Shown: piece after piece, positions 1-64,000 of the stretch
How the letters are laid out: each line of letters starts with the position of its first letter
Position numbering within the stretch: position 1 is the first letter of the stretch
NCBI GenBank assembly: GCA_950097015.1
Contig: CATNEN010000030.1
Span: 3,658,001 to 3,722,000, forward strand
DNA: 64,000 bases
Source: Macrostomum hystrix
Taxonomy: Eukaryota > Animalia > Platyhelminthes
Direction of reading: 5' to 3'
The notes under the pieces: model-generated
Database searches by the model: none
What the model saw: only the letters and a program-made list of their open reading frames with translations
Told to the model about the DNA's origin: nothing
Made by a program: the position numbers and the translations under genes

Positions 1-2894
1 ATCCATCACGGCCAATCGTGAAGGCACTGTAAATGAGCTCACAGGTTTGAGATGAGCCGATTGGCTAGTTGACAAAAGTGACTAAATACAGGAATGAGTC
101 CAGTTGACGACCACTTGACGAAATGTGACCAGCAGTGCCAGCACCCGTTTATCTATTTGTGGTAACTTAATTTGGAGCAGCTAGCTACTCAATATTTTGA
201 AGAAAGAATACACAATTAAGGATTGAGTCCAATAGGATGGACTTGTTACGTTTGCAAAGCAAAGGCTTTTGTCTTTTGATCCAGGAAGAGTGTGCATGCA
301 AACCGTGGGTCCGTGGCGAAATCTGTGAACAGCGCACTCGAAAAGCGCGTCCGTCTTTAAAATTGCTCGGATAAAATAATTCATAAATTGCACTGAGTTA
401 ATTTCCAAGTTTTGTACAGTAAAACAAATGCTTAAACAGTTGTGAAATAAATGTACCTCTACATCTGCCTAATTAACATTATTTACGAGCGTTTTGCAAA
501 TAATATTTAGAAAATAACGCAGCGTGCTTAGAAATGACAATCCCTTATTAAAGATGTTTTCTAAACTTTTTATGAAAATTGCATTCTGAAAAAGCGTTAA
601 GGACTAGGACTTGAATTAATTCATTAGATTAGATTTTTTACTTCATTGACCAGTTCAAAAACATGAAACTCAAATACAAATACATTTTAATTAAAAATTG
701 GCGATATAGATCAAAAAATGTTTTTATAAACCTCACCCACCGCATTGTGTTTATTATAAAAATATGATTAGAACAAGCATAAAGCGAATACTGAAGTAAT
801 TCAGCTATGTATAAAATTGAAGGAAGTGGCTATTCGTACGGCAGTCCGGAAATATAATCCAATAATTCACCATGAGTATAAGCTTGCCGCGGGTTGGCGA
901 ACACGTATAATTTTATCATCTAACCGTGCAGAAATTATCAAACAGTTTTTATTCATAAGAAAAATCTACAAGCATCGCAGTTAACATTTTAGATTTGTTA
1001 TAACTCGTTTAATCATTTCTTGGAAATGCACTACAAGATAGGAGATTTTGCCGTACGAATAGCCACTACCAAAATTGAAAGCGACAGAAATGTGTCACAA
1101 ATATTTTTGTAGATATTGTTTTTACCAGAGTCAAATTGACGTAGCTTCTAAGTATACAAATATCGTATAAATGGACTGTTTTACAAAAGTTATACATTAT
1201 AAAAAATATTTGAATTTTTTTTAAATTAGTTTTAACTATCGGAATGATTATTCTTAGTTTATTGACAAGAGCGTACAAAATAAACCTGGAAACGGAATTT
1301 TGTCTTCTAACCAGCTTTTGCTCGCTGTCGCAGTTAAAATGTAAAGTATAGTGCTCCTCTGAGAATTGCCAGTCACAAACCAACTCATTCCGTTCTTCTT
1401 TCTAGCGACATCTAAGTCCTCATTTCCTTCGTCTATTCCAGTCATGAGTGGTCGTACAAGTAGTTGATTTGATTTTCTCCCACATCTATCTAATAGTTGG
1501 GCACAAGTAGTCGACAGCATCCTTGCGCATGTACATAGTATACGAGTGTACATGCAGAACACATGCAGAGTTGCTATACTGGTTTGAATGCTGCTCGGTC
1601 AGTTGGGTATTGGCAGTTGAGTTTGAGTGCAACGCCGAGTTCTGCCAATTGAAACTGCCTGTCCGTCAAGGGATTTTGGCCGGCCAGGGATGAGCCGCCA
1701 TATAGCGTTTGGGGCAGGGTATTGTGGGACGATTTGTTGTGCATTATCCCAGCTGAGTCACTCGAGAGGACCTGCCAAGCGGCTGCCTCCAAGCTGTAAC
1801 TCGATTCAGCGGGCGGATCAGCTGTACATCTGGACTGCGGCTATCGTGGCTTCCCTGAGGCTGCTGCTTGGCCTGGTCGTTGCAGAGCTGGTCATTGTGA
1901 CGGCTCTGCTCACCTTTTTTCTGACCAGAAATCCGTTGCTCAACAGTCAGCGAGGACGAAGCGGGCAAAGGCAGCTGCCACCGGACGGTGCTGGTGCCCA
2001 ACCGCTGCCTTGGCTGTATGAAGCACTCAATATCAGCGGCGGAGAGTTCTCACCTGCAACTGCACACCTGCACTAATTGGGATTGAGCAATGCACGGATA
2101 AACGTGCTCATCTATCGTGTTTCTAATTTGCTGCACTTTAGTCTGCTCCTGCATGCTGATGCTGGTATAGACAACGCCTTGCTAAAAATGTTTCACATCA
2201 CGCTATAGCTCTTCGTGGATGATGTCATGAGCCTACCGAATCTGAAAGATTATAGAGTTCGGGGCATTAGAAAACTTTTTATAGGAGTTGTTAAGAACTC
2301 ATTGGTGAAAAACATTGCTTTAAGCAATTCAGGTTGCACGTTCAGGTTTTGCTTGCAATAAAATCTACTTAATTTGTACTCACATTAATTTTTCAGTTTT
2401 TTGCAGCTTTCTTTTGTAAATGAGTATAAATCCTATTTCACTGTCATTGTTTAGTCATCGAGTGAATAGGTATTAGCACTCGAAGTTTATTCAAGTTCGA
2501 GTTAAAAATATACCCGTCTGCGGCTGCGAAATCAGTCAAAGCTTTTCAAGGTAGTCAAATGTTTTTCCAACATTTTCAGAACATCTTCAGCGTCTTTCGC
2601 CATTTCCAGTTTTCCCACTTTCTTTAATGCCAACATGAAGGTATTTGTGCGCCGCTTGAACAAGGCGTGTACTTTTATTTTCAAACATGAAAAATGTGAT
2701 AGAAAAACCAATAAGAACAAAAGGGTACTCAATACAGTGCTGGATATGATCCATTTCTGAGTCTACAACTACAATTGAACAATTGCTCGTTCTTATCTAG
2801 TATAAGATAACTCATATAAAAATGTTTCTGATCATTTTTTATTCGAGATTTTAGTATTTGCCACAAAAATATAACTGAATTTTAATTTAATCCC

Positions 2895-3100
2895 CAGCTT
2901 GGCCCAGCCTATTGGCTATTAATTCCACAGATTCTATATTACCTAATATAGAATCTGTGATGAATTCTGTGCACTTATTATTTAATCGGCCTAGGCCGTT
3001 AAATGATTTAACGGCCTACGCCGATTAAACATATAGTCTATGGTCACAGTTGCTGTAAACAGTTTTAGGTTTGCAATCTCGTGAGCCGGGCCAAGCTTTA
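2895..3100. repeat. Cluster of palindromes bracketed by a short imperfect inverted repeat (MITE-like remnant)
   Basis: Perfect 16-bp-arm palindrome CACAGATTCTATATTA-CC-TAATATAGAATCTGTG (2926-2959); near-perfect palindrome TTAATCGGC.TAGGCCGTTAAAT-G-ATTTAACGGCCTA.GCCGATTAA (~2982-3029); flanking CAGCTTGGCCCAGC / GCCGGGCCAAGCT. Confidence 0.6.
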
Positions 3101-3453
3101 GGATTAAATACTATAATACCCCCCCTGAAATCGTTGTCTATGGCCTTGGAACGGCTTCGGACTGCGCTTCTGGGCCTCGGCTTCGCCTCGGCCAAGAAAC
3201 GCGTCCTTAGCCTTTCCTAGGCCAAAGAAACGAAATCAGGAGTATTATTCTATACTTCCTTCTAAGTCAAACCAATTTGTCAGCTGAAAGCAGCAGTTTC
3301 TATGGTCTAAACTGGGTACAGTGAATAAGCTCTTAGCTTAAATAACTATATTTGAAGAGTTAAAACTCACACACGAAAGGTCGCGCAGGAAATCTAGCGT
3401 AAAATAAACGCATTAGTTGGCAGCAGCCACATTAAAAGAGGCACAAGGAAACA

Positions 3454-6360
3454 ATGCGAACACGAGCTGAATCATATATCGATCAGGAGTGGCGAGTTAG
3501 CAAGTCAATTGTGTGCGAGGAGCTAGGCCATAACGGGGTGAAAGATGAGCGACCGAAAATTTTCGTTAACCTGCCCAAGGCCATGCACCAGGGCTGGGAC
3601 AATAAGCACAGCATTGGCGTCGGTGAAGGCTTCTTTGGCGCCAATCACTGCAACACCAAGTGGCTGCTGAACATAATAGGCGACGGTGGCGACTTTAGAC
3701 TGCAGCGCATGCTGAAACAGGGCAGGACCCGCATCCTGTTTGAGTCTGACAAGTACTACCAACTGCAAGACCAGCCGGCCAAGTACCTCAGGGGAAACCC
3801 ACTTGAGCGCCCAATGTTCGACTGTGAGTCATTTACATAATATTACCAGTAGACAGCATCGGGACTGAAATGTCAAATGCGAGGCAGAAATGGCAGAGTT
3901 TCATGTTTCGTCCCGTTTTGATGGGTGACATTGAGACTAATCGTGGGATTCGAAGTCTCCCCTGTGCAGACAGTGGCAGATCTAAGATTTCGAATATGGA
4001 GGGGCGGGGTCACAAGTGTTCGCGTAGCCACAGCTGTAAAAATTATTATCAGTGCCATTTCAGTGTAACTCCTATGAGTAAGCATTTGTAGTCCTATGGC
4101 TTCCCTGCCTAGAACCAGTAAAACAGGGATCGAAAAACTCTTGCAAAGCTTCTGAATGGACACCCACTGGCCCCTTGAAACGACACCTCCCCTGTCAGGC
4201 TGTCTCATCTCTCACCTGTCTCATCTCTCACCTGTCTCATCTCTTCTCTGTCTCATCTCTTCTCTGTATCATCTCTTACCTGTCTCATCTCTCACCTGTC
4301 TCATCTCTCACCTGTCTTATCTCTCCCGTCTCATCTCTCCCCTGTCTCATCTCTCCCCTGTCTCATCTCTCCCCTGTCTCATCTCTCCCCTGTCTTATCT
4401 CTCCCATAGGCATATAGCTTAACCGACTCCTGGTTTACTATGTTGAATCGCAGATTATGCAATCGGATAATATCGCATAATGAGAACGCCCACTTGTCCA
4501 ATTGGGTTGAAAAGGTAAATCATTGACATCAGAAAGGAAACACAATGTTCTAAGAAATGATAATCACTGAAAAATAAACCCCGTAAAAATCACATTTTCT
4601 TCAGCAAAGACGGTGCTGTTCATGAACGCATTTGGAATATCGATTTACCTGCGATACTACAGCACACTGAGAGTGCTGGCCAAGCAGCAGAAATTTAACA
4701 AGCCGATGATCTACTACAACCAGGAAAACTATGCATCCTTTGTAAACGATGCATCCTGTGGTGATATCCTTTTGTTTCACTTTGATTACCTCATTATGAA
4801 GAGGGAAGCCTACGGAGCCATTCCATTTCTGCTGCAAATCAAATGGACTCCGGGTGATCCGTCAAAACTTGTTTACAGGCAAGTAGAGTCGCTTCGACTA
4901 TTCTGTAGGAAGGTTAGTTTCTCAATTAGAACACTAATTTCAGCATTATTGCACACCATTTTTTTAGACGTCGCTACTATCAGTATATCACTCCATTCCT
5001 GGACTGGGTGGATGTCTGCCGCAATGTTCTGAAGCGCACTCCAAGTTTGCAGATATCTAAGGTCACACAGCAGCTAATTGTGTCACGCTCACCTCAGTTC
5101 AAACTAATTGATCTCAGAGAGATGGGTCAGGTGATGCTTGAATACTTTGAGTTAAAGAAGTTAAACGCAGAAAACTTTAACGATCTGAACTGCTTTGGTA
5201 TGTATGCCGGCCGGAAGCTTCTACATGATAAGGAGCCGCCAATGCCCAGCGACTACGTGAAGGTGTTTGAGCACAAGCCGGCTAGGCCAGTCATGCCGCA
5301 CGCAGTGTCGGCTGCTCGGCGCTTCCTGTCCTACACGTACTATTATGACTACGAGAATCTTACCACTCTTAGCCAGATTCTATCTGTGACGGAGGTGTTC
5401 GAAAGGAGTCGCTACTTCTGCTGCAATCAGCTCTGCTCACAGGTTCCGTGGCACAGAGATCCGCTACTGTTTCAAATCTTCGAGATTGTCAACTTGCAAG
5501 TTATGGAGGACGTGCATTTCGATGCTGACTTGGCGAAAGTAAAAATGGTTGTTCTTCGCGAGCAGAACTGGTCCGATATTGCCGGTAGGCAGCACATGCT
5601 GTGCTGGTTTCACCGATTCGACGTCCTCAACTGCATCTCTTTGCTCTTTGGCATCATGCAGAAATGCATACTCAAAAATTTGCCATCAACAATCATTGAC
5701 AGAATCTGCAAACTTCTGCTCGATGTCCTCATTTCCAGCGAGTTTATTGAGCCATTCCTCAACTTCAGCTTTTATGACACATTCTTCGGCCTGACAAGCC
5801 TAGTGAACTGCGTGCCAGGCCTGCAATCAAACTGTGTGATGCGCGTGATGAAGAAGGCTCCTCTGATGCTGACGCAGTACTACTCCATTCCTGAGATTTC
5901 TGACATGTTCAGCACGTCGTTTTGGCGCAATCGAGACTCGGGTAGCGAAGATCGTCCTAGTAATATGAACGAAGTTGGTGACTTTATGGTTTCGCGTAAG
6001 CGCCTCATGTCCATGCACGTCATGGCTGGCGAGGGTGGCGAGGGTATGTCCTGCACTTCGTCTATGGGCAGCGCCGGCTCGATCATCTTGTTCGCTAGAG
6101 ACTATGAAAAAATGACCGAGGTCAGCCAGGCCGAGGAGGAGGCGGTGGACACTGGAAAGTCAGACACAATCAAGAAGGCGCAGGATGAGTTGCAGCACAT
6201 TCAGCGCTATACAAGACAAGAGATCGACTTCAGGTATTCCAGCATGTTTGGACAGAACTTCCGTTACGCTGTTGCCAGGCCAAAGCTGGTTCTAGACGAG
6301 ACCAAGACTCTCAGTCAAAACGAGAAAGAGAGTAGAGAAGTTCCCACCAAGCTGCCGTAA
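3454..6360 (+). CDS. Orphan protein, ~684 aa, 3 predicted exons (3454-3823, 4605-4912, 4984-6360)
   Basis: ORFs 3454, 4613 and 5008 join in frame through GTGAGT..TTCAG (phase 1) and GTTAGT..ATCAG (phase 0). No family recognised; the start codon and second acceptor are uncertain. Confidence 0.6.
4198..4405. repeat. 16-bp minisatellite (CCTGTCTCATCTCTCA)n in intron 1 of the orphan gene
   Basis: Tandem unit visible; reverse complement of the unit at 42315-42900. Confidence 0.95.
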
Positions 6361-7582
6361 GCGGGTCGAACCGAAAGGAAAAAAGTTTTGATAGCGACAA
6401 AACTAAATTGTCTTTGTAATCGACCAAGGTTTTCTTTTTGGTCCTTCTTATTTTACAATTGAAATAGTTCAATTTGCAAGTCCAATTTGAACTGAAAAAA
6501 AGAATAATAAACCGCGGTTCTGTTTGTCGCATGGAATGTGACAATTTTCATTTAATCAGGAATTGTCAATATTTGTGTTTGACGAAAACAATGTCTTGAG
6601 TTAATTTCAATATCATTTCAATTCCAATTTTGAAATTCCACCGTTGTAGCTGTTATAGAATAATCGAATAATAATAGTCTGTACATAGATTGCTTATAGA
6701 TTATACTGTATATAGACTGTGAAAACGAAGTTTAACGAAAATATCACGAATTTTTCCGAGGTTATTGTAGAGCGTTAGAGTTTTTTAATGCAGGGAAATA
6801 AAAAAAGGTAAATTATGCAAAAACTCGTATATAATGCCGATATTTTACACTTTAAAGCATTTCCTGCAGATTTCAAATGCGCAACATTCACGAAATTATC
6901 AACCTGAACTGGCATATAAGTCTAGGACTAGCGTTGTTGCTAATAAGTAGGGATATAAAAGCGAACTCTTGTGCTTAGTTAGGGCTACCAAGTATCGAAT
7001 AAAGTACAGTATCAAATATATATATATAAAGTCAACAACCTTTTAAATGGGCCGATAAAATATAAAGTTGGTCTAAATAAAATCAAATCTGAATCGAATC
7101 AGTCATTGTGTGTAAAATGTGAAGGCATTAAAAATATTTGCGTCGTTTGTTAGCATGCGAATTACTTCATTTACTTTTTAGAGTAATAATTAGCTTTTTG
7201 CTTTGTTTAAGTCTTCTAATTGCATTTTATTTCTATCATTAACGAACTTTTTTACTCAGTCTCTTGGACTATTTTTTGTATCCCTTTTACGACGATTCCT
7301 TTGTGGCGAGTCCTTAGTGGCGACTAAAGCAAGGCAGTTATTTAAGAGAGCTCAAGACGTATGTAGCGAAAAAAATTAAAATTCCCATGTCAAATGGACC
7401 AATTAAGTCTACTGGCAACGCTTCTGCTTGCCACACGCTATAGAGCAGATATTTTGACCATGACTTACTTGACTTGACTTAGCGGCAGGGAGCCTCCATG
7501 ACGGACGCAGCGAGGAGGCGGCTGATGCCGCCCATATCGCTAACCCCTGGCAGCCAGACAGCCTCCAGCGAGGCGGTGCCGC

Positions 7583-10500
7583 TCAGGGTGGTCCGTCGGT
7601 CGAATCCGCCGCGCGATCTTCCTCGCCATAGGCTGGGAAGAAATCAGCTCGGCCGGTATCCCGGAGGAAGTGGGCGAGCTGTGGGATGTTCTCGGGCGAG
7701 CAGGCTTCGGCGAGAGTCGGTGCCGGCCCGAGATGTTTTAGCCTGGCCCGGGTGAAGGCCGGGCAGTGGCAGATGAAATGCTCAGCATTTTCGCGTCCGG
7801 AGCAGCAGAAGGGACACGTTTCCTCAGGCACGTGGCCTTGAAGGTAGCGGTGTCTGGTGAAGCAGCCATGTCCCGAAAGAGCCATAGTGACTGCTCTTAG
7901 GTCTCTGCGGTTAAGCCTGAGTAAGGCCTTACGCAGGCTACTAGAGGGGGTTGGCACCGCAGCCCTGGACTGGCGACAGTTCAGGGTGCTGGACCACCTC
8001 CTCCGGTGCTGGGTCTCCATCCAGCAGTTGATGCTGGAGTTGACAACTGAGATGGGGATCGGGGACTCCGGGCCCGGGCCCATCAGGGAGCTGGCTGCTC
8101 CAGCCTTAGCAAGCTGGTCCGCCATCTCATTCCCTGTGAACCCGGCATGCCCAGGGATCCATAGCAGCTCCACCTTGTTAGACTGCGCCAACCCGTTTAA
8201 CTGGGTGTTGCAGTCCAAGGTGGTTCTGGAGCGAGAGGTGCAGCGGCTGAGGGCCTTGAGGGCTGCTTGACTGTCGGAGTGAAAAAAGATCCTCCGACCA
8301 GCCAGCTGCCTCTGGCGCAGCTCAGCCGCACAGAAGCTGATGGCGAGCACTTCTAGAAAACGCTAGAGCTCTTGCCACAGTATTGGGAGTGGGTCCAGAG
8401 GACCTCACCACCCGAGGCGACGCACACTCCGAATCCCGATTTACCGTTCATCAGAGAGCCGTCAGTGTAACAGTGGACTGCCGGGTCATCCCAGCAGTCC
8501 TTTACCTCATTACGAGGGGAGATGCTGACTTTGTACCTGTGGCTCCGGAGTAAAGTGGCCGGGGCCCCGTCCGAAAGGATGGTGAGCCCTCCGCACTCGC
8601 CCAGAGTTTTCAGGCAGAGGTCAGAGTGAGGCAGAAGGGAGCGCTTCGAGAAGGCTCGCGAATTCTGGAAGGAGACACCCGCATCAAGAAGACGACGGGT
8701 GGACTTTGCTGCTTCCCCCTTGACGAAAATGTCAATGGGTGTAGCGTTGAGGAAAGCATTCATGCCTTCGAAGGGAGTGGAGGGTGGGGCGCCCAGCGTC
8801 ATACGACAGGCTCTGCCCTGCACCCTATAAAGCGCCTCCAGGTTTTTCTGGATGCCCATGGCGCTGGCCCAGATGAGGCCAGCGTAAGCGACGGACGGTC
8901 TAATGATCGCCGTGTAAATCCACCAAAGGTTCTTGGGGGTTAGCCCCCAGGTGGTGCCCACGGCACGCCTGACTTGCGCCAGTATGGCCAGGGCCCTCTT
9001 GGCCTTTGTGGTGATGTGTGGGGTCCAGTTAAGCCTATGGTCTAGCACGAGACCAAGGCACCGGACCTGCTTTTCCATGGCAATATTCTTGCCATAGAGA
9101 GTCAGAGGCTTAATGGTCCAGAGCAGTTTGCTGGTAAACATAACCGCAACGGTCTTGGACTCAGAGAGTCGGAGCCCGCATTGGTCCGCCCAGCGCACCG
9201 CCCTGTTGATAAAGCCCTGGATGAGGTCTCTGGTGGTTTCTGCCGAGGGGCCCGCGCAGATGGCGGTCACATCGTCGGCATATCCCACCTTCAGGACTGG
9301 GTCTGGACGAGTGCTTTTCAGCAGCTCATCCATGACGAGATTCCACAGCAGTGGGGTGAGGACGCCGCCTTGGGGCCCTCCTTTTAGGACAGGTGCCGAG
9401 AGCAGCCTTCCTTCGAGGTGGGCCACCACGTGGCGATGCCGGATCATGTACATGACCCAGCGAACGAGGTGGGGGTGAGTGGCCCTGGAGACCAGGGCCT
9501 CCTCAAAAGCTTCGAAAACAACGTTATCGAAGGCCCCCTCAATGTCTAGGAAGACAGCCAGGGCAAAACCGCTGCCCAGCACTGCCTTCTCGAGAGTCTC
9601 CACGATGCAGTGGAGGGCGCTCTCCGTGGACCGGCCCGCCCGAAAGGCGTGCTGGTTTGGGGAGAGCGGGGCCCGCCCTAGCTCTACAGTAAGAAGGCGC
9701 CAAAGCACCAGTCTTTCCATGAGCTTGAGGCAGGTGGAAGTCAAGCTTATCGGGCGATAGGACTTGACCGAGCGATAGTCGCCTTTGGCGGGCTTCGGGA
9801 TGAAGACGACCCGGGCTTCGTGCCACAGCGCTGGTACATAGCCCAGCACGATGCAGGCCCGTAGAAGTCTGCAGAGGAGATGGAGGAAGCGGCCATTTTT
9901 GACCGCTTCATGCAAAAAGGCCGGATAAATACCATCTGGCCCAGGTGCTTTGAAAGGGTTGAATGACTTTGCCGCGCGAACGATGCGGTCATTCGTGACG
10001 AGTGACTGAGCCAGGCCCTGACCTCCACGTGAGTGGTCGTCTGGGCCAAAGTGCGCCGGTACACTCGGGAAGAAATGCCCTAGCATAAGCTCGAGCGTTT
10101 CCTCCGGGCGCTCCGTGATCGAGCCGTCTGGCTTTTTGATCGATGAGAGCTTGGAGAAGCGGTCGTTGGTGAGCGCCTTTACCACGCGGGCCGTGGGCCG
10201 CGAGCCCTCAAGCCCTTCGCAGTATTGCCGCCACTTGTCCGCTTTTGCCCTTCTGACCCGGCCCTTAAACTCATGGATGGCGCGAGTATAGGCCTCTTTG
10301 TCATCAGGGTCGTGCGAGATTTTCAGCCTCCTCTGGAGAGCCTTTGCTCGGCGTCTCAGGACTCCGAGCTCGGGGTTCCACCAGGGGGCCGATTTTTTGC
10401 CTTTGTAGGCTTTGAGCGGGCAAGCCATTTCGTAGGCCTCTGTGATGGCGCCGCCCAGCAGGGCAGCCACTCCATCTAGGTCCTGCGTGGTTGCCATGGC

Positions 10501-11283
10501 CATGGAGGGGTCGGAATCCCGAAGGCCCTCATGCAGCTTTTGGCTGAACACGGGCCAGTCGGTGTTTCTGACATTACGCCTCCAGATAGGCTTTTGCTTC
10601 TTATCGGGGGTACCGATGTTGAAGCGAATGAAGCGGTGGTCCGAGAGCGAGCTTTCGGTCTCCCACACCTCCCACCCCAGCACCCTTGGGAGGATGCCGG
10701 GTGAGGCCAGGGTGACGTCAAGCACCTCAGCCCACCGCCCATTGTCGAACGTGGGCGTGTTGCCCACATTGCAGAAGTTAAGAGGCGTGCCGCTAACGAA
10801 GGCCAGGAGCTCTTCGCCGCGGTCATTGATTTTTGAGCTACCCCAGTGGGTGTGATGCGAGTTTGCATCTCCCGCGAGGAGCAGCTCAAAATTTCGTGCC
10901 CTGGCGAAATCACAGAGGGCGACGAGGGTATCGCTGACCACGGGGGCGTCGCCTGCCAGGTAGGCGGATGCCACGAGGGTCAACTTGTTGGGCACAATGT
11001 GTGCAGATTGGATGACGCAGATGTCCCCGTTAGAGAGATCGGGTCTCATCCACGCATTTAAGGCTTTTGCAGCATAGATCAGTGATCTAGGGCGGACAGA
11101 GTCTGCCATGCAGAAGCAGTCATAGCCAGCAGGAATGTTACTTGGCTTGTTTTTTGATAACCAGGGCTCCTGCACAAGTACAAGGCCCGGCATCGTGCGC
11201 TCTGTCGTGCGCATCAAATTGACTGATGCTGCCACGCAGTGCTGGGTGTTAACTTGCAGACATGATATTCCGGGGATCATCAT
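7583..11283 (-). pseudogene. LINE ORF2 (APE-RT-RNase H-zinc finger), broken by a stop/frameshift at ~8350
   Basis: 976-aa ORF ends SSSVF* and the 255-aa ORF 7583-8350 resumes VLAIS in another frame; the related copy at 60481 reads SSSVFQNEVLAIS uninterrupted. Confidence 0.9.
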
Positions 11284-11295
11284 GCAGGCAGAGGT

Positions 11296-12844
11296 CTACT
11301 TGGAGGGGGACTCAGCCAGAAGGCGGTCCTCCTCCTCCGGGTCGATGTCGGTAGCCATGGGCTCCTCCGTGCCCCGGCCCCGAGCCAGAGGCGGGAACTC
11401 GACGGGGTCAGCCGCCCAGTCCCCACCCCCGGCCCTGAGCCCAGGCCCAGAGTCACCCTCAACCGGTGCCAACACCGCACCCTGGGCCGTGGGAGGGGCG
11501 CTCGAAGGGCCCTGCTCGATGGAGCTGGGCACCTTAGAGGCCTCCCCCGTAGCCCTTGGTTGCGGCGCCTGCCCCCGGTGGGCCACCGCGCATCTCAGCG
11601 CGCAGCTGGGCCATCCTGGCGGTTCGCACCACCTCGGAGGCCCGCTGGAGAAGGCCCCGGCGCTTTGTGATGCGCGCGGGGCGACGCTCAGAGCTGCCAG
11701 CGATGGCACGCTCTGGCCTTTTTTGGCGAGACGACTGGGCCCTGCCCCCAGTCCCAACCTCGGGGTCCGAGGACCCTTCAGTGGCCGGTACGGTGGTGGG
11801 CCCGGTCTGACCTCGAGATTTATCTGCCTCGAAGGCGAAGATTTTGGTCTTCCACAGACCGATGCAGATGTTGGCGCCATCTGGGTAACGGCGTGTCCAT
11901 TGCTCGGACAGGCCCAGAATGGCGGTAAACCCGGTGCCATCGGGGCGCAGGATCGTGCGGTGCACGATCAGGCCCGCTGTCGGCAGCTCCCGGTTCATCG
12001 CGATGAGGCCCATGCGGAGGTCCTCAGCGCTGGTGACGACACTTTTCGCCGGGACGAAAATGCGGTGTCGCTTGGTCTTTGGTGGCTCGTTCTCCCGGAG
12101 GAAGTCGAGGCCAGCCGCCCAGCTCTGCGTGGGCAGCAACTCAAGGAGCCGCCGCCCTGATTCCGCGTCGCCGGGCCAGACGACGAAGCACGATTCCCTG
12201 GTAGCGCTTGCGCCGACCGCCAGGGGCTCGCCCTTCAGTTGGAGTTGCCACAGCATAGCATCTATGTTGCGGCAAATGTTGCTGAGCTGTTCGCTGCTCA
12301 GCCTTTTTCCGTCTCTGCCGGTGATGACAACGGCAGGTTGCCTACGTGCGATGGCGGCGTAGGTGGCATGTGGTCCCGGGCCCTGTCCGGTGGCGACCCC
12401 ACCCTCGGGATCAGCGTCGGCGGTGGGCACAGGGCCCTCTGCCTCCGCTTCTCCTTCAGGCCGAGCCGCCGTCCGGATGGGCGCCGGGACCTCCTTGGCC
12501 CGCGACCCTGGCCTCGGGGCGTCGTGGGCTCCGCCCCGTGCAGGAGCCTGGGCAGGAGGCGCAAGGCCCCCCGCCCCAGCCCCCGCCCTAGGCAGAGCCC
12601 CTTCGGCCCCTCTGGTCTGGGCCCGGTCCTCGGTCGATGGAGCCGGCTTGCCGTGGGCCATTAAGCGCCTACGACGCTTTGCCGCTCCAGAGGTTGAGGA
12701 GCGCTTAGCGCCCCGGTCATCGCGCGAGTTGGGCAGCGCGGTATTTGTGGCGGTCGCGGGGCCAGCTAGCCCGGGCGCCGCAGCGTGTATGGCCTCGGGC
12801 ACCATGGTGTCCTCGGCCGGAGCAGTTGGTAGGCTGGAAGCCAT
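11296..12844 (-). CDS. LINE ORF1 (DUF4780-like, no CCHC knuckle), probably frameshifted near 11550
   Basis: ATG at 12844 opens a 436-aa frame to 11534. An overlapping frame continues to 11296 and ends EEEDRLLAESPSK* 13 nt before the ORF2 ATG. The domain label is from recalled similarity to LOA/R1 ORF1. Confidence 0.7.
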
Positions 12845-13078
12845 TTGAAAGCTGCAATGAGGAGAGGGGCTTCCTGTAGACACAGGCAGGAATAACCCGC
12901 TCAGCCGCGATCCCAAAGCTGAGCGGGGGCAGCCAAAAAAGACAAGTTACAACCCGGGGTGGGATGCCAGGACCACCGGGAGGAACCGTAGGAGGCCAGA
13001 CTACTCCCTGGTCAAGCGTCCATCAGCACGGTCAACACTGGGACATTAGAGGGCGCTATTTGGCCAGCGCCGAGGCCT

Positions 13079-13420
13079 GCGGACTGGCCGCATACCCTGT
13101 TAAGGTCAAAGGGTGACACCTTTCCCTCAGAGCCGAAGCCAGAGGTACCTGATCACGCACAGGTGCACGAAACGCTGCGGACAGGCCGCATACCCTGTTA
13201 AGGTCAAAGGGTGACACCTTTCCCTCAGAGCCGTAGCCAGAGGTACCTGATCACGCACAGGTGCACGAACGCTGCGGACTGGCCGCATACCCTGTTAAGG
13301 TCAAAGGGTGACACCTTTTCCTCAGAGCCGTAGCCAGAGGTACCTGATCACGCACAGGTGCACGAAAGCTGCGGACTGGCCGCATACCCTGTTAAGGTCA
13401 AAGGGTGACACCTTTCCCTC
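13079..13420 (-). repeat. ~97-bp tandem monomers (3 full + 1 partial) in the LINE 5'UTR
   Basis: Units start at ~13079, 13177, 13274 and 13370 (GCGGACTGGCCGCATACCCTGTTAAGGTCAAAGGGTGACACC...), nearly identical. Confidence 0.95.
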
Positions 13421-14079
13421 CAAACGGGGCTAGAGGTACCCAGTTAGGCCGGAGGCCCTGGATGGGTCGTCCAGCGCTGTTGCCCATTCTGTCCGGCTGC
13501 CCTAGGGTCAGCCTTGAACACTCGCGGGACGTGTACCCATGGGTCAGCTGACGGGACAACGTGGAGAGGATTCCTTCACCCGGAGGCACAGGTCTCCTTC
13601 CTGCCAAACCTGCTCAAAAAACGACTGCAGGTGTGAGGCATCGCAGACCTTAGCCCGTAGGCCTGGTCTGACTCATACCACACAGGCATTGTGTCCCGCC
13701 GGTGCGAGCGATATTTTGACCATATGCTATGGTTCAAATTTTATTGGCTCGTATTGCGCGTTCAACGAGTCCGTGCAGACAATTTTCGCAGGAAAAAATA
13801 TGAATATGAGAACAACAAGCAAAAAAGCGGAACAAATACGACTCATGTCGTGCAGCGTATCAGTCCAACAAAACGTGGTGAACACAGATGCCCCGTCACG
13901 TATTCCTACTAATTATTGATATTGATCGTGCAATTTGCGCACTGGCAGTTAGCGAACACTGCAGCATTGGTATTCTCACGAACAGTTGTTGTCTCGTGGC
14001 TGATGATGCTTTTGCTGCTACTCAAGACGCAAGTACCACTGCTACTGCGCGTAGTTTTAACGTAGCCCCAACAGTAGTT

Positions 14080-15323
14080 GCCATGTCTCAAATGGCGCTG
14101 TCACGCTTCAGGGAGAGACCGCCGCACAGTAGACTCCGTTTGTTGGCCAGTAATGCTCATGATGTCAGACACAGAATAGCCTGAATCTTTCGAGTGACGC
14201 GGATGCAGTGGTTTGTATATCCCTTGCTCGGGCCGCATATCTTGCTGATCCGCTGCATGTACGTACATAGCTAGTTTATAGCTAGAGCCTCGGACTTGCT
14301 TACTGAGAAATTGTAAAGCGGAACTGGCCATTGGTCGCGGGACACATAGTGTCATCTTTCGTTTCAGACGGAAGGACCGACATGTACAGACGTAGAGGGT
14401 CGTATTGCTTCGCGTACAATCGAGCTTGCTTTGGATTAAAATGCTTGGCTCTTGTCGGCTCGGCGCTTGATTTTTTGTAGGCAACATAGGCAAATACTGC
14501 TTACCATCACTGTCGGTCTTTTCACTAAGACTATCTCTACGGCACAGCTGCTTCATACGCTCGTATGTTCTTGTCCTCTTTCACCCAATACATACATCAG
14601 CGTGAAGAGTACCTCATCCTGTAATCGTTCACCATTGGACCGATCAGATTAAGTACGCAAATATTTTCTTGAGGTCCGTTTCCTCAATCGGTTCGAAGCG
14701 CTTCACACTTCTGCAGCATGATATTCTCGAACTTTCATTTGCAGCATACGGTTAGCGCTGCCGAATTCAGGTGCATCGATGATGTTTATTTGTCGTTTTT
14801 AACGACGTAGTTAAAAATGCGCTGGATGCCAGCCCTAATGCAAACCAGACTTGATGCGGAGTATTTTTCGCCACTCGGCTTCGCCAGGCGAAAATGGTAC
14901 AGAATGCGCGTTCAATTTCTCCTGGCCTACCGTCTGTAGGCAATCCACCGAGTAACTCAGATTGGACATTTAGTCAGCAAACCTTTGTCCGTGAAATTGC
15001 ATCTGATTTCGTGTTGATCTATAGGCAGCGAGATCCTCATCTATCGAAACGCCCACATCGGCATTGTCACTGTCAGCAGCCGATAGATCAGGAAGTTCCA
15101 CTCCCATGACGGTGTCATCGTCATGTCGACTGAAATCGATAATGAATTGAAGAAAGCGTTGTAGCTCTCTATCCTCACTATGATCTTCCCGACATTGACA
15201 GTGAGCCAATGCGCTTGATGTAACGCCATCAAGGATTCTACTGGCAAATGCTTCCAGTTGATCATCTTTCTCCAGTGTCCAATAAACCAGTAATGTGTTT
15301 GTATTCTCAAATCCGTTATTCAC
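14080..15323 (-). pseudogene. Decayed Crypton-type (DUF3504/KCTD1-like) tyrosine recombinase
   Basis: Frameshifted fragments KPSGEKYSASSLVCIRAGIQR, INIIDAPEFGSANRML, KRFEPIEETDLKKIFAY, RLQDEVLFTLMYVLGERGQE, TKNQ, MQRISKICGPSKGYTNHCIRVT and DIMSITGQ lie in the order expected for a Crypton YR; multiple stops and frameshifts. Confidence 0.85.
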
Positions 15324-15470
15324 TTATTTTTTATTTTAAGTTTTCAAGCCCTCCAAGAATTTGCCTATGGTACAAACCGACAATCTCTTTTCAGCTAAGC
15401 TGTATGATTCTCTCTCTAACTCAAAAGCTTTTCTAGAACTGTATTCTTGAAATTTGTCTATGGTAAATAA

Positions 15471-15552
15471 ATTTCATGGACAAAGGTTTCCTGACTACAA
15501 TATCTCCAATCTAAGTTACTCAGTGGATCGCCTACAGACGGTAGACCAGGAG
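15471..15552 (+). repeat. Inverted duplicate of an internal Crypton segment (partner 14919-14998)
   Basis: CTCCTGGCCTACCGTCTGTAGGCAATCCACCGAGTAACTCAGATTGGA... at 14919 matches the reverse complement of 15471-15552 with scattered mismatches. Confidence 0.85.
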
Positions 15553-15982
15553 ACGAGCATCTGTGTCTGATTAGGGGTGCAGCCACGAAGAGAGAAGGTT
15601 TAAGGCTAGATGTGCCATTTACGCCTATGAGGACCAACAACCCCCTGAGACGATAAGGAAGTCTGGGTCGATGTACACACCTATGTGTTTTCGCTTGTGT
15701 ATCTGTGTGCGTGAATCTGTGTGTGGTTAAAGTAGATTCAATTTTTTATTTAGCTAAATCCGTGAATTGGTCTCAAACTTCGAATGTGACGCTTCAGCTG
15801 TCTGATGCTTTGCCGTCTGTTTCCTATTACAAAGCCTTCTACTTGCAACGAATTGCAACGATAATATAGAATTAAAAAAATTGAACAATACACTCGCAAC
15901 TTGGCTAAATCACGGATTCGACTTGCTGCCAAGACAGTATTAATGCTGCAGGAAACCCCCCGAGCTCACGACTCAATCAGAA

Positions 15983-16971
15983 ATGTCGCGCCTGCTGCTG
16001 CTGACCCTGCTGCTTGGCGTGCTCCTCCAAGATGCACTCGCGCGCAGCACCTACTACAATAGAATCATCGCCGAGGCAGCCTATCCAAACAGTCCCCTAG
16101 AGAGATATGTGAGTCGATTTAAAAAGCTATCCGATCATGCTTCATTAGACAGTGTACAGCTGTTCAGTCCGTAGACTGTTAACCCACCCCAATTTCTACC
16201 ACAGCTAATTGTTGTTGCCCATTTAACAGCTGGGTGAAGTTAAGAAAACTTTGGATTTAATTGCCTTGCTCATAGACACAAATAGCTTCCTAAGGAGATT
16301 CGAACTTCTGACCTCGCTTAAAAAGATATTGCGCCCGAAAGGGTTATATTAGTGACAATTTTCAAGATGAAACTTAACTAGTTAACTAGTTACCAAGTAC
16401 ATACAAAAAAACAAATTTCCTGCAAAACCAAGCAATTTAAATTGAACCTTCTAATTCATTGTGGTGATATGGAATAAGCAATTGTCCCTTGTCGTTTTGG
16501 CCTCGCTCCTGCTGTTCATTTTTTAAATACGTGAATTAGCACAATAAATTACGAGATTCAGATTTTTTTCGCGGTTTAAAATATGAGCTGATTATAACAA
16601 ACGTTAGAATAACGCTTATTTAAAAAACATATTATTGTATATTGACTCGAGAGAAACAAATTTAGTGTTCAAAATGTTAAATTCTATGCATAAAAACACT
16701 TGTACTATTAGAGAATTCAAAAAGTTGAATTAATTAAAGTTTATTGACTTCGCTTCAATTTTTCGTTAAAAAATTAAAGGTTGCCACCCACATGGGCGAC
16801 GAGCTGCCTCGAATGCGCAACGACCTGATTTTGCGCAAGCTGAATGGCGAAGGTTTCCTAGGAAGGCATTACAATGCCTGGCGCAACAGAAACAATTGGG
16901 CTGTTGATCCTAACAACGACAGGCTGGAGATCATGTTTCCATGGAGTAGTGGACGTCGACGATTTGGTTGA
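15983..16971 (+). CDS. Secreted peptide prohormone-like precursor, 105 aa, exons 15983-16108 and 16780-16971
   Basis: Hydrophobic signal peptide MSRLLLLTLLLGVLLQDALA; phase-0 GTGAGT..TAAAG join; dibasic RK site and C-terminal G-RRR amidation/cleavage signal. Confidence 0.75.
16150..16320 (-). mobile_element. SINE family B fragment (tRNA-like B box plus Nin/Deu-like central motif)
   Basis: GAGGTCAGAAGTTCGAATCTC...TGTGTCTATGAGCAAGG...CCCAGCTGTTAAATGGG...GGACTGAACAGCTG; homologous to 20685-20905. Confidence 0.65.
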
Positions 16972-17199
16972 CTAAATCTGCTTCGAGCCTGGTGAAAATT
17001 TTCGGCAGATCAATCAATGTTGGAATCGATAATTGAATCGAGACAATTTTTCGTGACGTTTACTTACTATAAATATTATCCAACAATTAAACTTTCCTGC
17101 TAATTAACTGTCTCCTGTAGCTTTTAATTACAAGTAGCTACTATTAACCTGTACCTGCAAAACCTTAAAATTGTATACTACACCAAGCCTACACTCTAT

Positions 17200-17320
17200 G
17201 CCAGCCTATACCCATTTTACAGCTGTCCTTGCTCAAGGACACAAATTGTTTTCTCGATGCTGATGTTCGAACTCCAGACCTCCCCAGAGTTTCAGCGGTA
17301 TCTGCACGATTTGGCATAGA
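17200..17320 (-). mobile_element. SINE family B fragment
   Basis: GAGGTCTGGAGTTCGAAC...TGTGTCCTTGAGCAAGGACAGCTGTAAAATGGGTA. Confidence 0.6.
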
Positions 17321-18071
17321 CCTCGTGTTTATTTATAACAAGGCCACTCGTTATAAAATATTTTTTATACTCGTCGTCAATGATTGCCATATTGCAACCT
17401 TTCACTCATGAAATACAGCTCCCGAGGTGAAAATTCCAATAAAATGTAGCCACAAGGGGCACGGTAGGTTTAATCAGTCGAGTCCAACTCTGCACTGTCC
17501 CTGAGAACACCGAATTAAATTATTTCTATTATATTTTTTGTGATAAAAGAGCTAGTCGTTCACTCAAGCGTGAACCCAGCAGTGAGCAGAACTCAAGGCA
17601 AATTGTGAGTAGTAAATTTGAGTCTATTTTTTACTAGTTTCTTCAAGTTACTTCAGGTTTAAAAGGTTGATCAATTCACACTGTCGCAAATGCGAAAAAT
17701 TCTTTCAGCCAAACGTCAAATTTTTCCAAACTCTAGAACGCTTATCAGAGCTATGAGTAAGGACAAGTTTAAAAATAGGACACTAAATGAAAAATAGAAT
17801 GGCTCTCAAAGTACTCCAAGCTGTCGATAAAGGAAAGCCTTAATGTTCGTTTAATTTTTATTTATCTATTCAATTTCTCGACAAAGATTGGAAAGCTGAA
17901 CTGAAGCTATAAGTCTCCTTATCACGAAGGGTCTAATGACAAGCTAGCAGTGACCCTGTAAAAACCTGAAACTGTCATTATAAATTGACGAGAAGAGCAG
18001 AACCGCGCTCGAAAAGCTTCAACTGTGGCTCATTTCTAGTGGTAAAATAAATAAGTTCAACAACTTCTGCA

Positions 18072-21000
18072 ATGTCACTTTTTCAAGGCCCGGGCCTTGC
18101 AATCCTGGTGCTTCTACTAAGCACAGTTTGTCTAGCCAATAAGCAGCATCAGCAGCAGCAGCAGCAGCCTCATCAGCTGGATCCAGCAGCCGTCCGAGCT
18201 GTGCTGAGCACCGCCATGCGCTGCCAGAACCTGCCGCAGCTGCACGCAACGGTGGTGCACCGTGGCGTGCAGCTGCACAGCTTCCGGCTTCAGCTGCAGT
18301 CAGATGGCTCCGTCACCGACATCGCGGACACCTCCGTGCTGCTACCGCTGGCTTCAATCAGCAAGGGCATGTTCTCAACAGTTTTGCCCATTGTGCAGCA
18401 GCAGCTGAGGGAAGACAAAGCTGACCCGAATTTCGAGTGAGCCATTGAGCATCTTCAGTATAACTTTTGATAGCTGTCTATTTTTGACAAATTCACAAGT
18501 GTACCATAAGTACACTCGAATACCACCAATAGTACCAGAAACACACTCGAATACTACCAATAGTACCAGAAACACACTCGAATACTACCAATAGTACCAG
18601 AAACACACTCGAATACTACCAATAGTACTAGAAACACACTCGAATACTACCAATAGTACCAGAAACACACTCGAATACTACCAATAGTACCAGAAACACA
18701 CACTCGAATACTACCACTAGTACCAGAAACACACTCGAATACTACCAATAGTACCAGAAACACACACTCGAATACTACCACTAGTACCAGAAACACACTC
18801 GAATACTACCAATAGTACTAGAAACACACTCGAATACTACCAATAGTACCAGAAACACACACTCGAATACTACCAATAGTACCAGAAACACACTCTAATA
18901 CTACCAATAGTACTAGAAACACACTCGAATACTACCAATAGTACCAGAAACACACTCGAATACTACCTATAGTACTAGAAACACACTCGAATACTACCAC
19001 TAGTACCAGAAACACACTCGAATACTACCAATAGTACCAGAAACACACTCTAATACTACCAATAGTACCAGAAACACACTCGAATACTACCAATAGTACC
19101 AGAAACACACTCGAATACTACCAATAGTACCAGAAACACACTCGAATACTACCAATAGTACCAGAAACACACTCGAATACTACCAATAGTACCAGAATCA
19201 CACTCGAATACTACCGTTCGGACCAGATCGGTTGTTTAGCTGCAGATCGCTTAGCGTGTTTGCACTTCGCACAATGGTCCCTGAGTTCGATTCCACAGTG
19301 AGGCCACATTCATTTGGGGCGCAGCTGCGGAGAGAAGGCTTGGGGGATTTTCGTGAAATTTTCGCCCTTGACGGCCAACCTTCTAGGCACATAGAGAGTG
19401 TACTCGTACACCTGCTTGTCGATGAGAGAAACAGGGCACATGTACACACCTGTATGAGTGTGTGCATACGCACAGTATCTGTGTGCGTGTGTGCTTAGGT
19501 GTCAGCGCGATGGGCAGTTTTGTCTCTTGCGGGCTGTGAGTTTCCTGCCGCTAAAGGTTGTATCTGTGCCCAGAACCGTCCTGCAATTATTATTAATTAA
19601 CCGATCAACCCATTTACACGTACATAGGAATACTACCATGAAAAATCACTATCCAAATGGATCCTTACCAACAGAGCTGCTAAAAATCGGTCAACCGTCT
19701 AACATTCCAGCCTGCTGACAACCCCAATCAAGAAGCTGCTGGGCGACGATAACTTTTGGTTCCTAGACCACATCCGCACTGATGCGGTGACAATTGAGGA
19801 CCTGACCAGCCACACCACCGGCCTGAGCCGGCATGACGCGCTGTCCCTCTGGTCGGGCATCAGGACCAAGGCTGAGCTGGCTCAACGCACTGGTCGCTTC
19901 AGCGCCACCGGGACATTCCGAGGCTCCTATATCTATAACAACCTGGTCTGGACCATTGCTGACATGACTGTGGAGCGCCTGACTGGCCAGAACTTCACCA
20001 CCTACATGCGCAGGTTTCTATGGCAACGGCTGGGCATGACGGGCACAGTTGGCAGCTCAGAGATCGACTCGCGCAATTTGGTCTCCAAGCTGCTGCGAGT
20101 GCCCAAGAGCTTCGGCTCGAGTTGGTCTGCCTTCGAGCGAACCGAATTGGAGAGGTTTGTGACAGGCGGGTTGCCTCACTTATATTCGCGCCTAAATCTT
20201 GAACCCTGATTGCACCAATAATAAAATAATTGCTGGAGGGCTGCGGGCAATGGCACGTCTTTTGGGGACAGTAGACCCGCAGCCAGCGAGGAGGCAATTC
20301 TGGCCATTCCGCTGAGTCTTGAGCATACACTCACAGATACCGAACGTGGGCACACACTCACACAGGTGTGTACATCTGCCCTGACTTTCTCATCGTCAGG
20401 CAGTGTGCACTTCCTTGAGGGCCCTGAATTTTGTAAATTCCACGACAAGCCTCCTCTGCGCCCCAAATAAATGGGGCCTCGCCGCGGAATCGAGCCCACG
20501 GACCTTGGCACGAGAGGCATACGCGTGCCACCGACCCCCAAAGCTGTATGGCTGCATTAAAAAAAAGCATCGCAGAATAAACAAAAAAAAATTGAGACTA
20601 AAACAGCACATTTAAGGTCCAAACTTTTGTTTGCTGGAGAGATGCACTGCCAGAGGCAAAGCTGCTGCTATTGCGTATCGCTTACAAAGGCTGCGTATAG
20701 CTGTTCAGTCCATGGACAATGAGACCGACAGACCCACCCTGTAGTTTCTACCCCAGCTAAATCCTGGTACCCATTTTACAGCTGGCTAAACGGAAGCTAA
20801 CAATTAATTGACTCGATCAAGGACACAAATAGTTTCTCCTCGGCTGAGATTCGAGCTCAGGACCTCCCGGCTTAGACTCCTGAGCTTTAACCACTGGGCT
20901 AGGATCTTACAGGGCTTAGATCCGATTCCTATCAATGACCACTAAACTAGTATTGTAAGTGAACCTTTTTGTCCTAGCTGGTAATTCTGTTGGGTGGGTT

Positions 21001-24000
21001 GATTTCGGAATCATAGCATAGCACTGATTGAATCTCGCCATCTCGCCCTCTCAGATCCCTAGATATTGTGGAAGCCGCTGGTGGCATCTACGCCCCACTT
21101 GACGACATGGCAAAGTACATGCGGCATCACACCTCAGCCAATTACTCCAGCTTCCTACCACCTCCGGGGCCGTTCAAATCTGTCAACGCCTTCTCGGCTT
21201 CGCCAATCATCGATCTCAAACTCATCAACGACTCAGTGACTGACTTTCCGGATGTTGATTCAGAGTCCTACGGACACGGCTGGAACCGCCAGTGGTACCG
21301 CGGTGAGTGTCACGCACAGATCCCTGTTTAATATCCCCTTTGTTCACAGATCCCTGTTTATTCTCCCATCTGTTCACAGATCCCTGTTTAATTGTAGCAG
21401 CAAATTCACTTCTTTCTTTTTAGTCTTAATATTTAAAGATTCAAATGGTACTTTTATTTCCCCCTTACCGCTAATTTGTCTATGACCCTTGTTATAGTTA
21501 GGTACAGTCGCCCGGTTAAGACTTAAATGTAACCCCACGACAAAACTAAATAAACAAGCGCAAGCTTTTGCCGACTCTTAAATTTAACAGCAACATTTGT
21601 AGCAAGTCAGCTACATAATATCCCCTTTGTTCACAGATCCCCATTTAAAATTCACTCTGTTCACAGATCCCTGTTTAATCTCCCCTCTGTTTATAGATCC
21701 CTGTTTAAATCCCCTTTGTTCACAGATCTCATGGTAAATTCTCCCCTCTGTTCACAGATCCCTGTTTAATCTCTCCTCTGTTCACAGATCTCATGGTAAA
21801 TTCTCCCCTCTGTTCACAGATCCCTGTTTAATCTCTCCTCTGTTCATAGATACCTGTTTATTCTCCCCTCTGTTCACAGATCCCTGTTTAATCTCTCCTC
21901 TGTTCATAGATCCCTGTTTACTCTCCCCTCTGTTCACAGATCCCTATTTAATCTCTCCTCTGTTCCTAGATCCCTGTTTATTCTCCCCTCTGTTCATAGA
22001 TCACTGTTTATTTTTCCCTTTGTTCACCGATCCCTGTTTAATATCCCCTTTGTTCACCGATCCCTGTATAATCTCTCCTCTGTTCACAGATCCGTGTTCA
22101 TTCTCCCCTCTGTTCATAGATCCCTGTTTAATGTCCCTTCTGTTCATAGATCCCTGTTTATTCTCCCCTCTATTCATGGATCCCTGTTTAATGTCCCTTC
22201 TGCTCACAGATCCCTGTTTAATCTCTCCTCTGTTCACAGATCCCTGTTCATTCTCCCCTCTGTTCATAGATCCCTGTTTAATCTCTCCTCTGTTCACAGA
22301 TCCCTGTTTAATCTCCCCTCTGTTCATAGATCCCTGTTTAATCTCCCCTCTGTTCACAGATCCCTGTTTAATCTCTCCTCTGTTCACAAATCCCTGTTTA
22401 ATATCCCCACTGTTCACAGATCCCTGTTTAATCTCTCCTCTGTTCACAGATCCCACGGTAAATTCTCCCCACTGTTCATAGATCCCATGGTAAATTCACC
22501 TCTCTGTTCACAGATCCCATGGTAAATTCTCCCCACTGTTCACAGATCACATGGTAAATTCTCCCCACTGTTCACAGATCCCATTTTGAATTCTCCCTAT
22601 TCTCATACGCATGCCACTGTCCACTGGTCTAACTTATCAATGCAGATCACCTGTCCTATGAGCACGGCGGCTCCTTATTCAACGCCCACTGCCACCTGCG
22701 AGTGCTGTCCAAACTGCGGCTGTCGGTGTTTCTTCACGTCACCCTGGGGCCGGCCCTAACACCTGTCCAATCAGCCTACGCCAACCTGCTTAACAACTAC
22801 CTGACCGACTTGCTGCTGCAAAACACGTCCTTCGCCACGCAGGACAATGTGTGCAACATCTTCAAGGCAGCTAACCCTGGACCACCGCAGGTGGTGCCCA
22901 GGCGAAGCTTCAGCAGATCCGACGCAGAAATCTGCACCGGGAGGTGAGCTGGGCTGTGGGATTCAATGTGAATTACAATGGATTGCTAGCCTAGCACTCA
23001 TAGATAAAGGAATATAATGGATTTTTAGTCTAGCTCATGGATGAAGGAATATAATGGATTGCTAGTCTAGCCTTCATGGATGAATGAGTCTAGCCCTAAT
23101 ATTTAGGTTTGATCAGTGAAATTCGAGAAAGTCGCGTCTGGGTGTCCATAGTGGCCTATTTCCACCTGTTGTTGTCCTTGAAGGTCCAGCAGTCTGTCTA
23201 GTTAAAGGTAGGTGACCACCGAAGACGGAGATGATGCAGGCACATTCGGGTGACATGCTGATCAATTTTAAATGCCTGGCAAGGCCGCACTGAGGCGCAG
23301 TGCTAATTCGTGTATGGGGTGTGTAAAATCCGCGCTCGTACATAACGCTTATGACAAAAATCATACCATCGGCCAGAAACATTGAATATCTCGACAGTCT
23401 GAGGAGCTAGCAACTTGATTATTGTTTCAGAAGATGCGCAAAAAAAAGTTGGCCCATGTTCTTGAGTTTCGTGTGCTTGCGTTGCTCCGTTCGGATGCAG
23501 CATAAAAAATTGTCATGGGGAATTCCTCCCTTTAATAGTTCTACTGTTAATCTACCGTGAATGACGGAATGCGCCTAATTTGCCTGGCCCTGCATTTCTC
23601 ATTAGAGTTTTGACCATAGAAGCGCTTGGCTCCCTCCCCGCATTTGTGCAGCTTCGGCAGCTTCGGATTTGGCGAGGTGCTGATCGCGGAGAACAGCACC
23701 AGCGGCCTCTTTACCGCGTCCTACGGCTCCGTGTTGTACGAGATGACACCAGTCCGGCTGGCCGGCGAGACCGACGCTGACTTCAGCTTCTTCCTGACCG
23801 TCCTTCGGCCTAGCGGCTTCCCAGTGCCGGCGCCGGTCCTGAGCCTCAACGCCAGTCACGTGACCCTGCGCCCGGGCAGCTTGGACGCCCGGCTATACCA
23901 GCCACAGACGCCGCTGTTCTTGCGCATCAGCCGGGCGTCAACCGGCGGACAGTCTCCGGCTGCGGTGCTCCTGCGCTCGCCGGCGTTTGAGTCGACCGCC

Positions 24001-24144
24001 CAGCTGGAGAAGGGCCTGAAGCCGGCTGACTGGAAACGGCCCCAGCTGTGCCCCGCCGTGGACAAGGCGGCCATCGCCACTGCCGGCTCCTTGGCTGCCG
24101 TGCTGACTGGCGCAGTGCTGTCAAGCTTGGCTCAGAGGGCCTGA
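18072..24144 (+). CDS. Secreted serine beta-lactamase/penicillin-binding-protein family protein, 615 aa, probable GPI signal; exons 18072-18436, 19711-20154, 21055-21302, 22646-22943, 23652-24144
   Basis: All four junctions are phase-consistent (1848 nt). Signal peptide, SxxK (ASISK), LTSHTTGL, YxN (YNN), GGIY..LDDMAKYM, HGG motif and a hydrophobic C-terminal tail without a cytosolic segment. Confidence 0.85.
18517..19215. repeat. 31-bp minisatellite (GAATACTACCAATAGTACCAGAAACACACTC)n, beta-lactamase intron 1
   Basis: Tandem unit visible directly. Confidence 0.95.
19229..19598 (+). mobile_element. tRNA-derived SINE family A (diverged copy)
   Basis: B box GAGTTCGATTCC, body GGAGAGAAGGCTTGG..TGTACACACCTGT, 3' end GTCAGCG..ATGGGC..CCTGCAATTATTATT. 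Confidence 0.8.
20220..20538 (-). mobile_element. tRNA-derived SINE family A
   Basis: Head GGTCGGTGGC..GGGCTCGATTCC, hairpin body, LINE-like 3' end and ATT-rich tail. Confidence 0.85.
20685..20905 (-). mobile_element. tRNA-derived SINE family B
   Basis: A box TAGCCCAGTGG, B box GAGCTCGAATC, TGTGTCCTTGA and CCAGCTGTAAAATGGGTACC (resembles the Nin/Deu domain), 3' CCATGGACTGAACAGC. Confidence 0.75.
21600..22590. repeat. 30-bp minisatellite (TTTAATCTCTCCTCTGTTCACAGATCCCTG)n, beta-lactamase intron 3
   Basis: Tandem unit visible; a few extra units at 21313-21390 just after the donor. Confidence 0.95.
23090..23525. repeat. Dispersed ~430-bp repeat, inverted copy at 54297-54720
   Basis: Long matching blocks, e.g. 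GATGATGCAGGCACATTCGGGTGACATGCTGAT and GTTGGCCCATGTTCTTGAGTTTCGTGTGCTTGCGTT. Confidence 0.85.
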
Positions 24145-24921
24145 ACTGGGAAGCCATTGATTGGCTCTGTGCTTGCTTGATTGAGACATCGTGCTTGGAA
24201 GCCGAACAAAATAGGAAAAAAGTGATTAGTGACGTCACTTTGTGGAGGTTTTATTTTATACAGAATATGCTACCGTTAGTAGTAATAGGTCGTGTTTTTT
24301 ATTGTGTGTATTGTGTTTTTTATTGTATAAAAAAGTATATCATATTTAGTAATTTTTCGATTTTTCCCTTTCTGCCTTCTCCCGAATTTTCCCGCAAAAA
24401 TCGAAATCCCAAAATTCCCACTTGGAGAAATTAAATCAGATGACAATCAAGACTAAGAAAACAGTTAAAGTTACTCGGCGATAATTAATTGATGAAGCTA
24501 ATTAAACATGCGCCTGTTATCCATTAAAGATATATTTTTAATTCAGTGTATAAAAGCCAATAAAATACATATTTTAGTAAGCAATAGTACTTTAATTAAT
24601 TAATCAACTGCTTGTCATAAAATGAATGAAAAGCCGAACCGAAAGTACAAGCAGGTGTTTGACGAGGGTTGGACTATTGTACTTAATAAAGTGCATTCCT
24701 ATAAGTATTTACGAGGGACACCCCTCGTACATATGATAAATAACAAAAGTCAAATAAGAGCGCAAATGTATTTTTACGTGTGTGACTTCAACTCCAGAAT
24801 CAGGCTGCCAATAATTTATAATAATTATTAGAAATTTAAAATTAATTTTTTGATATTTACGTTAGTATAGTTAGTACACAGCTTTTACATTGATCTGTGA
24901 GGCTACTCACTAAGGATGTGC

Positions 24922-25959
24922 TCAGAACACATAGTACTTGTAGTTGCTACCGAGAGTAGGCCCGCTGCTGCTGCTGCTGCTCGCACTTTTGTGATGCCTG
25001 CCCAGAGACTGCAGCCACAGCTGCAGTGTGATTCGTTGGCTCTCCGTGAACCAATCGCTAGCGTTGGCTGTAGCAACCAGCATGTGCACCTCGGCCAGGT
25101 ACTCCGAGCTTGGGTTGCCGCGCGCGTAGTTGTCATAGCAACGCTTGATTGAGTTGAAGACTCGCTCGGAGCTGACGAACTGCGGCCGGCGACGCAGGTG
25201 ACGGGCGATGAACTGGGCCAGGCGGGCGATGGACTGCGGCGCGAAGCCGTATTCGTAGTCCAGGTCAAACTCCGGCAGCGGGTTCGCCGCGGCGGCTGCG
25301 GCTGCGGCGACGGCGGACGCGGCGGAGTTTCGCCGTTGCTGTTCCAAGTCGGAGCGACAGAGCTTCAGCTCTCTGTCCAGGGCGCGTGCGCGAGCCTCGG
25401 CCGCGGCTGAATCTCGCCGTGCCACAGTCAGCTCCCACTGCAGCCTGGCGAGGTCGGTTCTGAGGCTGGCCCGGCCGCCAGTAGTAAACAGACTCTGATG
25501 AGGCGTCGTCGGTGTCGGAGGCATCGGTGGCGGCTCCTCGGTTTGTATTGCTCGTTCCGTAGCCAGCGGAGTTGGCGCAGCGGAGGCGGTGGCGGAGTCC
25601 GACAGCTTCCCGCCCGGCTGGAGGTCCGGCGCGAACGAGCAGCCGGCTCGATGCCTGCGCAGCCCGTCCAGCCTGCAGGTGTGCTGACAGCCGCGACAAG
25701 AATTCGGGCAGCGGACCTGCAGGCTGCCGATGAGGCCGCGGAGGCAGAGGATGGGCCTGGCGTCGCCGGGTAGGACCAGGGCCCGGCAGTGCGGGCAGGT
25801 GGCGCTGCCGCTCAGCCAGGTGTCCAGGCAGGCGCGGCAGAAGGCGTGGCCGCAGGGCGTCAAGACGGGGCCGTCCAGCAACGCGGCGCAAATGCTGCAC
25901 AGCAGGTTGTCGTCAACTTCCGTCAGGAACAAAGACTGGCCGATTTCGTTGGCGTCCAT
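24922..25959 (-). CDS. RING-HC + TRAF/SIAH-type zinc finger + coiled-coil E3 ubiquitin ligase (RNF151/NRDP1/PDZRN-like architecture), CDS in one exon
   Basis: CSIC..PCGHAFCRAC..CPHC RING; CPNSCRGC..HRAGCSF zinc finger; LARLQWEL..LEQQ coiled coil. Confidence 0.9.
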   Translation of the reverse strand: MDANEIGQSLFLTEVDDNLLCSICAALLDGPVLTPCGHAFCRACLDTWLSGSATCPHCRALVLPGDARPILCLRGLIGSLQVRCPNSCRGCQHTCRLDGLRRHRAGCSFAPDLQPGGKLSDSATASAAPTPLATERAIQTEEPPPMPPTPTTPHQSLFTTGGRASLRTDLARLQWELTVARRDSAAAEARARALDRELKLCRSDLEQQRRNSAASAVAAAAAAAANPLPEFDLDYEYGFAPQSIARLAQFIARHLRRRPQFVSSERVFNSIKRCYDNYARGNPSSEYLAEVHMLVATANASDWFTESQRITLQLWLQSLGRHHKSASSSSSSGPTLGSNYKYYVF

Positions 25960-26516
25960 TTCAAGAGTGTCCTACCTGAGGAACCGGTTGAGAATGTGCC
26001 AGAAACTGTAGACTCAAGACTTCAATTCTTGCTTAAAGCGCTTTTTAACACTAACAATGATTGACATGTCACAGATGCGTACTTTCAATAAGAAAGAGTG
26101 GAGGCTCAAAGCCTAGCTTGCTACAATGAGTGCGGCGCTAATAATACTGGCTATTGTGCACTGCTTGCCCATCGACTCGGTCAGCTAGGGCGCCACTTTA
26201 TAGATAGCCGAGTAGAGAGAATGGAGTGAGAAAAGAGAAAGTTCAAATTAACACGCAAGGCGCCAGACGCCGCTTGTTCATCGCGTTGTCTTCTCACCCG
26301 CTGAGCTGCCCGCCATGCCATGCCAAATTCACCAAATTCAGGCAAGCCTCAGCCCGTGCAGCAACGAGTGACGGGGCTGGGACCTTGGGGCTGAGTAGTA
26401 AAGCTTTGGGAGAAGTTGGTGGCGGTTGGAAAGTGCCTCATTAAACTTTCACACACTGAGAATATTTCCCCAGTGAGTACAATCAACGTTTTTAAACTCC
26501 TTTGCACCCAACTCAT

Positions 26517-28480
26517 AAACAGACTGGGTTCCCATCTCATAAACAGACTGGGTTCCCATCTCATAAACAGACTGGGTTCCCATCTCATAAACAGACTGTG
26601 TTCCCAAGTGATAGACAGACTGGGTTCCCATCTCATAAACAGACTGTGTTCCCAAGTGATAGACAGACTGGGTTCCCATCTCATAAACAGACTGTGTTCC
26701 CATCTCATAAACAGACTGGGTTCCCATCTCATAAACAGACTGTGTTCCCATCTCATAAACAGACTGGGTTCCCATCTCATAAACAGACTGGGTTCCCATC
26801 TCATAAACAGACTGGGTTCCCATCTCATAAACAGACTGTGTTCCCAAGTGATAGACAGACTGGGTTCCCATCTCATAAACAGACTGTGTTCCCAAGTGAT
26901 AGACAGACTGGGTTCCCATCTCATAAACAGACTGTGTTCCCAAGTGATAGACAGACTGGGTTCCCATCTCATAAACAGACTGGGTTCCCAACTCATAGAC
27001 AGACTGGGTTCCCATCTCATAAACAGACTGGGTTCCCATCTCATAAACAGACTGGGTTCCCATCTCATAAACAGACTGTGTTCCCAAGTGATAGACAGAC
27101 TGGGTTCCCATCTCATAAACAGACTGGGTTCCCATCTCATAAACAGACTGTGTTCCCAAGTGATAGACAGACTGGGTTCCCATCTCATAAACAGACTGGG
27201 TTCCCATCTCATAAACAGACTGTGTTCCCAAGTGATAGACAGACTGGGTTCCCAACTCATAGACAGACTGGGTTCCCATCTCATAAACAGACTGTGTTCC
27301 CAAGTGATAGACAGACTGGGTTCCCATCTGATAAACAGACTGTGTTCCCAACTCATAGACAGACTGGGTTCCCATCTCATAAACAGACTGTGTTCCCAAG
27401 TGATAGACAGACTGGGTTCCCATCTGATAAACAGACTGGGTTCCTATCTCATAAACAGACTGTGTTCCCAAGTGATAGACAGACTGTGTTCCCAAGTGAT
27501 AGACAGACTGGGTTCCCAACTCATAAACAGACTGGGTTCCCATCTCATAAACAGACTGTGTTCCCAAGTGATAGACAGACTGTGTTCCCAAGTGATAGAC
27601 AGACTGGGTTCCCAACTCATAGACAGACTGGGTTCCTATCTCATAAACAGACTGGGTTCCCATCTCATAAACAGACTGTGTTCCCAAGTGATAGACAGAC
27701 TGGGTTCCCATCTGATAAACAGACTGTGTTCCCAAGTGATAGACAGACTGGGTTCCCATCTCATAAACAGACTGTGTTCCCAAGTGATAGACAGACTGGG
27801 TTCCCATCTCATAAACAGACTGGGTTCCCATCTCATAAACAGACTGTGTTCCCAAGTGATAGACAGACTGGGTTCCCAACTCATAGACAGACTGGGTTCC
27901 CATCTCATAAACAGACTGTGTTCCCAAGTGATAGACAGACTGGGTTCCCATCTGATAAACAGACTGGGTTCCTATCTCATAAACAGACTGGGTTCCTATC
28001 TCATAAACAGACTGGGTTCCCATCTCATAAACAGACTGGGTTCCCAAATCATAAACAGACTGGGTTCCTAAGTGATAGACAGACTGGGTTCCTAAGTGAT
28101 AGACAGACTGGGTTCCTAAGTGATAGACAGACTGGGTTCCTATCTCATAAACAGACTGGGTTCCTATCTCATAAACAGACTGGGTTCCCATCTCATAAAC
28201 AGACTGGGTTCCCAACTCATAAACAGACTGGGTTCCCAACTCATAAACAGACTGGGTTCCCATCTCAAAAACGGACTGGGTTCCCAACTCATAAACAGAC
28301 TGGGTTCCCAACTCGTAGACAGACTGGGTTCCCAACTCGTAGACAGACTGGGTTCCCATCTCATAAACAGACTGTGTTCCCAAGTGATAGACAGACTGGG
28401 TTCCCAACTCTTAAGCAGACTGGATTCCCAACTCATAAACAGACTGGATTCCCAACTCATAAACAGACTGGGTTCCCAAC
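26517..28480. repeat. 24-bp minisatellite (AAACAGACTGGGTTCCCATCTCAT)n, ~80 units, two main variants
   Basis: Tandem unit visible; variant TGTGTTCCCAAGTGATAGAC interspersed. Confidence 0.97.
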
Positions 28481-29404
28481 ACTTAAACAGTCTTTTGTCA
28501 CAAAAAAGTCAATGTATCTTAATGAGCTACAAAAATTTGGCAACAATATAACTTTACAGCATTGATTTGTTAAATGATTTCTTTACTAAATGAACTGCAT
28601 GAAACTGCGTTGATTTGCTTTAAGGTTTCATTCTGTTTACTTTCTGGCCGCATTGTGACTGTGAGCCGAACTAAAAAATCTGCTCAAATGCAAACACAGA
28701 GACAGACAGATTCGCCCAGCTGATTATGTCAGTCTTGCTTTGACAGCATAAAAGTGCATGCAGCAAACTCCTCATGGACTCCCTCCATTGGCGCCAGGCA
28801 AATAATGGAAATAAACAAAAGCCAGGACAAATAGTTTGAGCACTCCCTCTGCCGTGAGCAGTCTCGCCCAACGAGGGTAGGTACTTTTCCCATTGGTTGG
28901 GGGTTGAGTTTTAGTGCGATGGCAAACAATTAGCGCATGCAGTGTACGCATTTAGCAGACATTTTGCTTGGCAACAAAAAAGCAAAGTCTTCTTTGTCTG
29001 GCAAACAAATTGATTAGATCTAGAATGTGTAGGTACTGAGTAAACTCACCAAACAGCTGCACTGCAGGATATCTTAAAACGATGTTTAATAATTAGAAAG
29101 GTGTTGAAACCATTCTAATATTATTGCAAACTGAACACTCTCTAGGCTGCCTGATACTAGCTGTATAACTTGAACTGCATATATAGTTAAATCTGAATTC
29201 GTTTCCTGGGCACAGCCAATCAGATTTGAAGCAGCGGGTAACTCAAAGTCTGCTGAGCTATTCAACCTTCAACCCCAGGTGAGGGGGATAGACAATGGGA
29301 TTTTAGTAGAATGCGAGTGTATGGGATGCAGTTCACTGATGGGAATCAAAAGAATGGCTGATTGATTGATTCAGATTGGGGATGGGGCCAGGGTAGCTGG
29401 AGAA

Positions 29405-29930
29405 ACACATTTTTTGCTGAGCAGGATGGCTGAGCATGGCTGAGCATGGCTGAGCATGGCTGAGCATGGCTGAGCATGGCTGAGCATGGCTGAGCATGGC
29501 TGAGCATGGCTGAGCATGGATGAGCATGGCTGAGCATGGCTGAGCATGGATGAGCATGGCTGAGGATGGCTGAGCATGGCTGAGCATGGCTGAGCATGGC
29601 TGAGCATGGCTGAGCATGGCTGAGCATGGCTGAGCATGGCTGAGCATGGATGAGCATGGCTGAGCATGGCTGAGCATGGATGAGCATGGCTGAGGATGGC
29701 TGAGCATGGCTGAGCATGGCTGAGCATGGCTGAGCATGGCTGAGCATGGCTGAGCATGGCTGAGCATGGCTGAGCATGGCTGAGCATGGCTGAGCATGGC
29801 TGAGCATGGCTGAGCATGGCTGAGCATGGATGAGCATGGCTGAGCATGGCTGAGCATGGATGAGCATGGCTGAGGATGGCTGAGCATGGCTGAGCATGGC
29901 TGAGCATGGCTGAGCATGGCTGAGGATGGT
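29405..29930. repeat. 10-bp satellite (GCTGAGCATG)n
   Basis: Tandem unit visible, with a recurring variant block (GATGAG/GAGGAT). Confidence 0.97.
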
Positions 29931-30364
29931 CATAGGCTGACTGAAAATGTCATAGCATGACTGACAGCGTCATTGGATTACTGAAAATGCCTTCCTCTTG
30001 ATAAACAATTCGTAATGGCGATCACTCTCGCTAAAAATCGGGATCCGCCAAAGGATGAGTCAGCACCGACATGCATCTTGACCCAATTTGCGTGACTATA
30101 AATTATTAAGCGTATTCTGCAGATTTCTTAGAATCAGTAGCGCAATTTCTAAAAATCAAGTTGAGCGAAAATTGCAACTAGCTGTAGCGTGCAGGCGGGT
30201 GTGGACAATGCGAACCCAGTCCCCTGACTCATCACAATTCCACGTCTGTCTCATTGGCTACGATTACTCCTAATACAGCCAGCTAGCACTGATTACTTTA
30301 CTACTGATCCGAAATGTACTCGTTAATTAATTTATTCATGCTCAACTCAGCTCTTGAATAAACT

Positions 30365-30735
30365 CAACTCTACTCTACTATATACTATTCTACTCTACAC
30401 TACTCTACTCTTCTCTACTTTCCTCTCCTCTACTCTACTCTATTCTACAGTCTACACTACTCTACTCATCTCGAATCTACTCTCCTCTACTCTACTCTAT
30501 TCTACTCTACTCTCCTTTCCTCTCCTCTCCTCTATTCTACTCTACTCTCCTTTCCTCTCCTCTACTCTCCTCTCCTCTACTCTACTCTATTCTACAGTCT
30601 ACACTACTCTACTCATCTCGAATCTACTCTCCTCTACTCTACTCTATTCTACTCTACTCTCCTTTCCTCTCCTCTACTCTATTCTACTCTACTCTCCTTT
30701 CCTCTCCTCTACTCTACTCTACTATACTCCAATCT
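30365..30735. repeat. (CTACT/CTCCT)n pentamer repeat with higher-order duplication
   Basis: The interrupting words ACAGTCTACAC and CATCTCGAAT occur twice at ~150-bp spacing. Confidence 0.9.
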
Positions 30736-31187
30736 ACTCTCTTTTACATAAATATACTCTCGATACTAAGCTCACCGGTTATATATGTGAGTATATTATG
30801 TGAGTGTTTAAGCCATGCAAAGTGAAATTAGTTTTTCATTTATTTTTATGTGCTCAAGTAAATTCCAAGTACATAAAAGAACTTTGAAGTCCTTAATATA
30901 AGAGTTATTTACTGTGTTGGCATTTATTTACAAAGCATGCAGCGCGACTCAAAAAACTATGTACTCTACTTTAAGTAGTGCATCAAGAATAGTTAGCAGA
31001 GAATTTCTCAAAAAAAATTTTTCTTAAAGACAGCCATTGCTATCAAGCAAATGAATTACTTTACACTGAGCACCAAATGTCAAGTTAAATTAAAAGTACA
31101 GATTAATCTGCCAGTAACTTAAGACTATCTCGAACTATTTGACTCAAAATATACGAAATAGGAGCTTATACACGAGCAGTCACAGGC

Positions 31188-31345
31188 TCACTGATAGCCA
31201 GTGACCATCAGACAGGTTGGCATCGGAAACGGTCGCCTAAATCTAGACTGAGCATCGTTCTCCAGGCAGCTGCGAAACTGCTGCTGCTGCTGATGCTGCT
31301 GCTGATGCTGCTGCTGATGCTGCTGCTGATGCTGCTGCTGCTGTG

Positions 31346-31385
<40 letters not shown>

Positions 31386-31910
31386 AGGCTCCAGCTGCTG
31401 CAGTCTCGGCTCTCTCAGCAGAGGCACAAAGCAGGTCCTGCAGGAAGTTTTGCAGCGCACAATCACTCGAAGCTCCAAGGGCTTAGCATACATCGGCGCA
31501 GGAGGCTGCGTCAACGGCAGCGGCTGCGGCCTCTGGTCGGAGGCCGAGGAATCTTCGCCTGGCAACAACGCCTGCAGCCTCTGGTGCTCCCAGTTTTTGT
31601 AGTCGGCCCACTCAATGCGGAGGCACCGAGCCTTCTCTCGCAGGTCCAGGGACTCACTGATTGACAGGGTGTCCTCAAGCCTCCTGAGGGCCTCCATCGG
31701 CTGCAGCACACAGTCGATGCGTCGCCTTTGCTGCTGCTGCTGGTGCTGCTGCTGCTGCTGCCGCTGCCGCTGCTGCTCAGTCTGCGGTCTCACTGCCGGA
31801 GAAGTTACGGGTCTGAGTCTAGTCTTCTTTGGTCGCTTGTGCAGAAAGTTCTTTCCAGACATTGTTGGCGGTGAAGGAGGCGTGACGTCATAGTCGATGC
31901 AGTCGAGCAT
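31188..31910 (-). CDS. Gln/Pro-rich hypothetical protein, 240 aa
   Basis: GC-rich ATG-to-stop ORF with polyQ/polyP tracts, basic KRPKKTR (NLS-like) and a non-repetitive core. No family recognised. Confidence 0.55.
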
Positions 31911-32574
31911 TGCTAGGCGCCAGAGGTCTCAGCACTGGCTGATTTTCAGGTGGGAATTCTCGTGGAAAAATATTCTTTAGAAGAAAATTCTCTCTTGTAT
32001 ACTCAAACTGCCGCTCAATGAATTATTAATCCCCACTTAAAGTGAGGCCCTACTCCTTCACCTGGCGCTTATTTTCACTTTACCAGTCGGTTTCCTTAGT
32101 TCAATATATATTCTGGCCAAAGTTCCCATCTGATTCTCAGCCCATACTGCTCACACGCATTTAATATGTTTCTCAAGTGCGCATTTTGTGTGCTCAAATC
32201 TCACGGACCAATCGTGCGCTGCGGCTTCCATTTTAAAAAAAAGATAATTGCGTCTGGACTCTAACTGGAGACTTTGCTAAGAGCTAAAGCAAGCTACCTT
32301 CTTTTCCATAGTGTCTGGCTGGGTTTAAAAAAAGATTTTTAACAGTCCGTTTCGGGTGCCTGGTTGTCTTCAAGTGGCAGTCTCGGCGAGGGGCCAGGGC
32401 TGCTCACGATGCGGCGGCTGCTGCATCAATGAGTTTTTATCTCCAGTGGGTTTATAGACTCAAGCTTCTATAAAAAAAGATAGAGATCTAATCTTATAAT
32501 AGTCAATCCAGAACAATGCTGAGAATTACTGTTTAATAATGAGCAATACTGAAGCAATTGATAATTATGTTCCT

Positions 32575-32655
32575 TGCTTTAGGACACAAATATTGCTGCG
32601 AATCGAACTTAGAACCTCTCGGACAGAAATCGAATAGTTAGCCTGCTAATGCCAT
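32575..32655 (-). mobile_element. SINE family B 5' fragment
   Basis: GAGAGGTTCTAAGTTCGATTC..TTTGTGTCCTAAAGCAAGG. Confidence 0.5.
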
Positions 32656-32944
32656 AACTAAGGCTTATCTTGAAGATAATGTAATTTGGATAGATATGTT
32701 AACGCGAGACTGAGTAGACTGAATGCTAAAAACTAAATTTAGTCTTAAAGTTACATACAAGTTTTTTCTACTAATAGTAGTACGTAAGTAAAACCGGTTG
32801 TTCTGTTCGTAAAGATACGCTGCAACTACAGTTTTGATCAGCATGAAAGAGACAGTGAGAGTTGAGAGAAAAGCGAGAGTGAGCAAGAAACGCAGATGAG
32901 GGTGCGAAAGACAAAGTCAGAGACAAGGCCTGAGGGAGCAACAG

Positions 32945-33240
32945 ACAGAGAGTGACAGACAAAGGGGTGACAGACATAGGGAGTGACAGACAGAAGGAGT
33001 GACAGACAAAGGGAGTGACAGACAGAGGGAGTGAAAGACCAAGGGAGTGAGAGACAGACTGAGCGAGATACAGAGAGGCGGTGACAGACACAGACTGAGT
33101 GAGTGACAGACAGAAGGGGTGACAGACAGAGGGGTGACAGACAGAGGGAGTGACAGACGCTGAGAGGGAGTGACAGACGCTGAGAGAGAGTGACAGACGC
33201 TGAGAGGGAGTGACAGACACTGAGAAGGAGTGACAGACAG
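32945..33240. repeat. Degenerate (GAGTGACAGACA..)n minisatellite
   Basis: Recurring GTGACAGAC core. Confidence 0.9.
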
Positions 33241-33929
33241 AGGCACTGCAGCAAAGGTTAGACAGAAGACCATCCACTCAAACTCATTGGCCTTGGCAGA
33301 CGCGGATGCCGCAGCGGCAAGAGGTGAAAATTGTCGCACTCGCATAATGAATGCGGGGGACAATACATGTAAAGATGCCGTTCCTGATAACTAATTTGGT
33401 CTGTGTCGCAGCTCATTGTCATGCATAGTGTAGCTTTTTCTCATCTGACAGCTAGCTGCAGTCATTGTTCGACCATGACTAGTTGACTAGAAGAATCTTG
33501 CGGTTCTCTTTTATGACCCCCGGCCAGGAAAGCTTTTTCTTATGACGACAAGTCGGCCGTGAGGCAGTGGCGGTGGTTGAGCAGTGCAAGGAAGCTGGGC
33601 TCTCTCATCCTTCATCCTGGGCGCAAGGGCGTCAAACTGAGGCAACGCGCGGAAGAAGAATAATGGGCGGAAGAATTGCTAAGGCCTTGTCTGCCTGAAC
33701 TGGGAACACGGCCCTACAACAAGCCTTACTAATAACACGTGTCAACTGTCAATGTTAGGGAATAAAGTCACTTAATATAAGAGGCAATTGAACAGGCTAT
33801 TTGGGAGTTCACTTAAGACGTTGTGAAGGGGAAGAGGATGATGACAAGAGCAGATGAAATCCTGGCATGTTAAACTCTGGGAAACAACTAGCGCTTAACT
33901 TAAGCATGACGAAGTTTTTTGTCACTGAG

Positions 33930-34920
33930 GAGATGAGGAGAGGGAGATGGGGAGAGGGAGATGAGGAGAGGGAGATGAGGAGAGGGAGATGAGGAGAGGG
34001 AGATGAGGAGAGGGAGATGAGGAGAGGGAGATGAGGAGAGGGAGATGAGGAGAGGGAGATGAGGAGAGGGAGATGAGGAGAGGGAGATGAGGAGAGGGAG
34101 ACGAGGAGAGGGAGATGAGGAGAGGGAGACGAGGAGAGGGAGATGAGGAGAGGGAGATGGGGACAGGGAGATGAGGAGAGGGAGATGAGGAGAGGGAGAC
34201 GAGGAGAGGGAGATGAGGAGAGGGAGACGAGGAGAGGGAGATGAGGAGAGGGAGATGGGGACACGGAGATGAGGAGAGGGAGATGAGGAGAGGGAGATGA
34301 GGAGAGGGAGATGAGGAGAGGGAGATGAGGAGAGGGAGATGAGGAGAGGGAGATGAGGAGAGGGAGATGAGGAGAGGGAGATGGGACAGGGAGATGAGGA
34401 GAGGGAGATGAGGAGAGGGAGATGAGGAGAGGGAGATGGGGACAGGGAGATGAGGAGAGGGAGATGAGGAGAGGGAGATGGGGACAGGGAGATGAGGAGA
34501 GGGAGATGAGGAGAGGGAGATGGGACAGGGAGATGAGGAGAGGGAGATGAGGAGAGGGAGATGAGGAGAGGGAGATGGGGACAGGGAGATGAGGAGGAGA
34601 GGGAGATGGGGACAGGGAGATGAGGAGAGGGAGATGAGGAGAGGGAGATGAGGAGAGGGAGATGAGGAGAGGGAGATTGGGACAGGGAGATGAGGAGAGG
34701 GAGATGAGGAGAGGGAGATGAGGAGAGGGAGATGAGGAGAGGGAGATGAGGAGAGGGAGATGAGGAGAGGGAGATGAGGAGAGGGAGATGAGGAGAGGGA
34801 GATGAGGAGAGGGAGATGAGGAGAGGGAGATGAGGAGAGGGAGATGAGGAGAGGGAGATGAGGAGAGGGAGATGAGGAGAGGGAGATGAGGAGAGGGAGA
34901 TGAGGAGAGGGAGATGAGGG
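33930..34920. repeat. 14-bp purine-rich satellite (GAGGAGAGGGAGAT)n, ~70 units
   Basis: Tandem unit visible; variant GGGGACAGGGAGAT. Confidence 0.97.
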
Positions 34921-36289
34921 GAGAGAGAGCAGTGACTAACTGGGGCAGTGTGAGTGTAACTCAGGATAAGCTGTAGTAATTAATGAGTCTGTAGCATTTG
35001 TGTGTAGTCACACGAATCATTCAGCTCGCGCAGCCAACGAGTTTGAGCTGCGTTCGTGTCGCTGCATTAAAGCCGTCATTAATGCCAGTGCAATGAGCTG
35101 CTGATGGCAACACGTTTACTCGCGGATAATTTTTTCTTATTATCCGCATTCTTATTTGGGATTAGATGCAGCTAGAGGCCAGATTGTAATCTGAGACAAT
35201 TCACAGCTTTAATATCGTAATTATTTACGGCCAGAAAACTGGGGATTAACAAACGTTGAGTGGCGAGTCCCTGACAGTTAAATCCCATTGGCAATGACCC
35301 TCAGATTCCGCGAGAATGATGAGAAAAAAATGGGATTTTTTGGGGAATGACGGCAGATACAATGGCGCACAATGAGAACCGATGCCGGACACTCCATAGC
35401 AGGTGAATGAATTAGAATGAAAATGTTCGCCGGAGCGAAAGTGCGAATGATATGATGAAAGAAAGTTTGGGTCCAAGTCCACTGCAGCCTATTATTATCC
35501 CATCGCCTAGCTCGGATTAGGCCACTATTTCCCTCCATCTGCCAATCGGTTCGCTGCTTCTACTCAAAAAGCTCTGCCAAAGCCTCATCACCTGGAAGCT
35601 GGGGGGAGGGTGTGAGAGCAACTTGGCGGAAGGCTTTCACGGCGAGCCCAACTTCCTCATCAGACTGATGGATGACAGAACTGGCTGCAGTTGAAGAATG
35701 GAAGGTGGGAACCAGCCAGCCCTCCTATACTGCAGGCCAGCCTGCATCAGAAACAGCAAGGTGCGGGCAGAGCATGCGGACTCGGCTGTTTCTCCGACAC
35801 TTGTCTGCGGACAAGGGAGGGGCCTTGAGTGACGGTGCTAGGCCTCATTAAACTGTCTGCTCAAGCAGGCAAAAGTGAGTCTGGATCACGGTTGCCACCT
35901 TGATCTCAGACTCAGACTCAAGGCGTTGGCGTCGCAAGTGTTCACAATGGCACCGCGGCCAGCAGTGTAAGAGGAAGTTGTTTGATTGTCCCCCTCCCCG
36001 ATCCCCGCGATCACCACCTCCTCATCTTTCTTTCCTGGCCGCGTCAGACTGCTCACCCCACAACTGCCAGACTGTGTGGCGCCACTCAGTGGTGAGACCA
36101 TTCCCTGTCTGTTAGCGGCATATCACACACAAGCAGGGTTGGTATACTTGTAATATAAACACCTGAGATACCTTTAACGAATGTGGCGTGGCTTGTTGGG
36201 AAATTAAGTCTGGGAAATTCTATGGTTTGCAGTACGCCTGACCATAGCGGGCCATATGTGCAGCCGACAGCACAGCAGCAGCTATGCTC

Positions 36290-36632
36290 CCCAGATCCCC
36301 AGATCCCCAGATCCCAAGATCCAAGATCCCCAGATCCCAAGATCACCAGATCCCCAGATCCCAAGATCCAAGATCCCCAGATCCCAAGATCACCAGATCC
36401 CCAGATCCCAAGATCTCCAGATCTCCAGATCTCCAGATCTCCAGATCTCCAGATCCCCAGATCACCAGATCCCCAGATCCACAGATCCCCAGATCCCAAG
36501 ATCCCCAGATCCCAAGATCCCAAGATCCCCAGATCCCAAGATCCCCAGATCCCAAGATCCCCAGATCCCCAGATCCCCAGATCCCCAGATCCCAAGATCC
36601 CCAGATCCCCAGATCCCTAGATCCCCAGATCC
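36290..36632. repeat. 8-9-bp repeat (CCCCAGATC/CCAAGATC)n
   Basis: Tandem unit visible. Confidence 0.95.
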
Positions 36633-37127
36633 CAATAGAAACAAATTGAGCATGTCAAATTGAGCATGAAACAAGCGAACCAGTCAAGCAAAAAACAATT
36701 TGACACGATTTCCTGATTAAACTGCACGGCACAGGGTACACCAGCAGTGACAGCCGGAATGACGTCCCATTGTTGCGGCTGTTCAGTTTGATTTTTTTGA
36801 CTTCAAGAGAAGCGGCATTGTCATTGTTTCTTCCCAAAGAAAAAAAGGGAAGAAATCCCGCCGTGCATCTCTCCCAACCCCAGCTCCAGTCAGATGACGC
36901 GGCCGCCGCCGCCGCAACCGCCGCCTTCCTCGTCTCTGATTGGCTGGGACCAACAAAGTTTTGTCCTCGCTCCAGTCCAGGCTCCAGTCCAGCTCAAACT
37001 TTCTAACCAGTCCCTTCGTCCTTATAGGCATGCCTTTATCAGCCTGCAGTTATCCAATCTATTTAGATTCTCAGTCAGAGAGGTGAGAGTTGACGCAATA
37101 AAAATTCTCTCTTTTTTGAAGCAAACA

Positions 37128-40100
37128 ATGGACGAATCGGAACGCAGGTAAGCTGGTAACAATGTCTTGCGTGTCAAATCAATTCATTAACAACAGGATG
37201 ATGTGGTTTGGAGCAGTTTGAGCATCGTGTCGTGCTAGCACTCGACTCACTAATCCGCCAGATTAGTGGCGAGTGCTTCGAGTTTTCCAGGAAATGTTCG
37301 ACCCCGCAGCCCACTCAGCCAAATTGAGTCCGGCGCCCTCGTCTCGAACCGGAAATTGCGTGTCGCCTCACCTGGCTGCCGCCACTGAAGAGCCGAAATA
37401 TAGGAAATCAATTGATCGAGCCGTTTGACTGCCAGACTGACAGACGGCCTCTATAAAAACCAATGGAAACCAGAGTATAATTTCATTCTGTTTGAGCTCA
37501 CTGGTGCCCATATACTGACAGTTTCAGGTTTTCCGGCGCTCAGCAATTTCGCTATCCGACGGGTAACAAAGCTGAGAGCTTGCAATCTGGTCACAACCAG
37601 CACCACCTACAGCATCAGCTTCAGCACCATCACCTGTCCCAGCATCAGCACCAGCTGCATCACCAGCTGCATCATCAGCATCACTATCCCAGCTCAACTG
37701 GCATGCATTCCGCCTCATCTGGAGCCGTCCTTGTCGGCGACATTGACGACAAGGACGACGCCGCGGAGAGGGCCTTCAAAAAACTTCGACGCTGTGAGTA
37801 CTGGCGACCGAAACTTCCAACCACCGAAACTTCCAACCACCGAAACTTCCAACCACCGAAACTTCCAACCACCGAAACTTCCAACCACCGAAACTTCCAA
37901 CCACCGAAACTTCCAACCACCGAAACTTCCAACCACCGAAACTTCCAACCACCGAAACTTCCAACCACCGAAACTTCCAACCACCGAAACTTCCAACCAC
38001 CGAAACTTCCAACCACCGAAACTTCCAACCACGAAGCTTCCCATCACAGAAACCTCCCACCACCAAAACTTCCAACCACCGAAACTTCCCACCAGCGAAA
38101 CTTCCCACCACCGACACTTCCCACCACCGAAACTTCCCACCAATGAAACTTCCCACAAAATGAAACTTCCCACCAATGAAACTTCCCACAAAATGAAACT
38201 TCCCACCACCGAAACTTCCCATCGCCGAAACTTCCCACCACCAAAATTTCCCCTCACAGATACCGAAACGAAACTGAAAAATAACTAAAAGTTTCTAAGA
38301 TAAAAACTCCCAAGACTTTTCGATGAATGAAATTGCTCGCTTGTTTTAATTTTAGTAAGTCAAAGCTTTCATTTTAAAAAGCCATATTAAAAAAATTGAG
38401 TACACAGAAATTCGAGAAACACTTTCTTTGAAGAAGCTGGCTTAAAAGAGAAAGAAATGCTAGAAGAAAAACCATGTGGCTTTGATTATATAAACTAATT
38501 TGAGTCAATTTTCACACCAAGCTAATAACAGAAAAAATTTTAAAAAATGTGTCTCAACAATCCTATAGTTTGAGTCGGGTCGATAATTGTCATGCAGTCT
38601 GATTAATTCATACAGAGTGTTAAGATTGGGGCGCTTGAACAAGCCCAGATCCCCTGCGGGCATTGTGGGCCGTACAAAGGTGGGCCAGTAACTAGGCCAT
38701 CCTAATATCCGCAGCCTCGAATCTGCTTCTTTTCCCATCTCCGGTTGCTCAATCTTTTGTTGTCTTTGCCGCCGCCTTTTTCGCCCCAACACAAGAACTG
38801 AAGAAACCCCTCAGTAACTCGCACAGACTTAGAATGTGGGAATCGAAAATTAAGAGGGCCTATATAAAGGCGGTCGCGGTACTCTGGTCGCAAAGCACCG
38901 ACACACTCACACTGACACCATGGAGGCTGAGGATAGGATTAAAATCCCACCAATGATTCCCTTTGCTGCGTTGGTTCGTCGACTGATTGTCATTCCAGGT
39001 AAAAAAATAAACTATTGATTGATCACTTTGGCAGGTGTTGCTTTTGCAACTCTGCTCTGTTCTATTATCCCCAAGAACACTTGGGATTCCAAGGAAAATT
39101 TAATTTTACGATATACACGAGCTATAACCATAAATCATTCAATGATAGTTACTAAACACAGATAATAAATTTTAATCAAGATCAAATGAAAATGCACAAA
39201 AATTCTAGTGATGGACTCAGACTTGTAATGGAATAGAATCGGAGTTGAAATAGAATAGAATCGGAGTTGTACTGGAATAGAATCGGAGTTGTACTGGAAT
39301 AGAATCGGAGTTGTACTGGAATAGAATCGGTCACCAAGCTTGTCACTCAGTCACCAAGCCTGTCACTAAGTCACCAAGCTTGTCACTCAGTCACCAAGCC
39401 TGTCACTCAGTCACCAAGCTTGTCACTCAGTCACCAAGCCTGTCACTCAGTCACCAAGCTTGTCACTCAGTCACCAAGCCTGTCACTCAGTCACCAAGCT
39501 TGTCACTCAGTCACCAAGCCTGTCACTCAGTCACCAAGCTTGTCACTCAGTCACCAAGCCTGTCACTCAGTCAACAAGCCTGTCACTCAGTCACCAAGCT
39601 TGTCACTCAGTCACCAAGCCTGTCACTCACTCTGCCACATGCCAGGTCACTCAGGTGTGAACCAGCTTGGCGGGGTTTTCGTCAACGGTCGGCCGCTGCC
39701 CGAAGGCACTCGCAAGAAGATTGTCGAGTTGAGCCACAGCGGCGCCAGGCCGTGTGACATCTCCCGAATCCTGCAGGTGTCAAACGGCTGCGTGTCGAAG
39801 ATCCTGACCAGGTACTATGAGACTGGCAGCGTTCAGCCCAGGGCCATTGGGGGCAGCAAGCCGAGGGTGGCCACCGACCGGGTGGTGCGCCGAGTCTGCG
39901 ACATGAAGAAGGAGTGCCCGAGCATCTTCGCTTGGGAGATTCGCGAGAGGCTGGTCCAGGAGGGCGTCTGCTCTGCCAGCAGCGTGCCCAGCGTGAGTTC
40001 TGGGATTAATGCTGATCAACTTTGGATAATTGACGACATCGTTACTGTAATTGCTACGTTACGCAACGAGATGATATTTTTACAGTTCTTACAGAATGTC

Positions 40101-43100
40101 ATTTATTTCCTGTCCACACAATCCAGGTATCGTCCATCAATCGCGTCCTACGCAACGTGAACCAGGACGCGCAGAAGAAGCTGATGCTGTCGAGCGTCTA
40201 CGATCGGTTCAACATGCGCATGGCCGCCGCAGCCGCAGCCAGCCAGCATCCGCACTGGGGCACGGCGCCGTGGTACTTCAGCGCCGCGCCAGCTTTCGCT
40301 GCGGCCACCAGTGCCGACCAAAGTCAGCAGCAGCAGCAGCAACAGCATCTGCCGCAGCCACAACCGGCTCACTCACAGCACCATCACCAGGCGTCGGGCT
40401 ATGCTAGTGCTCTGACTCACGCTCACGCAGCCGCTGCCGCCGCTGCCGCTGCCGCTGCCGCCGCTGCCGCTGCAGCTGCCGAAGAAGGCAAACAAGGTAG
40501 TAATAATAATAATTGCAGGAGGGCTGCGGGCAATGGCACATCATTTGGTGACACTAGACTCGCAGCTAGCGAGGAGGCAATTCTGCGCATTTCGCTGACT
40601 CCTGAGCACACACGCACACAGACACCTTACGCAGGCACACGCTCACACAGGTGTGTACATCTGCCCTGACTTTCTCATCGTCAGGAAGTGTACACTTTCA
40701 TTGTACTTTGGAGGTTGGCCCTCAAGACCCCAAACCTTCTCTCCGTGGCTGCGCTCCAAATAAATGTGGCCTCGCCGCGGAATCGAGCTCAGGGACCTTG
40801 TGCAAGGTGCGAGAGACAAACATGTTAACCGCTCTGCCACTAACCCCTTAAACGAGAGTTGTCTATGGTAGAAAGGGTCGCGCCTAGTCAATTGAAGATA
40901 TCGTAAAAGAGGAGCCAAGGGCCCCGAACCTCGTATCAACATATCAATAAAGAATTTAAAGAAACTTTTATTTTCAGGCTATGTCTCCGCAGCTGCAGCA
41001 GCCGCGGCCGCAGCTGAGGCCCTGGCAGAGCCAGGGGGTGTCAGCGGGCAGCAGGCGGCAGTGCCAGACAGCAGCTGCTGGTCGGACAGCGAAGACATCA
41101 AAGGCCGGAGCGTTTCGGTTAGAAACACCAACGATGGAGGGGGAGAGTCTAGCGATGAAGATGAGGACGATCTCGAAGACGAGGATGAATCAGGCGGCCG
41201 GCAGCGACTGCAGCAACAGTCATCGTCGAACCAGCAGCACCAGAAGCGATCGCTTCAAAGGCATCGGATCTCATTTTCGCAGCAGCAGTTGGACATTCTG
41301 GAAGCTGGTGAGTGGCAGCTTCTCTCTGCTCCGCGACTTCTCACAAACTGGTTCAAATGAGACGGCTTGTTGCAGTGATATGTGTGTCTTGCTCAAGGAC
41401 GCTAATTGTTCTTGTTCGAGATTCGAACTCCCGACCTCTCACTTAGGAGTCCAAAGCTCTAACCGCTAGACTTTAGTCTTGTGAATGTTAAAAAATCAAG
41501 GAAATATTCTTTGTCCCTCGTGATGATTCGCAGAGTTCAGCCGCAGCCACTACCCGGATCCGTACTCACGCGAGGACCTGGCCAGACGAGCCTGTGTTTC
41601 AGAGTCGCGCATTCAAATCTGGTTTTCAAATCGGCGCGCAAAATGGCGCCGCGAGGAGGGCATCAAAGACGGGGCCGAGCCGGTCGACGGAGCCAGCGGA
41701 AGCGGCGGTGGCGGCGCAGCAGCTGGCGGAGCGAAGAATCTTAGAAAGCTGACTGCGGTTGCCGAGGCAACTTCAACTGGCGAACAGCCACCGGTGCCGC
41801 CGCCACCGTCGCAGCCGCAGCTGAACCACAGACTCAGCCTGGCCGCCAGACAGTACCAGCAGAACATGGCCGCCGCTGCCTTCAGCATTGGTCACGTTCC
41901 ATTTGGCATGTACCCAACAGCCCAGCCGACTGATGCTATTGTACAGCAGCAGCAGTCACAGCAGACTCAGCCTGTGAGCCATCAGTCCCAGGATCTGCAG
42001 TCTGGAACAGGCAGATACGCTAGCGGCCAGGACCAGTCCATTGCGAATCAGCAGCCCCAGCTGAGCGGAGCCAGCGGCGGATATTTTGACATTTCAAAAG
42101 CGGCCGCCACTTATTCACTGCTGGGTGCCGGGCCGCACGCCCCGGGTGCACACCACGCCGCCGCTGCCGCCGCCGTTTATGGCGGATTCGCGCCAGCTGC
42201 TTCTACTCATAGTAGTGAGTGCTTTTGTTTAAATGTTATTGTATTTTATTGGCTTGCGTTTTTATACAACGCCATTTAGGTCTGGAATGAAATAAATAGA
42301 CCAAATTAGTTAGGAGAGACAGGTGAGAGATGAGACACGTGAGAGATGAGACAAGTGAGAGATGAGACAAGTGAGAGATGAGACACGTGAGAGATGAGAC
42401 AGGTGAGAGATGAGACAGGTAAGAGATGAGGCAGGTGAGAGATGAGACAGACGAGAGATGAGACAGATGAGAGATGAGACAGGTGAGAGATGAGACAGGT
42501 GAGAGATGAGACAGGTAAGAGATGAGGCAGGTGAGAGATGAGACAGGTGAGAGATGGACAGGTGAGAGATAATAAATGAGACAGGTGAGAGATGAGACAG
42601 GTGAGAGATAAGACAGGTGCGAGATGAGACAGGTGAGAGATGAGACAGGTGAGAGATGAGACAGGTGAGAGATGAGACAGGTGAGAGATGAGACAGGTGA
42701 GAGATGAGACAGATGAGAGATGAGACAGGTGAGAGATGAGACAGATGAGAGATGAGACAGATGAGAGATGAGACAGGTGAGAGATAAGACAGGTGCGAGA
42801 TGAGACAGGTGAGAGATGAGACAGGTGAGAGATGAGACAGGTGAGAGATGAGACAGGTGAGAGATGAGACAGGTGAGAGATGAGACAGGTGAGAGATGGG
42901 ACAGGGTAGACTTTGGTATAGGCCAGATAGGCCAGGACTAGGAGTATAGATAAATGTGATTGCCGACTGCATTTGGCTGAAGGCCCAGGGTTCTAGACAG
43001 GGAAGCCTCCCACATGTAGGATAGAAGCTTACAAATTCGAGTACCTAGTGCAGAAGATTGCATTTCTAAGAAAGCCATTAACGATGCGACCTGTTTCCAC

Positions 43101-43176
43101 AGTGGCAGCCGTCAGTTCTATGAGCAGTCAGTGCGAGGACTACGCTACAATGATGGCTTGGAGCCGATTCCACTGA
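37128..43176 (+). CDS. pax6: Pax6-type paired + homeodomain transcription factor; exons 37128-37147, 37528-37793, 39646-39992, 40127-40496, 40978-41307, 41534-42214, 43103-43176
   Basis: Paired domain [55 protein letters not shown]|[10 protein letters not shown]; homeodomain [28 protein letters not shown] (Ser50). All six introns are GT-AG and phase-consistent; terminal exons are less certain. Confidence 0.92.
37805..38260. repeat. 16-bp minisatellite (CCGAAACTTCCAACCA)n, pax6 intron 2
   Basis: Tandem unit starting about 12 bp after the donor and degenerating distally. Confidence 0.95.
38861..38868 (+). promoter_or_regulatory. Candidate TATA box of an internal pax6 promoter
   Basis: CCTATATAAAGGCG about 55 bp upstream of an ATG-initiated phase-1 exon candidate. 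Confidence 0.45.
38920..38998 (+). CDS. pax6: Candidate alternative first coding exon of pax6 ([27 protein letters not shown])
   Basis: CACCATGG start context; AG|GTAAAA donor in phase 1; splicing to 39646 restores the canonical GHSGVNQ start of the paired domain. Confidence 0.45.
39240..39630. repeat. 22-bp repeat (GGAATAGAATCGGAGTTGTACT, ~4 units) followed by a 20-bp repeat (TCACCAAGCYTGTCACTCAG, ~15 units) abutting the paired-box acceptor
   Basis: Tandem units visible. Confidence 0.95.
40501..40847 (-). mobile_element. tRNA-derived SINE family A, pax6 intron 4
   Basis: A box GGTTAGTGGCAGAGCGG, B box GAGCTCGATTCC, LINE-like 3' end and (TTA)n tail directly after the exon donor. Confidence 0.9.
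41380..41472 (-). mobile_element. SINE family B 5' fragment, pax6 homeobox intron
   Basis: CTAGCGGTTAGAGC..GAGAGGTCGGGAGTTCGAATCTC..GCGTCCTTGAGCAAGACAC. Confidence 0.65.
42315..42900. repeat. 16-bp minisatellite (GAGAGATGAGACAGGT)n, pax6 last intron
   Basis: Tandem unit visible; reverse complement of the unit at 4198-4405. Confidence 0.95.
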
Positions 43177-43685
43177 TCAACCAACTGCAGTTGCGGCTGT
43201 ATGCCACCGACCGGAAATGTAACGCTTATAAAAAAACAAAAAAATAATCATTATAATACTAATATCATTACATAATTGTAAATATAAGTAGTAAACGAAA
43301 AAAATCTGACGACTGGTAGTATTCATGTTTTTTTGTTTTATAGTATAGATGCACAATCTTCACATACGATATGAATCAGTAATTTTTTTCAATCGACACT
43401 TTCTGGCGGAAAATGATGCCTCATTCCCATTTTTATTGTTTACATTGACTCGCTTCGAAAATTTTCTAGCATTCCTTTGTTATAGCTTAGAAAAGCCTCC
43501 CATTGTATTTGAAACGCCTGTGTGTAATTGAAGTTTCATTAGATTGATCTGGATTAGCTGAATTTGCTTATTGTATTCCAGTATTTACGAGTACAGGTCA
43601 ATAAAATAAATTTCGATATCGATGTGCGTGTTAGACTACTTGAAATGTAGTAAAATCATGCATCCCCAGTTTCACTGATGCAGTA

Positions 43686-44240
43686 GTCTATGGCTTAGTA
43701 GTTTATTTCATTTTTCTGAGTGCAAGCTGATGAATACAAAAAATAGACCCCATTTATACAAGTGTCTATGTCTATGGCCATAAATGCTTGAGCGGCTGGT
43801 TTATTGTCGGCGAAGCCGAGTTGGGCATTAATCCTGCACAATAAGTCTATGGTCAGGTGTTGAAAGTTGATTATTATCACCGGTGCAATAAATAAATGCA
43901 GAGAATAAATGCAATGGAGAAAGACCTTTGTACTTTAGTACTTTAGTACTTTGTACTTCACCATATCAAGAATTTTGTCTCCCAACTGATGGATACATAT
44001 AATATTTCCCTTGTGTCTATGGCAAAAAGCTGGGTCAATAAACCAACCACTCAAGCATTTATTACCATAGAAACTAGATAAATGAGAAATACAAACACCA
44101 TTTATGGCCTTAGCACTGGTGTAAATGAATAAGTATTGCTTTTGTCGTGCTATGTGTAACAGTGGATATGCGAAACGAAACTGGCCCATTGAATTCTATG
44201 GCCAAGCGTTTGAATTCACGCGATAAATTAAGCCATAGAC
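43686..44240. mobile_element. Possible non-autonomous TIR element
   Basis: 12-bp inverted termini GTCTATGGCTTA (43686) / TAAGCCATAGAC (44229) with several internal GTCTATGG-like words; no TSD identified. Confidence 0.35.
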
Positions 44241-44336
44241 AACTCAATTTGTCATGCTACTCGTATATGGAACGACGAGCCATTCGTCCCGGGCAATATA
44301 TACCTAGATCTGTCACCAGAGCAGCGACGCTGACAG

Positions 44337-47300
44337 TCACACTGGCGTGACGGTGGTGAAGGCGGCGTCGCCAGTCAAGCCGAGTCCCGTCCAGTCGGAC
44401 AGCTTGGCCAGCACGGGAAACCAGACTGCGTCGATCTGCAGGATCATTCGCAGGGTTCGCACAGTGTAGAAGACGTCGCGAAATTCGTTAACTTCGTTCA
44501 TTGCGCTAACCAGCAGGGCGATGATGAAGTTCAGGACTAGCACGACGAACACCAGGACGAAGATGATGTGTGCGATGCTGGCCTCGGAGTGGCCGACGCT
44601 GTCGTCCCGGCTGACCAGCTCCAGCGGTCTCTCAGTGTTCAGACTGAGGCTGAAGGCGTAGAACACCTTCGGGATTGAAGACATTTTTTGTAGACATGGA
44701 ATTTGCGAGTGTTGCTTTCCATACCAAAATCGGACAATTTTCCGCCTGTGAAATTCCCCCAAGCATTTTTGACAAACTCTAAGAGAGAAATAAAAAATTC
44801 TGTACTCAAGACTCGCAACTTGAAGGTCGGGGGCTCGATTTTTAACTACAACGGAACAATATTCCTTATCAAGACACTTTAATCTGCATTGCTTCAGTTC
44901 ACTCTGCTGGTAAATGGGTACTAGAATTAGGGTGGGGCTGTGGCGTCTCCCCAGTCCATGGACTGAACAGCCGCGCAATAGCTGCACAGCTATCCGGATT
45001 ATTGAAGGATTATTTATTTAATAAAATATTAGTTTTCAAAAATCAACTGAAATCATGAATCAAAGTGAGAAATTTTAAGGCTATGAAAGCATCCCATCTC
45101 CCATCCATCCCATCTGAAAAAGGTTAATTATCTAAATTAGTTGCGGTGGAAATTCTGGGTGAGTGGCAGAGCGGTCTAATGCATTTTCCGCTCGCACCAG
45201 GGTCCCTGAGCTCGATTCCGAGGCGAGGCCACATTTATTTGGGGCGCAGCCGCGGAGAGAACGCTTGGGGGGCTTGTCGTGCAATTTACTCCAATAAGGA
45301 CCAACCTCCAAGGCGCTGTGAAATTGTACACTGCCTGACCATGAGAAAGTCAGAGCAGATGTACACACCTGTGTGAGTGTGTGCTCAGGAGTCAGCGTCA
45401 CCAAATTATGTGCCGTTGCCCGCAGACCTCCTGCAATTAATTTTTTAGTATGTTTTTTAGGATGGGGATGAAATTTGAGTAGGTTTGGCGGCCCCCAGTC
45501 CGTGGATCGAACAGCTTCACAATGCGTTACGCAGTCTCGGGTAATTCCTATCAATTTATCAAACTGCGCAATCAGCGGCACAATGCCCAAGTCAGTTGGC
45601 GCTCACCTGGCAAAGCCAGCTGGAGTGGAACTCTTGCAGCGACAATAGCGCGTCGTCGCCAACTCCGCCGTGGATTCTGATTGACGCGAAGCTGACGGAC
45701 GAGAAAATCCTGGAGAAGATGCTCAGCACAACCAAGTAGATGGCGGCGAAGTGTAGAAAGCGCGAGAACATGCAGCGGAATGCGTACACAACCGGGCCAA
45801 GGTGTGGTATCATCTCCAGGTAATACACGATGAGGATGTGCAGGAACAGGTAGCACAGGTGGAAGATTATCCTTAATGACAGGAACACGTGGGCAACGCG
45901 CTCCTGTGGAAGTGTTCAGTATTTCATATAATAATTTAGATTGGCAATGCAACACACGAGTCGTTTCAAAATAATCCCACGATATTCCTAGCATTTCAGA
46001 TGAAATTATCAGGTTTAAGAATTGGGGTCCTGCATTTTGACCCAAGTCTCTCGGAAGCCTTGGCTTAATTATTGATTCTTCGAGAACAGACTTGTTACAC
46101 AACGACTTTACAACAGCTGCCATCGTTAGCTGGGGTAGAAATTGGGGTCCATGGACTGAACAGTTGTACGCAGCCAATCGATACATCGTTGACACTCGCT
46201 GCATGAATTAGTCCAGCTGGGCTAGGTGTGATTTCTTCATCTTCTTTTTGTGAAATTAATTAAGTTTGTTTAATTTGCTATCAGGTCTAAGCTACGCAGA
46301 ATGCCAGAGAATTTTAAAGCAACAACTACCTCAGTGAGCAGCCGCTTAAAATGAAACAGAAAGGAGAACAGGGGGCTCTTCGGACACGGCAGGTAGGAAA
46401 TCCGCACGGAGCACAGAATGAAGCAGAACAGGATGAGGCCGAAGCGACAGACGCTGGCCAGCCAATCCTGGTCCATCCATCCGGTTTCCATGACAACTAG
46501 GAACTTCTTGTAGGCTAGGCGACCGTCTCTGTTTAGGCGTCGCTTAGCAACCAGACGCTGAACGGAGCGCACAGTGTGCCACAGCAACAGGAAGATGCTC
46601 ACGGATATGTAGGCGATGCGAATCGTCGTGAAAATGTCCCCATTGTCCATCACGGGCGTCAGCAGAAGCGGGGCAATGTCGCTGCTGAGACGATCAGCTT
46701 CGGGCGCGACTGCAGCGTCTGTGTCGTTTTCCATCGTGATGTTTGCTTTACTAAAATTTTTAAATGTGTGCTTAATACCCTTGCTGTTTGGTAGTCTTCA
46801 ATTTCTTAACTGTGGAAAGATCACGCTATTTTGTCCACTGGGCAAGGACCACAGGGGTATTTCAAATACCCACTGCCTAGTTCACGAAAACTCCCTAATC
46901 GAATTTCAGATTTTCGTGAAAGTTCACCTCATGAATCACAATTTTCCGCCCTTTACGATGAACAAATTTTAAAAGCCGTTAGACGTAAGCATCTTGTCCA
47001 AGATGCTTACGTGGTATTTCAACTGTCTTACTTCTGTTGAGCAATGCTAAGCACTTACAACCAGTTTTTGCCGCTCAGTCGAATCTTCTGCCTGCCAACA
47101 TTCTCCAGAACTTTAAGGTCGAACACGACAACGCTGTAGAAGGAGACCCGCATCACCTCCTGGCTGAAGCACATCTGCGTTGACGTGGTCGCCTGCGGCA
47201 TCTGCATCTCCAATGGGATCTGCATCATGACGACAAGGGAGAGCCAGAACAGCGCCACCGGGATGCAGATGGCGATGTTCCTGCGCCACAGCTGGCCAAT

Positions 47301-48294
47301 CATGTGCCGAATCACCGGGTGCTTCAGTATCTCACTGCTTCGCAGCTCCTTGAAGTCCGCTTTGCTTTAGTTGTCAATGGTGGCATTTTAAAATAGATTT
47401 TAGACAAAGTGTGTTTAGATTTTAATATTGTGCTTTGAGTTAGCATCCCGCAAGACCATTCCACCGAGCGTAACCTTACCGCATCTGCGAAAGCAACAGC
47501 ACCGGGTTCCTGAGCTGTCGGCAGGCCTCTCCAGGTCGCCTGGCATAGCCGTGCAGCTGATAGCGCTTCACCTGCAGATTGCCAGCCAGCTGTGTCTCCT
47601 GGTACACACCCGGTGTCTCCAGCATTGCTACTGCCAACCGGAAGCAGCGCAGTTTGATGGCCAACTCCACCGGCCGGAAACCACCCAGATCCTCCGCCAG
47701 CAGCAGTTCGCGCAGCCTTTTCAACGCCATCAAGGAGCCGTGAGTCAGCTGATTGTAGAGCGCCACGTAGCAGGCCTCCCGCTCCAGCTGATAGTGCGCG
47801 CCCCAGCACAGCGCGTGCAGCACGCTGCTCTCGTTGGTGTCCTTGGCGCACCAGACAGCCGGAGCGCCACCAAATCGGCGGGCCAGAACGCGGGCGCACT
47901 CAGCCGCAGCGCTGAATGCGCACAGATGTGTCAGCCGGTGAAAGGAGATGCGCTTGCAGCCCGGCGGACTGCGGTAGGCCAGCGTCAGCTGTCGGTGTGC
48001 GTCGTCGGCGTCCAGCAACTCGGACAGCTCGTTTGCGTCGTCCTTTTGGACGGCCAAGCACCAGCGATTCAGGGTCTCGGGCGCCAGGCCGAAGATGGCA
48101 GCTTCTGGGAAGCCAAACCTCTTCGCCGAGGCTGTCGATGCAGTGGAATTTGTGAATAAGCTTGGCAGCTTCAAGCGCGATCGAACTGCTGACCATCGAA
48201 GACGCCACTGCGAATTTTTCGGCTTCCGTCTTGGCATCTCGGCTCGAGTGAGCGAGTAGCTGTCCTTTTTGCGTGTCGGTCGCGGCAGCCGCAT
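44337..48294 (-). CDS. Divergent TRPV-like cation channel, 722 aa; exons 48294-47480, 47364-47059, 46750-46330, 45903-45607, 44666-44337
   Basis: Phase-consistent model (2169 nt). Degenerate ankyrin-like motifs (KDTNESSVLHAL, EDLGGFRPVELAIKL), HPVIRHMIGQLW pre-S1, multiple TM segments, S4-S5 linker (LEMIPHLGPVVYAF) and S6 VLVLNFIIALLVSAMNEV. Confidence 0.8.
44820..44995 (+). mobile_element. SINE family B
   Basis: GAAGGTCGGGGGCTCGATT..TCCTTATCAAGACAC..GTAAATGGGTAC..CCATGGACTGAACAGC; a further 3' fragment lies at ~46100-46190. Confidence 0.65.
45157..45442 (+). mobile_element. tRNA-derived SINE family A with an internal deletion in the 3' domain
   Basis: GGGTGAGTGGCAGAGCGG..GAGCTCGATTCC head; the 3' part jumps from GTCAGCG to TCACCAAAT. 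Confidence 0.85.
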
Positions 48295-48782
48295 GTCTCC
48301 AAACGCCAGTTAAAGTCGATTTGAAATTCAATAGGCGCAATTGCTCGGGTCCTGAAGAGCTGAGCAAACAGAAATTTTTCCTCATTTGTAGTCGCTACGT
48401 GACGCAAAAGCTTGGTTTGGATTGTGCTGTTTGCTGGAACTGTCCTGGCAGATCCGGATCCAAGTTAGATAAATCCTCGGTTTGGGTGATATATGGCCAC
48501 AAAGATTGAGATGCCGCTAGCTGTTGCAGTTGTTGCCTTAACTTTATCGTCGGGTAAATATTATCGCGACCATCTGCTGCAAGTTCGTTCGCTAGTCGCT
48601 GCTGATTTATTGCACACGGTAAGTTTTTATCAGTTTGGATAAAATTTCGAATTTTCGAAAAACTTCAGGAAAGTGTTTTAATGCGCAGATATTTTTGTAA
48701 TAACATTTTCTCTTGATTCTGTTCGTGTCTCTATAATCACCATTATGTACTGCAATACTGATAACAAATTGATTTGCTTGAA

Positions 48783-49182
48783 CATAATAATAATAATAAT
48801 TTGACACTAGACCCAAGGGCCAGTGCAGGTGTTGTGTGTCAAGCACACTAGCAGGTGGGGACTGCACACCTATTGTACTCTCGGCTCTCTCGGACACCGG
48901 TTGACAGCCGCGTGTCAGCAATGTAATTTATTTTTTTCCAAACATATCGGCAGCATCCAAACCCCACAGAATTGCCGCACAGAACTGCTTTATTCCACGC
49001 CAGCCCGAATTATTATTACCCGACGAAATGTCGGTACTCATTTGCAGCTGAGTAGACTGTGTGCACATCAGGGCAAAGCAGCTTGCCAAGGGCTGCACGA
49101 ATAGTTCTAGACTAGGTCGGGAGTCGAACCCAGGACCATCTGATCCAGAGTCCGACACCTTACTGACTGAGCTATCCGCCCA
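48783..49182 (-). mobile_element. tRNA-derived SINE (third family or family B relative) with (ATT)n tail
   Basis: Head GGGCGGATAGCTCAGTCAGTAAGG..GGGTTCGACTCCC; CTTGGCAAG..CAGCTGCAAATGAGTACC Nin-like motif; ends GGGTCTAGTGTCAAATTATTATT. Confidence 0.7.
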
Positions 49183-49692
49183 GCGTGAACATACATCAGT
49201 TGAAAGTGGCCAGATAGGTAAAGTGAGCGAAATTCACGAAAAACAAGCACTGAAAATATAGGACCGAAAAATCTCATGTTTTCTAGGACGTTTTCATAAA
49301 AACGAAGCTCGATAATAAACAGCTAAACTTTTACATTCGCTTTCGGGTATTCTGAGGTGACAAAAACGGACTAAAACTGACTGTGGGTGTTAGGCACCTG
49401 TACCGCCTACCTGCGCGGAAAAGCAGCAATGAAAGTGTCGAGTGCTCAGCGAGCCCACACATTCATTATCTTGAGCAGATAAAAGCTATCTGAACTGCTA
49501 TACCCGCCGCTCATTCAAAGTTGAAGAAAAACTGCTGAAGACATTTTCAGATGTACACAGACATTGCTAGAACGATTGGAGGTCTGCAATCTAATGTACA
49601 GTCAATCCAGTTTAAGTCGCATAAAATTTTTGGCTTCAAATCTCACAACAACACTTTTCAATAAGTGTGCGTTCCCGCTGTTCTTTCTGCAG

Positions 49693-50464
49693 AGCAGACT
49701 CACCCATACTGAAGTTCTTGAACGCCCCAGCGAAGACATGAGCAGCCTGGACCCCGGGAAAGCCAGTCGCGTGTTGGACCTCCTGGAGACCGCCACGAGA
49801 AGGGGCGACCTGGAGAAAGACGAGGCGGTCAGCATCCTGTCCAGCTGGCTGGCCGACCAGAAGAGAAACAGTAGCAGCGGCTGCCTGCGCAGCAGCTGGC
49901 CGGCTTGTGCCGCGAATCCTGACGCTTCACCGCCGCCTCTGCCGCCGCGACGTTGGCCGCAGACACAACTAACCATGATAAGGTAACTCTCTTCCTAATC
50001 ACGACCTCTTCTGACTAAAAAAATTGTTCGACAAAGATTAGAAGATTTTTTTTCAATTTTCATTCAGGAGTCCGTCAGGCGTGAATTCAGTTCCCGATCC
50101 AACCAGTTCAAGAACCAGGGTTCAACCTCCGCAGCCGCCGCCCCAGCGTCAGCAGCGATCCCCTCGCTGGCTCCGGTGGATTGCCGGCTGTGTGGTCAAT
50201 CAAGAAGTCGCTGAAGCAGCGGCAGTTTCTGCTCCTGCTGCCAGTCCGGAGGTTGTGGCGGAGCACGAGTACGCGGTGTACGGCCGCGCAGCATCGCCGA
50301 ATGGTGAGAGCAGAGCCTTCTCTCTGATGGACTTTGGCGAGTACACCTATGACGGTGATGAGGAGGAGCACGATGGCTACAATCAAGGCTTCCCGACTGC
50401 CGTATGCGAGGGAGCGAACACCTCCAGCACGATGGACAGCGGTGTGTTTACAAACACCTGCTGA
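49693..50464 (+). CDS. Hypothetical protein, two exons (49693-49982, 50068-50464); 5' end unknown
   Basis: GC-rich exons joined in phase 2 by AG|GTAACT..TTCAG. Pro-rich segment and acidic Tyr-containing tail; no family recognised. Confidence 0.55.
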
Positions 50465-51449
50465 TTGACGTTGTGTACCGGGTCCGGGTAAAAGAAAACT
50501 CACTCAAACACCTTCGATATGCGAAATTCACCGTACGATAACGCCTGGCATGCTTCATTATCAGTGTTTCGCAAACTCTCATTTTCATGCATTCGACTTA
50601 CGCAATGGCAAATTTCGGTGCGTATATAAAATATACAGGTGTGGCAAATATTCTCACATTTGCGCTCCCGGAAATTCGCTGCTTCGATCGTTTTTGTCCC
50701 AGTAACTATAGTACATTGTGTTTCATTATGCATTTTTGCCTCACTTGAATTTTATATCTCTATAGCCAGAATTCCGTCATACTTTGCATATTTCGGCATT
50801 ATCCGATTTCGCACTGTGCAAATGCATCAAATAAACTCATTAAAGCACCTGAATTTTTTATTCAAAAATATCAGTCCATTGCACGAGTATTCATAGAACT
50901 TAATGTCATTTCTTTGTGCAAATTGCTTGACTAATGCATGCTGCTGCGGAATATATTTGTTTCTTGGAAAGTGCCGGGTGGAATCTTGGCAGCAACAAAA
51001 TATTTTGTCGATTGTTTTAAACCAGTACCTACTCGGACCTGCATGCTCAGGCAAATTCTATCTCATTCACTTTTTTGATGCCAGTCAATAAGATCTCGAG
51101 CGTAAATAACACGCAGAGGACGGACTCAACAGCTCTGTCAGATTGGCTTTATCAAAGCTGTTGCTGCTAACATAGTCATTGCGCATTGATTGCAGGCAGT
51201 TAAATCTAGTTTCTGTTGCTGATTCAGTGCTACGCCAGAAAGGTCATCCATGTCTTAGCGAACGCCTCATTGATAAGGTGCACGCTTCGATTCAAAGACC
51301 ATGCGGCGCAGTGAGTGAGGTCGGGTCTCAGGTGTCTCAGGTGTCTGGGGTGAAAATCTGTGGTTCGTCTGAGCATAGTTCTTATGGTTCTATTAAAGAC
51401 ACTCTGCTGTGCTTATTTGAGTTCATTCACTGACGATCGCTTGTAGAAC

Positions 51450-51668
51450 ATTGCAGGAGGGCTGCGGGCAATCTCACACCAGTTGGTGACACTAGACTCG
51501 CAGCCAGCGAGGAGGCAATTCTGCCCATTTTGCTGACTCCTGAGCACACACGCACTCAGATGCCGTACGCAGGCACACGCTCACACAGGTGTGTACATCT
51601 GCAATGACAGTCTCATCGTCAGGCAGTGTACAATCTCACTGTGTCCTGGAGGTTGGCCCTTAAGGGCA
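51450..51668 (-). mobile_element. SINE family A, 5'-truncated
   Basis: Body and LINE-like 3' domain present; tRNA head absent. Confidence 0.85.
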
Positions 51669-51923
51669 TAAATACTAATCATATTTCCATCACCACCATC
51701 GCCATGTTCAGTCACAACAAAGGATAAAGCAATAAAAAAATTAAAACAATCCATGATTCCTTCAACACAATATCAGTTAGCAATGCCAAATAGGATGCCA
51801 GCCGAGAAATCAAATCTGTTTATTTCTAAGAAATCAGTTCGCCTAACCATTGGCGCCATTTTCCACTGAATTCCCTGAAAATTATATTAAATGTTTCGTC
51901 AATAGTTCTCGTAGTTCAGTGCT

Positions 51924-53769
51924 CTATCGCGTCTTCCTTGACTGGATGACCTTGGGATGAGACAGAGCCCTGTAGGACTGGATTAGCATTAGCAGCGGAA
52001 ACACAACCCACAGGAAGTTAAAGAAGAACAGGTGGAACCAAACCCGGAACGGATTGTCGGTCAGGTTCTTGTTGCCGGACAGCCACTCAGGTGCGAACGT
52101 CATCCAGTCTGATGAAATTTGTCGGCGATAAGTTTACGCTGATGTTAATAGCTAGTAAAGCAGAGGGTTGAAAAAACTGTATCTAAAAAACTCACTTCCG
52201 TATAGTTCGCAGGTGCACAGCACAATCTGCAAGAAGTGCCTATTCGGACTGTGACTCTTGATGGCCCAGATGATGGCAAAGCACAGGCTACCGTCCAGAA
52301 GCACCGTCACAATCTCCATGGCAACAATGTTCTGCTCGGCCCAAAGCCATCGCACGTCCGCGGCGCCATATTCTTTCCCTGTCAGGAAGGGCAAGACAAA
52401 CATTTGTTAAAAATGAAGCAAAAATGGATGGCTAATTCAAGGTAATTGACAATCGCATTCATTAGCTCGTACAAACGTGAGCCAGCGGCCCAGTAGCATT
52501 TTGCACCGTAGTGGTCAACGAGTAGTACACAAAGCGACCTTCCTGCAACATATTGATAAATTTGATTATCGCGATAAGAAATCTATTGTGAATTTGTTCG
52601 AGTCATATCATCGATGTATACTCGTACGATCGCATATCTGATCATCAAAACACTTCTTTCATATGCTTACCGTACCAATACCTTTTAGTAGCTACCACGC
52701 TATCGTACCAATACCTTTTGGTAGCTACCACGCTACCGTACCAATACCTTTTAGTAGCTACCACGCTATCGTACCAATACCTTTTAGTAGCTACCACGCT
52801 ACCGTACCAATACCTTTTAGTAGCTACCACGCTACCGTACCAATACCTTTTAGTAGCTACCACGCTACCGTACCAATACCTTTTAGTAGCTACCACGCTA
52901 CCGTACCAATACCTTTTAGTAGCTACCACGCTATCGTACCAATACCTTTTAGTAGCTACCACGCTACTGTACCAATACCTTTTAGTAGCTGACACGCTAC
53001 CGTACCAAAACCTTCTAGTTACTGACAAATTTCCGAACAAAAACCTACCAATAGCTGACACTGTATCGGACAAAAACATTCGAGTTGCCGACGCACTACC
53101 GCACCAAAACCTTCTAGTTGCTGACACACTACCGGACAAAAACATTCTAGTTGCCGACGCACTACCGGACCAAAACCTTCTCGTTGCTGACATACTACCG
53201 GACCAATACCTTCTCGTTGTTGAAACACTACCGTACGAAACCTTTCAGTTGCTGACACACTACCGGACAAAAACATTCTAGTTGCCGACGCACTACCGGA
53301 CCAAAACCTTCTCGTTGCTGACATACTACCGGACCAATACCTTCTCGTTGTTGAAACACTACCGTACGAAACCTTTCAGTTGCTGACACACTACCGGACC
53401 AAAACCTTCTCGTTGCTGACATACTACCGGACCAATACCTTCTCGTTGTTGAAACACTACCGTACGAAACCTTTCAGTTGCTGACACACTACCGGACCAA
53501 AACCCTCTCGTTGCTGAAACACTACCGGACCAAATCCATCACCTAACAGTTGCTGACACTCTACCGTACGAAAACACTGACCTCAAATAAATCATTCTTG
53601 CTCATCTTACCATCAAAAAGTGAGTCAGACCATTGTATACCAGCCAGAACACTAGAAATCTTTCACTGGTCTTCACTAGACGAAAGGCTACTAGCCAGGC
53701 TACGGCCACATAAACGACCACTTCAGCCAGGCCGAGGCCCAACTCCGGTGTCCACTGAATAGAATCCAT
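51924..53769 (-). CDS. EBPL: Emopamil-binding-protein-like (EXPERA domain), 198 aa; exons 53769-53611, 52542-52473, 52378-52196, 52108-51924
   Basis: [69 protein letters not shown]; phase-consistent, 597 nt. Confidence 0.9.
52668..53570. repeat. 33-bp minisatellite in EBPL intron 1, two sub-arrays
   Basis: TACCGTACCAATACCTTTTAGTAGCTACCACGC (homogeneous, to ~52990), then TACCGGACCAAAACCTTCTCGTTGCTGACACAC-type units. Confidence 0.95.
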
Positions 53770-54296
53770 GGCTGCCCCCGGTATTGAGCTGGCTTCTGAG
53801 TCTCTTGGCTAATTCTTTCGGTAGTATAATGCATAAGCTGCCGGCCGTCTGGTTTGTGCAGCGTTATAAGCTATAACTGTGCGTGAATAGTTCCGATCTG
53901 ACCACTTTTTTCTAACCCTCTCCCCTGCCCAACAGTCCAAGGGCCAAGGCCACCCAGGCCTGTGTTTTCGGTGCACAGTTTTTTTAATGTCCCGCTTGAA
54001 GGTCCGTGTCTTATAATCACACCCCATAAAGTATAATTGTACATTGTACAGTGTACAATGCTCTCTTTCTAATGCAGATATCTAGCGCAGTGTGGTTTAA
54101 TATTGTGTAGCGTTGTGTGTTGAGTCACAATTATTTAGCATTACTAATACTCGTAGTTAGTCACAATGGCTCTTCGGCACTACGGTGCAATTCTGCTGGC
54201 GATGCTGAAACAGGGACAACTGAAAGTGCCGGTTGTCACCCCTGTTCATTAGGAGTGCCGGTTGTCACCCAATGTTCATTCAGATTATGAACATTC

Positions 54297-54720
54297 AGGG
54301 ACTTCCCCCCCCTGAAAATTTTTTGTGCTGCACACGAACAGAACAACGCAAGCACACGAAACTCAAGAACACGGGCCAACTTTTTGTTGCGCATCTTCTG
54401 AAACAATAATGAAATCGCCAGCTCTTCAGATCGTCTAGATATTCAATGTCTCTGGCCGAAGGTCGGATTTTTCCCATAAGCGCTAGTATATTTCATTTCA
54501 CCCCTATACACGAATTAGCACTGCGCCTGAGTGCGGCCTTGCAAGGCATTCAAAATTTATCAGCATGTCACCCGAATGTGCCTGCATCATCTCCGTCTTC
54601 GGTGGTCACCTAACTATATCTAGACGGATTTGCTGGACCTTCAAGGGCAACAACAGGCGGAAATAGGTTACTATGGACACCCTGATGCAAATTTTCACTG
54701 ATAAAGCCAAAACACTAGAC
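54297..54720. repeat. Dispersed ~430-bp repeat, inverted copy at 23090-23525
   Basis: Reverse-complement match to 23090-23525. Confidence 0.85.
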
Positions 54721-55037
54721 GCAGCTCAACCACAGTACACCATCGTCTAGTCTGTCAACCTATCAGTCACCACCCAACGCTGTTAGCATTCGGGCGCTGC
54801 CATAACATTTTCCTGAGGGGGTATAAAAACGGGCGGCAAAATGGCTCGGTTCTCCTACTGTTAAGCAATCTTCTGACTATTTCAAGTCTAGAATAGCAAA
54901 GTTTCCCCAATACGAGATATGCAGAAATTTGCACAGTTGGTTCAAGCTTGGGTCGTGGGTCAGTACATGACAAATGAGAGCTGTTTTTAGCCTGCTGTAT
55001 AATATTTGACACTGGTGTGCATAATAAAGTACACTTT

Positions 55038-55594
55038 TCACAAGTACATGTTTGAAGCCTTGACAAAGCCGTCATTGTCTCTTCCATCGGGAAGTTCCAG
55101 ACCAGCTGACTGCTGATGCTGAGACTGCTCCTGCTCAATGTGAGTAGCAATGCGACTCAACCGGCGATGCTGCGCCAGGGCCGCCGCTCTGGCTGTCACG
55201 CTGTCCATTGACTCCTCGGATGAATCGTCGTCTGATATAACGTCATCATCGTCAACGCCATTGCCTAGGCCACTGGCACCCGCTGTTTCGGGTTGCTCCT
55301 GACTGGCCGTTGGCCGCCTGCGTCGATGACGCAGCCAAATAGCAACGCAGTTGCCGACTGTCACAGCCAGCAGCAGAAGCAAAATTGTCAGCAGAAATGC
55401 CAACACAGCCAGAAGCAGACTCCCGGACTCGGCGCGGTCGCGCCCGCTGGCGCTGTGGACGCTGGTCTCAGCCGGGTAGGTCTTCTCACAGTTCAGCCAA
55501 GACTGATTGCCGCCCATTGAGAATTCCCGCTTGGTTGGGCTGGAGCAGCAGTTTCTTGGGTCAGGTGCGCCACCTGGGACGCCTTCAGGTGAGC
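55038..55594 (-). CDS. Last exon of a single-pass membrane protein of unknown function
   Basis: Acceptor CTTGCAG; hydrophobic LLLAVLAFLLTILLLLLAVTVGNCVAIWL followed by RHRRRR (positive-inside) and an acidic tail. Upstream exons not secured. Confidence 0.6.
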
Positions 55595-55685
55595 CTGCAA
55601 GGGAGAAATCCCAAAGTCGTGAATGACGAAGGTCACAGAGCAAGTGAATTTTGACTTACATCTCTCATTATAATTATTATACTCG

Positions 55686-56050
55686 TAATTGCAGGAGGGC
55701 TGCGGGCAATGGCACATGATTTGGTGACACTAGACCCGCAGCCAGCGAGGAGGCAATTCTGCCCATTTCGCTGACTCCTGAGTACACACACACTCAGATA
55801 CTGTACGCAGGCACACACACAGGTGTGTACATCTGCACTGACTTTCTCATCGTCAGGCAGTGTACACTTTCACTGTCGCATTGGAAGTTGGCCCTCAAGG
55901 GCGTAAATTGCACGACAAGCCACCAAGCCTTCTCTCCGCGGCTGCGCCCTAAATGAATGTGGCCTCGCCGCGGAATCGAACTCAGGGACCGTGGTGCGAG
56001 AGGTAAACGCGAGAGGTAAACTCCCCCGATCCCCGACTGCCACTGACCCC
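55686..56050 (-). mobile_element. tRNA-derived SINE family A
   Basis: A box GGTCAGTGGCAG, B box GAGTTCGATTCC, intact 3' structure. Confidence 0.9.
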
Positions 56051-56644
56051 CGACTTACCTCTCTCAGTCAATATTTCAAGTGAATATAGTTTAGTTTGTA
56101 ATTTTTACTTTGTTCAGTTGGCTTTTTTTCGAGTATTATTCTTCAATTAATTTTCGCATACAGAATAAATAACAATGGGAGATTTGCCTGCAAAACAGCA
56201 GCAATTACTCGTGGATTAATTAAGCAAAATCATTATCAATATGCCCCACCAGTAGGGCAGCACAAAAATCTTTGAGCGGTAAAATTCTAGAGAGTGCAGG
56301 TAAGTCAGCTAGGCTCTGACACAAGCTTTTATCTGCCCCCCTAGCCGTATCAAAGGGAGTTCCGATCAAGCATAAAAATCGATCGATCGATTCCCGCTGC
56401 GTGCGCACAGATTTTTGTTTCAGAGGCTCACTTTGAACGCGGCGCGAGTTGCTTCCGCGCGTCTTGTCTGTTTTCGGGCGCAAAGAAGTCGCATATTTCT
56501 CGAAGCCACCTGACAGTCACTGGTTCCAAACCTGCCTTTCCTCTCCTTGAGCTCACCTGAACTCAACCCAGTGCTAAGTGTGCTCAGTGTTCGCCTCTCC
56601 CCCAATTTTTCCTTTGCTCATATTTGAACAGTTCTACTTTGAAA

Positions 56645-56862
56645 TGAATCCAACTGTAAACTGACAAGAATCCAACTGTAATCTGGCATGAATCCAACTG
56701 TAATCTGACATGAATCCAACTGTAATCTGACATGAATCAAACTGTAATCTGGCATGAATCCAACTGTAATCTGACATGAATCCAACTGTAATCTGACATG
56801 GATCAAACTGTAATCTGACATGAATCCTACTGTAATCTGACATGAATCCGTCTGTAATCTGA
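56645..56862. repeat. 22-bp minisatellite (ATGAATCCAACTGTAATCTGAC)n
   Basis: Tandem unit visible. Confidence 0.95.
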
Positions 56863-57826
56863 CACATATAAATATACGATAATACTTGATGGTTCTACAA
56901 GTTTAAATTTAGACAAAGTTCACAGCATAAATCAATCAGATGGTTTAGTGCTGGGCAATACGACGAGTCGAACTAAAATTACTTTCAATTAGGGAAATCC
57001 CATTAGTCTCCTTTAAGTTTTATTATGACGGTTCAAACTGAAATCACGGACTATCGAATAAAGGTGAGACAATATTATTATATGTATAATAACATTAACA
57101 ATAAAACAATGTAATGTAAGACAGGCTGCCGCAGTAAAGTTGAAATGGTCAGCTGATGATGAAAAGCGCAGGTAAATACACAAATTTTAACATGCTAGTA
57201 AATTCATCATTTTAACAACAGTTTAATTTAATTAAAAAATGAGTTTCACATAAATCAATCATCACATTCTATGAAGGAACCTGTGTTGATATCCTGATAA
57301 CCATTTTCCAATAAGTTATCAAATATATACAGAACACGGAACTGAAGCATTGTTAAACTTACCTGTAAAAAAGTGCAAAAAATGGAATTTGGTCATTCTG
57401 ATTAAAAACACAACTTTCTAATGCACAGCCAGCCAGTGGTCTGATGTTATTAACATTTTAAATTACAAATATATCCTTTTCGGTTTCCATTTACTTGTAA
57501 TATTTATATAGTGTATAAATTAGCCATTTGAGGCCAAAGTTTAGTGCCATGATTTCGAGATTTAGTGCCGAGATAACAAAATCATCAATTCACCTTTAAC
57601 AGCAACGCAACATATGATAAAAATCGCAGTAAAATTCTTGCCACACCTTAGCAACGAGAGTGCTTCCTTAGATAAGCAATCGGGTTGCTATGCCGGCGAT
57701 AAGCGTGGCGATATCAGGTGAGATGATTGGTCTAAATGGAATTGAAACGCAGTTAAAAATACCGCCAAGTAAAATAGTAAAACAACAATCAGAAGCTGTG
57801 TTTTCAGTGCGTCACTGGGCAGCAGA

Positions 57827-60800
57827 TCAGTACAGCCAATGTACTGGCAGCCACTGATGCTCAGTGGTGAGAGAGTCCAATATAGCCTCCAACTGCTCGT
57901 AGCAGCTGTCAAAATTATCGCAGATTAGCACAGAATCGAACAGGTGCCGAAAGGTGCGCTCGATGTGAATGGATTGCTGAATTGCCTTGCGGAAATCTTC
58001 ATCCTGTTGTTTGCGGAAAAATTGCATTTGCATAACGAGCTAGGAACCTTAACTGTAGGATTTGTAACTCAAGATAGGGATTGGGAGGCTGGGATCTCAT
58101 CAGATAAGATGAAGGGATTGGGAGGCTGGGATCTCATCAGATAAGATGAAGGGATTGGGAGGCTGGGATCTCATCAGAGAAGATGAAGGGATTGGGAGGC
58201 TGGGATCTCATCAGAGAAGATGAAGGGATTGGGAGGCTGGGATCTCATTACAGGAAATGAAGGATTGGGAGGCTGTGATCTCATCACAGGAGATGAAGGG
58301 ATTGGGAGGCTGGGATCTCATCAGAGGAAATGAAGGGATTGGGAGGCTGTGATCTCATCACAGGAGATGAAGGGATTGGGAGGCTGGGATCTCATCAGAG
58401 GAAATGAAGGGATTGGGAGGCTGTGATCTCATCACAGGAGATGAAGGGATCGGAAAGCTGGGATCTCATCACAGGAGATGAAGGGATTGGGAGACTGGGA
58501 TTCTTATAAGAGAAGATGAAGGGATCGGGAGGCTGGGATCTCATCATAGGAGATGAAGGGATCGGGAGTCTAGGATTCTTATAAGAGAAGATGAAGGGAT
58601 CGGGAAGCTGGGATCTCATCACAGGAGATGAAGGGATTGGGAGACTGGGATTCTTATAAGAGAAGATGAAGGGATCGGGAGTCTAGGATTCTTATAAGAG
58701 AAGATGAAGGGATCGGGAAGCTGGGATCTCATCACAGGAAATGAAGGGATTGGGAGACTGGGATTCTTATAAGAGAAGATGAAGGGATTGGGAGACTGGG
58801 ATTCTTATAAGAGAAGATGAAGGGATCGGGAGGCTAGGATTCTTATAAGAGAAGATGAAGGGATCGGGAGACTAGGATTCTTATAAGAGAAGATGAAGGG
58901 ATCGGGAGGCTAGGATTCTTATAAGAGAAGATGAAGGGATTGGGAGACTAGGATTCTTATAAGAGAAGATGAAGGGATCGGGAGGCTGGGATTCTTATAA
59001 GAGAAGATGAAGGGATCGGGAGGCTAGGATTCTTATAAGAGAAGATGAAGGGATTGGGAGACTAGGATTCTTATAAGAGAAGATGAAGGGATCGGGAGGC
59101 TAGGATTCTTATAAGAGAAGATGAAGGGATCGGGAGAGATTGGTGCTCTGGCGCCTCCTCTCTGTGGAGCTGAAAAATATGCCACTAAGCGGCAATCAAC
59201 ACGCCTTTCGGTCGGGACGTTCCACCGAAAGCGCTCTCCACGCTCTGGTGGACGCTCTGGAAAAGGCCGTCCTCGGGAACGGCTTTGCCCTGAGCATCTT
59301 CCTGGATATTGACGGGGCCTTCGACAACGTTCTCTTCGAGGCGTTTGACAGGGCCCTACGTATGCGGCACACGCATTCGCATCTTAGGAGGTGGATCATG
59401 TACATGGTCCGCCACCGCACTGCTACGGCACACCTTCTTGGACACCAGCGGACGGTCACTGTCTGCAAAGGTTGCCCACAAGGCGGCGTCCTCTCACCAG
59501 TTCTCTGGAACATGGTTATCGACGAGCTCTTACGAGACTCTCAGCCAGACCCCATCCTAAAGGTCGGCTATGCGGATGATGTTACGGCAGTGGCATCTGG
59601 CCCGGTACCAGAGGCCCTCCGAGACCTTCTGCAAAACTTTATCAACAACGCCGAAAGATGGGCAACTCGCTGCGGTCTGAAGCTCTCCGAGTCTAAGACA
59701 GCGGCGATCATGTTCACCAGCAAAAACAAATGGCATATTCGCCCCCTGCAGCTGTATGGAAAGGACATCACCTTCCAGATGCAAACTAAATGCCTGGGCA
59801 TAACGCTCGATCACAGGCTCAGCTGGACTCCTCATGTCCATGCCAAAGCCAAAAAGGCCTTTGCGATCCTGGCGCAGCTGCGCAGGGCGGTGGGCAACAC
59901 GTGGGGTCTCACCCCCAAACGCCTATGGTGGATCTACACTGCTATGGTCAGGCCGGCTGTCTCGTACGCCGGACTGATCTGGGCTAGTGCCCTTCAGCTT
60001 AAGACCTGCCATGAGACTCTTCGGAGAGTGCAAGGTCGCGCATGTCGGACGATCATGAGCGCCCCGCCATCCGCCCCCTTCGATGGCCTCAACGCCTTCT
60101 TGAACATCCTCCCGCTCGATATCTTTATCCGCGGGGAGGCGGCAAAAACCGCCCGGCGTCTCCTTGATGCCGGTGTGCGCTTCGTCCCCCAACGAGCGGC
60201 AGCGAAGCGAAAGCTCCTGCCGCACACGGACCTTTGCCTGAGAGACTTGGGTGCGAGCAACGGAATCAATGTCCTTACGGACGGTGAACCGTGCTCGCTC
60301 AACCTCCTTCAGCGCTTTAAGGTTCTCATCCCCACCAGGGACCAAGTTAGCGACCACTGGAACACCCAGGAGGTCCACTGCTACACGGACGGATCCATGA
60401 AGGATGGCTCCGCTGGCTTCGGGGTCTGTATCCTTATCAACGGACGTGTTGTCGCCACACACGCCCAACACACTGGAAAATCCTCGAGCGTTTTCCAGAA
60501 CGAGGTCCTGGCCATCAGCTCCTGCGCTGCGGAGTTGAATGAGAAAAACATCTCAGGCAGGACTATCATCTTTCACTCGGACAGTCAGGCTGCTCTGCAA
60601 GCCCTCTGTCACACCACCACAACCTCCCGGACAGTCTCCGACTGTGTCCGGCAGCTCAATAACCTGGCCGGTAAGAATACCGTCAGACTTCAGTGGATAC
60701 CAGGGCACGCCGGTTTCCCTGGTAACGAGCTTGCTGACCACCTGGCCAAGCAGGGAGGAGCCAGCTCTGCGCCGGGCCCCTCCCCCCCGGCTCCGATTCC

Positions 60801-63472
60801 GAGCACCGTCATTTATCGTCAGATTAATGATTGGACCGCCAACCTCCATCTTACCCGGTGGAGAAGCACCACTAACTGCCGCCAATCCAAAGCGGCAGTT
60901 CCAGTGCCATCCGCTCGGCTCCGGAAGGTCCTTCTGAACCAGACCCGGAAGGACATCCGGGCCCTCACCATGACCCTCACGGGCCATGGCTGCTACGCCA
61001 GACACTGTTTCCTCCGTGGAGACCTCCGGAGTGAGCTGTGCCCTTTCTGCAACCTTGAGGACGAGGATGCCCTGCACTTCGTCTGCCACTGCCCTTTCTT
61101 CACCAGAGAGAGGCTCAATCACCTCGGACCAAACCCATCAATGGACGATGTTTGCAGATCCGAGAACATCCCGCGGCTCGTCCGGTTCCTAAGGGCTACC
61201 AGACGAGCCTCTTTCTTCCCCAGCGAGGAACAAGCTGCAGGAAGGACCGAACACGGACCTCCCTGACTGGCCCCGCGCCATCGGCCGATTGCGGGTCTTT
61301 CAGGGATTAGCGGAATGGGCGACTCCCGCCTCCCCGCTGCGTCCGTCGGACCGCCCTGCAGTTAAGTCAAGTAAGTCAAGGGATCGGGAGGCTGGGATTC
61401 TTATAAGAGAAGATGAAGGGATCGGGAGGCTAGGATTCTTATAAGAGAAGATGAAGGGATCGGGAGGCTAGGATTCTTATAAGAGAAGATGAAGGGATCG
61501 GGAGGCTAGGATTCTTATAAGAGAAGATGAAGGGATTGGAAGGCTAGGATTCTTATAAGAGAAGATGAAGGGATCGGGAGGCTGGGATTCTTATAAGAGA
61601 AGATGAAGGGATCGGGAGGCTAGGATTCTTATAAGAGAAGATGAAGGGATTGGGAGGCTAGGATTCTTATAAGAGAAGATGAAGGGATCGGGAGGCTAGG
61701 ATTCTTATAAGAGAAGATGAAGGGATTGGGAGGCTAGGATTCTTATAAGAGAAGATGAAGGGATCGGGAGACTAGGATTCTTATAAGAGAAGATGAAGGG
61801 ATCGGGATGCTGGGATTCTTATAAGAGAAGATGAAGGGATTGGGAGGCTAGGATTCTTATAAGAGAAGATGAAGGGATCGGGAGGCTGGGATCTCATCAT
61901 AGGAGATGAAGGGATCGGGAGTCTAGGATTCTTATAAGAGAAGATGAAGGGATCGGGAAGCTGGGATCTCATCACAGGAGATGAAGGGATTGGGAGACTG
62001 GGATTCTTATAAGAGAAGATGAAGGGATCGGGAAGCTGGGATCTCATCACAGGAGATGAAGGGATTGGGAGACTGGGATTCTTATAAGAGAAGATGAAGG
62101 GATCGGGAGACTGGGATTCTTATAAGAGAAGATGAATGGATCGGAAAGCTGGGATCTCATCACAGGAGATGAAGGGATTGGGAGACTGGGATTCTTATAA
62201 GAGAAGATGAAGGGATCGGGAGGCTGGGATCTCATCACAGGAGATGAAGGGATCGGAGGCTGGGATCTCATCACAGGAGATGAAGGGATCGGAGGCTGGG
62301 ATCTCAAGATAGGAAATGAAGGGACTGTGAAGCAAGGAGGAACAATGGTTCCTACATTGCCAAGGCCACTCACCCGCTTGAAATTGTTGGTGAGTCCCAA
62401 TGAGCTGCCCAGCTCGTACATTGACTTCATGCAGTCAAAGCTGGGGGCGGCGATGAACACAACGTAGGGCTTGAACTCGGCCGTGCACACCTGGCGCGCT
62501 CGCTCCGGGGAGCAGTCAACCAGCAGGGTGCGGTCCTGCGGCAAATGCGGGATATTCGAAATGATAATTCGCATACTACTTGTCAGTAAGTAGCCTTAAA
62601 TAAGTCAATCAGAAACTCATTCAATAATTTAGTCTTTCAGCAGTGTACACCTTAATTTACATTTTTATTTTGTAGCAACGATTGACCCAATTTGCACTGC
62701 ATAACTGCTTTAGCTAAAAAGTGGCTTCTGCCGCGGAAGCGAACTTTCGGCCACTCATTGGGTTCAATCACCCAGGAACTAGAAATGATATTCTATAGAC
62801 AGATTTTATATAAGCGCTATGTACCTGTTTATCCATGGATCGCAGAGTGTCGATCTTCACGCCGTACAGGAAGCCGTTGAGCTGGCCGTACTCCAGGTAG
62901 GCGCCTTTGCGAACATCCACCTCCATTTCTTGCTGGCCGGCGAATAGGTATCTCTCGCCGCTAACCTCGCCGTCTCTAGGCGGCCGACTAGTGTGGGGAA
63001 TGGGCCTGGCGTAGCGCTCCGGATGGTGCTTGATCAGCTGACTGATAAGTGAGGCCTTGCCGACTCCCGGGGCGCCCAGCAGCAGCACAAGGGAGCGGCG
63101 GAAGGGTGGCACGCGGGCCACCTCCTGGTAGATGTTAAGATCGGAACGCTGGAATGACTGCGCCACATTGGCCTTGTAGGCCACGCGAACAGTCTTCTTC
63201 TTTTTGGCTAAGCCCAGGCCCATCACTTTGTAGTTAATAGCATCCTTGTCCGGTGTCGACTGCAAGAAGGCCGTCCGACGCTCCTGCAGCGTGAGTGAAG
63301 GGATCAGACCGGCCCGCCCAGCATTATCCCATCGCCTGGCCTGCCACCAGTTCGGATCCTCCTGGGAGAGCACCTGGAGCACGTCGCTGACGGTGAATTT
63401 TAATCCGGCTTCGCGACACGGGATTAGGCCGTCGTACTGGGGATCGTAGGAGAATAGGGCCTTCACATAGGT
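57827..63472 (-). CDS. MAGUK p55/MPP-subfamily protein, 3' part (SH3-HOOK-GUK); exons 63472-62825, 62535-62374, 58003-57827
   Basis: YVKALFSYDP..IPCREAGLKF..DVLQVLSQEDPNWWQA..GLIPS (SH3); LLGAPGVG, PHTSRPPR..YLEYG..YG (GUK); FKPYVVFIAAP; QWLPVHWLY* terminus; phase-0 junctions. Upstream exons were not found in the window. Confidence 0.92.
58075..62320. repeat. 37/38-bp minisatellite filling the last MAGUK intron, split by a LINE
   Basis: Units GGGATCTCATCACAGGAGATGAAGGGATTGGGAGGCT and GGGATTCTTATAAGAGAAGATGAAGGGATCGGGAGGCT at 58075-59136 and 61381-62320. Confidence 0.95.
59137..61380 (+). mobile_element. 5'-truncated R1/LOA-like LINE (RT-RNase H-CCHC, uninterrupted 708-aa frame)
   Basis: RT (FLDIDGAFD, CPQGGVLSP, YADD), RNase H (YTDGS, WIPGHAG), CPFC..HFVCHC; tail TAAGTCAAGTAAGTCAAG; 13-bp TSD AAGGGATCGGGAG (59124-59136 / 61378-61390). 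Confidence 0.95.
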
Positions 63473-64000
63473 CTGCGGGTTGTGGAGAGAGAATGTATAA
63501 TGGTGGGCGGCGTCCTTATACATTATGAAAGGCTCATGTATGCCGATGATTGCGTGCGTGCGAAAAAGAAAAAAATCTACTGTTTCATCCCACCGCTGCC
63601 GCCACATTTTGATGATTAGAACAGATTGCTTGTGCTTATCTAAAAATCACTTTTACTTGCGACCACTTTGATGTCAAATAATTGATGTCTTATCTGTACA
63701 CGCATGGTACGGGGGGCTAGTGGCTAGTCTCTTCAGACATCAGAGACCGAGAGACTTCTGACCGAGTGAGGTTGATTACAGTCCAACAGAAACAATGGCT
63801 GCGTCTTGGCACAGGATGCATATATGGACCAACTTAGCGTAGGTGTAATTTCTATATCTACATAATCTACACATAATCTACAATCTACTCAGAAAACGCT
63901 GAGATTACCTAACAAAAGAAGAGAAATGTAATTCTAGCCAATTAAGGTTTAGAAGCGCAAGCACACCAACAACATAGAAATAGTTTTAAAAAACTGTGCA

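What the first reader, a model, noticed from the sequence alone, without database searches (positions are those of the whole stretch)
55686..55785. A tRNA-SINE shares a covariation-supported 3' RNA structure with both R1/LOA-like LINE families in the window
Seen, reading each element's sense strand. LINE1 3'UTR (7550->7480): CAGGG-GT-TAGCGA-TAT-GGGCGG-catcag-CCGCCT-CC-TCGCTG-[hairpin]-CCCTG. LINE2 (61301-61360): CAGGG-AT-TAGCGG-AAT-GGGCG-actcc-CGCCT-CC-CCGCTG-[GTCC/GGAC hairpin]-CCCTG. SINE-A (55785->55686): CAGGAG-T-CAGCGA-AAT-GGGCA-gaat-TGCCT-CC-TCGCTG-[GCTGCGGG/CCCGCAGC hairpin]-CTCCTG. All three give the same three-way junction with a WAT/CC internal loop. Three pairs swap compensatorily: A-U/G-C in the lower stem, G-C/A-U in the upper stem and G-C/A-U in the closing stem. 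Established: many SINEs borrow a LINE 3' end for recognition by the LINE RT (e.g. L2, CR1 and RTE partners). Inference: SINE-A (six copies here) is mobilised by these RNase H-bearing R1/LOA-like LINEs through this structure. I do not recall such a partnership or structure being described, but could not check.
Basis: partly seen in the sequence, partly recalled or inferred. Interest (0 to 1): 0.85.

Follow-up and report, generated by a model that had tools for sequence, protein, structure and literature searches.

The report
SINE borrows LOA-like LINE 3' hairpin
A short jumping-DNA family in a flatworm carries a folded RNA tag copied from the end of a group of larger jumping genes, most likely so that their enzyme copies it; the core of the tag is conserved across distant relatives, but in the larger genes it sits in a different, longer fold than first proposed.

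Summary
The motifs and three compensatory swaps are in the sequence. A covariance model built only from LINE 3' ends returns the six SINE copies as its six best non-training hits in the window (best E 8e-9). The shared core (helix, 3x2 loop, G.U-closed helix; P2) occurs just before the tail in about ten deeply diverged LOA-like LINE lineages, with tree-corrected covariation (23 double changes vs 7.3 expected).

That fold covaries better and is 9.5-16 kcal/mol more stable; only P2 is common to both folds.

Mobilisation by a LOA-like LINE is inferred, not shown. These two families are not singled out, and the tails differ (ATT vs AAGTC). The host is probably Macrostomum. Tail borrowing is well known; I found no LOA partner or this structure in the papers searched, but could not check Repbase, Dfam or SINEBase. 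The scan noted similar pairs on other DNA of this genome.

The parts
55668..56051 (-). SINE-A copy of the finding: tRNA-like head, unique body, TG-rich stretch, LINE-derived 3' structure, degenerate (ATT)n tail
   Evidence: 15-bp TSD with one mismatch at 56066-56052 and 55667-55653
55972..56051 (-). Head with Pol III A-box-like and B-box (55983->55972) motifs; A box degenerate in this copy, clearer in the copies at 40.8 and 45.2 kb
   Evidence: no ARAGORN or Rfam tRNA hit
55743..55773 (-). P2: 6-bp helix, AAU/CC 3x2 internal loop, G.U-closed 5-bp helix; the element shared with LOA-like LINEs in every fold
55692..55780 (-). SINE three-way junction (fold B): 6-bp closing helix 55780-55775 / 55697-55692, P2, and a long P3 arm 55742-55699
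40503..40847 (-). SINE-A copy, full length (ends approximate)
   Evidence: model R2 E 1.6e-5
51450..51673 (-). SINE-A copy, 5'-truncated
   Evidence: R2 E 3e-5
20220..20538 (-). SINE-A copy, older (81% to window majority sequence)
   Evidence: R2 E 0.012
45157..45439 (+). SINE-A copy with an internal deletion that removes P2
   Evidence: R2 E 0.072
19234..19595 (+). SINE-A copy, most diverged (79%)
   Evidence: R2 E 0.024
7462..13709 (-). LINE1: full-length LOA-like LINE. ORF2 11283->7583 (APE, RT, RNase H, C-terminal CCHC-type finger) with one in-frame stop at 8355-8353; (AAGTC/AAGT)n tail; 14-bp TSD
13483..13709 (-). HDV-like ribozyme fold whose first base is the first base of LINE1
   Evidence: hand-parsed P1, P2, P3, P4; no Rfam hit
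7482..7612 (-). LINE1 extended 3' fold A: PA 7612-7606 / 7488-7482, Pc, stop-codon hairpin P0 (stop 7585-7583), P2.
59137..61377 (+). LINE2: 5'-truncated LOA-like LINE (RT part, RNase H, CCHC finger) inserted in a 38-bp minisatellite; 13-bp TSD read from the repeat phase
61234..61362 (+). LINE2 extended 3' fold A (PA 5' strand 61234-61241, stop 61264-61266).

Best explanation
SINE-A is a tRNA-type SINE whose last ~90 nt derive from the 3' UTR of an RNase H-bearing LOA-like LINE of the flatworm-type subgroup (shown by sequence and structure). The recognition signal is most likely P2 (3x2 internal loop next to a G.U pair) together with a helix that ends just before the simple-repeat tail (inferred). 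In the close LINE families that terminal helix is formed with the last ORF2 codons (fold A). The SINE captured only the part from CAGG onward, so it closes on itself (fold B, the topology also seen in distant LOA-like LINEs) and has strengthened that fold with a 6-bp closing helix and a long P3. A Pol III transcript would then be bound in trans by a LOA-like ORF2 protein and inserted by target-primed reverse transcription (inferred from the known pathway). Which family does it is not resolved.
For: LINE-only model R2 finds all six SINE copies as top non-training hits. P2 is found in about ten deep lineages; 23 branches change both partners vs 7.3 +- 2.2 expected, 18 keep pairing, slid controls keep 0-2. 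19 of 20 excised 3' ends fold alone into the same junction. G.U intermediates exist for the swaps: L002 and 7-9% of SINE depth at 55768, and L093. Homology starts at CAGG and ends at the tail. TSDs are 13-15 bp in SINE and LINEs. The SINE is a high-copy dispersed repeat with defined ends. Fold A: PA 56/56 and Pc 40/40 cells paired, 8 pairs with two-sided changes.
Against: Tail units differ (ATT vs AAGTC/AAGT in all nine close families). No SINE transcript was shown (the one RNA-labelled run is a guess). A model from distant families alone does not detect the SINE or LINE1 and gives LINE2 only E 3.7. The SINE closing helix is lost in unrestricted whole-element folding. Motif-bearing loci were picked by eye, which inflates pairing statistics. 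Only 2 of 9 P2 pairs reach E < 0.01 individually.
Confidence: 0.7

Rival explanations
1. The LINE 3' end is a two-state switch. Fold A sequesters the stop codon and the terminus. ORF2 translation melts it and lets fold B, the RT-binding form, appear on the same RNA (cis preference). The SINE is a mimic locked near fold B.
For: One strand (RTCY after P2) has a complementary partner both upstream and downstream, and in L093 one change is compensated on both sides. B's P3 is 26/32 paired with 2 two-sided pairs. The 3' UTR alone gives B at P 0.49-0.77 in 5 of 8 families. B is the topology in distant families and stays stable there in context for most. All 5' strands of A lie in or at the end of ORF2.
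Against: Blocking a ribosome footprint (-15 to +13) does not yield B, because PA re-forms (P(B) <= 0.03). B's closing helix shows no two-sided change among LINEs. The ORF2-end pairing is absent in the L025 group.
Confidence: 0.2
2. One reading: SINE, LINE1 and LINE2 all use the same three-way junction B, and these two families are the SINE's partners.
For: The excised 3' ends fold into B. The SINE's A-U swap in the closing helix is compensated only in B. LINE1 is the closest block match, 32/38.
Against: B is 9.5-16.4 kcal/mol less stable than A in context, and the competing P0 hairpin is local. A covaries more (vs 113). Families from other samples match the SINE about as well. Tails differ.
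Confidence: 0.15
3. The LINE-derived 3' end is a relic. The SINE got it from a LOA-like LINE but now moves through a relaxed LINE that reads only the A/T-rich tail.
For: The tail unit differs from the close LINE families. The SINE P3 arm is much longer than any LINE P3.
Against: All differences between the SINE and the LINE majority in the closing helix and P2 keep pairing. The common variant at 55768 is a wobble. Nothing was put between the structure and the tail.
Confidence: 0.1
4. Chance or convergent resemblance between GC-rich hairpins.
For: A structure-only descriptor gives hundreds of hits in the window. Plain BLASTN of SINE against the LINEs is not significant (E 0.29).
Against: R2 E 8e-9 for the SINE, with all six copies ranked above background. 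Same terminal position before the tail. 0 chance matches in shuffles.
Confidence: 0.02

Closest known systems
Stringent SINE/LINE pairs with a shared 3' tail (58 pairs listed in PMC3747384; eel UnaSINE/UnaL2 as the tested case)
   Same: tRNA-type head plus a LINE-derived structured 3' end directly before a simple repeat
   Different: No LOA partner in that review (0 hits for the word). Tail repeats differ between SINE and LINE here. The element is a multi-helix junction, not a single hairpin.
Monocot L1 (LINE1-1_ZM) with ZmSINE2/3, as reviewed in PMC3747384
   Same: SINE and LINE 3' stems linked by compensatory changes
   Different: L1 clade and a single hairpin
Flambeau SINE of Dryas iulia (PMC6685494); Gecko/MosquI (I clade, PMC3747384); Nimb-partnered mollusc SINEs (PMC11481361)
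   Same: SINE tails taken from LINEs of the broader I/R1 grouping (grouping from my own knowledge)
   Different: Flambeau's R1 similarity is 'data not shown' with no structure given. None of these is LOA.
SART1 and R1Bm 3' UTR structures (R1 clade; cited in PMC3747384, full papers not held)
   Same: Closest LINE group with a 3' UTR shown to be needed for retrotransposition
   Different: I could not compare the structures. No SINE is involved.
LOA clade (LOA, TRIM, bilbo, Lian, CiLOA; PMC2790886)
   Same: APE, RT, RNase H downstream of RT, simple-repeat tail, HDV-like fold at the 5' end (PMC5786205 lists LOA among such clades)
   Different: No named LOA reference protein was available for a tree. 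A conserved 3' RNA element was not found described for the clade.

Membership tests
tRNA-derived SINE (SINE2) | [quoted passage not shown] | tested here: met
   A-box-like TGGCAGAGCGG and B box GTTCGATTCC in the copies. A strict automatic A+B scan listed none, so the A box is degenerate.
tRNA-derived SINE (SINE2) | Head traceable to a particular tRNA | tested here: inconclusive
   No ARAGORN or Rfam tRNA hit; tRNA origin is inferred from the boxes.
tRNA-derived SINE (SINE2) | Short, dispersed, many copies, common 3' end, simple tail, TSD | tested here: met
   About 350-380 nt, six copies in 64 kb, 492 contigs laid in one run with no depth on the immediate flanks, 15-bp TSD in the 55.7-kb copy; no clear TSD in most older copies.
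tRNA-derived SINE (SINE2) | Pol III transcript | not testable with these tools
   No certain RNA run.
Stringent SINE/LINE pair | SINE 3' end homologous to a LINE 3' end | tested here: met
Stringent SINE/LINE pair | Shared terminal repeat unit | tested here: not met
   ATT vs AAGTC/AAGT for LINE1, LINE2 and seven other close families. A LOA-like family with an ATT tail could not be sought genome-wide.
Stringent SINE/LINE pair | Overlapping activity periods | tested here: inconclusive
   SINE copies 79-94% to the window majority sequence; LINEs near intact. No genome-wide age profile.
Stringent SINE/LINE pair | LINE protein mobilises the SINE through the shared structure | not testable with these tools
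   Needs a trans-mobilisation assay.
LOA clade LINE | APE, RT, then RNase H in ORF2 | tested here: met
   PMC2790886
LOA clade LINE | RT groups with named LOA elements rather than R1 | tested here: inconclusive
   No named LOA protein among hits; one relative carries an automatic R1 name. The tree has no reference clades.
LOA clade LINE | HDV-like ribozyme at the 5' end (shared with R1, R2, R4, RTE, Ingi) | tested here: met
   Fold parsed at 13709->13483; cleavage not tested.
R1 clade LINE | Insertion at a specific repeated target (28S rDNA, telomere or similar) | tested here: not met
   LINE1 sits in unique DNA and LINE2 in a minisatellite; close relatives have unrelated flanks.
Bipartite non-autonomous LINE-type SINE (PMC5786205) | SINE body contains the LINE 5' end | tested here: not met
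   No match of the SINE body to LINE1, L001, L003 or L004 outside the 3' block.
SINE superfamilies with a conserved body (CORE, V, Deu, Meta, Nin and others) | Conserved central domain | not testable with these tools

The most novel reading that the evidence does not exclude
The 3' end of this LINE subgroup is a conserved two-state RNA spanning the ORF2 stop codon. Translation converts it from a closed fold (terminus paired with the last codons) to the RT-binding junction, giving cis preference, and the SINE escapes that control by carrying only the active fold.
Probability: 0.2. Interest if true: 0.8.

Novelty: new variant of a known kind. Interest (0 to 1): 0.5.

Why it matters
It adds a LOA-like clade to the LINE groups that appear to lend their tails to SINEs. 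It also defines a compact, covarying 3' RNA element (P2) shared across LOA-like LINEs whose ORF2 proteins are only 30-40% identical, and no Rfam family matched it. The two alternative folds in the flatworm-type subgroup give exact mutants for testing how a stringent LINE chooses its own RNA and how a SINE bypasses that choice. The basic phenomenon, tail borrowing, is ordinary.

Tried and rejected
Structure-only descriptor scan: too lax, hundreds of chance hits. Model R1 from 18 distant LINE ends: finds its own groups and some new ones but not the SINE or LINE1. Rfam and ARAGORN: nothing relevant. Motif scan of viral contigs: 28 matches, none with the structure, treated as chance. Homology of the SINE upstream of CAGG with the LINE stop-codon region: best p 0.02-0.04 uncorrected over 8 tests, rejected. 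Bipartite origin rejected. Ribosome-footprint folding did not produce fold B. General ORF2-end/terminus pairing in all LOA-like families: rejected for the L025 group, mixed for the L007 group. The PA register in my script and the P2 indices were off by one and were not used; searches give the right values. Pfam found nothing for ORF1. Literature searches found no LOA-SINE pair or this structure; the library lacks many subscription papers, and Repbase, Dfam and SINEBase were not available. The careful tree did not finish; the quick tree was used.

Full report
Setting. The window holds two RNase H-bearing LINEs. LINE1 runs 13709->7462 on the minus strand, is full length, has a 14-bp TSD and one in-frame stop in ORF2. 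LINE2 runs 59137-61377, is 5'-truncated and sits in a 38-bp minisatellite. They are 64% identical over 452 residues of ORF2. The best named relatives are Macrostomum lignano proteins, up to 75% identical, so the host is probably a Macrostomum flatworm (inference). SINE-A has six copies in the window, 79-94% identical to their majority sequence. It is a high-copy dispersed repeat: 492 contigs of one run lie on it, with no depth on the immediate flanks. The head has A- and B-box-like motifs, but no tRNA model recognises it, so tRNA origin is inferred.

Observation. The three quoted blocks and the three swaps are as described. The SINE 3' end folds into the stated junction with z about -5. To avoid circularity I built covariance model R2 from seven LINE families only: the two in the window and five from other samples at 55-64% protein identity. 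Its six best non-training hits in the window are the six SINE copies, E 8e-9 to 0.07. The homology is therefore real. It starts at CAGG and runs to the tail; upstream similarity is not significant.

How widespread the structure is. I fetched about 90 loci encoding related ORF2 proteins. About 50, including near-duplicates, show just before their simple-repeat tail a helix, a 3x2 internal loop and a helix usually opened by G.U (P2), followed by a variable hairpin and a closing helix. About 20 others with readable ends lack this form. The motif-bearing loci fall in roughly ten long branches of the protein tree. Nineteen of 20 excised ends fold on their own into the same junction. On the protein tree, both partners of a P2 pair change on the same branch 23 times against 7.3 +- 2.2 expected, and 18 of these keep pairing; slid controls keep 0-2. 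Seven of the top ten corrected column pairs out of 253 are predicted base pairs. R2 also finds the distant families L003, L019, L012 and L007 at E 2e-5 to 2e-4. Caveats: I chose motif-bearing loci by eye, only two pairs reach E < 0.01 singly, the tree is the quick one, and the reverse test failed, since a model from distant families does not detect the SINE or LINE1. The hosts of most loci are unknown. One lies in an assembly of Candidatus Erwinia dacicola and is probably host-insect contamination (inference).

Correction to the structure. When the last ORF2 codons are included, the eight close LINE families fold differently (fold A). The 3'-terminal CUGCAGC pairs with GCUGCAG about 30 nt before the stop (PA). 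The strand after P2 pairs with a segment about 10 nt before the stop (Pc). PA is paired in 56 of 56 cells and Pc in 40 of 40. Eight pairs of fold A change on both sides, including a U-A to G-C change in LINE1 at a synonymous codon position. B is 9.5-16.4 kcal/mol less stable in context. The PA partner is the best complement of the terminus among about 490 upstream windows in 6 of the 7 close families tested and in L003. P2 is identical in A and B. In most distant families B remains stable in context, so A looks derived.

The SINE lacks the ORF2-end strands. Its A-U swap in the closing helix is compensated only in B, and the helix is 6 bp. In folding of the majority sequence and the 55.7-kb copy, P2 forms with probability 1.0 in every setting. 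The closing helix forms at 0.8-0.98 with spans up to 150 nt, but is displaced in unrestricted folding by a pairing of the head with the P3 arm worth 4.9 kcal/mol. G.U intermediates of the swaps exist in L002, L093 and in 7-9% of SINE depth at position 55768.

Mechanism. Shown: homology, a conserved P2 with covariation, and two mutually exclusive folds for the LINE end. Inferred: ORF2 protein reads P2 and a helix ending next to the tail, and the SINE presents these in fold B and is inserted by target-primed reverse transcription. TSDs of 13-15 bp agree with this. The partner is not identified. LINE1 and LINE2 match the SINE block no better than families from other samples, and all nine close families end in AAGTC/AAGT repeats while the SINE ends in ATT. 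A switch between A and B during translation is possible, because one strand keeps two covarying partners, but a simple ribosome-footprint model did not produce B. I put it at 0.2.

Relation to known systems. Tail sharing is the textbook SINE strategy, and compensatory changes between SINE and LINE stems were reported for monocot L1 (PMC3747384). That review lists no LOA partner. An R1-like tail is mentioned without data for the Flambeau SINE (PMC6685494). The LINEs fit LOA by domain order (PMC2790886), lack of a fixed target and an HDV-like fold starting at base 1 of LINE1 (PMC5786205), but no named reference was available for a tree, so I call them LOA-like. No paper found describes this 3' element; the repeat databases could not be checked.

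Verdict. A real feature and a new variant of a known kind. Interest 0.5, mostly for the clade-wide P2 element and the alternative fold over the stop codon. Earlier unchecked notes of this scan report similar SINE-LINE ends on other DNA of this genome; they are not independent support.

Noticed in passing
window 13709->13483 (-): Complete HDV-like ribozyme fold (G.U first pair, P1-P4, C in J4/2) starting at the first base of LINE1; a 57-nt block of its long J1/2 is 84% identical in L001.
   Followed up: partly
window 13420->13077 (-): LINE1 5' UTR holds 3.5 copies of a 97-bp tandem repeat.
   Followed up: no
window 12916->11300 (-): LINE1 ORF1 region is split over two overlapping ORFs and has no Pfam hit or CCHC knuckle; the intact-looking 525-aa ORF1 of L001 also has none.
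   Followed up: partly
window 58076-62302: LINE2 is inserted into a 38-bp minisatellite, with a 13-bp TSD readable from the repeat phase.
   Followed up: partly
window 56066-56052 and 55667-55653 (-): The SINE's TSD ends in GTAAGTC, the same letters as the end of the LINE tails; probably chance.
   Followed up: no
window 15560-15700 (+): Fragment related to the SINE-A body without the LINE-like 3' end; a second family or a truncated old copy.
   Followed up: partly
SINE head vs P3 arm (56051-56038 and 55714-55704, -): The SINE's first ~12 nt are complementary to the 3' side of its P3 arm, giving an alternative end-to-end fold.
   Followed up: partly
window 23096-23520 and 54308-54718: Another interspersed repeat, two inverted copies 84% identical over 426 bp; not classified.
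   Followed up: no
L007, L009, L016, L070 just after the ORF2 stop: The first 8-9 nt of the 3' UTR are complementary to the element's terminus and start of the tail, an alternative pairing like fold A.
   Followed up: partly
window 24922-25959 (-), 39420-40160 (+), 62768-63607 (-): ORFs with RING finger, paired-box plus HTH (possibly transposase-related) and SH3 plus guanylate kinase domains.
   Followed up: no
L085-L090: LOA-like LINE fragments lie in contigs of prokaryotic assemblies (e.g. Candidatus Erwinia dacicola), most likely eukaryotic contamination.
   Followed up: no
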